A DNA stretch of 64,000 bases from the NCBI GenBank assembly GCA_963816185.1, contig CAWFJJ010000025.1, positions 448,001 to 512,000 of the forward strand, read 5' to 3'. The DNA comes from Thermoanaerobaculia bacterium (GTDB taxonomy: Bacteria; Acidobacteriota; Thermoanaerobaculia; UBA5066). The notes beneath the pieces were generated by a model. It had not been told where the DNA came from and did not search any database. It was given only the letters and a program-made list of their open reading frames with translations. Shown piece after piece: positions 1-64,000 of this stretch (positions are counted from its first letter, which is position 1; each line of letters begins with the position of its first letter). The position numbers and the translations under genes were made by a program.

Positions 1-8703: not shown

Positions 8704-9712
8704 CTAGGCCGCCCTCGCGACGATCGGCTCGATCTCGCGGACTTTCAAGAGCCGCTTGTCGCAGGGAAGGGCGGCGCGCCACACGAGAACGAGGCGTGAC
8801 TCGTCGGGACGGAGGATTACCGTGTCGAGATTCGCGGATTTTCTCTCTTCGCCGGAGTCGAGACGAAAAACGACATCCACGCGGCGGGCCGGGAGATTGA
8901 ATCTCAAGGCGCCCGAGGGAGTGCACCGACAACCTCCACAGGCTCTCCACCTTTCAGGTATCCGGGTACTTGTTGGTCTTCGGGCGCGATCTGCAGGAAG
9001 CGCGAATCGAAATCCTTCGGAAGGTACGGCGCGCGATCTTGCAGCCACGCCGCGTCGTACGTCCCGGCATACTTCGGGCGTGGCTTCCAGTGCGGTGCAA
9101 CCGCTCCGAAGCAGACGGGCGCCGGCCGATCTCCGGCGAGGAGATGAGCCGTGCCGGATCCTCGAGGTTCGGCAGGGCGATTCCCTCGAGCTTTCGCCCG
9201 CTCATACGTGAACGAAAGCCGGCCCCGACCGGGTTTCGATCCTCTCCGTCGGAGCGATGCGGGTCGCCGGGCAGGGTTTCGGCGCCCCGAAGGCCCGCTC
9301 CCAGACGAGCGCCATCCTATCGAAGGGCTCGGGCGCGGAGATGCGGGTCAGCACCGTTCCGCCCCACCGGCGGGCTCCGAAGACGGCCACGCGTTCTCGA
9401 TCGGACCGATCCTCAGGGAAACCTCGGCGTGCGTCGTCGGGCGGCCGCCCGGGCCGTAGGCGTGACCGAAAAGAAGAACGTCGGTCCCCGGCTTGACGAG
9501 CCCGACGTCGGCAGGCTCGGTAACGCTCGTCTTCAGCGGGTCGCCGTGGAAGCGGTCGGCGACGAGGATCGGCGTTGCTTTTCGGCTTCCTCGACGCGCG
9601 GGCCGAGGGTGAACGTGCCCTTGACGATCGCGAAGAGGGTCTCGATACCTTCAGGATCGGGCGCCGAAAAGAGTGTCGCGGTGAAATGTGTGCGATTCTT
9701 GAGCTGAAGCAT
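8704..9712 (-). CDS. DUF2169-family T6SS adaptor (multiple frameshifts)
   Basis: Manual reading from ATG 9712: MLQLKNRTHF..AIVKGTF..KPGTDVLLFGHAY..VAVFGARRW..PEPFDRMALVWERAFG; C-term LDTVILRPDESRLVLVWRA. Confidence 0.85.
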
Positions 9713-9728
9713 TGCGTCGTCGTCCCGC

Positions 9729-11892
9729 TCAGTTCTGCGAGATTTTGCTTCCCTTCATGGCGATGTCCGAGCTCGCCTTGATGTTGATCTTGCCGCTGCC
9801 GGAGATCGTGATGTCCTTTCCCTTGATCGTGATCGTTCCGTCTTTCTTGAGCACGATGCTCGCGTCGCCCGTTTGAAGCTGGATCTGATCCGCCGCAGAC
9901 AAGGAGAACTTCTTGCCCACCTGAATGTTGTCGTCCTTGGCGATCTGGACAGCGGAGCTCCCGCCGACCTCAAGCGCATCGTCCCTACCGATGTTCATCG
10001 TACGGTTGCCGTTGACCGTCAGGGTTTCGTTCTTGGCGACCGTTTCTGTTCGGTCCGCGCCGATCGAGATCGTCTCGTTCTTTTCCACAGTCTCTGTTCG
10101 GTTCCCGCCGATCGTGATCGTCTCGTTCTTGTCGACGGTCTCCGTCCGGTTGGCGTGGATCGTGATCGTTTCGTTGTTGTCGACCGTCTCGGTCCGGTTC
10201 GTGCTCGACCGAAATGGTCTCGTCGTGGTCGATCGTCTTCGTGCGGTCGTGCCCGACCGAGTGCGTCTCGTCGTTCTCGACCTCGATGTCCTGGTCCTTC
10301 TCGGCGTGGATGAGGAGCTGCTCGCGACCCTTCTTGTCCTCGAAGCGGATCTCGTTGAAGTTCGCCGGGCCGCCGCCGAGGCTGCTGCGGCTCTTGATGC
10401 CGCTCTGCGTCTTGTTCGCGGGCAGGTCGTACGGCGGCATCTGCTCGGCGTTGTAGACGCTGCCGATGATGATCGGCTGATCGGGGTCGCCCTTCGAGGA
10501 AGTCGACGATGACCTCCTGGCCGATGCGCGGGATGTGGATGGCGCCCCACTGCTTGCCGGCCCACGGCGTCGCGACGCGCACCCAGCAGGAGCTGTCGGC
10601 GTCCTTCTTGCCCTCGCGGTCCCAGTGGAACTGCACCTTCACGCGGCCGTACTTGTCGGTGAAGATCTCCTCGCCCGGCTGGCCCGACCACGACGGCGGT
10701 CTGCGGCCCCTCGACCGTCGGCGCGGCGTGACGCGCGGCGGCCGGTACGGCAGGCCGGCCGGGATGCACGTGAAGTGGTTCTGGTAGGAGAAGCCGTCCG
10801 TCGCCGGACCGCAGGTCGGCGGCCTCGGCGCCGGTGTGCTCGACCTCGTAGACGACGCAGGGCCGTCTCCGTCGAAATGGCGCTCGAGCGTGAACTTGTG
10901 GCCCGAGACGATGTGGCGGCAGTTGCTCGCGCCTGCACGAGAACGCTGGCGGCCGCCTCTGCCTGCATCCGGAGGTCCACGGTGCGCTTGTTGTCCTGGA
11001 AGATCTTCTGGAGCTCCGGCGGGCTGCTCGCCGCCGCCCTTGTCGATGCCGTCGAAGCGCTGGGCGTAGCCGCCGGGGAAGTCGTAGAGCTCGAGCTGTC
11101 GTTGCCCGCGAGCTTCAGCTTGTGGCTCGCCTTCCCGCCCGCGACGGAATCCTGGATGGGCACTCGGCGTCTCGAGGTGCTCTTGTGGGGCAGCTCGAAG
11201 CAGTGGTCCCAGAGCGTGACCTTGCCGGAACGCATCTCCTGCGCCTTCTCCCAGGCTAGATCCGGTCCTCTTCGCGGGTCCCCCCCCGACGGCCTCGAAG
11301 ATCAGCTTGCTCGCGCCCGGCAGAGTCCGAATGACTGCCCGGCGTGTTCGCGACGACCATCGTGTGGCTGCCGTCGGAGTGCTTGAAGAAGTAGTAGATC
11401 CCCTCCTCTTCCATCAGCCGGCTGGCGAAGTCGAAGTCGGTTTCGCGGTACTGGACGCAGTAGTCCCGCGGCTCGAACGGTCCCTGGATCTCCCAGGTGA
11501 CGTCGAGACCCGTCAGGACCTTCTTCAGGATGTCGGGCACGGTGATGTGCTGGAAGATGCGGCTCTGCGTCTTGCGGGTCAGGAGCGAAGGCTCGGGACG
11601 AGGTCGAGCAGGTACCGGGTGAACGTCGCGTCGCGTTCGCCCTGCGCGACGCTTCGAGACGACCCGTTGATATGCTTCTTGGCGACTTCGGGGAGGGACC
11701 TCGACGGTGATCGGCTGGCCCAGCAGAGAGTCGAAGAGGATTTCTTCGCGTCTCATTCTCGGCGACGCACTCGAGCTGAAAAAGGAAGGGTCGGGAGATC
11801 GCTTCGTGTCCCGAAAACCCGCTTAGGAGCAAGACGTCGCCACCCAACGGCGTCGTGACCTGGAGTCGGCGGCCGGCTTGCGTGTAGGGCAC
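9729..11892 (-). CDS. vgrG: VgrG (TssI) spike protein 1, long gp5 beta-helix, no toxin extension; several frameshifts
   Basis: Fragments: [92 protein letters not shown]; ends KGSKISQN. Confidence 0.92.
9995..10250 (-). repeat. Tandem ~48-bp (16-aa) coding repeats of the VgrG gp5 beta-helix
   Basis: RTETVDNNETITIHAN / RTETVDKNETITIGGN / RTETVEKNETISIGAD / RTETVAKNETLTVNGN; boundaries approximate. Confidence 0.85.
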
Positions 11893-11976
11893 TCAGCACC
11901 TCCCGAAACGGGAGTCACGAACCTCTTTCTCTTCCGGAGGAGGCGGAAAAATAGACCCCGCGAGGCTCCGTGACAT

Positions 11977-12525
11977 TCAGCCGCCAACGATGACCGTCAG
12001 GCAGCCCGTGACGATCTTGTTGGGCGGGCCGATCGCCTCGACGATCGTGTCCCCCATGCGGCACGCGGGTGCGTTCTCGATCGAGACCGTCGACGAGCCG
12101 TCGACGACGACGCCCGGCCCGTGCGGAGGGATGGGCCACGGCATGGCGCAGGCGTGGACACTCGCGCCTCCGGCGGCCGCCATCGCGGTGATGGAGGCGC
12201 CCATCGAAGCCGCCGTGGACGACTTGGCAAGTTCGGCGGCGACCCGGGCGGTTGTCGCAGCGGCGATCGCGACCGGGGCGCCGGGCGTGCCGGCGGCAGC
12301 GACGGCGGCAGCCTCCGCGACCAGGGCTACGGTTTCCAGGGTCTGGAGCGTCGCCTGGGCCGAAGCCTGCGCCGGCATCAGCCCGGCACCTGCCGCGAGA
12401 GGTACTCCCTTCCACGCCGGCAGGTTTCCGATGAGGACCGTCAGGGCAGTGGGGGCCCCCGTGAGGACCGGCGGTGTCGGGTGCACGACGGGATCGGTGA
12501 GGCGGGCTGCGGGACCTTGTGGCAT
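11977..12525 (-). CDS. PAAR-domain protein with internal Ala-rich helical insertion
   Basis: PAARLTD, PAWKG and PACRMGD motifs; His/Cys residues for Zn; VTGCLTVIVGG C-terminus; about 75-aa Ala-rich insert. Confidence 0.88.
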   Translation of the reverse strand: MPQGPAARLTDPVVHPTPPVLTGAPTALTVLIGNLPAWKGVPLAAGAGLMPAQASAQATLQTLETVALVAEAAAVAAAGTPGAPVAIAAATTARVAAELAKSSTAASMGASITAMAAAGGASVHACAMPWPIPPHGPGVVVDGSSTVSIENAPACRMGDTIVEAIGPPNKIVTGCLTVIVGG

Positions 12526-12549
12526 GTGTGACCTCTGCTTCCGATACGA

Positions 12550-13271
12550 CTAGATGCGGCTGAACACGCCCTTGCGCCGAAGCAGCCTCACGTCTCCGAC
12601 ATTCAACTCACAATCGAGATTCTCGGCATGGCCCACCGTGTATTTGCTGCGAACGAAGAAGAGATCCGGCCACGAGCTCGCTTCGGCTTCGAACCCTTCC
12701 GCCGTGCTCCTGAGGAACTGGACACGCAACAGCACGGTCGCGACGAGAATCTCGTCACAGGCCTTGGGCTCGGAAGGCGGGTAGTAGGGGCTCTCTTCCT
12801 GCAGGGGCAATGAGAGCTCAACGGAGCGGGCGAGGGTGCCTCCCGGGGCGACCTTCGTTCCCAGGGGGATGATGCGTGCCTTGATGTCGCGATCGGCCGG
12901 CAAGGGGGCGATCCCCTTCAGAACCAGCGCCGCGGCGGGCTCGCGGTAGCAGATGAAGAAGCTCGAAGGGTCGGTGACCGCGCTCCGTCCTTGAGCGGCC
13001 GCCAGAGGGGACGCATCGAGGACATAGAGGTCGCGCCGGCGTTGCTGGATACGGAGTAGTGGAGCCCCAGGCGGCCGGGAAGGAGCTCTGAACGGCAGGT
13101 GAAGGTCACGTCTTTAGGAGCTGCGTTCATGAGTCCGTCTCCTTTGCCCATCGAAAAGCTCTGTCGTCGCGCCACAAGGGTGGCGGCTCGTACGACGGCC
13201 CCGCTCGCGACGAGGCCCATGAGAAGAACCGCGCGCCTCGGACATTGTCCGCTTCCATGGCTAGAGCTCAT
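12550..13271 (-). CDS. Putative immunity protein for the VgrG2 peptidase; frameshift near 13032
   Basis: ORF 12918..13271 joins the frame of 12550..12903 (..HYSVSSNAG / DLYVLDASP..LVLKGIAPLPADRDIK..). Start overlaps the vgrG2 stop; N-term PRRAVLLMGLVASGAVVRAA resembles a Tat signal. Confidence 0.6.
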
Positions 13272-15902
13272 GGTGCCCGTTCGTCAGCTTGCCAACCTTG
13301 GGTGTTCTTTCACCGCGGTAGTCCTGCTCGTCCGAGATGGTGTTGAACTCCTCCTGGTTGTCGAAGTTGTCGGCTCGAGGTGTTCCGTCCCGGGTGCCAT
13401 GCGTGTGATGGTCGGCATGAGTCAGCTCATGGAAGAGCGTGACGTCGCTCGGCGTCTCGGTCGGGCTGAGCGCCTTGGGCGGAGGCCACACGGACGGGTC
13501 GTAATCGACCGTCGTATCGGTCCCCTTCCCGGTACCGCCGGTAGCCACGGAGTTCGAATCCGGGCCGTTTGTGGGTGTCGTGCCGGCGTTGAAGTCCTTG
13601 GTAGGCCTTTTCTTTATGTCCACGTTGTGGCCCGAACCGTCCAGGCGCGCGAGAAGATCCTGCCCCTTCTTCGTCGTTCCGATGAGGGCGATGTCGGCGA
13701 GAGCGGCCTGTGCAAAGGCGGGATCCGCGCCTTCCACCGTTATGGCCTTTCCCACCTTGAAGTTACCGGTAGCCGGGACGAATGTAACCGCGGGCCCATG
13801 CTGGGAGTGGAGGACGCGCTTGCGTCTTCCGCCTCCGCCGGCCGGCCGTGGACGATCGAGGAAGCCAGGCTCTCCCGTGTCGGAGGTCTCGGCGCCCGCG
13901 GGATCCTCGATCGAGGGATCTCCGGTCGAGTCGCCAGAGCCTCCGGAGTTGATCTTCACGATCGGTCCGTTGATGGTCACACCGGTCAGATCGATGACGA
14001 CGAAGCTGCTTCCGACCTTCAGGCTGATTTTGGAAAGGGCCTCAATGGCGATCTGGCGCGCGTTCAATTCGTACTTGCCGGTCACAAGCGTCGCTTCGGT
14101 GCTCTCGAAGTCGTTGACGACCTCACCCTTGACGGTGAAATTGAGAGGTTTTTCGATTCCTTCGTACAGGCCGCCGCCGATATGGAGATTGTGGTCCCCG
14201 CCCACCGAGATGTTCAGGCTGCCTCCCTTTTCCGTGCCACCCGCGAGCCCGATGACCTCGTGGCGATTGGCGTGAACGGTTTCAAAGAGAGACCCACGCA
14301 CCCGCACGTCCATTCGTTTCTGCGATGGATGAAGACCTCCTCGTTGCCTTTCTTGTCCTCGAGCCGAACTCGTTGAACTCCTTCGGGTCACCTTTCAGCG
14401 TGCTGCGGCTCTTGATGCCGCTCTGCGTCTTGTCGGGGAGCTCGTACGGCGGCATGTTGTCGGAGTTGTAGACGCTTCCGACGATCAGCGGCCGGTCCGG
14501 ATCGCCCTTCGAGAAGTCACCACGACCTCGTTTCCGATACGGGGCCAGAAGAAGCTCCCCAGCGCTTACCCGCCCACGGCTGGGCCACGCGAACCCAGCA
14601 CGAGCTGTCGGAGTCCTTCTTCCCTTCGCGGTCCCAGTGAAACTGAACCTTCACCCGGCCATACTTGTCCAGAAGATCTCCTCGCCCGGCGGGCCCACGA
14701 CGACTGCGGTCTGTGTCCCCACCATCGTCGGCCTCGGCGTGACGCGCGGCGGCCGGAAGGGAAGGGCCGCCGGGAAGCAGGAAAACTTGCTCTCGTAGGT
14801 GAAGCCGCCGTCGTCGGATCGGACGTCGGCCGCCTCGGAAGCGGCGTGCTCGACCTTGTAGAGGACCCATGGGCCGTCGCCCTCGAAATGGCGCTCCAGG
14901 GTGAACTTGTGCCCCGAGACGAGGTGCCGGACATTGCCGGCTCCCTGAACGAGGACGCTCGCGGCCGCCTGCTCCTGGATCCTGATCTCGGCGGTCCTGA
15001 CGTTGTCAGTGAAGATCTTGCTGAGCTCGGCGGCCTGCTCGCCGCCGCCCTTGTTGATTCCGTCGAATCGCTGGGCGTAAGCCCCGGGATAGTCGTAGAG
15101 CTCGAGCTTGTCGTTGTTCGCAAGCTTGAGCTTGTGGCTGGACTTTCCGGCGGCGACGGAGCCCAGGATGAGCGACTCGGCTTCGAGGTGCTTGTGGGGG
15201 AGCTCGAAGCAGTGGTCCCAGAGCGTGACCTTGCCCGAGCAGAGCTCCTGCGCCTTTTCCCAGGCATTGACGCGGTCCTCTTCGCGGGTCCCCCCCCCGA
15301 CGGCCTCGAAGATCAGGTTGTTCTTGCCGGGCAGGTCCGGGTGGCTGGCTGGCGAGTTCGCGACGACCATCTGGTGGGCGCCGTCGCTGTGCTTGAAGAA
15401 GTAGAAGATCCCCTCCTCCTCCATGAGGCGGCTGGCGAAGGCGAAGTCCGATTCGCGGTACTGAACGCAGAAATCGCGGGGCTGGAAGACCCCTTGAAGC
15501 TCGTAGCTTCACGTCGAGCTCGGCCAGCACCTTCTTGAGGATGTCGGGAACGGAAACGTGCTGGAAGATCCGACTCTGCGTCTTCTTCGAGAGGAGCCAG
15601 AGCCGGGGCACGGTCTCCAGCACGTGCCTCGTGAACACGGCGTCACGCGCGCCCTGAGAGACGCGGCGGCAGATGCCGTTGAGGTACTTCTTGGAGTTCC
15701 CGGGGAGAGTGATCTCGACCGTGATGCTCTGCCCCAGGAGCGCGTCGAAGGGAATCTTCTTCGTGTTCTCGGCGACGCACTTGAGCTGGAAGGAGAAGAG
15801 GCTCGAGATCGACTCGTGTCCCGTGAACCCGTTCAGGAGCAGGTCGTCCTTCCCGAGCGGCGTCTTGACCACGAGCCTGCGACCATCCTGCGTATAGGCC
15901 AT
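13261..15902 (-). CDS. vgrG: Evolved VgrG 2 with C-terminal zinc metallopeptidase (M91/NleD-like); several frameshifts
   Basis: VgrG motifs (MAYTQDGR.., [45 protein letters not shown]), then ..[37 protein letters not shown]. Confidence 0.88.
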
Positions 15903-16054
15903 TCAGCACCCCCCGAAGGCCGAACGTCGACAAAGCTAGGTTGGCGGCGCCCCCCGCGCTGTAACGCGAGTCACGAACTGGTCGTCCTCCCGGACGAGGC
16001 GGAAGAATACTCCTCCGGAGCTCCGCGACCGAGACTCAGTTCGGTGAGGGATGT

Positions 16055-18781
16055 TCAGTCGAACTCGTAGCGGAAGCTCCCGCCGTCGCCGACGGTTACG
16101 CGCACGCGCGACATCGTCCGGCCCTCGGCCATCCGGGACAGGAACTCGCCCGACATCTCCGGGAGGACGGTCCGCGTCAGGATGTGGTCCACGTTGCGCG
16201 CTCCGCTTTCGACCTCCTTGCAGCGCCCCAGGATCTCGTTGATGACGGAGTCGTCGTAGCCGAAGTCCGCGCCGTGGTTCTCCTTGAGCCGGCTGCCGAT
16301 CCGCCCGAGCTGGAGCTTGATGATCTGCCGCATGACCTTGTCCGAGATCGGGTAGAACGGGACGATGACCATCCGCCCGAGTAGGGCGGGCTTGAAGATC
16401 TTGTTCAGCTCCGGCTTGATCGCCTCCACGAGCTTCTCGGGCTCGGGCGCGGTCTCGGGGTCGGCGCAGAGCTTCATCATGGTGTCGGTTGCGGCGTTCG
16501 ACGTCAGGAGAATGACGGTGTTCTTGAAGTCGATCTCGCGCCCCTCGCCGTCCTCGAGCATCCCCTTGTCGAAGACCTGGTAGAAGAGCTCCATGACGTC
16601 GGGGTGCGCCTTCTCGACCTCGTCGAGGAGGACGACGGAATAGGGCCGCCGCCTCACGGCCTCGGTCAGGACGCCGCCCTCGCCGTAGCCGACGTAACCC
16701 GGCGGCGAGCCCTTGAGCGACGAGACGGTGTGCGCCTCCTGGTACTCGCTCATGTTGATCGTGATGAGGTTGTGCTCTCCGCCGTACAGCGCCTCCGCGA
16801 GCGTCAGGGCGGTCTCGGTCTTGCCGACGCCGCTCGGCCCGACGAGGAGGAAGACGCCGATGGGCCGGCGCGGATCCGTCAGGTTGGCACGGGCGGTGCG
16901 GATCCGGCTCGCAATCGCCTCGAGGCCGTGCGACTGGCCGATGACGCGCTGCTCGAGCCGGTCCTTGAGCGCGAGGACCGTGTGGATCTCGTCCGTAAGC
17001 ATCTTCCCGACCGGGATCCCGGTCCACCCCGAGATGACCTCGGCGATGGTCTGCGAGTTGACGCAGGCCTGCATGAGGGGCGTTTCGCCCTGCACCTTCC
17101 CGAGCTCCCTGTTGAGGGTGTCGAGCTCGGCCCGGAGCGCCGCCGGGTCCGGCGGCGGGGCTGCGGGGGTCGTGGGAGCCGCCGCGGCCGCTGCGGCCTT
17201 TGCGTCGGGTCCCGCGGACTTCGCGTCGGCCGCCTTCTTTTTCGGGGAGGCCAGCTCCTCCAGCTTCGACCTCACCTCGCGGATCTTTCCGATCAGCTCG
17301 CGCTCCTTGTCCCACTGGCCCTTCAGGCGGCCAAGGCTCTCCTCCGCGGCCGCCTTTTTCGCCATCAGCTCGGCGAGACGCTCCTTGTGGTCGGCGCCGG
17401 TCGCCTCCTCGCGCGCGAGGGCGTCGATCTCTGCGGCGCTGTGGTCGATCGTCCGCTGGGCGTCCTCGACCGCGGGGGGCGTCGCCGCCTGGCCGATCGC
17501 CACGCGGGCGCAGGCCGTGTCCAGAACGGAGACGGACTTGTCCGGAAGCTGGCGGCCCGAGATGTAGCGGTGCGACAGCCGGACGGAGTCCTCCACGGCC
17601 TCTTCGAGGATCCGGACCTTGTGATGGTTCTCGAGAGGCTCCGTGAGGCCCCGCATCATGATGATGCCGACCGCCTCGGTCGGCTCCTCGACCTTGACGA
17701 CCTGGAAGCGCCGGGCGAGAGCGGCGTCCTTCTCGAAATACTTCTTGTATTCGGCCCAGGTCGTCGCCGCGATCGTCCGCAGCTCGCCGCGCGCGAGCGC
17801 GGGCTTGAGAAGGTTCGCGGCGTCGTTCTGTCCGGCCTGGCCGCCGGCGCCGATCATGGTGTGCGCCTCGTCGATGAAGACGATGATGGGCTGCGCCGAC
17901 CCTTTGACTTCTTCGATCACGGACTTGAGGCGGTTTTCGAACTCCCCCTTGATTCCCGCCCCCGCCTGCAGGAGTCCGAGGTCGAGGGTTCTCACGGCGA
18001 CGTTCTTCAGCGGGCCGGGAACGTCTCCCTGGGCGATGCGCAGCGCGAACCCCTCGACGACGGCCGTCTTCCCGACTCCGGCCTCCCCGGTGAGGATGGG
18101 GTTGTTCTGGCGGCGCCGCGTCAGGATGTCGATGACCTGCCGGATCTCGAAGTCGCGGCCGAGGATCGGATCGATGTGGCCGGCCCGCGCGCGAGCCGTC
18201 AGATCGACGGTGTACTGATCCAGCGCCTTCGTCCGTCCGGGGACGCCCGTCGCGCCGCCCGCCGCGTCGCCGGCCGGCCCTTCGACGAGCGAAGAGGCGT
18301 CGCGATCCTCGGCCGAGCCTGAGACGATCTTCTCGAACTCCTTTCGGAGCGTCTCGACGGAGATCGCCGCGAACTCCTTGGAGATCTCGCGCGCGAGACG
18401 GGCGAACTCCTCCTTCTCGAGGAGAGCGAGGAGGATGTGCGAGGACCGGACCCGGGAGGCGCCGAAATCGATCGAGCCGACGAGCCAGGCTTCCTCGACG
18501 AGCTTCGGGAGGCGGGGGGAGAGAGCCGGAGTGCGGGTGTTCCCGGTCTTGAGCCGGTCGAGCGATCGCACGAGGTCCTTCGCGAGCCGGGACTCGTCGA
18601 TCTCGAACCGGCGCAGGATCCGGTGGAAGTCCGTGTCCGGCGTTTCACCCAGCTTGACCAGCAGGTGCTCGACGTCGACGTCGTAGTTCGTCCGCGACAG
18701 GCAGAGTCCGGCAGCTCCCTCGAGGGCGTTCCGGCAGGTGTCGTTCATTCGGCCGATGAGGGATTTCAGATTCGCGCTCAT
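16055..18781 (-). CDS. clpV: T6SS AAA+ ATPase ClpV (TssH)
   Basis: Walker A motifs GEAGVGKT and GPSGVGKT; RRRQNNPIL, KDAALARRFQ, ESGARNVD; ClpV-type N-domain. Confidence 0.97.
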   Translation of the reverse strand: MSANLKSLIGRMNDTCRNALEGAAGLCLSRTNYDVDVEHLLVKLGETPDTDFHRILRRFEIDESRLAKDLVRSLDRLKTGNTRTPALSPRLPKLVEEAWLVGSIDFGASRVRSSHILLALLEKEEFARLAREISKEFAAISVETLRKEFEKIVSGSAEDRDASSLVEGPAGDAAGGATGVPGRTKALDQYTVDLTARARAGHIDPILGRDFEIRQVIDILTRRRQNNPILTGEAGVGKTAVVEGFALRIAQGDVPGPLKNVAVRTLDLGLLQAGAGIKGEFENRLKSVIEEVKGSAQPIIVFIDEAHTMIGAGGQAGQNDAANLLKPALARGELRTIAATTWAEYKKYFEKDAALARRFQVVKVEEPTEAVGIIMMRGLTEPLENHHKVRILEEAVEDSVRLSHRYISGRQLPDKSVSVLDTACARVAIGQAATPPAVEDAQRTIDHSAAEIDALAREEATGADHKERLAELMAKKAAAEESLGRLKGQWDKERELIGKIREVRSKLEELASPKKKAADAKSAGPDAKAAAAAAAPTTPAAPPPDPAALRAELDTLNRELGKVQGETPLMQACVNSQTIAEVISGWTGIPVGKMLTDEIHTVLALKDRLEQRVIGQSHGLEAIASRIRTARANLTDPRRPIGVFLLVGPSGVGKTETALTLAEALYGGEHNLITINMSEYQEAHTVSSLKGSPPGYVGYGEGGVLTEAVRRRPYSVVLLDEVEKAHPDVMELFYQVFDKGMLEDGEGREIDFKNTVILLTSNAATDTMMKLCADPETAPEPEKLVEAIKPELNKIFKPALLGRMVIVPFYPISDKVMRQIIKLQLGRIGSRLKENHGADFGYDDSVINEILGRCKEVESGARNVDHILTRTVLPEMSGEFLSRMAEGRTMSRVRVTVGDGGSFRYEFD

Positions 18782-18825
18782 AGACGCTTCCTTCCTCTTC
18801 TCGCGCTTTTCGACGGGTTCTTATC

Positions 18826-19818
18826 CTAATTCATGGACTCGAGAATCAGCTCCGAGGCGTCGGCGGGCGAGGGGGCGCTCTTGAGCCACGTCGTCCAGCC
18901 GAGCATCGGCGGGGCGGCGACGCCGGACTTCAGGTGGCACTCGGGGATCTCCTCTTTCTTCAGAATGAGCTGTAAGTCGAAGTCGTACTCGACGCCGACG
19001 AGGAATCGGACGAGATCGTTCAGCGGCCTCCAGCCGCTTCCGCGCGGCAGAAAGACCTGGAAGGAAGTGAAGCCCAGCGGGCCGAGTCGGATCCGGAAGC
19101 GTGACTGGTTGTTCCAGACATGGTCGCCGCAGACGAGGTCGACGCCGAGGCGGCTGTTTCTGGCACCCAGTTTCGACGCGTCCTCCGGTTCCAGGTCGAG
19201 CCACTGTCCGACGAACTGGCGTGTGGCGGCCGGGACTCCGAAATAGTCGCGGAGGATTCCCTCGATCGCGCTCGCCGAGTGCGGGTGCTGAGCGATGAGG
19301 CCGGCATAGAGGAGGAGCGCGTCGTCGGAGACGCTCTGGCGCCCACGAAGACCTGCCGTGCCGAGACCGATCAGCGAGAAGAGGCCCTCGAGGAAGGGAT
19401 CGTCGCCGCCGCTCTCGTATACCACCGGGAAGCGGTACTTCTGCCACGCGCGGTGGAACAGCGACAGGAAGCGGTGGTTGAAAAGGTCGAGGAACTCCCA
19501 GAGCGCGTAGTCCTTGTAACGGACCCGCTCGATGAGGAGCTCGGTGTACGGGATGGGAAGAACACCGAGCGGCCCGGTGGTCCCGCCGATTGCGACGGTG
19601 GCCTCGGGGGGACGATCGGGATCGTCGGGATCGATGGTGAGGTCGTGAATCTCGCTTGGTGGAAACTCCAGGGTGGCGCGGGTCCTGAAGCGCACGGTCT
19701 CACGCCCGGGTGGTCCATCGTGGCCGACCGGGGCGCGCGACGGCGAGAGCCGCGCCAGCAGCCGGACGGCCTGAAAGAACCCGAAGTGCTCGGGGCGCGT
19801 CCGCAGGCGCTCGCTCAA
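18826..19818 (-). CDS. tssG: T6SS baseplate TssG
   Basis: FGFFQAVRLL, GPLGVLPIPYTE, FLDLFNHRFLSLFHRAWQKYRF, LGWTTWL. Confidence 0.95.
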   Translation of the reverse strand: MSERLRTRPEHFGFFQAVRLLARLSPSRAPVGHDGPPGRETVRFRTRATLEFPPSEIHDLTIDPDDPDRPPEATVAIGGTTGPLGVLPIPYTELLIERVRYKDYALWEFLDLFNHRFLSLFHRAWQKYRFPVVYESGGDDPFLEGLFSLIGLGTAGLRGRQSVSDDALLLYAGLIAQHPHSASAIEGILRDYFGVPAATRQFVGQWLDLEPEDASKLGARNSRLGVDLVCGDHVWNNQSRFRIRLGPLGFTSFQVFLPRGSGWRPLNDLVRFLVGVEYDFDLQLILKKEEIPECHLKSGVAAPPMLGWTTWLKSAPSPADASELILESMN

Positions 19819-21670
19819 AGCACGATCTGGTCGCCGGTGCGCGGCGGCCAGCGGCGCATGATCCCCTCGCGCTGCTTCGTCGACGCCACGAGCTGGCTGA
19901 AGGAGTTCACAGAGGCGTAGAGCGAAAGGAAGCGCTCGAGCACGGACGCGAAGAGGTAGACGCCGGAGCCGACGAAGTTCTGCTCGTCGAAGTCGATCGA
20001 GACCTCGAGTCCTCTCACGAATCCCGGGTGAGTGTCGCGGAGCGGCCGGACGACCCGGCGCGCGGAGAGCTTCGAGATGCCGTCGATCTGCTGCCGCGTG
20101 ACCGACGAATCGGAGATGTCGTAAAGCCGCAAGATCTCCCGCAGCGCCTCGGGGCCCTTCTCTCCTTCGCGCTCGACGAGCGACAGGACGTTCAGGGCGA
20201 GGTGCGAGATGAGCCTCCAGTGCGCCCCGCGCCGGAGCGGCGGCCGCAGGCTCACGGTCGGCTTCACGAGGCTTCGGATGGCGGTGAAAACCCCGGGGCC
20301 CTCGAGCTGGAAATCCCCGTCGGGATTGCCGAACGGGAGGCGGGCCGGAAGGTCGCGGTTCGAGGTGGTCACGTGCACGGTGAGGGTGTCGGTGTCGGGC
20401 ACGGTCGGATCGAAGTTCATGTCGACGAGCGTGAGGTAGACCTCGGTCCCTTCGTCGTCCTTGCGCTCCGACGGGCGCCGGCTCGCGTGCCAGAGGGCTT
20501 GCTGGCCCGCGCGCTCCGAGTCGTGACGGAACGCGAAGAACGGCTGATACGTCCGCACGGTCTCGGCGTCGGCGCCCGTCGACGTCACGCGTCGACCGAC
20601 CAGACCTCGTGCGCGCCCGGCCGCCTGAGGTTCGGGATGACCCGGTACTCGTGGCTCAGATGGGTCACCCGGATGGGCTCGGCCATCTGCGAGAAGAGGT
20701 TGACGACGGGAGTGGCGTGCAGCCGGAAAGTCTGCGCCGAGATGCTCCGTTCTGCGGCGAAGGGGCGTCCCAGGAGGACCCGCACGTCCAGCGTGTCCGT
20801 GAAGGCGCCTCCTTTGAGCCGCTCGAGCCCGTCGAGGTCCACGAAGAGGTACTTCTCCGGAAAGGAGAAGTACTCCTGGAGGACGCGGTATCCCCGGAAG
20901 AGGCGGTCCGGTGTCGGCAGGAGCGTCTCGTCGTCGCCGAAGCCGACCGGCCGGAGAGCCTCCGGCCCCAGCCGGACCACCTCGGAGTCGGGCGACGAGG
21001 CCTGGGGCCGGAGCTCGATGGTGAGCACGTCGTTGAAGAGCAGCTCGTAGAGCGCGTGGACGACCTTGCCTTCGCCCTGCAGGTAGAAGCGAAGCTTGGA
21101 GAGCGGGAGCTCGGCGCCCTCGACCGATTTCTCCTTGAGCTCGGACAGGGCCGCGCCTCCCAGGACGTGCAGGTCGAGGTGGAGCATCGTGCGCGCATCG
21201 CGGCCTTCGATCGTGACCGCGGGCGCCTGCTCGAAGCGGGCCGCTCGCACGTCGACGGGCCAGATCGTGACCGGATACGCGGTCCGGAAGCGGCATGGGA
21301 TTCCGTCGACGGGGGCGGACGCGAGCGTCGAGCCTCTCGGAATCGTCTGCCCCGTCTGCAGGCTCACCTGCTCGGGATTGAGAACGAACTGGACCACGGA
21401 CATCGAGGGCACGGGCGCGAGAAAAGTGGGGTACAGGATCCCGAGGAGGGATTCCGTGATCTCCGGGAACTCGTCGTCGATCTTGAGGCGCACGCGGGCC
21501 GCGAGGAACGCGAAGGCCTCGAGAAGCCGTTCGACGTGCGGGTCCTCGCACTTGTCCGGCTCGAGCTGCAGGCGCGACGCGACCTTCGGGTATTTGTCGG
21601 CGAACTCGGCCCCCATCTGGCGGAGGAAGCTCAGCTCGCGCTCGTAGTACTCCAGGAGATCGCTGCGCAT
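19815..21670 (-). CDS. tssF: T6SS baseplate TssF; one frameshift near 20588
   Basis: YYERELSFLR..DPHVERLLEAFAFL, GYRVLQEYFSFPEKYLF, TPVVNLF; second frame WRLISHLALN, YASVNSFSQL. Confidence 0.95.
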
Positions 21671-22152
21671 CAGTCGCCCTTGACCGCGAAGTTACCGCTC
21701 CCGAGCTGAAGAGTCGTGTCGAACGAGATCGGCTCGGGAACGGGATCGATGCGCAACCGCGCCTCGATCCTGAAGCGGAAGGCGCGCTCGAGCACGGACG
21801 CGTTCGCGACGCTGACGACGATGTCCTCGAGGCGGGGCTCGAACCGCTTCAGCGCGACTTCGAGCGCGCGGGTGAGGTCGTGCTGGTCCGCGGCGCTTTT
21901 CACGCTCATGTTGGTGAAGTCCGGGAGGCCGTACGCGAGAAGGGAGCCGGCCAGGAGCGGCAGCGCGTCGGGCACCTCGAGGACGCGGCGCGTGTTGAGG
22001 AGCCACTCGATGTCCCGCTTGAGGGCCTGTTTGACCTGGCGAAGGGCCTTCGAGCGCGAGGAGGGAGGCTCGGATTTCACCTCGGGCTCGAAGTCGACGA
22101 GCCGGTCGAGAACCGACAGGTTGATCCGGATCTCGTCGTCGATCCTCGGCAT
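21670..22152 (-). CDS. tssE: T6SS baseplate TssE (gp25-like)
   Basis: SVLDRL, RDIEWLLNTR, YGLPDF, FEPRL. Confidence 0.95.
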   Translation of the reverse strand: MPRIDDEIRINLSVLDRLVDFEPEVKSEPPSSRSKALRQVKQALKRDIEWLLNTRRVLEVPDALPLLAGSLLAYGLPDFTNMSVKSAADQHDLTRALEVALKRFEPRLEDIVVSVANASVLERAFRFRIEARLRIDPVPEPISFDTTLQLGSGNFAVKGD

Positions 22153-22215
22153 GGCGCGTCGCGGGGGCGGGTGCCGAGGCCGGCGACGATGCGCCGGCCT
22201 CTGGCCGTCCGTCCC

Positions 22216-23706
22216 TTACTTCCTCGTCGGAGCCGGCAGCTCGGCCACCAGCCGCAGGGAGACCGACAGCTCGTCGAGCTGGAAGTGCGGTCTGAGGAAG
22301 GCGATCGCCTTGTAGACGCCGGGCTTGCCCGGAACCTCCGCGACTTCGATGCGCGCCTCGCGGAGCGGGAACTGCGCCTTGACGGCCGGCGAGGCCATGT
22401 CGTCGGGCGTGACGTAGTTCGAGATCCACCTGTTGAGGAAGAACTCGACGTCGCCGCGCGAGGCGAAGCTGCCGATCTTGTCCCGCATGATCGACTTGAG
22501 GTAGTGGGCGAAGCGGGACACGGCGAAGATGTAGGGGAGCTGCGTCGAGAGACGCGCGTTCGCGTTCGCGAAATCGGTGTCGTATTTCTTCGCCTTCTGG
22601 GCAGATTGCCCGCCGAAGAACGCCGCGTAGTCGGTGTTCTTGCAATGGACGAGCGAGATGAAGCCGAGGTCCGAGAACTCCTTCTCGCGGCGGTCGGTGA
22701 TCGCGATCTCGGTCGGGCACTTCAGCGCCACGTCACCTTCGTCGGTCTGGAAGGTGTGCGCCGGGAGCCCCTGCACGAGCCCGCCCCCCTCCACGCCGCG
22801 GATCGCGACGGTCCAATTATAGAGGGCGAAGGCTTCGGTCAGGCGCGTCCCGAACGAGTAGGCGGCGTTCCCCCAGAGATATTTCTTGTGGTCCTTGCCG
22901 TCCACATCCTCCTCGAAATTGAAAGACTCGACGGGGACGGTGTTCGCACCGTACGGGAGACGCATGAGCGTGTGGGGAAGGGTGAGCCCCACGTACCGCG
23001 AGTCCTCCGAGTCGCGGAACGAGCGCCACTTCGCGTACTCGGTCCGATCGAAGATCTTGGCGAGGTCGCGCACCTCGGTCAGCTCGGTGTAGCTCTGCCA
23101 GCCGAACATCTCGGGCGAAGCCGCCGAGATGAAGGGCGCGTTCGCCGCGGCGGCAACGCCCGAGATCTTCTCGAGCAGCGACATGTCCTGCGGGTGGTTG
23201 CCGAATTCGTAGTCCCCGATCAGTGCGCCGAACGGGGCGCCGCCGAACGTTCCGTACTCCTCTTCGTAGACCTTCTTGAAGAGCGCGGACTGGTCGAACT
23301 CCGCGGCCCGCTCGAGGTCCTTCAGGAGATCCTTCTTGGACACGTTCAGCACGCGGATCTTGAGCATCGTCGAGGTCTCGCTCTCGAAAACGAGATGCTT
23401 CAGCCCGCGCCAGCTTCCCTCCAGCTTCTGGAAGTCCGGGTGGTGCATCACCTCGTTGAGCTGCGCCGACAGGAGCTTGTCGATCGCCGCGATGCGCGCG
23501 TTGATCGTGTGCTCGAGGTCCTTGGAAAGGACGACCTGCCCCTGAAGGGCCTGCTGGACGAACTCGGCCAGCATGTCCTTGGCGTTGTCGACCTGGTCCT
23601 CGCGAAGCGCCAGACGCCCGCTCTCGAGGATCTTGTTGAGAAGTCCCCCCTCCTGCTCCTGAACGACGGATTCAGATTCGGCCCTCTTGTCGGGGTTCTT
23701 GCTCAT
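22216..23706 (-). CDS. tssC: T6SS contractile sheath large subunit TssC
   Basis: FQKLEGSWRGL, FKKVYEEEYGTFGG, LWGNAAY, KCPTEIAITDRRE, SRFAHYLK, LRPHFQLDEL. Confidence 0.98.
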   Translation of the reverse strand: MSKNPDKRAESESVVQEQEGGLLNKILESGRLALREDQVDNAKDMLAEFVQQALQGQVVLSKDLEHTINARIAAIDKLLSAQLNEVMHHPDFQKLEGSWRGLKHLVFESETSTMLKIRVLNVSKKDLLKDLERAAEFDQSALFKKVYEEEYGTFGGAPFGALIGDYEFGNHPQDMSLLEKISGVAAAANAPFISAASPEMFGWQSYTELTEVRDLAKIFDRTEYAKWRSFRDSEDSRYVGLTLPHTLMRLPYGANTVPVESFNFEEDVDGKDHKKYLWGNAAYSFGTRLTEAFALYNWTVAIRGVEGGGLVQGLPAHTFQTDEGDVALKCPTEIAITDRREKEFSDLGFISLVHCKNTDYAAFFGGQSAQKAKKYDTDFANANARLSTQLPYIFAVSRFAHYLKSIMRDKIGSFASRGDVEFFLNRWISNYVTPDDMASPAVKAQFPLREARIEVAEVPGKPGVYKAIAFLRPHFQLDELSVSLRLVAELPAPTRK

Positions 23707-24239
23707 TTGGGTTCTTCCTTCTTCCCTTCCTCGTCCGTCACGACGCCGAGCTGCTTTCCGAGCTGCTTCTGGGCGTTCGGGTCCTTGAGGAGGTCCGTCA
23801 GCATGGCTTCCAGTTTGTCGTTGCCGTCGGTCTTCGACAGGATGTCGCGAAGCTTCTGGCGCGCTTCGACGAGCTTTCTTAGGGGTTCGACCTGCTGAAC
23901 CACCTGATCGGGCTCGAAGTCCATTAGGTTGTTGAACTTCATCTCGACGTTCATCTTGCTGCCGTCGTCGGACAGCTTGTTGTCGACGCGAAGGGCCAGG
24001 CGCGGCGCTTGCGCCGCGAGCACCTGATCGAAGTTGTCGCGGTCGATCTCGATCAGCTTCCGGTCCTTCAGCCGCGGAAGCGGCTCGACGGGCTGGCCGG
24101 AGAAGTCGCCGAGGACTCCGACGACGAACGGCAGCTCCTTCATCTCGATGGCCCCGCCGATCTCCACGTCATACGTGATCTGGACGCGGGGAGGGCGAAT
24201 CCTCTTCAGCTTCTGCTGGATACTTTCCTTCTTCGGCAT
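23703..24239 (-). CDS. tssB: T6SS contractile sheath small subunit TssB
   Basis: RPPRVQITYDVEIGGA..ELPFVVGVLGDFSG..IDRDNFD; ATG at 24239 with GGAGGG RBS. Confidence 0.97.
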   Translation of the reverse strand: MPKKESIQQKLKRIRPPRVQITYDVEIGGAIEMKELPFVVGVLGDFSGQPVEPLPRLKDRKLIEIDRDNFDQVLAAQAPRLALRVDNKLSDDGSKMNVEMKFNNLMDFEPDQVVQQVEPLRKLVEARQKLRDILSKTDGNDKLEAMLTDLLKDPNAQKQLGKQLGVVTDEEGKKEEPK

Positions 24240-24250
24240 GGTTCCCTCCC

Positions 24251-25369
24251 TCAGGCTCCCGAGCTGCTGCGACTGCCGGACTCGCCTTTGAGACCGAGCG
24301 TTTCGCGCAGACCGGCGAGAACGTTGTTGTCCTTGATCACGTCGACGAGCCAGGCGTCGAGCGGCATCTGCCCCCACGCGATGGCGCGCTGGACGAGGTA
24401 CGAGACCGGGCTGTGCGGCTCGGTCCTCCGGAAGTAGTCGGCGACCTGCGCGAGCTGGGCGAGCGCCTGATCCCGTGCCCTAATGGCTCCACCTGGCCCG
24501 CCTGCCGCGCCTCCCCCTGTCTCGCCCTCGGCCCCTTCAGCGGCGTCGGAGGGGTCCGGCTCCTCGATCCTCTTCTCCTTGACGACCTTCTCGAGCAGGC
24601 TCCGAATCCCCTCGAGAGTCTTCGTGAGGCCGCCGAGCCCCGGAGTCTGGCGTGAGAAGCGGGCGTCCATCTGCTTGTCGAGGGCCTTCAGAGCCGCCCA
24701 GCTGTCGGCGACGTCCGCGTAGACCTCCTCGTAGAAGGCGCGGCGCGTCTCGCTCTTGGCTTTCTTGACGTCCTCGCCCGTGACCTTGTGGTCCATCAGG
24801 GCGCGTGCGCGCTTCTCTTCGAGCTGCTGAAGAGCCTCGCCGGAGAGCTTCGAGGTGTCGGCCGGGAAGTCGTACTGCTGGGCCTCTTCCCACTGGAAGA
24901 AGCTGTAGTTCGCACCGGAGCGCTTCGTCAGCGGGATCCTCCTGACCGCCTCCGCGGCCTGGCGGTCCAGCCACGCGAGCGCGTTGGCCCGAGCTTCGAG
25001 ATCGTTTCCCTCGTCGATCTCCGGATACAGCGTGTCCCAGAACGTCTCGAGAAGCCCGCTCGCGAGCTTCAGCGAGTCCCTCAGGCCCGGGAAACCGTTC
25101 ATGCTCACGGCGGCTTCGGAGAGCCACGCGACGATCTGGAGGTCCTTCGTCTTGCCGCTCAGGCTCTCGCCGGCGAGCTCGGCCACCTTCTCCCAGTCGG
25201 CGACCTTCAGCTCGTGAACCCAGTCCCCCTGCGGAACGTCGTCGTCGGCACGGCGCGCCTCGCGGATCTCGTCGTGGAGGCCCGAGTACTGGAGGTTCTC
25301 CCCGCTTGGGTTCTCTCCAGCAATCGGCGCGAGGAGGGCGTCCAGGTTGAAAACGGGAGCTGACGGCAT
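24251..25369 (-). CDS. tssA: T6SS TssA (ImpA_N domain)
   Basis: LLAPIAGENPSGENL, ADW, TKDLQIVAWL, FWDTLYP, YFRRTEPHSPVSYLVQRAIAWG. Confidence 0.95.
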   Translation of the reverse strand: MPSAPVFNLDALLAPIAGENPSGENLQYSGLHDEIREARRADDDVPQGDWVHELKVADWEKVAELAGESLSGKTKDLQIVAWLSEAAVSMNGFPGLRDSLKLASGLLETFWDTLYPEIDEGNDLEARANALAWLDRQAAEAVRRIPLTKRSGANYSFFQWEEAQQYDFPADTSKLSGEALQQLEEKRARALMDHKVTGEDVKKAKSETRRAFYEEVYADVADSWAALKALDKQMDARFSRQTPGLGGLTKTLEGIRSLLEKVVKEKRIEEPDPSDAAEGAEGETGGGAAGGPGGAIRARDQALAQLAQVADYFRRTEPHSPVSYLVQRAIAWGQMPLDAWLVDVIKDNNVLAGLRETLGLKGESGSRSSSGA

Positions 25370-25436
25370 CGCGACGATTTCCTCCAGCCGAGAGAGACGC
25401 TTATGCCATTCGGCGGGCAACAGTTAGAATGCTGAA

Positions 25437-25465
25437 AGGATAGCGACGGCGCAGACCCCGGTCAA
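25437..25465 (-). promoter_or_regulatory. Sigma70-type promoter for the tssA-tssB-tssC-tssE-tssF-tssG-clpV operon
   Basis: Minus strand TTGACC-17 bp-TATCCT, about 70 bp upstream of tssA. Confidence 0.6.
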
Positions 25466-25491
25466 GGGCGGTGCAGAAGCGAGGAGAGGTC

Positions 25492-26304
25492 ATGCCGACA
25501 CCACGTGAACTTTATCAGGCCGGTCAACTCCAGGCGGCGATCCAGGCCCTCACGGCCGAGGTCAAGGCGAACCCGGCCGACGGACCCTCCCGCATCTTCC
25601 TGTTCGAGCTGCTCTCGTTCGCGGGCGACTGGGATCGTGCCCGGAAGCAGATCGAGGTTATCGGGCAGGCGGGCCCGAACGAGGCCCTCGCGGTTCAGGT
25701 GTACCAGGCGAACATCGAGGCCGAGCGCACGCGAGAGCGCCTCTTTTCGGAGGGCCTCCATCCCCACTTTCTGAACGAGCCACCCCCGTACGTGGACCGG
25801 CACCTGGACGCCATCAACCGGATCCGGGAGGGGAACTTCGCCGAGGCCAGGGTCCTCCTCGACCGGGCCGAAGAAGAGCGTCCCGCGCTGGCGGGGACGC
25901 TGAACGGACGGCCGTTCGCCGACTTCCGCGATTGCGACGACGTCATCGGGCCCGTTCTGGAGCTGATCGTGAAGGACAAATACACGTGGCTTCCGTTCGA
26001 GCAGATCCGGCGCGTCGAAGTCAGCCCCCCATCGAAGCTCCGGGACCTCGTCTGGGCCCGCGCCAAGGTCGAGGCCCTGGACGGGACGGTCGGCGACGTG
26101 TACCTGCCGGCCCTTTACGAGGGAACGTGCCGGAACGCGGACGACCAGCTTCGGCTCGGCAGGATGACGGCCTGGATCCCGCTGGCCGACGACCTCTCTC
26201 GCGGCGCGGGGCTCAAGACGTTCCAGGCGGACGAAGACGACGTGGCGCTGTTCGAGGCCCGGCAGCTCGAGTTCCGCCCGCTGCCTCCCGCCGCAGTCGC
26301 CTGA
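25492..26304 (+). CDS. tagJ: TagJ/ImpE (SciE) T6SS accessory protein
   Basis: VKANPAD..RIFLFELLSFAGDWDRA, FADFRDCDD..GPVLE..YTWLPF, LRDLVW, LRLGRMTAW, GAGLK. Confidence 0.93.
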   Translation: MPTPRELYQAGQLQAAIQALTAEVKANPADGPSRIFLFELLSFAGDWDRARKQIEVIGQAGPNEALAVQVYQANIEAERTRERLFSEGLHPHFLNEPPPYVDRHLDAINRIREGNFAEARVLLDRAEEERPALAGTLNGRPFADFRDCDDVIGPVLELIVKDKYTWLPFEQIRRVEVSPPSKLRDLVWARAKVEALDGTVGDVYLPALYEGTCRNADDQLRLGRMTAWIPLADDLSRGAGLKTFQADEDDVALFEARQLEFRPLPPAAVA

Positions 26305-26307
26305 GCG

Positions 26308-26344
26308 ATAAAAAGAAGGCCCTCGCATCGGTCGAGGGCCTCTT
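26308..26344. terminator. Intrinsic terminator hairpin between convergent tagJ and hcp (U-tract on minus strand)
   Basis: AAGAAGGCCCTCG-catcggt-CGAGGGCCTCTT preceded by an A-tract. Confidence 0.75.
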
Positions 26345-26374
26345 GGAACGGAATCCGGACGGGATTCGGGGGGT

Positions 26375-26863
26375 TCAGAGCTTCTTGTTCGCCTTCACGT
26401 CCCAACCCATCTTCACCTGGCCCCCCCCTGTGCCTGTTGCTGTCTGCGGCTTGTACTCGTGTTCGATTTTCGTGAAACTTAGCGTGGCTTGGTCAATTGG
26501 AAGGTCGGCGCCCGTCGATCCCGCCGCATTGTAGCTTGTGACGAATACATCGGAGAGGGTGATCTTCAGGAACTCCAGAGGGTCATCCCCGCCCGCCTTG
26601 CGGTTCGTCAGGATCGCCTTCGGAATGTGCTTCCCATTACAGCAGAACTCGAAAAGCTTCGGCGACGCACTGCCGTGGGTGAAGCTGAAGCTCAGGTCAT
26701 GAACGTCCGCCTTCCCGGTGCCGCCGCCACCACCCATCCCCATCGAGCTGGCATTCGATGCGCCAAAATGGAAGGATAGGACTTCGATTTCTTTCTTGTG
26801 TTTCGAGTCCTCGCTTTCACCCTCAACTCCATCGATTTTCAAAAAAGCGTCGAATTTTGCCAT
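26375..26863 (-). CDS. hcp: Hcp (TssD) tube protein 1
   Basis: FLKIDGVEGESEDSKHKKEIEVLSF, ASPKLF..CNGKHIPKA..RKAGG, GWDVKANK. Confidence 0.97.
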   Translation of the reverse strand: MAKFDAFLKIDGVEGESEDSKHKKEIEVLSFHFGASNASSMGMGGGGGTGKADVHDLSFSFTHGSASPKLFEFCCNGKHIPKAILTNRKAGGDDPLEFLKITLSDVFVTSYNAAGSTGADLPIDQATLSFTKIEHEYKPQTATGTGGGQVKMGWDVKANKKL

Positions 26864-27025
26864 TGGCTGCTCCTTTCACTCGTTCAAGTGGATGTGACTG
26901 TTTTCACGCCCTTCTCGGCGTCAAACATAGGTCTCTCCGGACGGAATTCAACCTCACTACGACAAACGCGTGACGGCGATCATCATGAACGACCGACCGA
27001 TCCTGCGTCCGGGGTTCGAGGCTCG

Positions 27026-27517
27026 TCATGAGGGTTTGTTCGCCATCAGGTCGTCCTGGAACATCGTAGAACCGCCCGACGTTCCGAGGCTCGTCTGCGG
27101 AGAGGCCTGTAGCTGGATCTTTCCGTAAGCGAGATCGAAGTCGCAGGGCGGCATCACGTTGCCCTTACTGGTTTCGAGGTCGCCGGTCTGAACCTTCACG
27201 ACGAGCACGTCGGAAAGCGTGATCGTGAAGTATTCGAGGGGCACGTTTCCCGCCTTGCGGCACGTCAGGACCGCCTTTGGGATCTTCTCGTTCGTCGCGA
27301 GCTTCTGGTAAAGCAACGGAGCCGACATGTCGACATTCGCGCGTATCGACAAGTGCGACCATCGGCGCGCGCCGGTAGCCTGGTTCGTGAACGCGTCGCG
27401 AGGGCTCATCAAACCCAGCTGAAAGCCTTCGATCTGGATCTCGCCCTTGTGTCCGGAGGTATCGGCGCTTTCGCCGCCGACTCCGTCGATCTTCAGAAAC
27501 ATGTCGACGAGCGCCAT
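27026..27517 (-). CDS. hcp: Hcp (TssD) tube protein 2, divergent paralogue
   Basis: DMFLKIDGVGGESAD..HKGEIQI, SAPLLYQ..NEKIPKAVLTCRKAG..LEYFTITLSDV. Confidence 0.92.
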   Translation of the reverse strand: MALVDMFLKIDGVGGESADTSGHKGEIQIEGFQLGLMSPRDAFTNQATGARRWSHLSIRANVDMSAPLLYQKLATNEKIPKAVLTCRKAGNVPLEYFTITLSDVLVVKVQTGDLETSKGNVMPPCDFDLAYGKIQLQASPQTSLGTSGGSTMFQDDLMANKPS

Positions 27518-27564
27518 GGCTGTTTCCTTTCACCCTCTTTGTCGAGAGTGCGAATCATATGCTC

Positions 27565-29034
27565 TCAGTCAAGCGGTGCGGAAAATGCGTCGGGCATCCT
27601 CGCGCGGCGGAGCACGAAGGACTTTTTCAGCGGGTCTCGAGGAGTGAAGCGAGCGGGAGGTCCCACCCGGGGGGCGCTGTTCGAGGAAGGGGACTCGCCA
27701 GGGGCGCGGCAGCGGGAGATGCGTCGGCCGCGGGAGGGGCCGGGGCTGGAACTGCGGAGGAGGTGGCTTCGGGAGGCTCGGCAACAGCGGGTGTCTTGCG
27801 GCACCGCCGGTTCCTCCGAAGGTGTCGGCGCCTCCGAAGGCGCCTCTCCCGCGGGCGCAGCGGGAAGGGGGGACGGCCGCACTTCGGCGGCGGGGGCTGC
27901 CGCGCCGAGCAGGAGAATCTCCTCGACGGGCGGAGGTTCGGGTCCGGGGGCGGTTTCAGGCGGCGGAGCTTTTTCGGCGGGTGATGCGGGCTCGGGAGGC
28001 GGCGCCGCCTCTGCCGGCGCCGCTTTGGTCGCGTCTGGTGCTGATGGCGCGGTGTCGGTCACGGACGCTTCAGCCGCCGGCGGATTGGTCGCCGGCGCGT
28101 CGACCGCCGTCGCGGGCCCGCTCGCTGCCTCCGTCCCTCGCCGCCGGCCGGATTTCGGGATCTCTTCGATGAAATCTGTCGCAATCGCTGCCGGATGGAG
28201 GAGGAGGATGTCTTCCGCCTTCGCGTCTCGGAAGAAGATCACGCCGCAGGGCGCCTCGCCTCCGGTCCTGTAGAGAACGCCGGTCGGGCCCGCTCCCGCC
28301 GGAACGGCCCTGGTGAACCTGACGGTCCAGAGCTTCATCTGGTGGAGCGGGGCCGTCTCGTCGGCGAGCGGAATGCGGAACGCCGCAGCTCCCGCGGTGG
28401 GGCTTCGCGCAGCCGCGTCGAGGCCCGAGAGGAGCTCGGTCCATTTCGTCGACGCGTCTTCTCCGAAGAGGGCCGTGGCGAGAGGTCCGACGCGCGAGCG
28501 CGCGAGCGCTTCGGCGAGCCGTGCGCGGATCTGCTCCTGCGTCCGGAGAGGGACCTCGATCCTGGCTCCGCGGAGCTCCTGGTAGACCGCCGCCAGCGAG
28601 CCCCCCGCGTCGTACTTCCGCCGGATCTCCCGCGCCCGGTCTTCGAAAACCGGGAGGTAGTCGAGCGCCGCCAGCACGGAGGCGGCCGGCTTACCCGCGG
28701 GCAGGATCGTGAAGAGAGCGAACGGAAACCTCCGCAGGCCCCCCTGGTCCGTGCTCCCCCATAGCGCGCCGACGGCCATCTTGCGGCTCTGGGGGAGGCG
28801 AAGGAGAAAGGCGTGGAGCGGGATCTCGCTCGAGCGGCAGTCGTCGCGGGACGACCAGAGGCGGCTGAATCCGTTGGACAGCCAGTCGCGGAACTCGCGC
28901 GAGGCGTCGTCCGTGAGCCCCGCAGAGATGAAGTCTTTGTAGACGGGAAGCTTCCCGAACGCGAAGAGAGGCCACGACTCGGTCGGAGGCGGATCGTCCG
29001 CCGATCGCTTGCGAAATGGGGACAGGAAACCCAT
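27565..29034 (-). CDS. tagF: TagF-like (DUF2094) T6SS regulator with Pro/Ala-rich C-terminal tail
   Basis: FGKLPVYKDFI..FRDWL..GALWGSTDQGGLRRFPF; follows tssM. The C-terminus may be frameshifted near 27790. Confidence 0.75.
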   Translation of the reverse strand: MGFLSPFRKRSADDPPPTESWPLFAFGKLPVYKDFISAGLTDDASREFRDWLSNGFSRLWSSRDDCRSSEIPLHAFLLRLPQSRKMAVGALWGSTDQGGLRRFPFALFTILPAGKPAASVLAALDYLPVFEDRAREIRRKYDAGGSLAAVYQELRGARIEVPLRTQEQIRARLAEALARSRVGPLATALFGEDASTKWTELLSGLDAAARSPTAGAAAFRIPLADETAPLHQMKLWTVRFTRAVPAGAGPTGVLYRTGGEAPCGVIFFRDAKAEDILLLHPAAIATDFIEEIPKSGRRRGTEAASGPATAVDAPATNPPAAEASVTDTAPSAPDATKAAPAEAAPPPEPASPAEKAPPPETAPGPEPPPVEEILLLGAAAPAAEVRPSPLPAAPAGEAPSEAPTPSEEPAVPQDTRCCRASRSHLLRSSSPGPSRGRRISRCRAPGESPSSNSAPRVGPPARFTPRDPLKKSFVLRRARMPDAFSAPLD

Positions 29035-29054
29035 CGGGGCGCTCTCGAAGGCCT

Positions 29055-32000
29055 TCAGTTCGGGAGGATGGGCGGCATCGGCTCGTCGAGCCGGACCTCG
29101 AACGCGCCCTCGAGAAGCTCCCGCGGGTTCTTCCCGTCCGGGATCTGAACGCGAATGGTCCAGACCTTCGGATCCGAGAGCTCGGTTCGCCGCTCGCTCG
29201 CGAGCCGGATGAAATAGAAGAGCTTCAGGGGCCCGCCCGTCACTTCGTAGGTGCTCGTCCATCCCCCTTCCCCGGACTGCTCGTTCCGGCCGCTGATCGT
29301 GAGGAGGGCGTCGGCCGAGCTGAGGCGCCAGACGAACGGAGGCGGAATCCGCTGGGACTTGATGTCCGTCGAGGGGCGCAGGATCACGCCCCGGTCGAAA
29401 AGCGTGATCTGCGAGACGCGGTCCTTCAGCGGGCGTCGTCCCGGGCCGGGCTCGCGGTCGAGGGCGAGGACGCTGACCTCGCGCCCGCCCGGGCCCCCCG
29501 GCTTGCCGCCAAGCGAGGCGGCCGCCGCGGAGCTGGCTCCGCTGATGAAGCGCTGCCAGAGGCGGGCGACGGCGAGGGAGCCCCGGTTCTGCAGGATGAA
29601 GTCGAAGGACGGCTCCGTGCCGCCGAGGAGCGGGTCGACCGCAAATTCGTCGGAGAGGACGCCGACTTCCGTCAGGACCCCGAGGACGTCGGCCTGCCCG
29701 ATCGTGGGGAGGTTCCGGCGGAGCGAGAGCGCGCCCGAGACGCGCTCGGCGGCGTACTCGGCTCGCTCCTGCTTCAGGCGGCTCTCCGGGATGAACGGAA
29801 ACTGTCCGGAGCAGCAGGACGCGAGCCGCTGGTAGAGGGCGTCCCACTTGGGGTTGAACTGCGGCTCGATCGCGGTCTTGATCAGGCTGGCGCCGCGGTC
29901 CTCGAGATTCTTCAGCGATCGCCCGTAGGGCCCGCCCTTGATCCTCAGGTCGCCCGTGAACGCGTGCCACCCTCTCAGCGTGGCCCCTTCGCCTCCCGTC
30001 GCGAGCTGCTTCCACGACTTCAGCTCGTCCTTGTCACCGAGCGCGCCGACGGTCTTCTTGAAAGTCTCGGCGGCGGCGAGGAGGTAGTCCGGGATCACGG
30101 CCGGCTTGGCCGAAACGCGGGCGCGCGAAACGGCTCCTGTAGTACTCGATGACGGGGTTGAGGTTCGCGTTCGTCTGGACGAACCCCTGCAGGTCGGCGA
30201 GCGTGAGCTGCCCGGCCTGGTCGGCGCGCGCCGCCTCCGCCGCCTCCGGCCGGAGTCCAGGTCCCGACGGCGATCTGGAACGTACGCCAGGCGCGGGCCG
30301 TCAGCGCGGATCCCGGGATCGTGAACCCGCCGCCTCCCGACCTCACGGGCGAGCCCGTGGCGTCGAGGAAGCGCTTCAGGTAGTCGATCTCGCCCTGCGA
30401 GAGCGCCTTGACGTCGTTCTTCGCGTCGTCGCGGGAGAGCGCGTTCGTCTGCCGCTCGGCGAGCGAGACGACGCCGTTGCCGTAAGGAATCATCATCTGC
30501 GTGAACGGCTTCTGGAAGCAGATGGCGGGGTTGCAGCCGGGGCCGATGGAGGCGGTCAGGAACTCCTGGACCGGGGGAAGCACGCGCGCGAGGAGCGCGA
30601 GCTCGGCGGTGCGCCGCGCGAAGGGGCCGACGTCGCTCGCGCGGAAGCGCGCGTCCGGAATCGTCTTCTCGAAATCCGCGGCCTTCGCGACGGACGCGTT
30701 CTTCAGGTCCTCCTGCCGTTTCTGCCACTCTTCGAGCTTCTGCTTCTTGCCGTCCAGCGAGGAGATCGTGTTCACCTGGGTCAGGATTTTTCCGTCGTCG
30801 GTCGCCCGGAAGGCGTCGAGGTCCGAGTACGCGCCGACGTCGGAGAGGAGAGAGCTGACGAGAACGGTCGGGTTCGCGAGCTTCGTCTTTCCGGGAGTGG
30901 ACGTCTCGTCGAGGAGAAACGCGAAGCCGCTCTTCTGCGCGCCCAGGTTCGCGTAGTCGACCTGGAGGCGGCCGATCAGCTCCTGGAGGCGCGACGTGTT
31001 GACGCGCGTCTGAGCCGCCGGGTGGAAGGTCGGGGCGATCGTCGCGCCGGGAAGAGAAGGCGGGGGAAGAGCCGGGAGGGGCGGCGGCGAGGCGGTGCCG
31101 GCGGCCGTCGCGGGAGCGGTCGAGGGGGCGGCGGGAGCGGCCGGTGCCGCGGCTGCGGCGCAGTGGGCGGCCCGAGCGTGAGGAGCTGCGCGTAGGACTC
31201 GGTCAGGTAGCGCTGCCATTGCTCGACGTTCGCGCCCGGGAAGCCCTTCTCGCCGGGACGGGGCGTCTCGAGGTGCTTCGTCAGCGCGTCGAAGTTCGCC
31301 TTGAACTGCTTCGCCGTGTCGGCGGTGCGCTTCAGGTAGCTCGCCTCCTGGGGGTCGACGATTCCCGTGAGCGCCGTATAGAGCCGGACCCATTCTTCCA
31401 GCCCCTTCATGAGCTTCCAGTCCCAGCGCGCGAGGTTCGCGACGGTCCAGTACCGCTCGAACGTGTCGATGGGACGGCTCGGATCGGGGACGCCGACCTT
31501 CAGGTCTCCCGCGTTCCGCCCGCGGGCGAGCTGCGTGACGAAAGCATCCGGCCGGGGGTCCGCCGGCGTGATCTGAGCGGCCCACTCGTCGATCTCGGCC
31601 GCGTACTCGCTCCCCGCGATTCCCTTCGTCTTCTGGGCGAAGTTCACGAGGCCGAGGAGGCGGAGGTCCTCCGCGCGGAAGGCGTCCGTGCCGTCCGCCT
31701 TCTTGAGGGACTGATCGAAGCCGCGCCACGCCAGGAAGCTCTGGAGAGCGCCGAAAAACGCCGAGTAGTCGGAGAAGGTCTCCCAGTTCAGCGCGGCCAT
31801 CCGCGCCTCGGACTCCTTCAGGAGCGGCCGGACGACTCCGTCGAAGAAGAGCTTCTGCTGGACGGTCGCGAGGAGGCTGTGGATCTCGTTCGACTTCGCG
31901 CCCCTCAGGAACAGGCCGAGAAGGAAGGGGTGCTGGCCGAGGCTGACGCGGTCTTCGTAGAGCAGCCGGGTCAGCTCGTACTTCTGGGCGATCGTGCAGG

Positions 32001-33447
32001 GCTGCTTCATGCAGGCCTGGGCCTGCGCGGCGTGCGTGCGGATCGGGTTCAGGATGCGCCGGAGCGAGAGGAACGCCGGGATCATCGTGATGATGATCAG
32101 CGGCAGGATCGCCCACGTCAGGATCCGGAAGACGAGCGTGGTCTTCTTCTCGCGCTCGGCGGCGGCGCGGGTTCTCGCGACGAGCCCCTGCTCGGGGAAG
32201 ACCTTCTTCTCGTAGAAGTCCTTGATGAAGAAGGCGCGCGATTTCTTGAAGATGTTCTCGAGGCTCTCGATGATGTCGCCCTGGGAGCCCGACGGGCCCT
32301 TCAGGAGGTCGCGCGTGGCCTGCGCGATCGGCTTGCCCTGCTGCACGCCGCTCGAGATGTAGAACCCGCGGAAGACGAACGGCTCGTCGTAGCGGCTTTG
32401 CGTCAGGATGCCGTCGAGGTAGCGCCGGACCGGCTCCTTCAGGGCGCTCAGCTCCTCGGGGAAGACGATGAACCGGTCGGCGTTCGCGACATTTTCCTCG
32501 CTCGCGAGGAACTTGAGCCGGAGCTTGTGGACGCGCGTGATGATCTGGTCCCAGGCCGCGTCCACGACGGCGGGGTCGTACGGCTTCTCGGGGCCGGCCG
32601 GATTCGACCAGCCGAAGAGCTGGCGCTGCTCGACCGGGTCGAGCTTCGTGAAGAACTCCGAGAAGCCGAGCGCGCGGTCGGCCTTCGTGATCAGGAAGAA
32701 GATCGGGAACCGGATGTCGAGGAGGCGCTGGATGTGGATCAGCTTCGCCCGGATGTTCTGCGCCTTCTTGTCCTGCTCTTCCGGCGTGTCCTCGAGGAGC
32801 GACGTGGCCGGAATGACGACGAGGACGCCGTTGATGGGGCAGTAGGGCCGGTGCTTTCTCAGGAGCTTGAGGAAGCTCGACCACTCCGACGCGTCGGGGG
32901 CCGCTTCCTCCTGGAACGTGAAACGCCCGGCCGTGTCGAGGATGACGGCCTCGTTCGCGAACCACCAGTCGCAATTTCGCGTTCCCCCGGCGCCCGAGAG
33001 CGCGTCTCCCCCCACGGGGAACTCGAGGCCGGAGTTCTTGAGCGTCGTGCTCTTTCCCGACTGCGGCTCGCCGATGAGGAGGTACCAGGGCAGCGAGTAG
33101 ATGTCGAGCCCCGCCCCCTTCAGGTTCTGCACCGCCTCCAGCCACTTGACGGAGAGATCCTTCAGCGCCTCGCGCACCTCTTCCTTCGACGCGCCGGCGG
33201 ACTGCGAGTCCTTTCTCAGCTCGCCCTCGAAGGCTTTGCCCTTCTGCTTCTCGCGGCCCTTGCGCAGCTGCTCGAAGATGACGACGGCCACCACGATGAG
33301 GAGCAGTCCGAGCAGGAAGAGCCACCAGTATTTCTGGAGCCCGAGAAGGTTGATGAGGAAGTAGCCCAGGGGAATGAACAGGACGGCGGCGGCGAGGTAC
33401 TTGATCGGCTTCGGAAGCCCCGAGAGCAGCGAAAGGAACTCTTGCAT
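29055..33447 (-). CDS. tssM: Large TssM/IcmF membrane-complex protein; about 3 frameshifts (near 31165, 30230, 30140)
   Basis: Two N-terminal TM helices; LPWYLLIGEPQSGKST, CDWWFANEAVILDTAGR, PINGVLV, TKAD..GFSEFF, RGFYISSGVQQG, FFIKD; third TM; divergent periplasmic part with GQFPF. Confidence 0.88.
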
Positions 33448-33452
33448 GGCGC

Positions 33453-34155
33453 CTACATGAGCCCCATCGCCAGGAGCCCCATCCCCTGCACCACGGTCCG
33501 GAGGTCGTCGACCGAGCGGGCCCACATGAGCCACGTGATCGCGTAGTAGAGGAAGAGGATCCCGACCCCGACGATCGCCACGCGGGCGAGAGTGATCGCG
33601 GGGGACAGCTTGCGCGCCGGCGCCGCCGTCACGTGATACGCGTCGGGCGTGATCTTCTCGCCCACGTCCGCGAGGTACTCCGCCAGGATTCGGTAGACGC
33701 GGTTCTTGACCTCGACGGCCTTCTCGGGGCGCTCACGGTACTTGCCGCGGAACCCGAGCGCCAGCCCGGTGAACACGATCGCCGCGAGCTCCGTGTCTTC
33801 GGGACGGAGGTCCTTGGCGATCGAGAAGAACTGGTCGCCCCCGATGTTCGTCTTGAAGTACTTCTCCTCGAAGAGGTGCTGCTCCCACTCGGCGGCTGTG
33901 GTCCCAGCCGGAATGGAGGAGGATCTCGTCCGCGAGGACGACGAGCGGATACCGCGCCTTCTCGTAGAGCGCGTCGAGCCGCGGGTCTCCCCGGGCGGCG
34001 CGCGCCTGCTCGCTGAAGATCTCCTCGAGATCGGCGGCGACGGCGTCGGGCTCGAGCCGGACGCCGCGGCGGACCTTCTGCCGGAACGCGGCGAGGAAGA
34101 GAAAGAGGCGGGAGCAGAGCCGGAACAGGTCGGTCGTGCTGTTGCTGCTATCCAC
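33453..34155 (-). CDS. tssL: TssL/DotU; frameshift near 33895
   Basis: ARYPLVVLADEILLHSGW / WEQHLFEEKYF..GGDQFF..LALGFRGKY; C-terminal TM helix; no OmpA domain. Confidence 0.9.
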
Positions 34156-35519
34156 GGGTCGCGCCCACCGGCTTGGAGACGACGTACAGGAAGAACTTGA
34201 GCTTCGGGTCGAGCATCCCCGACACCGCCATCACGTGATCCTTCGCGACGTTGGCCCAGTAGATTCCCTCTTTCTCGATGGTGAAGTAAAAGTGGTCGTC
34301 CCCGGCCGGAAGCCCCGACGGGATCCGCTTGAGCATCTCGAGATCGAGGCCGAAGAGGCGCCGCTGCCGAAGGAGCGGAATGTCGTGGACGGCGCCGACC
34401 TTCATCGTGTTGAGCCGTTCCTTCAGATCGCGCTCGGGCAGATCCGTCTCCACGGAGAGGTAGAACTCGGCTTCGCTCGTGAACCATTCGGGCTGCATGT
34501 CCGCGACGAGAAGATCGTCCCTGAGGACGAACTCGACCCGGAGGAAGCGCGAAGCGACGACCTTCTCCGTGAGCAGCTCGATGTTGTGGCAGAGGTCGAA
34601 GAAGCAGGGGCCGAGGCGGTCGTGGTCGTAGAGCGGCACCTTCAGGGGCCGGCGCCCCTCGTCGAAGATGGCGAGATCTCCGAGAAGGCGGGCGAACTCG
34701 CAGTAGACGGGGAAGGGATGGACGCGCGGGATCCGCGTGAGCTGCTGGAGAATGTAGACGAAGCTGCCGAGGATCTTCAGCTTCATCAGGGTCTGCCAGC
34801 CCGACGTCCCTTCCGACTCGATGGCCAGGCGACCCGAGGCCACCTCGGTCAGGACGAGCCGATGCTTGGCCTCGAGCCGGTTCGTGACCGACTCGCAGAG
34901 GGTCTGAAGCGCCGCGGACGCCCCGATCTCCGTCACCGGCGGGATGAAGTCCTTCGAAAGGACGGGGAAGTTCTTTCCCTGGCCCGAGCGCTCGACGATG
35001 GCGAGAGGCACGCACTCGTAGCCGTCCCGGTTCTCGGTCCCGAAGAAGAGGCGCCCGTTCACGAGGCGCGTCTCGACGGGCTGGCGGTTCGCTCCGGTGT
35101 TCTCGTCCGGCACCTCGAGGACCTCGGCGGTCAGGCGCCGGTCCTGCCCTCGCCGGTCCTCGCCGGGGAAGAAGGTATTCGGCGCGTCCTCGCGGAAGAC
35201 CGGAACGCCCAGGAAGACGTCCATCCGCCCACCCGCCTGCTCGAGCTCGGCCTTGAACGGGCGCGGAAAGATGCGGAGGTTCGAGCCGGCCGAGAGGATG
35301 GACCCGTCCTTGAGCTTCGCCTCGATGTCGCGCAGCTCGAAGACGAAGTTCTCCAGCTGATCGGCGGCGACCTCCATCCGGGTGAGGCCCCAGAAGAAGG
35401 GCTGGATGCGCCGCACCTCGTCGTGGAGCGCTCTCCTCCCGGAATCGCTCCGCCGCCTGCAGGTGATGCGGCCGAAGGAACATCCCCTCGGCCCAGAGGA
35501 CAGGCCGGCTCTTTTTCAC
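34148..35519 (-). CDS. tssK: T6SS baseplate TssK; frameshift near 35430
   Basis: VLWAEGMFLRPHHLQ / PFFWG.., FIPP, HPFPVY..LLGDL, YDHDRLGPCF; GTGA overlap with the upstream gene. Confidence 0.92.
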
Positions 35520-35989
35520 GGCTGGACGATCGTGAAGTCCCGGTCGCGGACCTGGACCCGAATCGTCCGGCCCTTCCACTGATTCCTGTTCAGGACGACC
35601 AGGTAGCGCCCCGGGTCGGCCGTCTGGAAGCGGTAGTCCGCGACGATCACGAGAAACTTGTCGTCCTTGGTCGCCGGGACGGTCAGCTCCTTCTCGCAGC
35701 GCCCCTCGGACTGCGAGAAGGTGGCGGTCCGCGTCCTGTCCCTGAGGGAATCCCGGAGCGGGTCGTAGAACCACTTTTCGCCGAGGGCGCGGATCCTCTC
35801 GACCTCGCTCTCCGTGGCCCTGACGGCGTCGACCGTGAGGAGCGTCCCGCCGTTGATCTCGGGCGTACAGGTGAAGGCGATTTTCGCCGCGGCGGAGCCG
35901 CACCCACCGGCGAACGCGGCACCGGCGATCGCGAGGGCGAGGGCGGCGAAACGAGGGAACCGGTCTGGCTTCCTGTCGGAGGTCGGCAT
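35516..35989 (-). CDS. tssJ: TssJ-like outer-membrane lipoprotein
   Basis: Signal peptide with lipobox FAGG-C; IN..LTVDAV; FLVIVADY; located directly upstream of tssK. Confidence 0.7.
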   Translation of the reverse strand: MPTSDRKPDRFPRFAALALAIAGAAFAGGCGSAAAKIAFTCTPEINGGTLLTVDAVRATESEVERIRALGEKWFYDPLRDSLRDRTRTATFSQSEGRCEKELTVPATKDDKFLVIVADYRFQTADPGRYLVVLNRNQWKGRTIRVQVRDRDFTIVQP

Positions 35990-35994
35990 CGCGT

Positions 35995-37941
35995 CTATTT
36001 CCTCTTGTTGAGCTTGTCGAATTCCGCCTGCGAGAAGCGCGCCGCGGCCTGGAGAACCTGATCCTGGACGAGATCGGGGTTGAGGTCCTTCACGAGGTCG
36101 CGATACTGGTTCCACCATTCCGCCGTCTCCCCGCGGAGCTTCCACCCCGCTCCCGGTTTCCCCGCTTCGATGACTGCCGGGCTGATTCTCTTCCAGAGCT
36201 TGGTGAACCACAACTTCGGCGCCTCGTGATGCCCCGCCGAGATGGCGATCTGCCAGCGCCGGAGCTCGGCGAGGTAGTCCCGCACGTCGTCCGGGTTGAC
36301 CTCTTTCCCCTCGGCGGCCGCGGCGAGGAACCCGCTCAGGCGGTCGCGGAAGTTCGGCAGGCGGAAGCTCGCGGTCTCGGCGCCCGGCATCGTCATCGCC
36401 TCGACGAGGCCGAGGACGAACGTCTCGACGTCCTGGGCGAAGCGGAGGACGTCGCGGACGACGGCGAGACGGGGCTCGAGCGTCGAGTCGTTGTCGTCCT
36501 CCTTCGTCAGCAAGGTCCGCCATGGCAGAGCCGCGGCGACGGCCGTCTTGGACGCGGCCGCGGCCGGACGGGAGGCTGCCTCGGCGAGACGCCGCTCCAG
36601 CTCGGCGACTCGGCGACGCAGCCGGAGCTCCTCGAGGTTCGGCACGTCGCCCGGCGCGACGACGGGGAACTGCAGTCTCAGCTGCTCCAGGACGCGCGGC
36701 CTCCTGTCGGGTTGGAGGGCATAAAGCTCCCGGACGACGAGAGACCTGAGAGCTTCGCGCCGGTCGGCAGGCGTCGAGAAGCGGTAGGCGGCGGACTCGT
36801 TGAGGAGCGCGTCGCCGAGCTCGCGCGCCTTCCGATCGAGAGCGATCTCTTCCTCGGTGAGAGGGCCGCCGGCGAGCGCCGCCCCGGGGCCGGCGGGGGC
36901 GAGGGCCTGCTCGCGCCGCGGCGCTTCCTCCGAAGGCCGCGCGACGGGAGCGGGGATCTTCTGGTCGACAAAGTCCTCCGCGGCTCTCATGGTCCTCGTC
37001 TTCTGCGAAGGCGGGCGGCGGATCTGGCCCGAGGGCGACGTGGCGGCGGCGACGAGCCGCGACGGCGGCGGAGGCGAGGGAGGAGGCGCCGGCTTCGGCT
37101 CCTCCCCAGCGCCGAGATCCCCGAGCCGGCGCGCGAGCCACGAGCCCACGGCGCTCTCGGTGTCCCGCCGGAGCAGCGTCAACAGCTCGTGGCGGAGCGT
37201 CGTCTCGAGCTCCACCGCGGACGAGTCGACGTGACTGCGCTGGCATTCCTCGATCAGGAAGCCGACCTTGGGCGAGAGGATCAGCTCGTCGGAGCCCGTC
37301 TTGAGGCCGATCGGCTGGAGGAAAAGGTCATTCAGCCACGTGTACGGGCCCGAGAAGAGACGGCCTTCCCACAGCTCCGTCAGCGCCTGCTCGCGCGACC
37401 AGCTCGCATCTCTCAGGATCCGCTGAATGCTCGCGCTGCGCGAGCGGAGGATCGAGTCGCAGAGGTGACGCGTGTCGGTGAACAGCTCGCCGCGCTGGAC
37501 GGCCGCTTCGCGGGCGCCGCGCATGATGCTCTGAACGGCCGGGTCCGGCCACGCCTCCCCCCTGAGGACGCGCGGGAACGGCATCTCCGGAAGGGGCGCA
37601 TCGACGAGCCGGACCCTGACCGGCGTCGACGAGACGAGGAAGACGTCGCCCGAGCGGATCTCGATCTCGCCCGTGACGTGGCCGGCCTGGACCGAGGTGC
37701 CGTTCGTCGACCCGGCGTCTTTCAGGAAGAGCCGGCCGCGCTCGTAGCGAAGCTCCGCGTGGGTCGACGAGACGCCGTGGCCGTACGAGAGGACGAACTC
37801 GTTCCTCGTGTTCGTCTTCTTGTCCACGGACACCCGGCCGATGTGGATCGTCGCTGGCGCGCTCCCGGCCGGGGTGACGTGGCGAAGCCCTTCCATCGGC
37901 CCGAGCCAGACCTCGACGGCGACGAAGACCGGCTCTCTCAC
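35995..37941 (-). CDS. FHA domain + Clp N-terminal-like domain + helical C-terminal protein (TagH/Fha-like)
   Basis: FHA: IGR..VSSTHAEL..DAGSTNGT. ClpN-like: AREAAVQRGELFTDTRHLCDSIL..LSPKVGFLIEE. GTGA overlap with the upstream kinase-like gene. Confidence 0.8.
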   Translation of the reverse strand: MREPVFVAVEVWLGPMEGLRHVTPAGSAPATIHIGRVSVDKKTNTRNEFVLSYGHGVSSTHAELRYERGRLFLKDAGSTNGTSVQAGHVTGEIEIRSGDVFLVSSTPVRVRLVDAPLPEMPFPRVLRGEAWPDPAVQSIMRGAREAAVQRGELFTDTRHLCDSILRSRSASIQRILRDASWSREQALTELWEGRLFSGPYTWLNDLFLQPIGLKTGSDELILSPKVGFLIEECQRSHVDSSAVELETTLRHELLTLLRRDTESAVGSWLARRLGDLGAGEEPKPAPPPSPPPPSRLVAAATSPSGQIRRPPSQKTRTMRAAEDFVDQKIPAPVARPSEEAPRREQALAPAGPGAALAGGPLTEEEIALDRKARELGDALLNESAAYRFSTPADRREALRSLVVRELYALQPDRRPRVLEQLRLQFPVVAPGDVPNLEELRLRRRVAELERRLAEAASRPAAAASKTAVAAALPWRTLLTKEDDNDSTLEPRLAVVRDVLRFAQDVETFVLGLVEAMTMPGAETASFRLPNFRDRLSGFLAAAAEGKEVNPDDVRDYLAELRRWQIAISAGHHEAPKLWFTKLWKRISPAVIEAGKPGAGWKLRGETAEWWNQYRDLVKDLNPDLVQDQVLQAAARFSQAEFDKLNKRK

Positions 37942-40085
37942 GCGCGCCCCTCGGAAGAACGCTCGCTCTCCTGAATCTCGGCAAGGATCTGCTGGATCTC
38001 GAGGTGGACCGACTGTCGCGCGAAGAGAAGAGACTGCAGCTCGGCCAGAAGCGAGGCGACTTCGGGGACGACCCGCTCGAGCTTCTCCTCCCGGAAAAGC
38101 GGGTCGAAGTCGGCGGCAGAGGCCGCGATCGAGAACCCCGCGATGCGCGTGACGAGACGGAGCGCGAGGAGGACCGCCCGCTCCCAGAGCGATTCCGGAA
38201 TGGCGTTCGGCCGGTCGCCTCGGCGGTCGTCGCGGCTCCAGAGGATCTGCGCCTTCGAGAAGGCTCCCGCCGCGTCCGGAACGCGTTTGAGGAGCGCCGC
38301 GAGCGTGACGTTCCGCCGCGCCTCGCCGGGCGCGAGCGACGCAACCTCCCGGGAGAGCCGGTCGGTCGCCTTGAGGACCGAGGCAACGTCCTGTCCGTCG
38401 TTTCTGAGCAGCAGGCGGAGCAGGGTGACGCCGAGAGCGTGCAAGTCGCTCGGCGTGCCGAAATCCGGAAAGACGCGATACCGGGCCCCGGGAATCTTCG
38501 TGCCGAGCGCCAGGCGGAGGCGGCGCATGCCGCTCTCCCCGAGCGCGACGAGATCGCTCGCGAACGCCGCCTCGTCCGAGCGGACTTCCCCGGGCGTCGC
38601 GCGCGCGGCGAGGCCGGTGAAACCGAAGTCGAGCGTCGGGTCGGGGATCGACAGGAAGATCGTGTCGCGCGCCTGCGGCGAGGGATAGAGACCGTATGCG
38701 TCGGAGACCCGGCCGCGGAGGCGGAAGCGTCGCGATCCCGTCCCTTCCTCCTCGAGGTCGGTGAAGACGAGCTCGCACGGCCGGTATCCGGCCAGGCGGA
38801 ACTCCTGGATCTCGGGGGGCGCATAGGGAACGGACAGGCCGTGTCCGGGCAGGACGACCGACGGCGATCCCGGGGCGGGGAGCGTCACCGCGGAAGCGGC
38901 CAGGCCGTGAATCCGCGCCTGAAACGTCCAGAAGAGCGGGAGGCCGTCGCCGGCTCCCGAAAGCTCGAAGAGGAGGTGGCGGGGGTGGAGATCGAGGTGC
39001 GGGCGTCCGGCGGCCCGGTAATAGTCGATGAGGCCTTCGAGGATCTGGCGGAACGCGGTCAGCTTCAGGAAGAAGATCTCGACGGCATCGAGGCCGGAGC
39101 TCTCCGTTTCGAAGAGGAGTCGACGAGTGGGTGCGGGCGCTCCGATGAGCCACGCCCAGCGCGCGGGGAGCGTCCCGCCCGCACCTGAGTTCCGGACCTC
39201 GAACTCCTCCCAGGGCCGGCCGCCGAGCGCATCGGCGAGCGCTTCCAGGTCGAGAGGAGCCGCCACGGTCACGAGGAAGGGCGACCCGTAAAGAGTCAGA
39301 GGCGTGAACAGATCCCCGGCATTCGCGCCGCCCGAGGCGTCCGGAGCGGGAAGGGAGCGCGCTGCCTTCGCGGTCTCCTCGCCGACGAGAGCTGCCGCCT
39401 CCTCCTCCGTGAAGACTTCGCGAAGAGAGCGGAGAAAATCGTCGAGAAGTTCCGAGGCGGAGCGGACGGTCGCGCCCGGCGTGCGGATCTGCGACGTCGT
39501 GTAAACGGTCGGCGCTCCAGGTCCCTCTGCGCAGCTTTCACACCAGACGAGGCGCTCCCGCGACGAGGCGTAGGGCGGGAGGCCGGTGCGCGCGAGCCAC
39601 GCCTCGTCTCGGCACAGCGAGAGCGGACTCTTGCAGACGGGGCAGGGCGGAACGAAGAACGAGCGCCCGACGCGCGAATAGAAGAGAGGAGGAAGGCGAT
39701 CCGCCGCCTCTCCCGCCGTGGAGTCGAGGCGGACGAACCGCGGGAAGTGCGGCGACTGCGCGTTGAGGTCGACGAGACGCGATCTCTCCCTCTCCCAGCG
39801 ATCCTCGACATCGCGGTTCGACATTTCGAGCGCGCCCGGCGTCACGCCGTCCGGCCAAGCGTCCGGCAGCAATTTCAGCGCACAAAGCTCGAGCAGCGTG
39901 TCGTCGTCCCCCTTCACCGCTGCGAGGTAGACGCGCGCGAGATCGTCGGCCTCCGAGAGGCGCACGAAAGGCGAATGCTCGCGGCCCTCGCCCGAGACAT
40001 CCAGGACGAGGTGCAGGCCGAAGGGAGCGCTCGCCCCCGCCGGCGGCAGGAGTCGCGCGGTCTCGATCCCTCCGGGCTCTCGCAC
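37938..40085 (-). CDS. Degenerate Hanks-type Ser/Thr kinase-like protein with zinc-ribbon insertion
   Basis: RVYLA, CALKLL (VAIK-like), CPVC..C..CESC insert, HLDLHPRHLL (catalytic-loop-like), YAPPE (APE-like), SDLHALGV (subdomain IX-like). Confidence 0.7.
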   Translation of the reverse strand: MREPGGIETARLLPPAGASAPFGLHLVLDVSGEGREHSPFVRLSEADDLARVYLAAVKGDDDTLLELCALKLLPDAWPDGVTPGALEMSNRDVEDRWERERSRLVDLNAQSPHFPRFVRLDSTAGEAADRLPPLFYSRVGRSFFVPPCPVCKSPLSLCRDEAWLARTGLPPYASSRERLVWCESCAEGPGAPTVYTTSQIRTPGATVRSASELLDDFLRSLREVFTEEEAAALVGEETAKAARSLPAPDASGGANAGDLFTPLTLYGSPFLVTVAAPLDLEALADALGGRPWEEFEVRNSGAGGTLPARWAWLIGAPAPTRRLLFETESSGLDAVEIFFLKLTAFRQILEGLIDYYRAAGRPHLDLHPRHLLFELSGAGDGLPLFWTFQARIHGLAASAVTLPAPGSPSVVLPGHGLSVPYAPPEIQEFRLAGYRPCELVFTDLEEEGTGSRRFRLRGRVSDAYGLYPSPQARDTIFLSIPDPTLDFGFTGLAARATPGEVRSDEAAFASDLVALGESGMRRLRLALGTKIPGARYRVFPDFGTPSDLHALGVTLLRLLLRNDGQDVASVLKATDRLSREVASLAPGEARRNVTLAALLKRVPDAAGAFSKAQILWSRDDRRGDRPNAIPESLWERAVLLALRLVTRIAGFSIAASAADFDPLFREEKLERVVPEVASLLAELQSLLFARQSVHLEIQQILAEIQESERSSEGRA

Positions 40086-40093
40086 TGATCGAG

Positions 40094-40122
40094 ATGATCG
40101 GTTTCTCCGGTAACGCCGTCAA
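40094..40122 (-). promoter_or_regulatory. Possible sigma70 promoter for the kinase-like/FHA/tssJKLM/tagF operon (near-leaderless)
   Basis: Minus strand TTGACG-17 bp-GATCAT ending about 9 nt before the GTG at 40085. Confidence 0.4.
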
Positions 40123-40149
40123 GAAGAGGGGGCGGCGATCCGTGCGGGG

Positions 40150-41118
40150 TCAGGCGTGGAACACGAGCCGCTGCTTGCCGAGTGTGAGCACGTCGCCGTC
40201 CACGAGCTGGACCTTGTCCACCTTCCGACCGTTCACGACGACGCCGTTCTCCGACTCGAGATCGACCACGTAGACGCCGGACGGCCCGACGATCACCTGC
40301 GCGTGCTTGCGCGAGACGTCGGGTGTCGGCAGGTGGATGTCGCTCAGGGCAAGGCGCCCCAGAACGGAGACGCCCGGCTTCAAGGGAAACTCCTTCGCGA
40401 TCCGGTCCCCGTCCAGGAGCGCGAGGCGGGCGCGCGTCAGGACGACGGTGGCCTCCGGAGGCTCGGGCGCCGCCGCCACGGGCGGCCTTCCGAACGGAGG
40501 CGGCGGCTTGATGACGTTCTCGACGGGCTCGGGGGCCGGCGGGGCCGGCGGGGCCGGAGGGGCCGGAGGGGCGGATCGCGCCTGGGGCTGCGGGGCCGGG
40601 GGGGCAGATCGCACGGGGGGCGGTGGGGCCGGAGGAGCAGGTCCCTCGGAGGCTGAGTCGGCGGTCTCGAGATCCTCCTCGGACCGGAAAGCGTCCAGGA
40701 ACGTCGCCTTCATCTGCAAGACCGCCTCGAGATCCTGGCGCTCTTCGGCGAGGTGCTTCTCACAGGCCGTAAGCCGTTCTTTGTAGGCCCCGTCCGGGAA
40801 CTCGCCCAGCTCGCGGCGGAAATCGACCTCCTCCTTATCGAATGACGCGGCCTCGACGGCCTGCTCGACCTCGCGACGCAGGGCCTGAAGCCGCCGGTAT
40901 TCGCGGCGCGCCTGCTCCTTGAGAGGCCGCGACTCCTGGTCGAGCGCCACGCGCCTCGTCTCGTAGTCCTTTCGAACCCGCTCGTACACGGCCGGCGATA
41001 CCTTCTCCGCGCGGAGCTCCATGCTCTTCAGGCGCTCCGCGAGGAGCAGCTCCTCTTTCTTGATACGGACGAGGTCGGCGATGGGGGACAGATCGATCCG
41101 GCTCAGCTCTTCACGCAT
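40150..41118 (-). CDS. Coiled-coil + Pro-rich linker + C-terminal FHA domain protein
   Basis: LGR..SDIHL..VSRKHAQV..DLESENGVVVNG..LVDGDVLTLG; N-terminal charged heptads. Confidence 0.88.
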   Translation of the reverse strand: MREELSRIDLSPIADLVRIKKEELLLAERLKSMELRAEKVSPAVYERVRKDYETRRVALDQESRPLKEQARREYRRLQALRREVEQAVEAASFDKEEVDFRRELGEFPDGAYKERLTACEKHLAEERQDLEAVLQMKATFLDAFRSEEDLETADSASEGPAPPAPPPPVRSAPPAPQPQARSAPPAPPAPPAPPAPEPVENVIKPPPPFGRPPVAAAPEPPEATVVLTRARLALLDGDRIAKEFPLKPGVSVLGRLALSDIHLPTPDVSRKHAQVIVGPSGVYVVDLESENGVVVNGRKVDKVQLVDGDVLTLGKQRLVFHA

Positions 41119-41166
41119 GCTCGCGAATCCCTCGAGTGAATCCCGCGAAAGGGAAGGCGGGAGGCA

Positions 41167-41231
41167 AGTTTAGCAGCCCCGCCGGGGAATCCGGCCCCCG
41201 CGGCCCTTTTCACCCGAGACATGCTTATAAT
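41167..41231. promoter_or_regulatory. Divergent promoter elements between the FHA gene and the MerR gene
   Basis: Minus-strand extended -10 TGcTAAACT (41175-41167); plus-strand perfect TATAAT (41226-41231). Confidence 0.5.
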
Positions 41232-41245
41232 TCGAGAATACACAA

Positions 41246-41734
41246 GTGAAATTCAACCGCCGGATCCTCCAGGCTTCGTTCTCGACCGCGCAGGTCGCCC
41301 GGTTGACCGGGCTCTCCGCACGGCAGCTCGATCATTGGGACCGGCTCGGGTTCTTTTCGCCGTCTCTCGCGAGCGCCAGAGGTTACGGCTCGAGGCGCAG
41401 ATATTCGTTCGGCGACGTCGTGAGGCTCCGCGTCGCGGGCCGGCTGCGCGCCGCCGGGTTCGGACTCAAGGAAGTGCGTCGTGTCGTGGAGACGCTTCGG
41501 CGCCTCGACCCTTCGAAGCCCGACGTCTCCGGCGCGCGTCTCCTGGTCGCGCAGGGGCGGGTCCTGTGGGCCCGGACCGACAGCGAGCTCGTGGATCTCC
41601 TCCACGGCGGCCAGCTCATGCTCGTCTTCCCCGTGGGTGAGACCGTGGAGGACGTCGCGCGCGCGGCGGAGTCTCTCGCGCGCGAAGCGGAGGGCGGCCT
41701 CGCGGGCGCCGTCTCGGCCCGGCGCCAAGCCTGA
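41246..41734 (+). CDS. MerR-family transcriptional regulator
   Basis: FSTAQVARLTGLSARQLDHWDRLG..GSRRRYSFGDVVRLRV..LRAAGFGLKEVR. Confidence 0.9.
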   Translation: MKFNRRILQASFSTAQVARLTGLSARQLDHWDRLGFFSPSLASARGYGSRRRYSFGDVVRLRVAGRLRAAGFGLKEVRRVVETLRRLDPSKPDVSGARLLVAQGRVLWARTDSELVDLLHGGQLMLVFPVGETVEDVARAAESLAREAEGGLAGAVSARRQA

Positions 41735-41738
41735 ACGA

Positions 41739-42839
41739 ATGCTGCCAGAAGAAGATCTCTCCGCCCGGGTATTCCGGCTGGCTCGTCTCGGGCGCGCCCG
41801 GGGCTTTTCGCGCGAGCGCTTCGAGCGCGCTCTCGCCGCGGCGAGCGTGGGCATCACGCGCAGCGAGCTCCTTCGCCTTCTCCTCGTGGAGTGGATCGGC
41901 GTGACGGCTCCCCTGGGCGACGTGCCGGCGCTCTGGGCGCGCGTCGAGCGCGCGTTCGAGAGGATGGAGAGCGCGCTCGGGCCGCCCGTGTCGCTCCAGA
42001 CGGCGCTGCTCCACGAGTTTCACAGCCGGCTCGGAAAGCTGCGGCAGCCGCGCCTCCTGTCCGACAACGAGATTTCGGCGCTTCGCGTGAACGCGATCAC
42101 GGACCCGCTCACTGGTCTTTACAACCGCCGCTTCCTGCACGACCACCTCGACCGCGAGGTCTCGCGTGCCGAGCGCGCGGGCGGAGTCGTCTCGGTTCTC
42201 ATGATGGATCTCGCGGGCTTCAAGTCCATCAACGACAGGCTCGGGCACCCGGTGGGTGACGGCGTTCTCGTGCGCACGGCGAAGGTCATTCGCGAGTCGC
42301 TGCGCGTGGTGGACGCCGGCTGCCGGTACGGCGGCGACGAGTTCGTGACGGTGCTTCCGAACAGCGACGTCGTGAACAGCCTCGCCGTCGCCGAGCGTAT
42401 CCGTCACAAAGTGGCGGGCATCCGGCTTCCCCTTCGCGTCGGCCTCAAGGTGGGCCTCAACTACGGGGTTGCGACGTTCCCGACGGACGGCCGCCTCCTC
42501 GATTTTCTCCTCAAGATCAGCGACATCCGCCTTTACGCGGCGAAGCGCCAGAACGCGAAGCCGTTCGAGAGGACGCGGCGCTTTCCGCGCTTTTGCGTAC
42601 CCGGCCTGACGTTGAAGATGGGCGGCAACGGCGCGCGCCAGGGCGCGCTCGCGGAAGTGCACGACATCTCTTACGGCGGGCTCGCCTTCGTCACGCCCCG
42701 GGAAAAGGCGCCCGACCGGCTCGAAGGCGAGATCCTGCAGCGGTACAGCGGCGAGCCGCATCGCGTGGCGATGCGGAGGGTGAACACGGTCCCCCTTTCC
42801 GACGGCCGCCTGCGAGTCGGCTGTGCCTATGTGCACTGA
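41739..42839 (+). CDS. Diguanylate cyclase (GGDEF) with C-terminal PilZ domain
   Basis: DPLTGLYNRR, FKSINDRLGH, RVVD (I-site)-AGCRY-GGDEF; PilZ motifs RRFPR and DISYGG. Confidence 0.9.
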   Translation: MLPEEDLSARVFRLARLGRARGFSRERFERALAAASVGITRSELLRLLLVEWIGVTAPLGDVPALWARVERAFERMESALGPPVSLQTALLHEFHSRLGKLRQPRLLSDNEISALRVNAITDPLTGLYNRRFLHDHLDREVSRAERAGGVVSVLMMDLAGFKSINDRLGHPVGDGVLVRTAKVIRESLRVVDAGCRYGGDEFVTVLPNSDVVNSLAVAERIRHKVAGIRLPLRVGLKVGLNYGVATFPTDGRLLDFLLKISDIRLYAAKRQNAKPFERTRRFPRFCVPGLTLKMGGNGARQGALAEVHDISYGGLAFVTPREKAPDRLEGEILQRYSGEPHRVAMRRVNTVPLSDGRLRVGCAYVH

Positions 42840-42874
42840 CCGTCTTTTGTCGGGAGCGTGCCCGTGAAGGATTC

Positions 42875-44207
42875 ATGGAGACGGGTGCAATCAGCGGCAG
42901 CGCGCACGCGTCCCCGGAGGCCGATCTGGACGGGCGCCCGCCGCTGAGCGCCGCCGCACGGGCCGGTCTTTTCGGGCCGGCCCTCCTGTCCCTGTCCCTC
43001 CTCGTCCTGCTCGCCTCGGGAGCCGTCGCGTCCGCCGACGTGCCGCTCGTCGCGGCTCTCGCGGCTTCCGCGGTGTTCGCAGGAGGGCTCCTCGCCACCT
43101 CTCTCGCAGCGCGGCTCCTGGGCCCGTTCGCCGCGCCGCTCCGCCTTCTCGTGCCGCTTTGCCTCGCGCTCGTCGCGCTCGCGAGGACGGGCGGCCCCTC
43201 GAGCGACCTCTTCCCGCTCCTCCTGGTGCTCGTCGCGGTCGAAACGGCGATCTCGCGTGAGGGCGGGCGCTTCCTCCTCGTGGGCACGTATGCAGGCCTG
43301 GTCCTCCTCGTCGTCCTCTTCCCGGCGCCCACGGCCGCGGCGGCGCGGTCGCTCGCGCTGCGTTTTCTCTGGCCGGCCGCGGCGGCCTTCGGAGTCGAGC
43401 TCGTGCTCCGCGGAACGGCGCCCGGGCGGAATAGCGGCGCTCAGGATGCGCCCGCGCCCGTCCGGCAGGTCGTCGAGAGCGCACCCGCGAGCGCCGCGTC
43501 CGTTCGCGATCATGCGGAGCGAGATCCTTCACGACCTGAAGTCGCCGCTCACCGTCCTTCGCGTTTACGGCGACCTCGTGGCCGAGGCGGCGCGGCGCGG
43601 CGAGCTGCCCTCTGAAGCGCACCTCGCGGGCCTCGCACGCGAGCTGACGCTCATGGAGACCCTCGCCGGCATGCCGCCGCGCGCGCCGGCCTCCGCGCCG
43701 GGCGCGTCCCCGGCCGGCCCGCCCGCCCCTCCGGTCCTCCCGCGCTCCGATCTCGTGCGCGTGCTCGCGACTCTCGTCGAGTCGTACCGGCTCGCCCACG
43801 GCGAAAGGGTGCGCCTCGAGTTCGTCGCCGAGGGCGCGGAGATCCCCGTCGCCGCGGATCCCGTCGCGCTCCAGCGCGCGTTCCGCAACGTGCTCGACAA
43901 CGCGGTCAAGTACACGCCCGCGGGCGGACAGGTCCGCGTGAGGGCGAGCGTCGTCGCACAGCACGCGTTCGTCGTGATCAGCGACACGGGCGCCGGGATG
44001 ACGCCGGAGGAGCAGAAGCATGCGTTCACGTTCGCCTGGCGGAGCCCGTCCGCATCGGCTTCCGGCGTGCCGGGGCGGGGAATCGGCCTCGGCGTGACGA
44101 AAGATCTGCTCGAGAAGAACGGCGGGAAGATTTCGCTCCTCTCCGAGCCCGGCCACGGCCTCGAGGTCACGATCATGTTTCCCGTCGCCCGCGAGGCCGG
44201 GGCGTGA
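42875..44207 (+). CDS. Membrane sensor histidine kinase; frameshift near 43510
   Basis: Multi-TM N-term (frame of 42593..43615); second frame ILHDLKSPLT (H box), NVLDNAVKY, DTGAG, GRGIGL. Confidence 0.85.
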
Positions 44208-44593
44208 GCACGCGCATCTTCGTCGTGGATGACGACCCGGCGATGATCGAGGCGGTGGCCGCGGTCCTGTCGCTCGACGGCTTCGACGTGGACGGAGCGA
44301 GCGACGGCGCCTCGGCGCTCCGGGCCGTCCTCCAGGACCCGCCGGCGCTCCTGATCCTCGACGTCGGCATGCCCGGGCTCAGCGGCTGGGAGCTGTGCGA
44401 GATCATGCGCCGCCAGCCCATGACCCGCGACCTGCCCATCCTCTTTCTGACGGGGCGGGGCGAGGTGCGCGACCGGATCACCGCGATGCAGGTCGGCGGA
44501 ACCGATCACCTGACGAAGCCGTTTCGGGCCGAGGAGCTGCGGGCGCGCGTGCGTGCCCTGACGGTCCAGGTGCCTGGAAAAGGAGCATCATGA
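44204..44593 (+). CDS. Single-domain response regulator receiver
   Basis: VVDDD, ILDVGMPGLSG, FLTG, TKPF. Confidence 0.92.
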   Translation: MSTRIFVVDDDPAMIEAVAAVLSLDGFDVDGASDGASALRAVLQDPPALLILDVGMPGLSGWELCEIMRRQPMTRDLPILFLTGRGEVRDRITAMQVGGTDHLTKPFRAEELRARVRALTVQVPGKGAS

Positions 44594-45942
44594 CGAAAGT
44601 GCCTCGCACGGATTCCCTGAAGCTCGTCGCGGAGCGATCGCCTGTCGACGTGCCCGAGATCGAGAGGTTGCGTCTCGAGTCGCTGCTCCACGACGCCGTC
44701 ACGGGCTTGACGCTGCATCCTTTCGCCGACCTCAAGGGAGAGCGCGTCGCGAATCTCGGAGTCATCTACATCCAGCTCGGGCGCTTCGCGGGCGTCGAGA
44801 GTCTTTACGGATGGGAGCTCTACGACCGGATCCTGCGCGTGACGTCGGCGAGCCTTCGCGAGGACATCACGGCCTCGCCTCTCGCCCCGGGCCTTCTCGC
44901 GATGTCCTTCAACGGCTCCGACGGCGTCTTTCTTCTCTTCGACGTCGCGCGGCGCGCTCCCGGACGGCACGGCGTCACGCTGGAGGCGGAGGCCGCGCGT
45001 CTCCGCCAGGGCGTCGGGCGCCGCCTGAAGCAGGCGCTCGGACGCTCCGCCGTCGACCTCATGCACATTCACGCGACTGCGCTCGTGGTTCCCGACGATC
45101 CGCGCGTGCGGCCGTCACGGCAGGTCATGCGCGCGCTCGCAGAGGCGGCGCGGCTCGCCGACGCGCGCGAAAGCGGCGAGAAGAAGTCGTTCGTCGAGAG
45201 GCTCAAGACCCTCCTGTCCGCGAAGAAGCTGCGCGCGGTCTTCCAGCCCATCGTCGGCGTGACGTCGGGCGAGGTCCTCGGCTACGAGGCGCTCATTCGG
45301 GGGCCGGCGGGCCACGAGCTCGAGATGCCCGACGAGCTCTTCGCGGTGGCGCGTGAGGGAGACCTCCTCCTCGAGCTCGAGAGCCTCTGTGTCGAGACGG
45401 TCTTCTCGTCGCTTCCCAGGGCCGCGCGAAAGAAACGCCTCTTCGTGAACGCGTCGGCGCGCCTTCTCACGCACTCCGTGTTCCTCGACGACCGCAATCT
45501 CGCCGAGATGGGCCGGGTCCACGGGGACATCGTTCTCGAGCTCTCGGAGAAGGAGGTCGTCTTCAATTACCCGGCGTTTCGCGAGGTCGTCGGGCGGCTG
45601 CGGGCGTCCGGCTTCGGGTTCGCGATCGACGACGCGGGCTCGGGCTACTCGGGCCTCGAGTCCATCGTGCAGCTCCGGCCGGAGTACGTGAAGGTGGCTC
45701 ACACGCTCGTCGCGGGCCTCGACAAGGACCGGATCAAGCGCGAGATCGTGGGGTCGCTCGCGTCACTCGGCGAGCGCATCGACGCGGAGCTGATCGCCGA
45801 GGGCATCGAGAGGCGTGGCGAGCTGGAGAGCCTTCGTAGCCTCGGCGTCCCGTGGGGACAGGGCTTCCTTCTCGGGCGTCCCGCCGCCCGCCCGGTCGTG
45901 ACGCGTCCGGGGGCGCGCGGCGCCGGCGAGGACGTCTGCTAA
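44590..45942 (+). CDS. EAL c-di-GMP phosphodiesterase with degenerate N-terminal GGDEF-like region
   Basis: FQPIV..YEALIR, FVN, ELSE, IDDAGSGYSGL, EGIE, QGFLLGRP; N-term DAVTGL..YGWELYDRIL..NGSDGV. Confidence 0.9.
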   Translation: MTKVPRTDSLKLVAERSPVDVPEIERLRLESLLHDAVTGLTLHPFADLKGERVANLGVIYIQLGRFAGVESLYGWELYDRILRVTSASLREDITASPLAPGLLAMSFNGSDGVFLLFDVARRAPGRHGVTLEAEAARLRQGVGRRLKQALGRSAVDLMHIHATALVVPDDPRVRPSRQVMRALAEAARLADARESGEKKSFVERLKTLLSAKKLRAVFQPIVGVTSGEVLGYEALIRGPAGHELEMPDELFAVAREGDLLLELESLCVETVFSSLPRAARKKRLFVNASARLLTHSVFLDDRNLAEMGRVHGDIVLELSEKEVVFNYPAFREVVGRLRASGFGFAIDDAGSGYSGLESIVQLRPEYVKVAHTLVAGLDKDRIKREIVGSLASLGERIDAELIAEGIERRGELESLRSLGVPWGQGFLLGRPAARPVVTRPGARGAGEDVC

Positions 45943-45970
45943 AGTCCCCCCGCCCTCCGGGCTCCCACGC

Positions 45971-46753
45971 GTGACCTCGTTCGACAGATTCCTCCTTTTC
46001 GGCGCTGGCCTGCCGCTCATCATCGCCATCGTCTTCGTGGCCGACCGGAGGGGCGCCTTCCGGCGCGATCTCTTCTCGTCTGCGTGGAGAAAGCGCCTCG
46101 CTCTCCTCCTCCTCGCCCTCGTCCTCGTCGCGACAACACTTCTCCCCGCCGCGGCCGGAGGCCGAGAGCCGGACATCTCGTCCCTGCGCTTCTCGCAGGT
46201 GTTCGCCGTGCAGGCGCTCCTCGCGGTCTTCCTCCTCTCGTGGTGGCTTCTCAGCGGAAGGCCGTCCCCGGCCTCGTTCCTCGGGCTCGACTCGAAACGT
46301 CCGCTTGCCGAGGCCGGAACGGGCGTCGCCCTCGGCCTCATCGGCTGGACGCTCACGATCGTCGTCGGGCTGGGCGCGGCTCTTCTCTTCCATGCCTTCG
46401 ATTACGAGCCTCACCACGCGGTGCCGCCGCTCGTGAGCTGGCTGGCCTCGCGCCCGGCGGAGCAGCGCGGTCTTCTCGTCGTGATGGCGATGACGCTCGA
46501 GGAGTTCCATTTCCGGTCGTTCCTCCAGCGCCGCCTGGGGGCGGTCCCCGCCTCGGTGTTCTTCCTGCTCGCGCACGCCGGCTATGGCGAGCCGTTCTTC
46601 TTCGTGGGCCTGCTCGCGATCACGACGGTTCTCGCCGTGGCCTTCGCGAAGACCGGGAATGCCGTCGCGTCGATCGTCGCTCACGGCACCTTCGACGCGA
46701 TTCAGCTCTTCATTTTCCTTCCGGCGGCGCTGAGGCTGCTCGCGGGGAGCTGA
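45971..46753 (+). CDS. CPBP (CAAX/Abi) intramembrane glutamic protease
   Basis: EEFHFR, FFLLAH, IVAHGTFD; multiple TM helices. Confidence 0.88.
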   Translation: MTSFDRFLLFGAGLPLIIAIVFVADRRGAFRRDLFSSAWRKRLALLLLALVLVATTLLPAAAGGREPDISSLRFSQVFAVQALLAVFLLSWWLLSGRPSPASFLGLDSKRPLAEAGTGVALGLIGWTLTIVVGLGAALLFHAFDYEPHHAVPPLVSWLASRPAEQRGLLVVMAMTLEEFHFRSFLQRRLGAVPASVFFLLAHAGYGEPFFFVGLLAITTVLAVAFAKTGNAVASIVAHGTFDAIQLFIFLPAALRLLAGS

Positions 46754-48098
46754 CCGTCCGGTCCAGGGCGGGAGTCCCCGTCATGCGGCCACGGACGACC
46801 TCGACGCGGTCGGCCATGGCCGTCACGTTGGCGGCTCTCCGGCCATCCGGCCGCACGTAAAGCTGCTCGAGCGCCGCCGCGATGCGCTTCGCGGCGGCCG
46901 GCGAGGTCACCCGCATGCGCCAGACGAAGCCGACCGGGAGCGGCCCTGCGCCCAGCGACACCTTCGGCTCGAAAAAGACGATGCGGTCGTCCTGCCAGTC
47001 GGCGGCGAGCGCCGCGGCGTTCGCGGCACCGGCGCGCTCGAGGAGCTCGCGGAGCATCCATTCTCCGAACGTATCCTCGTAGAGAAGACGCATTCCGTGC
47101 GGGACGCTTGCCGCCGACGGACGGTCGCCGGGGTCGAGGATGACGCGCGTGGTGCCGTCCCTGTCCGGGTGGAGGATCTCGGAGGTCGTGCGGGGCAGCC
47201 GGGCGTACGCCGCGTCCACGGCGGGCCAGCCGCCGGCCTTCTTCTTCGCCTGGATCCACGCCGTTCCCCCCACGTACGGGAAGAGCATCTCCTTGACGAA
47301 GAAAGGCGGCACACCCTCGGCACCCTCGATGGTCGCACCCGCGGCGAGGCCGGACATCATCGTCGTGAGGGTTTCGGCGCCGACGAGCCCCTTCGCCTCG
47401 TCCGGCAATCGCGTGAGGAGCGCGTCCACCATCACGACGGTCGCCTCGCCTTCGAGGAAGGCTTCGAACGCGAGCAGGCCGTCGGAGGAGTCGTGGAGCG
47501 CCTTGAGCCGCGGGACGAGATCGAGGCGGCGGTCCTGCAGCGCGTGCGTCAGCTCGTGAGCCAGGAGGGTGTCTTCGAGCAGGGCCTCCCCCGAGAGGCC
47601 CAGCTCGGGGACTTCCGCCGCCGTTTCGGCCGTGCGTTCGGGCACGATGAAGAACTTCTTCTCGGCGGGGTCGTAGAAGCCGGCGACCTGGCGTGTGTAG
47701 AGATTCGTGAGCTTCTGCTCGAGGAGAGGTTCCGGGTCGAAGAAGCCGACGGCCGCCAGGGAGGCCGCATACCTCGGGAATGGCGCGGGCAGGTCCTCGA
47801 GGAGCTTCTTGCCGAGAACCCGGCGAAGGTCCTTCTCGGGGAGGATCGCCGACGCCACTTTTCCCGGGAAGGGCACGCCCCGGACTTTCTCGACGAGCTT
47901 CTGGGCGCTGGCCACCGCCTCCGGAAGGCGCTCGGCGATCGGGCGACCGGCCGAGTCGGGCGCGGCCGCGGCGGTCGCCACGACCGCCGCGAGGACCGTT
48001 GCGAGGAGTCGGAGGCCGCGGCGCCGGATCGATGGACGGCCCGCGCGGCGCTCGCGTATCATGCGCCCGCGTTTCGGGATGAGTGTGGAGGGAAACAT
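46710..48098 (-). CDS. Exported zinc-metallopeptidase-like protein (start 48098 or 48062)
   Basis: Signal peptide; VAGFYDP, LAHELTHALQD, LEGEAT, FPYVGG, PRTTSEILHP; extended -10 TGcTAAGCT at 48117-48109. Confidence 0.75.
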   Translation of the reverse strand: MFPSTLIPKRGRMIRERRAGRPSIRRRGLRLLATVLAAVVATAAAAPDSAGRPIAERLPEAVASAQKLVEKVRGVPFPGKVASAILPEKDLRRVLGKKLLEDLPAPFPRYAASLAAVGFFDPEPLLEQKLTNLYTRQVAGFYDPAEKKFFIVPERTAETAAEVPELGLSGEALLEDTLLAHELTHALQDRRLDLVPRLKALHDSSDGLLAFEAFLEGEATVVMVDALLTRLPDEAKGLVGAETLTTMMSGLAAGATIEGAEGVPPFFVKEMLFPYVGGTAWIQAKKKAGGWPAVDAAYARLPRTTSEILHPDRDGTTRVILDPGDRPSAASVPHGMRLLYEDTFGEWMLRELLERAGAANAAALAADWQDDRIVFFEPKVSLGAGPLPVGFVWRMRVTSPAAAKRIAAALEQLYVRPDGRRAANVTAMADRVEVVRGRMTGTPALDRTVSSPRAASAPPEGK

Positions 48099-48140
48099 CG
48101 GAGCGGCGAGCTTAGCAGCGCGTCTCCTCGTTCATCGGCG

Positions 48141-48605
48141 ATGACTGAATCGTCCGCCGCTTCGCCGGGGCCCATCGTCCTCTGGCTCTCGAGCCGGTAC
48201 GAGAATCTCGAGCTCGGCCAGGCGGTGCTCGAGTACGTATGCCGGCTGCGCGGGATCGAGAACGACGCCGAGCACTGGATCGGGGTCGCGCTGCGCGAGG
48301 CGCTCGCGAACGCGATCAAGCACGGCAACCGCCAGGATCCTTCCCGGCGCGTGATGCTCTCGCTCGGCGGCTCCGAAAGCAGCCTCGAGATCGTCGTCGG
48401 CGACGAGGGAGAAGGGTTCGACGCGACCGACGTCGCGGATCCGCTCGCGCCGGAAAACCAGATGAAGACGTCGGGACGCGGCATCTTCTACATGAAGACG
48501 TTCATGGACGACGTGACGTTCGCGCGTGGCGAGCGCGGTGGCACGATACTCACGATGAGAAAGCACTTCAATTCCGATCAGAAGAAGGGAGCGCAAACGC
48601 GATGA
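48141..48605 (+). CDS. RsbW-like anti-sigma factor / Ser kinase (HATPase_c_2)
   Basis: REALANAIKHGN, DEGEGFD, SGRGIFYMKTFMDDV. Confidence 0.92.
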   Translation: MTESSAASPGPIVLWLSSRYENLELGQAVLEYVCRLRGIENDAEHWIGVALREALANAIKHGNRQDPSRRVMLSLGGSESSLEIVVGDEGEGFDATDVADPLAPENQMKTSGRGIFYMKTFMDDVTFARGERGGTILTMRKHFNSDQKKGAQTR

Positions 48606-48943
48606 AGACCACGGTAAGCATGCGCGACGTCGGCGACGTCAAGATCGTCGAGCTGCACGGCAAGATCACGATCGGGGCGGGCGACCTGCAGATGCGGGAA
48701 GCGATTCACACCGCCATCAAAGGCGGCTCGACCAAGCTTCTCGTCGACATGAAGGACGTCTCGACGATCGACTCGTCGGGCATCGGAGAGCTCGTGGGCT
48801 GCTACACGACGGCGACGCACAAGGGGGCGAAGCTGAAGCTCGTGAACCTCCCGCCCAAGATCAGCGACGTCCTCACGGTGACGCAGCTCATCACCGTGTT
48901 CGACGTCTTCACGAACGAGAAGGACGCGCTCGCGAGCTTCTGA
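48602..48943 (+). CDS. STAS-domain anti-anti-sigma factor (RsbV-like)
   Basis: VSTIDSSGIGELV phospho-Ser motif; ATGA overlap with the RsbW-like gene. Confidence 0.93.
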   Translation: MKTTVSMRDVGDVKIVELHGKITIGAGDLQMREAIHTAIKGGSTKLLVDMKDVSTIDSSGIGELVGCYTTATHKGAKLKLVNLPPKISDVLTVTQLITVFDVFTNEKDALASF

Positions 48944-48982
48944 TGGCTCCTCGGGAGGCGCGGCGTCCGGTCCCCCGTCCGA

Positions 48983-49909
48983 TTGAGAGTCGTGGCCGCG
49001 CCTCCTGAGCCTTCCGCGCTTTCGCGCCTTCTCGGCGAGGTGCGTGCCGCGGTAGACGCGCGCCTCCCGACGCTCCTCGCGGCGGACGCGCCGGCGAGAG
49101 ATCCCGGCGATCCGCTTCCCTCCGCCGCGCGCGACGCGCTCCTTTCGCCGGGAAAGCGCGTGAGGCCGGTGCTCGTCGTCCTTTCGGGCGACCTGTTCGG
49201 AGTGCCCCGCACGCGCCTCGTGGACGCGGGCTGCGCGATCGAGATGGTGCACGCGGCCTCCCTCGTCCTCGACGATCTGCCCTCGATGGACGACGCCACG
49301 CTCCGGCGCGGAAAACCGGCGCTGCACATGACTCACGGCGAGGCGAACGCGATCCTCGCCGCGGTGACCCTCCTCACGCGGGCCTTCGGCCTCATCGCCG
49401 AGGCCGGCCTCCACCCGAGGCGAGGCGGCCTCCCGTCCTCGGCTGCGCTCGACCTCGTCTCGCGCCTCGCGGACGCCTCGGGGCTGGCGGGGCTCGCGTC
49501 GGGCCAGGCTTTGGACCTTGCGACCGACGCGGCCTCCGCCACGTTCGACCGTCTCGAGACGATCCACGCGCGCAAGACGGGCGCGCTCTTCGTCGCGTCG
49601 GCCGAGTTCGGCGCCGTGCTCGGCGGCGCGCGCGAGAAGGAGCTCGCGGCCGTGCGCTCGTACGCGCGCAATGTCGGCCTCGCGTTCCAGATCGTGGACG
49701 ACCTCCTCGAGCAGGCCCCTGCCGCCGAGTCCGGCAAGAGCTCGCGCCGAGCGCCCGCACCCACGTTCGTGCGCCATGTCGGCGTCGACGGCGCCCGCGC
49801 TCTCGTCGCCGAGCTGACGCAGCACGCCGTCGACTCGCTCGCGCCGTTCGGGAAGAAGGCGGACCTTCTGCGCGAGTTCGCGGTGATGCTGAGAGACCGG
49901 AAGAATTAG
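48983..49909 (+). CDS. Polyprenyl (geranylgeranyl/farnesyl) diphosphate synthase; start uncertain
   Basis: GKRVRP, EMVHAASLVLDDLPSMD..LRRGKP, GQALDL, KTGALF, GLAFQIVDDLLE. Confidence 0.92.
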   Translation: MRVVAAPPEPSALSRLLGEVRAAVDARLPTLLAADAPARDPGDPLPSAARDALLSPGKRVRPVLVVLSGDLFGVPRTRLVDAGCAIEMVHAASLVLDDLPSMDDATLRRGKPALHMTHGEANAILAAVTLLTRAFGLIAEAGLHPRRGGLPSSAALDLVSRLADASGLAGLASGQALDLATDAASATFDRLETIHARKTGALFVASAEFGAVLGGAREKELAAVRSYARNVGLAFQIVDDLLEQAPAAESGKSSRRAPAPTFVRHVGVDGARALVAELTQHAVDSLAPFGKKADLLREFAVMLRDRKN

Positions 49910-49933
49910 CGTTGCGGTAACGTCGCAGGCTGC

Positions 49934-51730
49934 ATGAAAGAGCGAGACGGCCGTCCGAGAGAGGGAGCAGAAAGATCTTCTTCTTCCTCTTCTGGCGTCG
50001 AGCTTTCGCTCGACGCCGCTCGCGAGCGTCTCCGCGAGCGGGGATACCTCGACCGGGGAGTCGAGGGAGCCGTTCTCAAGGGCGCGCTCGCGGCGCGTAC
50101 GCGGACGCGCGCGTTCCTCCTCGGCGCGGCGACCGGGGCGGCGTTTCTCGCGGCCGCCGTGGCCCTCGCGCAGACGGTGCTCGTCGCCGTGTCCTCGTCA
50201 TTGCCGCTCCGGGATGCGGCCGTGCTCCTGCTCTGGCTCTTCGCGGGCGCCGCGGCGGTCGCCTCGCTCGTCGTCCTCGCGCTCGTCGTCCTCGCGCTCG
50301 CGAGGTCGCGCGCCCACGGGGACGCGGAAGATGGCTCCACGGAGATCGCGGTAACGTTCGGCGTTCTCGCCGGCGTCGCGGGCGTCCTCGCGGCGCGTCC
50401 CGCGCTCGAGAGCGCGGGACCGCCGGCAGCCGCGGCGGTCCTCCTCGCCGTCGCATTCGCGGTGCTCATCGCCGTGCGTGTGGCGCGGGGGCTCGCCTTC
50501 ACGGTGCTCGCGGCGTCGGGGCGCCTTTTCGTGACGCGGCCGCGCCGCACGTTCGTCGCGTGGGTCCTCGCGGGCGGAACGCTCGTCCTCGTCGGCATCT
50601 CCGCGCTCCTTTTCCGCGTTCCGACGGTCGGGGACGCCCCTCTCGTCGTGGCGGCGAACTCGCGGCGCGTCGTCGTCGTGGGCGTCGACGGTTGGACCGA
50701 GGACCTACCGGGAGTAGGGGCGGCGCGCGCGCGCTATACGAAGGAAGCGCGCGACCCGGCGGCCTTCTGGACGACGGTCGCAACCGGCGAAAGCGTGAAG
50801 CGCCACGGCATCGGCTCTCTCGACCTCGTGCGTGTTCTGGGCGTGAGATCGGCCGTGCGCCCTCTCGCGGGCGCCGGCTGGTATCTGAGAAACGTGCTGC
50901 CGGCCCTGCACCTGGCGCGGCGCGAGTCCGTCACGGCCGGTGCGAGGCGCGTGCCCGCGCTGTGGGAGGTTGCGAGCCGGGGCGGTATCCCGTCCCTCAC
51001 GGTGAACTGGTGGACGACATATCCGGCGGAGGCGGGCGGAGGAACGATTCTCGGAAACCATCTCTTCTTCGCGGCGCGCGCGGGCGCGTCGCTCGCCGGG
51101 GAAGGCTGGCCGGCCGATGCCGCCGAGCGCGCCGCCCACCTTGCGCCGCGCGTGGCGCCCGAGCCGGGCTCGCTCGAGCGCCTCGTGGCGGACGCGCGCG
51201 GCCTCGATGCCTTCGCGCTCGCGGCCTTTCGCGAGGCCTGGCGCCGCGACGCCCCGCGTCTCGCCCTGCTTTATCTCCCGGGGCCCGACATCCTCTCGTC
51301 CGCGCTCCTCGACCCGGAGCGCGGGACGGCCGACCGCGTCGCTCTCGCGGCGGCTCTGACCGAGGAGACGGCGAACCTGCGCGCGTTCCTCCTCGACCCG
51401 GGTCTCGCTCCCGCGCCCGACCTTCTCGTCCTCGTCCTCGACGCGGGCCGGCACGAGAGCGGCGGCGTCGTGCTCCTCGAGGGGCCGCTCGCGAAGGGAG
51501 GCGCGGAATCGACGCTCGCACCGGAGGACCTCGCGCCCACCGTCCTCTCGGTCCTGGGCGTTCCCGCCTCGCGCGAGATCGCCGGACGCGTGCGCGGCGA
51601 TCTCCTCGCGCCGGGCGCGACGGGCGGCGAGACGGTCGCGTCGTGGGGGCGCCGCCGCGCGAGCACCGTGCTCGCGGTGGATCCGAAGGCGTACGTCGAG
51701 AACCTAAGAAGCCTCGGGTACCTGAGATAG
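49934..51730 (+). CDS. Multi-TM membrane protein with alkaline phosphatase superfamily (nucleotide pyrophosphatase-like) domain
   Basis: About 6 TM helices, then VVVVGVDG, FWTTVATG..HGI, VNWWTTYPA, YLPGPD, DLAPTVL..LG; C-term ENLRSLGYL. Confidence 0.78.
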   Translation: MKERDGRPREGAERSSSSSSGVELSLDAARERLRERGYLDRGVEGAVLKGALAARTRTRAFLLGAATGAAFLAAAVALAQTVLVAVSSSLPLRDAAVLLLWLFAGAAAVASLVVLALVVLALARSRAHGDAEDGSTEIAVTFGVLAGVAGVLAARPALESAGPPAAAAVLLAVAFAVLIAVRVARGLAFTVLAASGRLFVTRPRRTFVAWVLAGGTLVLVGISALLFRVPTVGDAPLVVAANSRRVVVVGVDGWTEDLPGVGAARARYTKEARDPAAFWTTVATGESVKRHGIGSLDLVRVLGVRSAVRPLAGAGWYLRNVLPALHLARRESVTAGARRVPALWEVASRGGIPSLTVNWWTTYPAEAGGGTILGNHLFFAARAGASLAGEGWPADAAERAAHLAPRVAPEPGSLERLVADARGLDAFALAAFREAWRRDAPRLALLYLPGPDILSSALLDPERGTADRVALAAALTEETANLRAFLLDPGLAPAPDLLVLVLDAGRHESGGVVLLEGPLAKGGAESTLAPEDLAPTVLSVLGVPASREIAGRVRGDLLAPGATGGETVASWGRRRASTVLAVDPKAYVENLRSLGYLR

Positions 51731-51970
51731 AGAACTAGAAGAGGAAGATTCTTCTTAGAAAGAAAGGGGACCCAGGGGATTTTCTGATATTCGGGGCTGC
51801 TGATGCAGCCCGTCCGGCCTGATTGGACGCGGGGGTCCGGGGGCGCCCGAAGGCAAGCCCCCGGAGAGCGCGCGCTTTGCGCGCCGCACAGCGGTCGCGG
51901 ACCCTTGACATCGGTCATTCGGGAAATATCCTTCTTAGCAAGAAAATCTATTCTCTTTCTCTTCTCCTCA
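51727..51970. repeat. Structured intergenic element (REP/MITE-like) between convergent genes
   Basis: Imperfect terminal inverted purine/pyrimidine tracts; internal hairpins CCGGGGGC..GCCCCCGG, GCGCGC..GCGCGC and CCCGTCC..GGACGCGGG. Confidence 0.5.
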
Positions 51971-53125
51971 CAGCGGGCGCGTGTTCGTCATCATCGAGAG
52001 GAGCCGCGCGCCCTTCGGAATCGAGGAGAACGCGTGGAACAGCAGGACGACGCCGTCGTCCGGCGCGCGGACCTCCACGACGGAGTCCTGCGCGCGCGGC
52101 GGGATCGAGCAGCGCGAGGGATCGACCATGCGGGCGAGGAGATCGCCTTTTCTCACGGGGGTTCCGGGCGAAAGCGTGGCGTCCAGGAGTCCCGAGGCCG
52201 GCGCGTAGACGGACTTGTAGTCGAGCACGCTGCACGCCACGATGCGATACGCAGGCTCGTCGGGCTCGCCGTCGAGGACACCGTAATAGCGCAGGACCGA
52301 GGCGATTCGCCTGGCATCCTCGACGCCCTGGGCCATCGAGAACGCGTTCATGGAGCCCAGCTCGACCGTGAACCCGTCCACGAACCGCCGGACGTCCGTG
52401 CGATTCAGGCGGCGAAAGGCTTCCGAAAGGTCGTTCCACGGCACGAACGACGCCTCGTCCAGAGCGCCGGCGAAGCGGGGCGGCACCTCGAGGACGAAGG
52501 GGATCCCGAAGGCGCGCGTCGCCGCGATCGCGCCCTCGGGCGCGTAGACGTATCGCGGGGCGCGGTCACCCGTGTGGAGATCGAGGACGACGTCGGCCTC
52601 GATCGCGAGCTCCTGGATCGCGAGGGCGAACTCGAGGCGGGACTCCATGCCCCACGGCCCGACGGAGTCGCGCACGGCCGCGAGCGCGGCTTTGAGGGCT
52701 TCGCGGAAGCCGTCCCGGATCTCGGCGAGCGTTGCGTCGCGGTGGACGGCGGCGAAGGCGTCCACGTCCACGTAGCACGCGGAGCTGCCGCGCGAGGGCC
52801 CCGTCAGGTTGATGTAACCGCGGTTGAAGTTGAGTCCGCTCGCGAAGTCGAAAACGCCCGACACGTAGTCGCCGATCTGCTGGTTCGCCGCGACCGGATT
52901 CACGCGGGGCACGAGGATGAGGCTTCCGCGCGGGGGCTCTTTCTCGAGGAGGTCGAAGAGGGCGAGGATCGCCGCGTTACCCTGCAGCTCGGCTCCGTGG
53001 ACGTTCGCCTGGATGTACGCGAGTGGCCGCGGATTACGGCCATGGCAGCAGAAGACCGGGGCGGTCATCGCCTGGCCGACGGCACTCGTCCGGAGGACGA
53101 GCTCCTTGCGCTCCCAGTGGGCCAT
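51968..53125 (-). CDS. Succinylglutamate desuccinylase/aspartoacylase (M14) family protein
   Basis: QANVHGAELQG, VPRVNP, NFNR, VLDLHTG, FTVELGS; C-terminal barrel-sandwich domain. Confidence 0.88.
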   Translation of the reverse strand: MAHWERKELVLRTSAVGQAMTAPVFCCHGRNPRPLAYIQANVHGAELQGNAAILALFDLLEKEPPRGSLILVPRVNPVAANQQIGDYVSGVFDFASGLNFNRGYINLTGPSRGSSACYVDVDAFAAVHRDATLAEIRDGFREALKAALAAVRDSVGPWGMESRLEFALAIQELAIEADVVLDLHTGDRAPRYVYAPEGAIAATRAFGIPFVLEVPPRFAGALDEASFVPWNDLSEAFRRLNRTDVRRFVDGFTVELGSMNAFSMAQGVEDARRIASVLRYYGVLDGEPDEPAYRIVACSVLDYKSVYAPASGLLDATLSPGTPVRKGDLLARMVDPSRCSIPPRAQDSVVEVRAPDDGVVLLFHAFSSIPKGARLLSMMTNTRPL

Positions 53126-53163
53126 GTTCGAGAAGAAGTCTACAGGTGAGTCGGTGACATCAC

Positions 53164-54600
53164 TCAGGGCTTTTGCGGTCCAGGTGTCGCGAGCGGAGGC
53201 GGGAGCGGGACGTCGCTCCATCCGCCGCCGAGCGCGCGATAGAAGGATACGAAGGCCGTGAGCCGGTCGCGGCGCGTCTGGACGAGGGCGGTCTCGGCGG
53301 GGAGAAGCTGCTGGAGCGCGTCGAGGACCTCGAAATAGGCCGAGAGTCCGGACTCGTACCGCCGGGTCGCGAGGCGCACCGACTCCCGCGCCGCATTGAC
53401 CGCGCGGGCGCGCTCGGCCTCCTCGGCGGCGAGCTTGTCGATCGCGACGAGATCGCTCGAGACTTCTCCCAGGGCTCGCGTGACCGCCTGCTCGTACGTC
53501 ACGCGGGCCTCGTCGAACTGCGCGCGCGCGGCGCGTTCCTGCGAGCGAAGGCCGCCTCCGGCGAAAAGAGGGCCGAGAAGGCCCGCCCCGATGGACCAGG
53601 TTCGCCCGGCGGCGAAGAGGTCGCGAAGGCTTGGGCTGAGCCCGCCGAGGAGCCCTGTGAGGCTCAGCGTGGGGTAGAAGGCCGCGCGCGCGACGCCGAC
53701 GTTCGCGTTCGCGGCGATGAAGTTCTGCTCGGCCGCACGCACGTCGGGCCGCCGAAGGAGGAGCGCCGACGGCAGCCCCGCGGGGACGGCGGGCGGCAGG
53801 GCCTGCTCGGTGAGGACGCCGCCGCGCGGGACGGGCCCGGGCGGGCGCCCGAGGAGGAGCGTGATCTGGTTCTCGCGCGCCACGATGCGCTGCTCGAGGA
53901 CCGGAATTCCGGCCGACGCGTTCGCGAGGAGGACCTCGGCCCGCGAGGTCTCGAGAGCGGAGGCGGCGCCGCCCTCGAGCCGGCGGTTGAAGAGGTCGTA
54001 CGTGTCCTGGAACGTCGCGCGCGTGCGCCGCGAGATCTCGAGCTCCGCGTCCAGCTCCCGGAGGTCGAAGTACGCCGACGCGACGTCCGCGACGAGCGAG
54101 AGGTCGACGCCGCGTCGTCCCTCCTCGGTCGCGAGGTACTGCGCCCGCGCCGCCTCGTTCAACCGGCGGATGCGCCCCCAGACGTCGAGCTCCCAGGACA
54201 GGAGGCCGTTCGCGGAGACCTGATTTCCGGTCACGTTTCCAGGCGTGGAATATTTCGACGTGTGCACGCGGCTCACGCCCGCCGAAACGCCGATTTCCGG
54301 GTAATAGAGCGAGCCCGCGATGCCGTAGCGGGCCCGCGCCTCCTCGACGCGCGCCGCGGCGAGGCGCACGTCGTAGCCGTTGCGGAGCGCCTCCTCGATC
54401 AGCGAGCGGAGAGCCGGGTCGTTGAAGAGATCCCACCACTTCGTGTCCGCGAGCGACGCTTCCGAGGAGGGCCCGGGCGATCCGTAGAAGCTCTCGGGCG
54501 CGGGAAGGTCGGGTCGCCTGTAGTTCGGGCCCACCGCGCAGCCTGCGAGCGTGCCGGCTGCGGCGACGACGAACGCGAGGACAGGGGTGATGCGCTTCAC
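53164..54600 (-). CDS. RND efflux outer-membrane factor lipoprotein (NodT/OprM family)
   Basis: Lipobox LAGC-AVGPNY, WWDLFNDP, SWELDVWGRIR, LLLRRPDV, YRALGGGW. Confidence 0.95.
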   Translation of the reverse strand: MKRITPVLAFVVAAAGTLAGCAVGPNYRRPDLPAPESFYGSPGPSSEASLADTKWWDLFNDPALRSLIEEALRNGYDVRLAAARVEEARARYGIAGSLYYPEIGVSAGVSRVHTSKYSTPGNVTGNQVSANGLLSWELDVWGRIRRLNEAARAQYLATEEGRRGVDLSLVADVASAYFDLRELDAELEISRRTRATFQDTYDLFNRRLEGGAASALETSRAEVLLANASAGIPVLEQRIVARENQITLLLGRPPGPVPRGGVLTEQALPPAVPAGLPSALLLRRPDVRAAEQNFIAANANVGVARAAFYPTLSLTGLLGGLSPSLRDLFAAGRTWSIGAGLLGPLFAGGGLRSQERAARAQFDEARVTYEQAVTRALGEVSSDLVAIDKLAAEEAERARAVNAARESVRLATRRYESGLSAYFEVLDALQQLLPAETALVQTRRDRLTAFVSFYRALGGGWSDVPLPPPLATPGPQKP

Positions 54601-57600
54601 GGACGAGCCTCCGACGAGGCGAGGGCGGGCGACGCCTGCGTCTTCCCGCGCATGCTTCCGAGCCTTCGCTCGACGACGACGAAGAGAACCGGGATGAGAA
54701 AGACTCCGAGGCAGGTCGCGGAGAGCATCCCCGCGACGACGACGGTGCCGAGAATCCTCCGCGCGGAGGCGCCCGCGCCCTGGGCGATCCAGAGCGGCAC
54801 GCAGCCGAGGATGAAGGCGAACGACGTCATGAGGATGGGCCTCAGGCGAAGCTGCGCGCCCTCGAGCGCGGCCTCGACGAGGTCCTTCCCCGCCTCGAGC
54901 CTCGCCTTCGCGAATTCCACGATCAGGATCGCGTTCTTGGCCGCGAGGCCGATGAGGACGATGAGGCCGATCTGCCCGTAGACGTCGAAGTCGTAATGGC
55001 GAAGGAGGAGACCGAGGAAACCGCCGAGGACCGCGACGGGCACCGACAGGAGAACGCTGAGCGGCAGCGACCAGCTTTCGTAAAGGGCCGCGAGGATGAG
55101 AAAGACGAACACGAGCGAGAGAGCGAAGATCCGCCCGGTCGTGCCCGACGCCTTCTTCTCCTGATAGGACAGGTCCGACCAGTCGTATCCGATCTCGCGC
55201 GGGAGAGTCTGCGCGGCGACCTGCTCGAGCGCCGCCATCGCCTGGCCCGAGCTGTAGCCCGCGGCCGCGCTGCCCGTGACCTGCGCGGCGCGGTAGAGGT
55301 TGAACCGCTGCGTGTATTCGGGCCCGGCGACCTGGCGGATCGTCGTCAACGCCGAGAGCGGCACCATCTGTCCCTGCGTGTTACGCACGTAGAACCCCGC
55401 GATGTCCTCGGGCTTGAGCCGGTCCGCGGCGTCCGCCTGCATGAAGACGCGCCACTGGCGGCCGAAGCGGTTGAACTGGTTGATGTACGTCCCGCCCAGG
55501 AACGTCTGTAGGCTCTGGTACACGTCGGCGACGGGGACGCCCTGCTTGAGGGCCTTGTCCCGGTCGACGTCGACGAAGACCTGCGGCACGGCGGCGCGGA
55601 ACGCGCTGTTCACGTTTCCGATCTCCGGCCTCTTGCGCGCCGCCTCGAGGAACTTCTGCAGGTTCTCGTTCAGGAAGTCCACCGAGCCGCCCGTCCGGTC
55701 CTGAAGCCAGAGCGAGAATCCCCCGGCATAGCCCAGGCCGGGAATCGCCGGCGGCATGAACGCGAAAATGGTTGCCTCGGAGATCTCGGATCGAAAGCGC
55801 TTGTTCAGGCGGTCGATCAGGCTCTTGGCGTCGAGGCCGCCCTTGTCACGCTCGTGCCACGGCTCGAGCGACACGAAGAAGAAGCCGTTGTACGTCGCCG
55901 AGACGAACGAGAGAAGGCTGAAACCGGCGACTGTGTTGTAGTACTTGATGCCCTTCGTCTCGCCGAGGATCTTCTCGACCTTGCGGCAGACATCGTCGGT
56001 GCGTTGCAGCGAGGCCGCGTCTGGGAGCTGGATGTTCAGGTAGAAGTAACCCGGGTCCTCGTCGGGAACGAAGCTCCCCGGGATCTTCTTGCCGAGGCCC
56101 AAGGCGGCGACGGCGAAGACCGCGAGGATCAGAAGGGCGACGACCGAACGGCGGATGAGGAGGCCGGACACCGAGATGTAGCCGCTCCTGGCGCGCGTGA
56201 AGATCCGGTTGAAGCCGCCGAAGAACCGCGCGAGGACGCCCCGGCTCTCCGTACGCGGGCGGAGGAGCAGCGCCGAGAGCGCGGGCGAAAGGCTGAGCGC
56301 ATTGAATGCGGAGATGAGGACGGAGATCGCGATCGTCACCGCGAACTGCTTGTTCAGCCGCCCCTGGATGCCGCCGAGGAAGGCGACGGGCAGGAAGACG
56401 GACGACAGGATGAGCGCGATCGCGACGACGGGACCCGACACCTCGCGCATGGCCTGGAGCGTCGCGTCGCGCGGCGTCATTCCCTCCTCGATGTGGTGCT
56501 CGACCGCCTCGACGACGACGATCGCGTCGTCCACGACGAGCCCGATCGCGAGGACGAGCCCGAAGAGAGACAACGTGTTGATCGAGAACCCGAGGAGCGG
56601 AAAGACTGCGAACGTGCCGATGAGCGAAACCGGGACGGCGACGAGAGGGATGAGCGTCGCCCGCCAATTCTGGAGGAACAGGAAGACGACGAGGAGGACG
56701 AGAAGCAGGGCCTCACTGAGCGTGATGACGATCTCGCGGATGCCTTCGGTGACGGGCGCCGTCGTGTCGACGGAGACCGCGTAGTCGATGTCCTCCGGGA
56801 AGCGCTGTTTGAGCTCCTCCATCGCCTTGCGGACGGCCTGGGACACGGAGAGCGCGTTCGACCCTGGCGCCCCGTAGATGGCGATGATCGACGCCGCCTT
56901 CCCGTTCATGCGTCCGATCTGCTTGTACGTCAGCGCGCCGAGCTCGATGCGCGAGACGTCGCCCAGGCGCACGACCGAGCCGTCCGGGTTCAGGCGGACG
57001 ACGATCTTCGCGAACTGCTCCGGCGTCAGGAGCCGGCCCTGGGAGCGGACCGCGTACGTGAACTCCTGGCCCTTCGGTGCCGGCTCGGCGCCGACCTGAC
57101 CGGCGGGATTGACGGTGCTCTGCTGCTGAACCGCGCGCGCGAGGTCGGCGACCGTGAGGCCTAGCTTCGCGAGCTGATCGGGATGGATCCAGATCCGCAT
57201 CGCGTACTCGGACGCGCCGAAGTTGAGGACCTGCCCGACGCCGTTGACCCGGTAGAGCGCGTCGTTGACGTTGATGAGCGCGTAGTTTCCGAGGAAGAGG
57301 CCGTCGTACGTCCCCTTCGGCGAGAAGAGCGAAATGAGCACGAGCGGCGTGCCCTGCGTCTTGCGGTAGGTGAGCCCGAACTGGTTCACCTCGACCGGGA
57401 GGCTCGGCAGAGCCTGCGCCACGCGGTTCTGCGCGTTCACCTGGTCGGCGTTGCGGTCGGTGCCGACGTCGAACGTGACCCTCACGGTGATCGTGCCGTC
57501 GTTCGCGTTGACCGACTGGAGGTAGAGCATGTCCTCGACGCCGTTCATCTGCTGCTCGATCGGCGTCGCGACGGACTGCTCGATCGTGAGAGCGTCGGCG

Positions 57601-57752
57601 CCCGGGTACGAGGTCTGGATCTGAATGAGCGGCGGGACGATGTCGGGAAACTGCTCGACGGGCAGGCCGAGCATCGCGATGAGGCCGCCGAGGACGGTCA
57701 GGATCGCGATGACGATCGCGACGATGGGCCTGTTGATGAAGAAGCGGGCCAC
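54597..57752 (-). CDS. HAE1-family RND efflux permease (AcrB/MexF-like)
   Basis: MARFFINRPI, AIGLVVDDAIVVVE, GLAAKNAILIVEFA, RLRPILMTSFAF. Confidence 0.97.
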   Translation of the reverse strand: MARFFINRPIVAIVIAILTVLGGLIAMLGLPVEQFPDIVPPLIQIQTSYPGADALTIEQSVATPIEQQMNGVEDMLYLQSVNANDGTITVRVTFDVGTDRNADQVNAQNRVAQALPSLPVEVNQFGLTYRKTQGTPLVLISLFSPKGTYDGLFLGNYALINVNDALYRVNGVGQVLNFGASEYAMRIWIHPDQLAKLGLTVADLARAVQQQSTVNPAGQVGAEPAPKGQEFTYAVRSQGRLLTPEQFAKIVVRLNPDGSVVRLGDVSRIELGALTYKQIGRMNGKAASIIAIYGAPGSNALSVSQAVRKAMEELKQRFPEDIDYAVSVDTTAPVTEGIREIVITLSEALLLVLLVVFLFLQNWRATLIPLVAVPVSLIGTFAVFPLLGFSINTLSLFGLVLAIGLVVDDAIVVVEAVEHHIEEGMTPRDATLQAMREVSGPVVAIALILSSVFLPVAFLGGIQGRLNKQFAVTIAISVLISAFNALSLSPALSALLLRPRTESRGVLARFFGGFNRIFTRARSGYISVSGLLIRRSVVALLILAVFAVAALGLGKKIPGSFVPDEDPGYFYLNIQLPDAASLQRTDDVCRKVEKILGETKGIKYYNTVAGFSLLSFVSATYNGFFFVSLEPWHERDKGGLDAKSLIDRLNKRFRSEISEATIFAFMPPAIPGLGYAGGFSLWLQDRTGGSVDFLNENLQKFLEAARKRPEIGNVNSAFRAAVPQVFVDVDRDKALKQGVPVADVYQSLQTFLGGTYINQFNRFGRQWRVFMQADAADRLKPEDIAGFYVRNTQGQMVPLSALTTIRQVAGPEYTQRFNLYRAAQVTGSAAAGYSSGQAMAALEQVAAQTLPREIGYDWSDLSYQEKKASGTTGRIFALSLVFVFLILAALYESWSLPLSVLLSVPVAVLGGFLGLLLRHYDFDVYGQIGLIVLIGLAAKNAILIVEFAKARLEAGKDLVEAALEGAQLRLRPILMTSFAFILGCVPLWIAQGAGASARRILGTVVVAGMLSATCLGVFLIPVLFVVVERRLGSMRGKTQASPALASSEARP

Positions 57753-57756
57753 GGCG

Positions 57757-58893
57757 TCACTTCCCGGCGCTCGCGGTCAGGGGCGGCGCGGCCGTCGTCG
57801 AGGGCGCTGCCGCCGCGGCGTCGACGGGCGCGACCGCCGTCCCCGTCTTGACGCGGGAGAACCCTTCGACGACGACGCGCTCCCCGGCGGCGAGCCCGCT
57901 CTCGATGACCCACATGCTCCCCACGCGCTCGGCCGCCTTGACCGTCCGGATCTGCGCCTTGTCGTCCGCGCCGATGACCGCGACCTGATACGCGCCCTGC
58001 ATCTCGTTGACCGCGCGCTGGGGGATCAGGATCGCGCCCTTCCGCACCTTCACGACCGCGCGAACCTTCGCGTACTGACCGGGACGGAGGACGTTGCCTG
58101 GGTTTGGGAAGAGTCCGATGGCGGCGATCGTTCCGGTGCGCACGTCCACCTCGCGCCCCGTGAGGAGAACGTGTCCCTTGCGCGGGAAGACGGTGCCGTC
58201 CGAGAGGATGAGCTCGAGCTGGGCATTCCGCATGGCCGGATCTCGCTCGAGCGCGAGGTACTCCTGCTCGCCGAGCTGGTAGAGGACGCGCAGGGGATCC
58301 ACCTTGGAGACCGTCGTGAGCACGGTCTGCCCGTTGACGAGGTCGCCGACCTGCTGCTGCGCGATTCCCGCGATGCCCGGAATCGGGGACGTGACCCGGG
58401 TCCACGACAGGTTGAGCCTGGCCTGTGCGACGGCCGCCTCGAGGGCGCCGACCGTCGCCCGCGCTCCACGCTGCGCCGAGCGCGCGTTGTCGAGCTCCTG
58501 CTGGCTGATGGCGTGCTCGGTCGCGAGAGGCTCGGCGCGCGCCACGTCGAGGTCCGCCTTCGCGAGCGCGGCCTTCGCCTGCTCGAGGTTCGCCTGCGCC
58601 TGCTGGAGCTGGGCCTCGAACTGGCGCGGATCGATCTCGAAGAGGAGCTCGCCCTGCTGGACGAAACTTCCCTCCTTGTAGACGCGCCGGAGGAGGTAAC
58701 CCTCCACGTGCGGCCGGATGTCCGCGTTCACGTCCCCCTCCGTCGTGCCGATCCACTCCCTCACGATCGGCTCGTCGCGCTGGATCGCCGGGGTCACGAC
58801 GACCTTCGGAGGGGCGGCGGGCGCCGGAGCCTTCCCGCGGGAACAGGCGAGCGCGGCGAGGGGAAGGGCGAGGACGAGGAGGTGTCTTCTCAT
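57757..58893 (-). CDS. RND efflux periplasmic adaptor (MFP) lipoprotein
   Basis: Lipobox ALAC; IRPHVEGYL..EGSFVQQGELLFEIDP, VTSPIPGIAG, LRPGQYA. Confidence 0.95.
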   Translation of the reverse strand: MRRHLLVLALPLAALACSRGKAPAPAAPPKVVVTPAIQRDEPIVREWIGTTEGDVNADIRPHVEGYLLRRVYKEGSFVQQGELLFEIDPRQFEAQLQQAQANLEQAKAALAKADLDVARAEPLATEHAISQQELDNARSAQRGARATVGALEAAVAQARLNLSWTRVTSPIPGIAGIAQQQVGDLVNGQTVLTTVSKVDPLRVLYQLGEQEYLALERDPAMRNAQLELILSDGTVFPRKGHVLLTGREVDVRTGTIAAIGLFPNPGNVLRPGQYAKVRAVVKVRKGAILIPQRAVNEMQGAYQVAVIGADDKAQIRTVKAAERVGSMWVIESGLAAGERVVVEGFSRVKTGTAVAPVDAAAAAPSTTAAPPLTASAGK

Positions 58894-59726
58894 GCGATCT
58901 CTCTTCCGATCTCTTTTCCACCGGCTCCGCCGGGAGGAACGGTGAGGACGGGACAATGGGCGCCGCGCACGATCGGGTGCGTGACCCCACCGAGGACGTG
59001 GCGGTGGACCCCGACGACAAGAAGGTCGGCGGACTCCTCCTCGGCGATCCGCACGAGGACGTGCGACGGCGAGCCGGGAACCACGCGGGTCGAAACGCGC
59101 CCGGGGGACGCGTCGAGGGAAGCGACGGCGCGGCCGACGCTCCGGCGCGCCTCCTCGAGGAGGGCCGGTCCGTAGGACGCGGGAACGAGGCCGTGCCTGC
59201 CCTCCTCCGGCAGATCCTTCACCGCGTGAACGACGACGAGCTCGGCTGAGGAGCGGCGCGCGAGGGCGGCCGCATAGCGCAGGGGCGCGGGATCCTCGAG
59301 GTCGGCGCCGCACACGACCTTCCGGATCGGGCCGCCCGCGTGCCAGGAGCCGCGGAGCGTCGCGACCGGCCGGCCGGCCCGGTGCAGCACCTTCTCGGCG
59401 ACGGACCCGAGCATCAGACGCTCCAAACCCCGGCCGCCGTGCGTCCCCATGACGATGGCCGGCGCGCCGAGCGCCGCGGCGCGCCGGACGATCGAATCCG
59501 CGGGTTCGCCCTCTGCGGATTCCGTGTGGACGGAAAGGCCCGTCCCGGCGAGGCCTTCGGCGAGCGCCGCGAGGCGTGCGATCGCGTCCGCCGCGTCTCC
59601 GCGCTCCCTCGCGTGAAAGAGCGTGATCGGGGCGCCGGTGAGCCCCGCGAAAACGCCGGCAAATCGCACGGTCGTCTCCGCGAGGGCGGTGAGGTCGACG
59701 GCGCACAGGACGGGCGCGGACATCAC
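58890..59726 (-). CDS. Tandem universal stress protein (USP)
   Basis: VLCAVDL, IVMGTHGGRGLERLMLGSVAEKVL, second domain ..IVRGAHCPVLTV. Confidence 0.92.
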   Translation of the reverse strand: MMSAPVLCAVDLTALAETTVRFAGVFAGLTGAPITLFHARERGDAADAIARLAALAEGLAGTGLSVHTESAEGEPADSIVRRAAALGAPAIVMGTHGGRGLERLMLGSVAEKVLHRAGRPVATLRGSWHAGGPIRKVVCGADLEDPAPLRYAAALARRSSAELVVVHAVKDLPEEGRHGLVPASYGPALLEEARRSVGRAVASLDASPGRVSTRVVPGSPSHVLVRIAEEESADLLVVGVHRHVLGGVTHPIVRGAHCPVLTVPPGGAGGKEIGREIA

Positions 59727-60334
59727 GCCGTCCCTCGATCGGCCGAGAGGCCGGCGACGAAAACGTCCCGGAGAAAGCGCGCGTCGGCCTCGGGAGGAGG
59801 CGGCTGCTTTTCGTGAATACGCCTGAGGATGAGGTCTCGCGCGGCGCCGGCGATCGCGATGGCGGACCGCTCCGGATCGAGGCTCTTCAGCTCGCCCCGC
59901 CGCCGCCCGCGCCTGATCAACGCGGCGAGCTGCTCGATGTGGAGGCGGTAGCGGCGGCTCTGCCGCAGCCGGCGGTCCTCCGAGTACTCGCCGGAGGCGA
60001 AATAGGGGCGGAAGAAGTCACGGTTCTCGTCGAAATAGGCGAACTGCGCGGTGAGGACACGCTCGAGCGCTTCGGCGAAGGGCTCCGCCCCGGCGCCGTC
60101 GGCGGCGTGCTGCAGGCGTTCGAGGAGATCGTCGACCGCGGCTCCGATCGTCTTCTCGAGGATCTCGTCCCGGGAGCGGAAATAAAGGTAGAGAGTTCCC
60201 TTCGCGACACCTGCCTCGCGGGCGATGTCGTCGACGGTCGTCTTCTCGAGTCCCTTGCGCCCGACCACCCGCATCGCCGCCTCGCAGATCGCGCGGCAAC
60301 GGAATTCCTCGACCACCTGCTTCTTCGTCGGCAT
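59723..60334 (-). CDS. TetR/AcrR-family regulator
   Basis: TTVDDIAREAGVAKGTLYLYFRSRDEI. Confidence 0.95.
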   Translation of the reverse strand: MPTKKQVVEEFRCRAICEAAMRVVGRKGLEKTTVDDIAREAGVAKGTLYLYFRSRDEILEKTIGAAVDDLLERLQHAADGAGAEPFAEALERVLTAQFAYFDENRDFFRPYFASGEYSEDRRLRQSRRYRLHIEQLAALIRRGRRRGELKSLDPERSAIAIAGAARDLILRRIHEKQPPPPEADARFLRDVFVAGLSADRGTA

Positions 60335-60360
60335 AGAAAAGAAAATGGCTAGTCCAACAA

Positions 60361-60404
60361 ACTGACCAGGGCGTTATTTGGACTGACCACACGGTCATTG
60401 TCAA
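60361..60404 (-). promoter_or_regulatory. TetR operator palindrome overlapping the efflux operon promoter
   Basis: TGACC-acac-GGTCA at 60384-60397, adjacent to minus-strand TTGACA (60404-60399); second half-site ACTGACCA at 60361. Confidence 0.7.
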
Positions 60405-60440
60405 GCCCTGCTTCAGGTGCCGACGAACACCGTGGTTGCG

Positions 60441-61367
60441 CTACTCCCTGGCCACCGGTACGAGGAAGCTCGTCGAGACCTTGCCGCTGCCCTCCCGGCC
60501 GGCCGCGCCATGGAGCTTCGACAGGTCCAGCGTGACGGTGACCGTCTCGCCCGGCGCGAAGTCGCGGGACGGCGAGAACCGCAGGAGCCCGTCGCGCTCG
60601 AGGTACGACACGGTGCCGGGGATCTCGCCCGACTTCGACCCGAGCGCGAGAACCGCGTTCTCGCCCACGCCGTCCGGCGCGAGCGGCGCGGAGAGGAGGA
60701 ACGTCACGGTCACGCGCCGGGCGGACACGATCGAGCCCTTCGCGGGGAAGACGTCTGCGGCTCCGGGAGCGGGCATGCCCGACTCGCCGTGGCCGCCGAG
60801 GGGGATCACGACGAAGACGGGAGGAAGAGGCAGGGGAGGAGGCGGCGGGAGGTGCGAATGCCGCGCGCCGAGTATCGCGAGGATGACGATCGCGACGACC
60901 GTGAGGGCCGCCACGACGATCCAGAAGACGGGCACCTTCTTCAGGACGACGCTGACGGTCGTCTTCTGGCCCGCGGAAATCTCGAAAGTCTTGTCGCCCG
61001 GGTTCTCGAGGGCCTCGATGTCGCCCTCCGCCGTGAGGCGCCGGGTCACTCGGAGGCGGTACTTGCCGGGGGTCAGGTCCGTGAGGCTCCACGCCGGCGC
61101 CATCGAGCGCCCGACGGTTTCCTCACCCGAGGCGGTCACGCGGTCGAGCTCGGACAGGACCGGGTACGGAACGGCTTGCCCCGCGTCGCGGTCGCCCGCT
61201 TTCTCGAACACGGAGACGACGAGCGCACCGGTTCGCGGCGCGGACGATCCGGCTGGGCCCTCGAGCGCGGAGCGCTGGACGCCGATCGACACGCAGCCGT
61301 CGAAAGCGAGCGGCGCGAGGGCGACGAGGAGGGTTCTGGCGACGGGGCGAAGGAGCGGGCGGCGCAT
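60441..61367 (-). CDS. Putative lipoprotein with internal TM helix and C-terminal Ig-like (Big_5/SbsA-like) domain
   Basis: Signal peptide ending FDG-C; LTPGKYRLRV beta-sandwich; TM WIVVAALTVVAIVILAILG; FPAKG..VTVTF..FSPSRDFAPGETVTVTL. Confidence 0.65.
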   Translation of the reverse strand: MRRPLLRPVARTLLVALAPLAFDGCVSIGVQRSALEGPAGSSAPRTGALVVSVFEKAGDRDAGQAVPYPVLSELDRVTASGEETVGRSMAPAWSLTDLTPGKYRLRVTRRLTAEGDIEALENPGDKTFEISAGQKTTVSVVLKKVPVFWIVVAALTVVAIVILAILGARHSHLPPPPPLPLPPVFVVIPLGGHGESGMPAPGAADVFPAKGSIVSARRVTVTFLLSAPLAPDGVGENAVLALGSKSGEIPGTVSYLERDGLLRFSPSRDFAPGETVTVTLDLSKLHGAAGREGSGKVSTSFLVPVARE

Positions 61368-61442
61368 GACGATGTCCTCTCATGAAGCATGCCACCGGAA
61401 TCGTCCTCTTCGGGAACCGCTCGTCCCCTAAGATCCGACTCG

Positions 61443-62423
61443 ATGAAGACCGCCTTCACCGAAGCGGCCGGCGTCGAGGTGCCGCTGATCTGCGGGGCGA
61501 TGTATCCGTGCAGCAACCCCGAGCTCGTGGCGGCGGTCTCCGAGGCCGGGGGACTCGGCGTCGTGCAGCCGCTTTCCCTCGTCTTCGTCCACGGGCGCGA
61601 TTTCCGGGCGGGGCTGCGCGAGATCAAGGCCCTCACGGAGAAACCGATCGGCGTGAACGTCCTCACCGAGAGGTCGCTCTCCGCGGTCTATGCCAAGCGC
61701 ATGTCGCGCTGGGTGGACGAGGCGCTGGAGGAAGGCGTGCGTTTCTTCGTGACGGCGCTCGGCGATCCTCGATGGGTCGTCCAGCGCGTCCATGCAGCCG
61801 GCGGCGTCGTCTACCACGACGTCATCGACCGGCGCTGGGCGGAAAAGGCTCTCGAGAAAGGCGTGGACGGCCTCATCTGCGTGAACTGCCGGGCCGGCGG
61901 CCATCTCGGCAGGCTTGGACCGGAAGAGCTGTACGCGTCCCTGGCCGGCTTCGGGGTGCCGCTCGTCTGCGCAGGCGGCGTCGGAAGCGAGCGGGAGTTC
62001 AAGGCGATGCTGGGCATCGGGTACGCAGCGGTCCAGGCCGGCACGCGCTTCATCGCGACGAAAGAGTGCACGGCTCACGCGGACTACAAGAAGGCGATCC
62101 TCGACGCGGAGGAGGACGACGTCGTCGCGACGGAGAGGATCACGGGCGTGCCCTTGTCGGTGATCCGAACGCCCTTCATCGAGCGCATGGGGACGAAGGC
62201 GGGGCCGCTCGCGCGCCTCATGCTCAAGGGCCGGAAGACGAAGCACCTCGTCCGCGGCTATTACTCGCTGAGATCGGCGTTCACTCTCAAGGGCGCCTCT
62301 CTCAAGGGCGCGACGTCGAGCGACTGCTGGCAGGCGGGGAAGAGCGTCGCGACGATCGAGAAGGTCGAGCCGGCGGGCGAGATCGTGCGCCGCTTCGCGG
62401 CGGCGGGGGCCTCAGCGGGCTGA
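61443..62423 (+). CDS. Nitronate monooxygenase / FabK-like FMN-dependent oxidoreductase
   Basis: PLICGAMYPCSNPELVAAVSEAGGLG, RAGGH, VCAGGVG, GTRFIATKEC, WQAGKSV. Confidence 0.9.
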   Translation: MKTAFTEAAGVEVPLICGAMYPCSNPELVAAVSEAGGLGVVQPLSLVFVHGRDFRAGLREIKALTEKPIGVNVLTERSLSAVYAKRMSRWVDEALEEGVRFFVTALGDPRWVVQRVHAAGGVVYHDVIDRRWAEKALEKGVDGLICVNCRAGGHLGRLGPEELYASLAGFGVPLVCAGGVGSEREFKAMLGIGYAAVQAGTRFIATKECTAHADYKKAILDAEEDDVVATERITGVPLSVIRTPFIERMGTKAGPLARLMLKGRKTKHLVRGYYSLRSAFTLKGASLKGATSSDCWQAGKSVATIEKVEPAGEIVRRFAAAGASAG

Positions 62424-62426
62424 GGC

Positions 62427-63857
62427 TCAGCCCCCTTTGGGGTGGCGGAGGCGCGTAGAAAGACACGGCCCGGACGTTCTCGTCGATCGAAAGGCGCTGC
62501 TGCACCGGCGGGAATGCGCGCTGCTCGCAGTCGGTGCGCTCGCAGAGCCGGCAGGACGTGCCGATGGGGACGAGGGCTTCGTCGTTCGTCACGTCCACGC
62601 CGTCCGCGTAGACGAGGCGCTTCGCGTGCGCCAGCGCGCAGCCGAGCCCGACCGCGAGGAGCGTGTGGCCCGCCGTAGCCGCCGCGGCGCGCGCGGATGG
62701 TGCGCGCGATGCAGAAGTACTTCGCGCCGTCGGGCATGATCGAGAGCTGCGTCCGGATGTTGCCGGGCGACATGAACGCCTTGTGCACGTTCCAGCGCGG
62801 GCAGGAGCCGAGAAGCGTGCGAAGCGGATGCCGGAGGCGGAGAAGCGCTTGGACGTGTTTCCGGCGATGTCGACGCGGACGAAATGGAACGGCACGCCGG
62901 AGGCGCCGGCCTCTGGAGAGTCGTGAGGCGGTGGCAGACCTGCTCGAAGCTCGTCCGGAAGCGGTGGCCGAGGAGCTCGATGTCGTAGCGCTCGGCTTCG
63001 GCCGCCGCGAGGAACGGCTCGTACGGCATGAGAACCGCGGACGCGAAGTAGTTCGACAGCGCGATGCGGCCGAGCGTGACCGAGTCGGGCGTCGTGAGGT
63101 GCTCGGCGTCGAGGATCTCCTGGAACTCCCGCGAGAGCGTCAGGAGGCCGATCTGCTGGGCAATGTTGAAATTCGGCTGCGCGGGGCGAGGACTCGGAAA
63201 GCGAGAGGCGTTTGGTCTCGGGGTCGTACCGGCGTAAGGCCGTGCCGCTCTTCTCGATCGTCACGATCGAGACCTCGACGCCGTGGACGTCGCGCAGGTG
63301 GCGGACCATCGTCCCGTAGAGGTCGTCCGGCTCGAGGCGCGCCTCGCGAATCAGAGCTTTCGGCAGCCGCTTCGAGCGACGGAAAATAATTCCGGTTCCT
63401 CTGGATGAGGTCCGAGACCTCCTCCGAGGGCAGGCCCGCGAGGTCCGTCCCGGGAGCTGTGCGTTCTCGGAAATCCGGGCCGCGAGAGCTTCGACGGTCT
63501 CCCGCGAGCTCTGGTACGCGTGATAGAGCGTGAGGACGGCGCGCGCCGCCGCGGGCTGCCCGGCGAGCTCGGCGACGTCGTTCGTCGTGAGCTCGTGCTC
63601 CTCGAAGAGCGGATCCACGAACACTTCGCGAAGGTCCTCTCCGAGGCGCACCCCTCGTCCTCGGCGAAGGTCGCGACTCGACGCGGAAGAGCTGCGCGAG
63701 CTTCACGAGCAGCGTAGCCGTGAGCGGCCGCTGGTCGTGCTCGATGAGGTTGAGGTAGCTGGCCGAGACCCGAGCTTCTCGGCGAGCTGAGCTTGCGTCA
63801 GCGTGTTCTGCCTGCGAAGGGAGCGCACGCGGCGCCCCATGTTGCTCTTCTGGCCAT
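62427..63857 (-). CDS. RamB/PrpR-like short-chain fatty acyl-CoA regulator (ScfR family: XRE HTH + IrrE-like + C-terminal Cys cluster); many frameshifts
   Basis: SASYLNLIEHDQRPLT, PSEEVSDLIQRNRNYF, MPYEPF..RYDIE..SFEQVCHRLTTLQRP, RVDIAGNTSKRFS, IGTSCRLCERTDCEQRAFP; ends approximate. Confidence 0.88.
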
Positions 63858-63888
63858 CGGACCTCTCGCGGGGCGAATGCTACAGCGG

Positions 63889-63994
63889 ATTTACAAGACA
63901 TTACAGATTTTCAGCCGAAGTGAGATATGACATGACTTCACAACTCATTGCAGGTCAATTCTTTATTGACGTTGGCCTGCATGATGCAAAGAAT
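63889..63994. promoter_or_regulatory. Putative ScfR-type direct-repeat site and divergent sigma70 promoter
   Basis: TTTACAAG-ac-ATTACAGA repeat at 63890-63907; plus-strand TTGACG-17 bp-AAGAAT at 63966-63994. Confidence 0.5.
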
Positions 63995-64000
63995 CATTCT

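Follow-up and report, generated by a model that had tools for sequence, protein, structure and literature searches.

A kinase-like protein paired with a TagH-type FHA protein at the head of a type VI secretion gene cluster in a Thermoanaerobaculia bacterium

How might a type VI secretion system (T6SS) be controlled when a kinase-like gene that is not recognizably PpkA lies directly beside its FHA gene? PpkA is an active Ser/Thr kinase (STK) that crosses the membrane by a transmembrane (TM) segment and senses through a periplasmic domain. The roles in T6SS of TagE (PpkA), TagG (PppA), TagH (Fha1) and TagF are set out in PMC13584744; further papers on the threonine phosphorylation pathway are PMC5995506, PMC3953482 and PMC6082577. 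We have compared with these a group of three genes in a stretch of 64,000 nucleotides of contig C25 (C25:448001-512000), hereafter the window.

The three genes lie at 35995-41118 on the minus strand and are all intact. They encode a protein with a coiled-coil-like region and an FHA domain (cc-FHA), a kinase-like ORF (KL) and a TagH-like FHA protein (TagH), and are summarized in Table 1 with the genes into which they run, i.e. a tssJ-like gene, tssK, tssL, tssM, tagF and hcp. The remainder of a complete T6SS occupies 14651-26304. The genes, their coordinates and the GTGA overlap of KL and TagH are as given in an earlier note on this DNA; KL ends with a TGA at 37940-37938, TagH begins with a GTG at 37941-37939, and the TagH N-terminus read from that GTG (EVWLGPMEGL) is kept in homologues. 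cc-FHA is probably the first gene of the operon. The note placed the trio at the head of tssJKLM-tagF. That holds by family match for tssK, tssL, tssM and tagF, but tssJ has no sequence match. The lipoprotein at this position gave no Pfam match even at E ≤ 10, and BLASTP against the SciN-positive (PF12790) ORF of the related locus L049 gave E = 9.2, i.e. no similarity. It takes the name TssJ from its position and lipobox only, and a lipoprotein is kept at the tssJ position in related loci. tagF encodes a TagF_N domain and a long Pro/Ala-rich tail, with no PP2C domain.

Table 1. Genes and sequence features of the locus, in window coordinates
Feature	Position	Strand	Evidence
cc-FHA, 322 aa	40150..41118	−	Pfam FHA E = 8.4e-16, residues 252-314
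KL (kinase-like ORF), 715 aa	37938..40085	−	no Pfam or NCBIfam family at E ≤ 0.01
TagH-like protein, 648 aa	35995..37941	−	Pfam FHA E = 1.6e-10
Lipoprotein at tssJ position, 157 aa	35516..35989	−	position; lipobox (...AGGC) in translation
tssK	34148..35416	−	PF05936 E = 1.6e-76; TIGR03353 E = 8.2e-68
tssL (DotU)	33453..34151	−	PF09850 E = 1.8e-15
tssM	29055..33447	−	IcmF-related_N E = 3.3e-65; TIGR03348 E = 2.1e-101 over N-terminal part
tagF, 482 aa	27565..29013	−	PF09867 E = 1.1e-10; TIGR03373 E = 3.9e-11
hcp	27026..27517	−	PF05638 E = 2.6e-27
KL catalytic-loop equivalent, H363-L-D365-L-H367-P-R-H370	38976..38999	−	invariant in 47 homologues
KL DFG equivalent, R391-I-H393-G394	38904..38915	−	hmmalign of 150 representatives
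KL Cys4 zinc-ribbon-like motif, C148-x2-C151...C182-x2-C185	39531..39644	−	conservation
TagH Clp_N-like helical domain, residues ~129-274	37117..37554	−	AF2 and Foldseek
TagH T6SS_FHA_C-like stretch, residues 529-631	36049..36357	−	PF20232 E = 0.014
TagH Thr362, conserved Thr/Ser at end of disordered linker	36856..36858	−	T 28, S 4, A 2 (n = 34)

KL has no Pkinase match in Pfam even at E ≤ 10, and a PF00069 scan of the whole genome gave 91 matches, none of them at the KL locus. The relationship to kinases emerges on comparison of profiles. Using hhalign, a 47-sequence KL profile aligned with the profile of 34 Pkinase domains from the same genome with P = 5.8 × 10−7 and a probability of 92% in local mode, and with a probability of 97.7% in global mode. 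The C-lobe alone gave P = 2.4 × 10−7 (template positions 110-264) and the N-lobe alone P = 0.0023, collinear with it (template 7-82); the controls, a reversed kinase profile and an unrelated profile, gave P = 0.36 and 0.46. When the KL profile was run against PDB sequences, 17 of the 18 weak matches were protein kinases (MELK, BRSK2 and EIF2AK1 among them), mostly at the αE/catalytic-loop stretch with E values of 0.15 and weaker, and the top-scoring match was a non-kinase, RecO (E = 0.12). An ESM Atlas search with KL placed Pkinase clusters at ranks 1-4 and in most of the ten best rows, with a score of 0.94, and two distant members of the family (P0282 and P0300) have sub-threshold Pkinase matches, with E = 2.5 × 10−5 and 6.8 × 10−6 respectively. 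Judged by profile comparison, KL has a Hanks-kinase-like core. The kinase fold proposed in the note thus stands on the profiles, but Foldseek does not recover it. The AF2 model of KL has pLDDT = 82 and pTM = 0.83, and the matches of the whole model to the PDB that were listed included no kinase, none with E ≤ 0.001, and had TM values of ~0.1. This may be due to the two large inserts in KL.

The first insert, of ~190 residues between the N-lobe and helix αE, opens with the Cys4 motif. Its four cysteines are at least 90% conserved in the 47 homologues and are found in 112, 87, 90 and 85 respectively of 150 family representatives, and there is a weak zinc-ribbon match in Pfam (Lar_restr_allev, E = 0.019, residues 146-191). 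The zinc ribbon described earlier is retained here as a putative metal site. The second insert, which follows the APE motif and precedes αF, is a beta-rich domain. The best 19-residue hydropathy in KL is only 1.76, and this segment is a core helix of the AF2 model. KL is thus probably soluble, as had been claimed, with no predicted TM segment.

Both hhalign and hmmsearch against MELK align the catalytic loop of KL with the canonical HRDLKPxN. K71, E100 and D365, the equivalents of the β3 Lys, the αC Glu and the HRD Asp, are invariant in the alignment of 47 homologues (identity 38-86%), the first two being placed from the weaker N-lobe alignment together with the strand and helix positions of the AF2 model. 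H363, H367, H370, R391, H393 and G394 are likewise invariant. But the catalytic-loop Asn of kinases is His370, the DFG Asp is Gly394, preceded by His393, and instead of a Gly-rich loop there is SE-ADD-LARVY at the expected GxGxxG site. Both canonical metal ligands are therefore lost, and KL is predicted to be catalytically impaired, in agreement with the note. Across the 150 representatives the catalytic residues drift while structural ones stay almost fixed. Position 365 is D in 49, G in 29, A in 23 and N in 18; position 370 is N in 48 and H in 39; and position 394 is D in 57 and G in 56 (hmmalign). The catalytic Asp is missing from 92 of the 141 sequences ungapped at this position. By comparison H363 is kept in 128, P368 in 122, G552 in 133, R621 in 102 and D547 in all 136 that are ungapped there. 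Canonical-looking relatives read (I/V)-I-D-L-(A/G) at the DFG equivalent, and six distant members (P0282, P0300, P0312, P0325, P0241 and P0304) combine I-D-L-(A/G) with a canonical LDLKPEN loop. There are also forms with KL fused to TagH in which the catalytic loop reads LG(V/L)xPxN. Counting against a KL without catalysis, K71, E100, D365, H367, H370 and H393 stay invariant down to 38% identity, in keeping with continued selection on this site, perhaps for the binding of nucleotide or metal or for catalysis.

KL could be an active, atypical kinase and a true equivalent of PpkA, either independent of Mg2+ or using a metal liganded by His, that phosphorylates TagH (e.g. at T362) or TssL. Its site would be a remodelled one, made up of the K71-E100 pair and D365 together with His367, His370 and His393. 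With the neighboring FHA domains as readers of the mark, this would amount to a self-contained cytoplasmic switch. CASK, a kinase lacking the DFG Asp, has Mg-independent activity and provides an example. The nine invariant residues are consistent with activity, as is the preservation of phosphothreonine (pThr)-binding residues in the FHA domains. The six canonical members suggest that likely active kinases gave rise to the family or are still among its members. Of 50 loci and the window, 51 sequences in all, 48 showed no canonical kinase at the locus when searched; one lies near KL in two loci, directly upstream in L011, and in L016. Yet the sequence at the Gly-rich loop is acidic (SE-ADD), Gly and His occupy the positions of the DFG Asp and catalytic Asn, and linkage and fusion to TagH persist where the catalytic Asp has gone, including in the LG(V/L)xPxN fusions. 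The latter argues that the common function of the family needs no catalysis, and we consider an active kinase somewhat unlikely.

The 648-aa protein is TagH-like. It comprises an FHA domain (34-102), a Clp_N-like domain, a disordered Pro/Ser/Thr linker and a helical C-terminal region resembling T6SS_FHA_C. At E ≤ 0.01 FHA is matched in all 34 homologues, T6SS_FHA_C in 16 and Clp_N in three, and the residues G35, R36, S58, H61, N80 and G81 of the FHA domain are invariant in the 34. The match of PF20232 to the TagH of this locus is weak, at 15.7 bits against a cut-off of 23.7, and the best homologue reaches E = 9.4 × 10−5. TIGR03354 (TagH) scores 18.3 bits, below its cut-off of 120.25. KL, for its part, matches neither a Pkinase nor a PpkA model. 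The fusion of FHA and ClpN recognized in the note is supported by the FHA match together with the Clp_N-like domain. Within an AF2 model of residues 105-648 the latter stretch has pLDDT ~84-93. Nearly all the Foldseek matches listed for it in the PDB are Clp-family N-domains or ClpT/ClpC2 relatives, including ClpC, ClpB, ClpA, Hsp104 and the N-domain of Vibrio cholerae ClpV, with one exception at rank 36. Their probabilities are ~1.0 and TM to target 0.46-0.63, but E = 0.065-0.5. PF02861 (Clp_N) has no match to this TagH in the Pfam scan; its best E among the 34 homologues is 5.9 × 10−9, and among 120 homologues listed 15 carry it as a precomputed match. The model thus supports, but does not prove, a Clp_N double four-helix fold. 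Thr362 lies in the context T-x-x-(E/D), followed by LD, and is a candidate phospho-acceptor and FHA ligand.

Upstream of KL, cc-FHA has its coiled-coil-like region at the N-terminus and its FHA domain at the C-terminus, joined by a Pro-rich linker, and the pThr-binding motifs GR, SxxH and NG can be read in the translation. The second FHA of the earlier note is therefore present and intact. However, it lies upstream of KL only within a clade of at least 68% identity (13 loci), and so is a clade-specific addition outside the conserved core.

That core is strictly syntenic. We sampled the context of about 50 loci, from a KL family of 1162 representatives. In 39 of 42 genome loci KL is followed immediately by a TagH-like FHA gene; the remaining three stop at the KL gene or within it. 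The order KL-TagH-TssJ-K-L-M-TagF is seen in all 29 related loci that reach far enough. Against a strict link to T6SS stands L043, in which KL and TagH are fused and no T6SS gene is present within 10 kb on either side. KL-FHA fusions are found in eight of the 150 representatives. Those that also include T6SS_FHA_C (three of the fusions scanned, and L043) come from Planctomycetota. In other lineages (L045, L047 and L049) KL is followed by a protein of 237-247 aa that has only the TagH C-terminal domain, and then TssJ/TssK/TssM; no FHA gene was detected near KL in L047 and L049. In a class-level sample KL was present in eight of 11 TssK-positive genomes and in none of six TssK-negative ones, with KL and TssK on separate contigs in G208, G282 and G228. 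KL therefore co-occurs with one T6SS type, and the genome studied here has exactly one TssK and one KL. Our literature search found no paper describing a KL-TagH module.

Since the constant neighbor of KL across lineages is the C-terminal domain of TagH and not FHA, as L047 and L049 show, KL might act as a structural or assembly adaptor with no phospho-signaling. Its kinase-like fold would be a scaffold only, through which TagH is joined to the membrane complex or the baseplate, or ClpV or the sheath is recruited via the Clp_N-like domain of TagH. Contacts with FHA would be phospho-independent, for which YukC-YukB of T7SSb is a precedent (10.1101/2020.05.09.085852). But the FHA domains here keep all the canonical pThr residues, unlike those of YukB/EssC as described there, and FHA recurs with KL in three architectures, i.e. 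in the same protein, in a downstream gene, and in an upstream 2xFHA protein. We judge a pure adaptor quite unlikely.

If phosphorylation is the signal, where is the kinase? The Pkinase matches nearest to the window are at C25:438229, C25:440759 and C25:534563, and none falls inside it. PP2C_2 matches three places in the genome, none of them inside the window. The closest, at C25:442669, precedes the window by 4.7 kb, and KL is ~41 kb from the nearest PP2C. At a distance of 41-48 kb the same contig carries a cluster of STK, Zn-ribbon, STK and PP2C genes. Among the window ORFs scanned, all but several small ones, there is no gene for an ABC transporter or a TagR-like protein, and no PP2C was found in the 50 related loci using a 3-sequence PP2C HMM of low sensitivity. 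The absence of PpkA, PppA and TagQRST from the window is thus upheld by the Pkinase and PP2C_2 scans and the ORFs scanned. The proposal that a soluble, impaired kinase-fold protein replaces PpkA fares less evenly. Probable solubility, loss of motifs and T6SS context all stand. However, both FHA domains keep their pThr-binding residues, and therefore the module probably still takes its input from a true kinase; given the Pkinase and PP2C matches and the STK/PP2C cluster, a kinase and phosphatase acting in trans are possible. Replacement is for these reasons only partly supported, and with that limit KL probably helps control T6SS firing in place of PpkA. The different activation switch of the note is not shown either, as the GR, SxxH and NG motifs of both FHA domains point to Thr phosphorylation still being the signal.

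The state of the T6SS itself has to be considered. In this assembly tssM is in three frames (33447-30976, 31009-30095 and 30098-29055) and TssF in two, which may mean that this T6SS does not work here or that indel errors are present in the assembly. KL, TagH, cc-FHA, TssK, TssB/C, ClpV and Hcp are intact and have strong codon bias. The broken frames would fit a locus decaying in its own genome, with a non-functional module, but against this are those intact genes, the location of the frame changes, in part, in GC-rich sequence of low complexity, which is prone to assembly indels, and the single TssM ORF of 1403-1461 aa in all seven relatives checked. Decay is very improbable.

Our preferred reading, to which we give a probability of roughly 0.55, is that the trio is a post-translational control module of one otherwise canonical T6SS, in which KL is a scaffold in complex with TagH that is non-catalytic, or weakly or atypically catalytic. 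It builds on the kinase-like homology and motif losses, the identity of TagH, the synteny and fusions, and the co-occurrence with T6SS. A bona fide Ser/Thr kinase of the genome would phosphorylate a Thr, be it T362 in the TagH linker, a site in KL or one in TssL, and the intact FHA domains of TagH and the upstream cc-FHA would read the mark. Through physical contact KL would hold TagH in, or release it from, a state competent to nucleate TssJLM/TssK assembly, and TagF would counteract this in the way it does in Pseudomonas, Agrobacterium and Serratia, where it sequesters TagH. A more specific possibility is that KL is a remodelled enzyme, in which the Lys-Glu pair, Asp365 and His367/His370/His393 bind nucleotide without the classical Mg ligands, and which phosphorylates the conserved Thr362 of TagH or modifies it in some other way. 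This is unlikely, but if true then together with two FHA readers and the Clp_N-like domain it would make a fully cytoplasmic firing switch independent of PppA and TagQRST, common to T6SSs in Acidobacteriota, in Planctomycetota and in other phyla that have been little studied.

Our preferred reading, KL as a scaffold for TagH, can be set against known systems. As in the PpkA/TagH pathway of P. aeruginosa H1, Serratia and Agrobacterium, a kinase-fold gene lies by FHA/TagH and tagF in a T6SS-i locus, the FHA keeps its pThr-binding residues and TagF is present. Unlike PpkA, KL lacks a match to Pkinase or PpkA models, the catalytic Asn, the DFG Asp and the Gly-rich loop, as well as any predicted TM segment or periplasmic domain, and it carries the Cys4 and beta-rich inserts. 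The locus also lacks PppA and TagQRST, where the known system has TagQRST or RtkS upstream, and adds a Clp_N-like domain to TagH and a second, coiled-coil FHA protein. TagH itself resembles canonical TagH/Fha1 (TIGR03354, PF20232) in its N-terminal FHA, C-terminal T6SS_FHA_C-like region and position upstream of tssJKLM, but differs in its score (18.3 bits against a cut-off of 120) and in the Clp_N-like domain inserted after FHA. In mycobacteria the pseudokinase domain of MviN is phosphorylated by PknB and recruits FhaA, in cell-wall synthesis. A dead kinase domain that recruits an FHA protein once phosphorylated by a real STK serves as a working model for KL, though MviN-FhaA acts in cell-wall synthesis and not secretion. 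The available part of PMC13584744, a T6SS review, has no mention of a TagH with FHA and Clp_N-like domains. T7SSb EssB/YukC and EssC/YukB also pair a pseudokinase domain with FHA in a secretion machine, and the YukC pseudokinase domain was shown to bind the YukB FHA domains in a stable complex (10.1101/2020.05.09.085852). There YukC is a membrane protein of Firmicutes whose FHA partners lack the pThr residues and bind independently of phosphorylation. KL by contrast is probably soluble, belongs to another secretion system and has FHA partners that keep those residues.

The locus is best classed as a post-translational control module of the threonine phosphorylation pathway type for a T6SS, with a degenerate kinase-like partner of the FHA protein TagH. 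It belongs to one complete T6SS-i locus (41118-14651, minus strand) in a genome of 5.09 Mb on 30 contigs. The window (C25:448001-512000) has a GC content of ~68%; the MAGs with close homologues of its proteins carry the labels Thermoanaerobaculia, Holophagales or Acidobacteriota. The gene content and order described in the earlier note are borne out by the coordinates (see table), and the GTGA overlap between the genes of the kinase-like protein KL and TagH is exact. The note's further statement that PppA and tagQRST are absent from the window is also correct, with three PP2C_2 matches in the genome and none in the window, and nothing resembling TagQRST among the other scanned ORFs of the window. 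Pkinase similarly has 91 matches in the genome and none in the window. There is one TssK and one KL in the genome. The remaining scanned ORFs encode c-di-GMP and two-component proteins, an RND efflux system, a polyprenyl synthase and putative effectors.

Features of the T6SS locus, its surroundings and related loci (window positions unless another locus is named)
Feature	Coordinates	Strand	Remarks
cc-FHA (coiled coil plus FHA)	41118-40150	-	322 aa; first in transcription order
KL (kinase-like)	40085-37938	-	715 aa; second
TagH (FHA protein)	37941-35995	-	648 aa; third
TagH motif R387-F388-S-T-P-x-D-R394-R395	36772-36798	-	residues given as 382-390
Lipoprotein, TssJ-like	35989-35516	-	157 aa; fourth
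TssK, TssL, TssM, TagF, Hcp		-	after the lipoprotein, in that order
tssM	29055-33447	-	read in three frames
tagF	27565-29013	-	482 aa
TagJ/ImpE		+	between Hcp and TssA in gene order; exception to the minus-strand locus
TssA, TssB, TssC, TssE, TssF, TssG, ClpV		-	after TagJ/ImpE, in that order
tssF	19815-21670	-	read in two frames
VgrG fragment	14651-15424	-	last, after ClpV; only Phage_GPD profile positions 135-303; putative cargo
AHH-nuclease-like ORF and Peptidase_M91 'effector protein' ORF	6137-7222, 13261-14313	-	putative T6SS cargo beyond clpV
ORF matching TssB and TssC	1561-3066	+	501 aa; outside the main cluster
Next ORF	3066-3743		without Pfam match
MerR, GGDEF-PilZ, histidine kinase, response regulator, EAL	41246-45942	+	five genes, divergent from the operon
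Kinase/phosphatase cluster in L051 (same contig, before the window; G000:C25:434001-448000)	4142-9172		STK 639 aa, Zn-ribbon DUF1451-like 183 aa, STK 385 aa, PP2C 427 aa (opposite strand)
Canonical kinase ORF in locus L011	2242-5079	+	directly 5' of KL
KL-FHA-T6SS_FHA_C fusion in locus L043	10043-13225	+	1060 aa

Some genes of the locus have individual peculiarities. The two halves of tssF correspond to TssF profile positions 1-353 and 362-608, the break lying at a 4-nt overlap, and TssM is a single ORF of 1403-1461 aa in all seven relatives checked. The breaks in tssM and tssF point either to a decaying locus or to indels introduced by assembly in low-complexity, GC-rich DNA. In TagF the TagF_N domain is confined to residues 19-117; the remainder includes a long Pro/Ala-rich low-complexity tail and has no recognised domain. 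The 501-aa ORF has matches to VipA/TssB (E = 1.5e-7) as well as VipB/TssC (E = 6.5e-62), and resembles a fused paralogue of the sheath proteins. Conservation of the divergent c-di-GMP and two-component genes 5' of the operon is limited to the five closest loci (L001-L004 and L012).

Pfam and NCBIfam searches of KL with a limit of E ≤ 10 give nothing but a weak zinc-ribbon match, at residues 146-191. A word-indexed search gave 95 homologues, none with a functional name; those named are all 'hypothetical protein'. When 1.84 billion proteins were searched with A1, the profile of 47 homologues, 1162 representative clusters (50% identity) were found at E ≤ 1e-3 and 323 at E ≤ 1e-30. The invariants of A1 are K71, E100, H363-L-D365-L-H367-P-R-H370, R391-x-H393-G394, P420-Y-A-x-x-E425, D547...G552 and R621, and Cys 148, 151, 182 and 185 are each at least 90% conserved. 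The invariants read as the landmarks of a Hanks kinase, i.e. β3 Lys, αC Glu, HRDLKPxN, DFG, APE, αF Asp and αH-I Arg, with some substituted. Comparison of A1 with 34 kinase domains from this genome using hhalign gave P = 5.8e-7, with a probability of 92% in local and 97.7% in global mode. The C-lobe alone gave P = 2.4e-7 on the correct template region and the N-lobe alone P = 0.0023, collinear, and the insert alone found no match among the kinase domains. Reversed kinase and unrelated profiles, used as controls, gave P = 0.36 and 0.46 respectively. Of 18 weak matches to A1 among PDB sequences (hmmsearch), 17 are protein kinases, aligned mostly over αE and the catalytic loop; the top-scoring match is RecO, at E = 0.12. 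In the ESM-Atlas feature comparison, Pkinase clusters (score 0.94) fill the first four ranks and the majority of the ten rows listed.

The kinase fold proposed in the earlier note is thus supported by the profile and ESM comparisons, but is not recovered by Foldseek. The AF2 model of KL (pLDDT 82, pTM 0.83), submitted whole against the PDB, returned no kinase and nothing significant; the top rows (helicases and gyrase, TM ~0.1) were dismissed as meaningless. The secondary structure of the model indicates two inserts, one of ~190 residues (146-333) comprising the Cys4 ribbon, helices and a disordered loop, and a β-rich one of ~110 residues (432-540). These would break a structural alignment, which may be why the kinases are missed. 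The kinase-like fold is well supported by the sequence profiles, but structure comparison does not so far confirm it.

We aligned 150 representatives of the KL family to A1. Structural positions are nearly fixed, with H363 in 128, P368 in 122, G552 in 133 and R621 in 102 of them, and D547 is kept in all 136 ungapped representatives. Catalytic positions drift. Position 365 is D in 49, G in 29, A in 23 and N in 18; position 370 is N in 48, H in 39, R in 17 and S in 14; position 394 is D in 57 and G in 56. A few long members, P0282, P0300, P0312, P0325, P0241 and P0304, have a canonical LDLKPEN loop and a 'DFG' of the form I-D-L-(A/G), and the Planctomycetota fusions have an LG(V/L)xPxN loop with IDLG. 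Fixed structural and drifting catalytic positions together form the pattern of a family whose shared function would not need phosphotransfer.

In the clade of the window KL the Lys, Glu and Asp are retained, His replaces the Asn, and Gly follows His393 in place of the DFG Asp; an acidic stretch stands where the Gly-rich loop would be. The loss of ATP and Mg motifs supports the view in the earlier note that KL is probably catalytically impaired, but the residues that remain in the site are strictly invariant. The sequence is therefore compatible with binding of a nucleotide or a metal, or with atypical catalysis. The same invariance within the window clade favors the main rival, that KL is an atypical active kinase using its His cluster. 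The family-wide pattern of a common function independent of phosphotransfer stands against this, and we consider it unlikely. The best label for the window KL is predicted pseudokinase. No stretch of it resembles a TM segment, the 19 residues of highest hydrophobicity (score 1.76) being a core helix in the model, in agreement with the expectation of a protein without membrane anchor.

In TagH the FHA domain (residues 34-102, E = 1.6e-10) has G35, R36, S58, H61, N80 and G81 invariant in 34 homologues, and like that of cc-FHA is predicted to be competent for phosphothreonine binding. The C-terminus matches T6SS_FHA_C weakly (E = 0.014; E ≤ 0.01 in 16 of 34 homologues), and the protein falls below the TIGR03354 cut-off. 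In the AF2 model of residues 105-648, a helical domain predicted with confidence (~129-274) is followed by a disordered Pro/Ser/Thr linker and finally by helices. Apart from one exception at rank 36, the listed Foldseek matches of the model are Clp-family N-domains or ClpT/ClpC2 relatives, including ClpC, ClpB, ClpA, Hsp104 and Vibrio cholerae ClpV; the probability is ~1.0 and the TM to target ~0.6, but E is 0.065-0.5. Clp_N is found by sequence in 3 of the 34 homologues scanned, and is precomputed on 15 of the 120 listed. The description as an FHA-ClpN fusion is thus upheld, and the most fitting name is TagH variant, with a Clp_N-like domain in addition. Thr362, where the linker ends, is a candidate phospho-site; among 34 homologues the residue is T in 28, S in 4 and A in 2. 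The R-F-S-T-P motif, invariant or nearly so in the 34 homologues, lies in a loop between helices of the C-terminal half, and its S/T-P is a second candidate. Prediction of a complex of full-length KL with TagH 400-648 scored 0.01, which speaks neither for nor against binding.

Synteny between KL and TagH is strict. In a scan of genome contigs we found 42 loci, all from Acidobacteriota-type MAGs save one labelled Acidithiobacillales. A TagH-like FHA ORF directly follows KL in 39, and the other three end at or inside the KL gene. The order KL-TagH-TssJ-TssK-TssL-TssM-TagF occurs in 29/29 loci that reach far enough, and so the module does head tssJKLM-tagF as had been proposed. A metagenome scan seeded with fused forms gave eight further loci. 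L044 has the same order. L045 has a protein with two FHA domains, KL, a TagH_C-only protein (247 aa), TssK and TssM, and L047 and L049 have KL, a TagH_C-only protein (237 aa), TssJ (SciN in L049), TssK and further genes; L046, L048 and L050 are too short for order to be judged. In pairwise BLASTP neither TagH against the 237-aa protein of L049 (E = 0.057) nor the window TssJ-like ORF against the SciN-type TssJ of L049 (E = 9.2) is significant. The size of the 237-247-aa gene would fit PppA, and this was rejected, Pfam giving weak T6SS_FHA_C and no PP2C. Rosetta-stone fusions, in which an FHA domain follows the KL domain, occur in 8/150 representatives, the named ones from Planctomycetota. L043, the eighth locus of the metagenome scan, has its fusion flanked by housekeeping genes and an ECF sigma factor, and T6SS genes are absent over the surrounding 10 kb. 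An effector or immunity role for KL was rejected; the fixed position heading tssJKLM and the TagH fusion argue against it.

KL co-occurs with one type of T6SS. Of 200 other Acidobacteriota genomes, drawn evenly from the phylum, one was found to have it; five candidates were scored per genome, so that weak matches may escape. In the class sample TssK is present in 12/121 genomes including our own, and KL in 8/11 of the other TssK-positive genomes and 0/6 TssK-negative genomes tested. The TssK of the three positive genomes that lack KL is clearly different (E = 1e-39 to 1e-47 versus ~1e-81).

The second FHA gene of the proposed module is present, but does not belong to the conserved core. The N-terminal half of cc-FHA is coiled-coil-like, and a Pro-rich linker joins it to the C-terminal FHA domain (E = 8.4e-16), in which GR, SxxH and NG are present. 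The gene lies 5' of KL in 13/42 loci, all of the closer clade, and in L016 a further one is encoded on the other strand. In L045, L046, L048 and L050, which form an unrelated lineage, the place 5' of KL is taken by a different FHA protein, one with two such domains. FHA partners of KL have therefore been recruited repeatedly.

Canonical kinases near the module are rare. Over the 50 loci plus the window, an HMM of own-genome kinases matches in L011, L016 and weakly L035. The long ORF of L011 (local HMM E = 8e-74) occupies the place of cc-FHA in the window, beside a KL that is 71% identical. For PP2C a low-sensitivity HMM of three sequences gave no match in the same set. The STK/Zn-ribbon/STK/PP2C cluster on our own contig (C25:438-443 kb) is 41-48 kb from KL, beyond non-T6SS genes, and it is possible that it provides a trans-acting kinase and phosphatase for the FHA module.

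We suggest that KL and TagH would form one complex, in which KL acts mainly as scaffold or allosteric partner and not as phospho-donor. Since the FHA domains are intact, a phosphothreonine mark placed by a real kinase may still be read, with candidate sites in TagH (T362), KL and TssL. TagF would antagonise by holding TagH, as reported in Proteobacteria (PMC13584744; PMC5995506). Some caveats apply: the carriers are uncultured, Foldseek finds no kinase, one fused homologue is away from T6SS genes, and in this assembly tssM and tssF are split between frames.

To our knowledge, post-translational control of T6SS firing is known almost solely from Proteobacteria (PpkA/PppA/Fha/TagF/TagQRST). KL is covered by no curated Pfam or NCBIfam family, and among the papers listed in literature searches no title or abstract describes it or a T6SS pseudokinase. 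The extracts used from a 2026 review of T6SS accessory genes give TagE/PpkA as the sole kinase, do not mention Acidobacteria or Planctomycetes, and anticipate such finds beyond model organisms (PMC13584744). KL is a large unannotated family that strict synteny and gene fusion, in at least two phyla, link to TagH, and this points to a widespread alternative T6SS control module built on a kinase-like protein mostly without catalytic residues. The family would be a new T6SS-associated gene (TAG). Its range from canonical-looking to degenerate active sites may offer a natural series for kinase-to-scaffold evolution.

A precedent for pairing a pseudokinase with an FHA protein is the T7SSb YukC-YukB complex (10.1101/2020.05.09.085852). 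Its FHA domains differ in lacking the phosphothreonine-binding residues, which TagH retains. KL-TagH would be the second pseudokinase-FHA pair in a secretion machine, after T7SSb. Closer in logic to KL-TagH than YukC-YukB is the mycobacterial MviN-FhaA pair, in which PknB phosphorylates a dead kinase domain that the FHA protein then binds.

Follow-up and report, generated by a model that had tools for sequence, protein, structure and literature searches.

The KL gene and its locus

The window analysed here, a stretch of 64,000 nucleotides from a Thermoanaerobaculia genome, includes the only type VI secretion system (T6SS) cluster of that genome. Within this cluster lies a gene for a kinase-like protein, hereafter KL (Table 1), which is present in a single genomic copy and whose start is supported by homologues commencing at the same position. 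KL stands first or second in an operon with the order KL-TagH-TssJ-K-L-M. The likely GTG start of the TagH-like gene (37941-37939) overlaps the TGA stop of KL (37940-37938) in the sequence GTGA, an arrangement consistent with translational coupling of the two genes. The TagH-like protein matches FHA (E 1.6e-10), T6SS_FHA_C (E 0.014) and, weakly, TIGR03354, and its FHA domain keeps GR, SxxH and NG as invariant residues. The 322 aa product of the gene upstream of KL also carries an FHA domain (E 8.4e-16) with phosphothreonine-binding motifs retained. In 13 loci, each one of the 15 with at least 69% identity, this gene lies directly 5′ of KL in the same orientation, and it is absent from every locus of the clade at roughly 40% identity. 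No canonical kinase was found inside the T6SS cluster, and none of the three PF13672 (PP2C) matches of the genome falls within it; the nearest lies roughly 5 kb beyond the window, some 20 kb away from where the cluster ends. Elsewhere in the genome there are 91 PF00069 matches.

Table 1. Features of the KL locus (positions in the window; residues of KL)
Feature	Residues	Position	Strand	Description or basis
KL (kinase-like) gene, P0001		37938..40085	-	715 aa ORF, GTG start
Acidic loop LSEADDLA, replacing Gly-rich loop	43-50	39936..39959	-	hhalign, conservation
β3 (VAIK) Lys equivalent in CALK	K71	39873..39875	-	aligns with VALK in the genome's own kinases
αC Glu equivalent	E100	39786..39788	-	aligned to E of RFxRE; predicted helix 90-110
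Insert 1, αC to αE	about 111-330	39096..39755	-	secondary structure, pLDDT
Zinc ribbon, C148-x2-C151, C158, C182-x2-C185	146-196	39498..39650	-	conservation, Pfam
Catalytic loop RPHLDLHPRHL	361-371	38973..39005	-	hhalign probability 95.8%
QARIHGLA, β8 and DFG equivalent	389-396	38898..38921	-	hhalign, MAFFT
APE motif PYAPPE	420-425	38811..38828	-	P420, Y421, A422, E425 invariant
Insert 2, six-stranded β-barrel and one helix	428-545	38451..38804	-	AlphaFold model
αF with D547 (subdomain IX Asp)	543-559	38409..38459	-	hhalign
Long conserved C-terminal helix	667-708	37962..38087	-	AlphaFold model; L687, R690, Q691, E696 invariant
Upstream FHA gene, 322 aa		40150..41118	-	coiled-coil, Pro-rich linker, C-terminal FHA domain
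TagH-like gene		35995..37941	-	FHA, helical domain, Pro-rich linker, T6SS_FHA_C-like end
TssJ-like		35516-36010	-	profile matches
TssK		34148-35416	-	profile matches
TssL/DotU		33453-34151	-	profile matches
TssM		30976-33534	-	profile matches
Rest of T6SS cluster		14651..30015		TagF, Hcp, TagJ/ImpE (+), TssA, TssC, TssE, TssF, TssG, ClpV, VgrG

KL adopts a predicted protein kinase fold

A preliminary description of this DNA, made from the sequence alone, had recognised kinase-like motifs in the right order and proposed a degenerate kinase fold to be compared with PknB. The AlphaFold2 model (pLDDT 81.4, pTM 0.82) has the bilobal protein kinase-like (ePK/Hanks) architecture, in keeping with that proposal, and matches PknB with a Z score of 15.3 (VIA-align). 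Among 48,161 PDB chains, 252 reached a Z of at least 8 and the 50 best entries listed are all kinase or pseudokinase domains, the top match (Z 16.6, rmsd 4.0) covering 262 aligned residues. Residues 325-432, as a family profile, align with the genome's own Hanks kinases with an hhalign probability of 95.8% (E 6.8e-9), and the nearest neighbours of KL in a protein language model are Pkinase clusters (0.94-0.95). Pfam and NCBIfam searches with the protein gave zero matches: PF00069 was not matched even at E<=5 and no other Pfam domain was found. Neither phmmer against the PDB nor Foldseek with the whole model returned a match. Three relatives (P0164, P0180 and P0193) score 19.7-26.1 bits with PF00069, under the gathering cut-off of 31.7.

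As had been noted, no convincing transmembrane helix is found in KL; a Kyte-Doolittle plot gives a single peak (1.76, residues 637-655), which corresponds to a predicted buried helix (631-645) and contains two Arg.

A conserved and altered active site

Residue conservation was assessed in an alignment of 44 sequences from the KL clade and residue states were surveyed across the family in 121 representatives. All motifs are found in the ORF where they had been described, EADD at residue 45, RVYLA at 51, CALK at 68, CPVC at 148, CESC at 182, HLDLHPRH at 363, IHG at 392, YAPPE at 421 and SDLHALG at 546, which far exceeds chance.

The N-lobe alignment to kinases is weak (hhalign probability 23%) and places S44 at the first Gly of GxGxxG. 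The Gly-rich loop itself is missing and the acidic segment reported earlier stands in its place, with L43 invariant and S44 at least 90% conserved in the clade. The β3 Lys and αC Glu are represented by K71 and E100, both invariant in the 44 sequences; Lys occupies the former position in 83 of the 121 representatives. The catalytic loop, which includes H363, is the most conserved segment of KL (mean column conservation 0.92 vs 0.61 for the whole protein). In it D365 corresponds to the HRD Asp, and the Lys and the Mg-binding Asn of HRDxKxxN are both replaced by His (H367 and H370), as the preliminary description had read them. It had also placed IHG where DFG is expected; DFG is indeed missing, but the register was one residue off, since both hhalign and MAFFT alignment with canonical-looking relatives put the DFG Asp position at Gly394 and not at His393, which precedes it. 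D365, H370, R391, H393 and G394 are invariant in 44/44 sequences and H367 is at least 90% conserved. Further downstream, αF aligns with kinase αF at probabilities of 83% and 72% (two alignments) and D547 is kept in all 121 representatives. The activation segment contains no Ser or Thr conserved in the 44-sequence alignment.

Judging from the model and these alignments, KL is a soluble protein with a genuine protein kinase fold whose predicted magnesium-binding residues have been lost. With the DFG Asp replaced by Gly, it is a pseudokinase by the usual sequence definition, which requires a kinase fold without one or more of the β3 Lys, HRD Asp and DFG Asp (PMC4718504, PMC13519141).

The active site varies widely across the family. 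All four canonical residues (K, D, N, D) occur together in only 10 of the 121 representatives and none of the four in nine, so that the shared function of the family cannot depend on catalysis. The ten relatives with the full set nevertheless indicate that in some lineages the family is probably capable of phosphorylation; five relatives have HLDLKPEN together with (I)DL(A/G), which makes the canonical set complete. The combination found in KL (KE-DHH-HG) is limited to four representatives, all from its own clade, plus one with DKH-HG.

Two conserved inserts

The first insert contains the zinc ribbon as well as a loop modelled with low confidence (298-330). Its invariant residues include P147, L155, P170, R178 and D285, and no look-alike was found using language-model features. 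An N-lobe zinc ribbon had been proposed, and both the conservation of its Cys residues (C148, C151, C158, C182 and C185, each at least 90% in the clade) and a weak Pfam match (Lar_restr_allev, E 0.019, residues 146-191) support it. Family-wide, all five Cys are present in 71/121 representatives and only one or two are kept in 46, so redox sensing cannot be the family function. The β-rich segment suspected between the APE-like and subdomain IX-like motifs exists, with about 115 aa (residues 428-542) instead of the 130 estimated, and gives a pLDDT of 91.2 when modelled in isolation. It resembles FNR-type FAD-binding and Upf1 1B barrels only middlingly (Z at most 7.3; Foldseek E at least 0.085). 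Both inserts are real and conserved, and the modelling indicates that the second folds independently.

Distribution, synteny and fusion with TagH

A KL profile search retrieved 95 clusters, with full-length matches to family members. The family comprises 1163 representatives at E<=0.001 and 320 at E<=1e-30, and no Pfam or NCBIfam model describes it. Of 42 related loci, 38 have TagH directly after KL, and in the remaining four the contig ends within 230 nt of KL; the KL-TagH order is therefore present in 38/38 loci with enough flank, and TssK lies downstream in 30/30 loci with room for it. A C-terminal FHA domain is fused to KL in nine of the 40 distant relatives scanned, starting about 30 residues after the KL C-terminal helix, and six of these also carry T6SS_FHA_C. 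All nine fusions lack the catalytic Asp, yet keep the GR, SxxH and NG residues of the FHA domain. KL belongs to a large, unnamed family whose genes lie directly before, or are fused to, TagH of type VI secretion systems.

In a sample of 301 genomes from the phylum, KL occurs in three, all among the 36 that are TssK-positive. Since the other 33 TssK-positive genomes do not carry it, KL is not a core T6SS component.

The decisive context for KL is its place in the T6SS operon, its overlap with TagH and the TagH fusions of other lineages. This was missed by the preliminary description, whose suggestion of a pseudokinase scaffold is nevertheless the leading reading.

Possible functions of KL

KL is probably a soluble, kinase-fold accessory of the T6SS that acts with TagH as a regulatory scaffold or switch and not as a conventional Mg-ATP kinase. 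It is best read as a non-catalytic or weakly catalytic partner of TagH, and is probably an undescribed T6SS regulator. The rigid kinase core, together with its zinc ribbon module and β-barrel, would associate with TagH at equal stoichiometry and so govern TagH-dependent assembly of the apparatus. Phosphothreonine for the intact FHA pockets, both in TagH and in the upstream FHA protein, would be supplied by one of the many ordinary Hanks kinases of the genome, or be absent, while the conserved His-rich cleft of the clade would most likely hold a ligand that sets conformation, either a cation-free nucleotide or a metal. We infer direct KL-TagH binding, occupancy of the cleft by a ligand and lack of catalysis. 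Counting for the scaffold are the fold match, the motif mapping, the T6SS context, the fusions, the scarcity of complete catalytic residue sets across the family and the restriction of KL to TssK-positive genomes in the phylum sample, together with the lack of a dedicated phosphatase in the cluster and the many PF00069 kinases able to act in trans. The best predictor of activity so far is an intact Gly-rich loop plus VAIK (PMC4718504), and KL has no such loop. Counting against it, the invariance of K71, E100, D365, H370 and H393 is unlike the pattern of a dead, drifting active site, and the catalytic base and Lys-Glu pair appear to be retained.

The same residues, with their invariant or nearly invariant His replacements in the best conserved segment of the protein, would suit an atypical active Ser/Thr kinase in the PpkA/TagE role. 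It would use ATP without Mg2+, or hold the phosphates by His367, His370 and His393 (possibly via a transition metal), and would slowly phosphorylate itself, TagH or TssL, so producing phosphothreonine read by both FHA neighbours. This is less likely than the scaffold. In its favour, both flanking FHA proteins have intact phosphothreonine-binding residues, the cluster is without a canonical kinase and five relatives carry the complete canonical set. Like CASK's CaM-kinase domain, KL keeps the β3 Lys and HRD Asp with the DFG Asp missing; in CASK the catalytic-loop Asn is also replaced. At the CASK site phosphate transfer is possible without Mg2+, a precedent for cation-free activity (PMC4718504), and ULK4 is described as binding ATP through basic residues without need of a cation, as has also been modelled in the case of DLHK (PMC12599244). 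However, CASK retains a Gly-rich loop (PMC4718504), whereas KL has acidic residues where the ATP phosphates would lie. The activation segment without conserved Ser/Thr, the missing partner phosphatase and the loss of the catalytic Asp in most relatives, including all TagH fusions, also argue against activity.

More speculatively, the Mg-ATP site of the Thermoanaerobaculia/Holophagales clade may have been rebuilt as a different ligand site, forming a ligand-gated switch that licenses TagH-dependent T6SS assembly without a dedicated kinase/phosphatase pair. Asp365, His370 and His393, the near-invariant His367 and the acidic former Gly loop would bind a transition metal or a cation-free nucleotide. 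If true, this would represent both a new input logic for T6SS firing and a new way of repurposing a kinase active site.

It is improbable that KL is an enzyme or sensor with different chemistry, in which a transition-metal site would be built from Asp365, the three His and the acidic loop and, with the five-Cys ribbon, would sense metal or redox state to gate T6SS firing, or in which the fold would catalyse a non-kinase reaction, as do the kinase folds of SelO and SidJ. Metal or redox sensing had been suggested in the preliminary description, a proposal that draws on the Cys and His content alone and conflicts with none of the results. Only in the KL clade does the cleft carry these His and the Asp as fixed residues, and there the ribbon is also conserved; against this, the ribbon is eroded in many relatives, and SelO, SidJ and other alternative-chemistry kinase folds do not stand out among the 50 best PDB matches listed. 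That the kinase resemblance is spurious, or KL merely adjacent to the T6SS, could appeal to the empty Pfam/NCBIfam, phmmer and whole-model Foldseek searches, but is effectively refuted by the structural comparison, profile alignment, synteny, fusions and start/stop overlap.

Relationship to known kinases and pseudokinases

In the T6SS threonine phosphorylation pathway the Hanks-type kinase is PpkA/TagE, alongside Fha1/TagH and PppA/TagG; PpkA has a vWA domain. KL shares with it the kinase fold, a position beside TagH in a T6SS cluster and a presumed part in post-translational control of assembly. Unlike PpkA/TagE, it is without a canonical active kinase domain (PF00069 unmatched; Asn, DFG Asp and Gly-rich loop missing), a membrane anchor with a periplasmic sensor domain or a paired PP2C phosphatase (PppA/TagG) in its cluster, and it has a zinc ribbon and β-barrel insert and is fused to TagH in some lineages. 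TagE, which has a periplasmic domain, and TagH act in post-translational T6SS control (PMC13584744).

In Mycobacterium tuberculosis, PknB phosphorylates the pseudokinase domain of MviN (MurJ) in trans, and this domain recruits the FHA domain of FhaA (PMC12599244, PMC4718504). KL is likewise a bacterial pseudokinase paired with an FHA-domain protein, the likeness being one of arrangement. In MviN the domain forms the cytoplasmic portion of a flippase in the membrane and all its motifs are degraded, whereas KL is a soluble protein that retains the Lys, Glu and HRD Asp and is part of a secretion system. As a kinase-fold protein of a bacterial secretion machine KL resembles EssB/YukC; EssC has an FHA link. 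EssB/YukC is a non-catalytic, structural and regulatory part of the type VIIb secretion system (PMC12599244). It differs from KL in being membrane-anchored, with all three motifs and the Gly-rich loop degraded, and in belonging to another secretion system and another phylum.

The pseudokinase families that O'Boyle et al. 2025 describe in bacteria (ActPs1-3, GLW, CP1, DYD and DLHK; PMC12599244) are similar to KL in being cytosolic, Hanks-derived and divergent in their ATP and metal motifs. In that text 'T6SS' never occurs, the listed matches to 'type VI' are to 'Type VII', and FHA appears once, for MviN. CP1 is linked to COG3899, a domain that KL does not have, and DYD is membrane-bound (PMC12599244). 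DLHK keeps the HRD Asp, and ATP binding through basic residues has been modelled for it (PMC12599244); it is without the β3 Lys, retains the Asn and is joined to helicase/DNA2 domains, whereas KL has K71, carries His instead of the Asn and contains no domain of that kind.

A kinase fold interrupted by two insertions

The product of the kinase-like gene (KL) has no match at E ≤ 0.01 in Pfam and NCBIfam, and phmmer found none among PDB sequences. At E ≤ 5, the sole library match is a weak one to the zinc-ribbon family Lar_restr_allev (E 0.019, residues 146–191). Homologues form 95 clusters, every one annotated as "hypothetical" and the majority carrying the label Thermoanaerobaculia or Acidobacteriota, 44 of which (38–86% identity to KL) constitute the clade alignment A1. 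The AlphaFold2 model obtained from A1 (mean pLDDT 81.4, pTM 0.82) was compared exhaustively with 48,161 PDB chains using VIA-align: all 50 listed entries are kinase or pseudokinase domains and 252 chains reach Z ≥ 8. The best match is the IRAK3 pseudokinase, with 262 of 285 residues aligned at an rmsd of 4.0 (Z 16.6), followed among the top matches by PknS of Xanthomonas (Z 16.1) and by PknB (Z 15.3), on which the preliminary description of this gene had proposed to superpose it. Language-model features place KL beside Pkinase clusters (scores 0.94–0.95), and 17 of the 18 matches of the A1 profile to PDB sequences, all non-significant (best E 0.16), are kinases aligned at the catalytic loop. 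Taken together, the structural matches, the language-model neighbours and these kinase-dominated profile matches establish a kinase fold for the modelled protein, as had been proposed from its motifs. A Foldseek search with the whole 715-residue model retrieved nothing from the PDB at E ≤ 0.001 (top rows TM ≤ 0.13); its matches of the Sen1/Setx/Upf1 type are due to the β-barrel insert.

The motifs on which the proposal was based are all present, in the expected order and spacing: EADD (residue 45), RVYLA (51), CALK (68), CPVC (148), CESC (182), HLDLHPRH (363), IHG (392), YAPPE (421) and SDLHALG (546). There is no credible transmembrane helix.

Features of the KL protein and of its surroundings in the window
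Feature	Position	Strand	Remarks
TssF	19815–21670	-	split between two frames
TagF ORF	27565–30015	-	816 aa
TssM	30976–33534		IcmF-related N domain only
TagH-like FHA protein	35995–37941	-	downstream of KL
KL	37938–40085	-	ORF, 715 aa, GTG start
FHA protein	40150–41118	-	upstream of KL
MerR regulator	41246–41734		divergent from the T6SS cluster
GGDEF-PilZ protein	41481–42839		divergent; ORF call overlapping MerR
EAL protein	44395–45942		divergent
RND efflux pump and OEP	53164–57752	-
KL insert 1	residues ~111–330		Cys ribbon, helices, low-confidence loop 298–330 (AlphaFold2 model)
KL Cys ribbon (in insert 1)	C148, C151, C158, C182, C185		at least 90% conserved in clade (A1)
KL insert 2	residues 428–545		six-stranded barrel and one helix

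Both insertions recognized in the preliminary description are borne out, the first by the conservation of its ribbon cysteines. A language-model search with residues 112–330 gave an uninformative best score of 0.83, to hypothetical proteins of 43 aa. Insert 2, the region previously described as β-rich, was folded alone from a 35-sequence alignment with a pLDDT of 91.2. It resembles FNR-type FAD-binding barrels and the 1B barrel of Upf1/Sen1, and the level of these matches (Z ≤ 7.3, Foldseek E at least 0.085) shows, for the modelled domain, a common barrel architecture rather than homology or cofactor binding. With matches this middling, a FAD-binding or PilZ-like role of the barrel is unsupported; FNR proteins carry an RxYS motif and PilZ domains RxxxR...DxSxxG, and neither was seen by eye in the KL barrel.

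Mapping and conservation of the catalytic positions

The KL family alignment (121 sequences) was compared using hhalign with A2, six canonical Hanks kinase domains from the same genome. It had to be cut into segments since, uncut, only αF was detected (probability 83%). Residues 325–432 align to A2 with a probability of 95.8% (E 6.8e-9): H363-L364-D365 corresponds to H-R-D, H367 replaces the catalytic-loop Lys and H370 takes the place of the Mg-binding Asn, while G394-L395-A396 occupies the D-F-G positions, with H393 immediately before and an 11-residue insertion between β7 and β8. The register is unchanged when MAFFT aligns the family with relatives that have a canonical (I)DL(A/G). In the N-lobe the match is weak (probability 23%); it pairs S44 with the first Gly of the Gly-rich loop, K71 with the VAIK Lys and E100 with the αC Glu. 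The αF/subdomain IX match, which includes D547, has a probability of 72–83%. The earlier reading of the motifs thus stands on every point except one: the position of the DFG Asp is Gly394, His393 lying just before it.

The catalytic loop is the most conserved segment of KL within the clade (0.92 compared to 0.61 overall), and K71, E100, D365, H370 and H393 are invariant in A1. This argues against a simple "dead" reading of the protein and implies that the KL cleft does something. One option is that the His cluster binds a ligand or a metal: the available text of PMC12599244 discusses cation-free ATP binding by basic residues for ULK4 and DLHK. Another is cation-independent catalysis, for which the available text of PMC4718504 provides a precedent in CASK, but CASK retains its Gly-rich loop.

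A gene probably coupled to tagH in the T6SS cluster

The T6SS context of KL had been overlooked in the preliminary description. Its assignment of a pseudokinase with a kinase fold holds; the metal or redox sensing that it also raised is a tentative idea. KL lies in the only T6SS cluster of this genome; the genome as a whole has a single TssK and a single member of the KL family. The order on the minus strand is FHA protein, KL, TagH-like protein, TssJ-like, TssK, TssL and TssM, then TagF, Hcp, TssA, TssC, TssE, TssF, TssG, ClpV and VgrG; TagJ/ImpE, located between Hcp and TssA, is a plus-strand gene. A GTG at 37941–37939, in the frame of tagH, overlaps the KL stop codon (TGA, 37940–37938); such a GTGA overlap is a classic arrangement for translational coupling.

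This gene order is widely retained. In other Acidobacteriota genomes, tagH directly follows KL in 38 of 42 related loci, the contig ending within 230 nt of KL in the remaining four, and TssJ-K-L-M come next in all 30 loci that extend that far. The upstream FHA gene, in contrast, is not a constant partner: it is directly upstream in only 13 of 42 loci, all of them among the 15 with at least 69% identity, and two loci of the 40%-identity clade have unrelated housekeeping genes upstream of KL. From its sequence and model, KL can be described as a predicted kinase-fold, TagH-coupled T6SS accessory protein. A complex prediction combining KL (A1) and TagH residues 13–265 (alignment A3), for which the mark is 0.32, scored 0.00 and 0.01 and speaks neither for nor against an interaction.

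In TagH, the FHA domain is followed, ahead of the Pro-rich linker, by a helical region (residues ~130–260) that belongs to no Pfam family; A133, R136, D142, R144, H145, L146, W188 and P196 are invariant there in A3.

Evidence for expression from one soil metatranscriptome run, in which contigs mostly 90–95% alike covered 27 of 30 bins, was set aside: the contigs are those of relatives, DNA carry-over is possible and a contig is not a transcript. A bridging contig of one relative has 40 other letters in place of 8 nt in the FHA-KL spacer (window 40102–40135), which is therefore variable among relatives.

A family that has largely lost its catalytic residues

When 1.84 billion representatives were searched with a profile, 1163 KL relatives (counted as 50%-identity representatives) were retrieved at E ≤ 0.001; with the cut-off at E ≤ 1e-30 there were 320. 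No Pfam or NCBIfam model describes this family. Its hosts include Acidobacteriota and Planctomycetota, the latter accounting for two distant groups, an assignment which for distant relatives depends on a few source names. Among 40 distant relatives scanned with Pfam, nine carry a C-terminal FHA domain and six of these also T6SS_FHA_C, which makes them KL-TagH fusions; three others show sub-threshold Pkinase matches at the catalytic loop.

In a census of 121 near-full-length representatives, the β3 Lys is retained in 83, the HRD Asp in 41, the catalytic-loop Asn in 47 and the DFG Asp in 55. All four are present together in 10 (five of which also have the catalytic-loop Lys) and none of them in nine. 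D547 is universal (121/121), and the catalytic Asp is absent from all nine KL-TagH/FHA fusions. The state found in KL (K, E / D, H, H / H, G) is confined to its own clade (4/121), together with one intermediate.

In a sample of 301 genomes from the phylum, KL occurs in three, all TssK-positive, and TssK in 36, which makes KL an accessory gene that accompanies only some T6SS clusters. Within the genus, the sole other KL carrier has TssK and the two non-carriers do not.

A possible role in T6SS assembly

What is known of post-translational T6SS control comes mostly from the PpkA-PppA-Fha pathway in a few Proteobacteria. The KL family sits in the kinase position beside TagH; its catalytic residues are mostly lost, and fusions to TagH recur in it. 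Since most members, including every fusion, lack catalytic residues, we infer that the function shared by the family is non-catalytic. KL would then act as a TagH-bound scaffold or switch controlling T6SS assembly, to be likened to MviN-FhaA and EssB as presented in the available text of PMC12599244 and PMC4718504. In their FHA domains, TagH, the upstream protein and all nine fusions retain the phosphothreonine-binding GR, SxxH and NG, so that a phosphothreonine ligand is expected. The T6SS cluster contains neither a PF00069 kinase nor a PP2C phosphatase; elsewhere in the genome there are 91 PF00069 and three PP2C matches, and any phosphorylation in a KL-TagH system would be supplied in trans. 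In this 5.1-Mb genome the PF00069 matches amount to an unusually large set of Hanks kinases and include a run of about seven at 600–620 kb of contig C24.

The family suggests that a pseudokinase-FHA module controlling T6SS assembly is widespread, which would be a counterpart of MviN-FhaA for cell-wall synthesis and of EssB for type VII secretion. Within one structural context, its active sites also form a natural series that runs from canonical to fully degraded and is useful for the study of pseudokinase evolution. No T6SS-linked pseudokinase is mentioned in the available text of reviews on T6SS accessory factors (2026, PMC13584744) and on bacterial pseudokinase families (2025, PMC12599244), nor is one described in the open full-text literature searched.

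Other features of the cluster and its neighbourhood

The tssF gene changes frame at window 20585–20591: Pfam TssF positions 1–353 are in ORF 20585–21670 and positions 354–608 in ORF 19815–21551, from ~20591. The junction, which reads ...GTCGACGCGTGACGTCGAC..., fits a one-base indel. This would be an assembly error or else a true frameshift, in which case the baseplate would be disabled. TagF_N matches the TagF ORF only at residues 353–451, and positions 29055–30728 have no Pfam match.

Directly upstream of the cluster and divergent from it are the MerR, GGDEF-PilZ and EAL genes (41246–45942). MerR and GGDEF occupy the same place in five close loci (L001, L002, L003, L008 and L009), and these neighbours may link c-di-GMP to T6SS control. 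Further along the window, an AcrB-type RND efflux pump (1051 aa) and its outer-membrane factor are ordinary.
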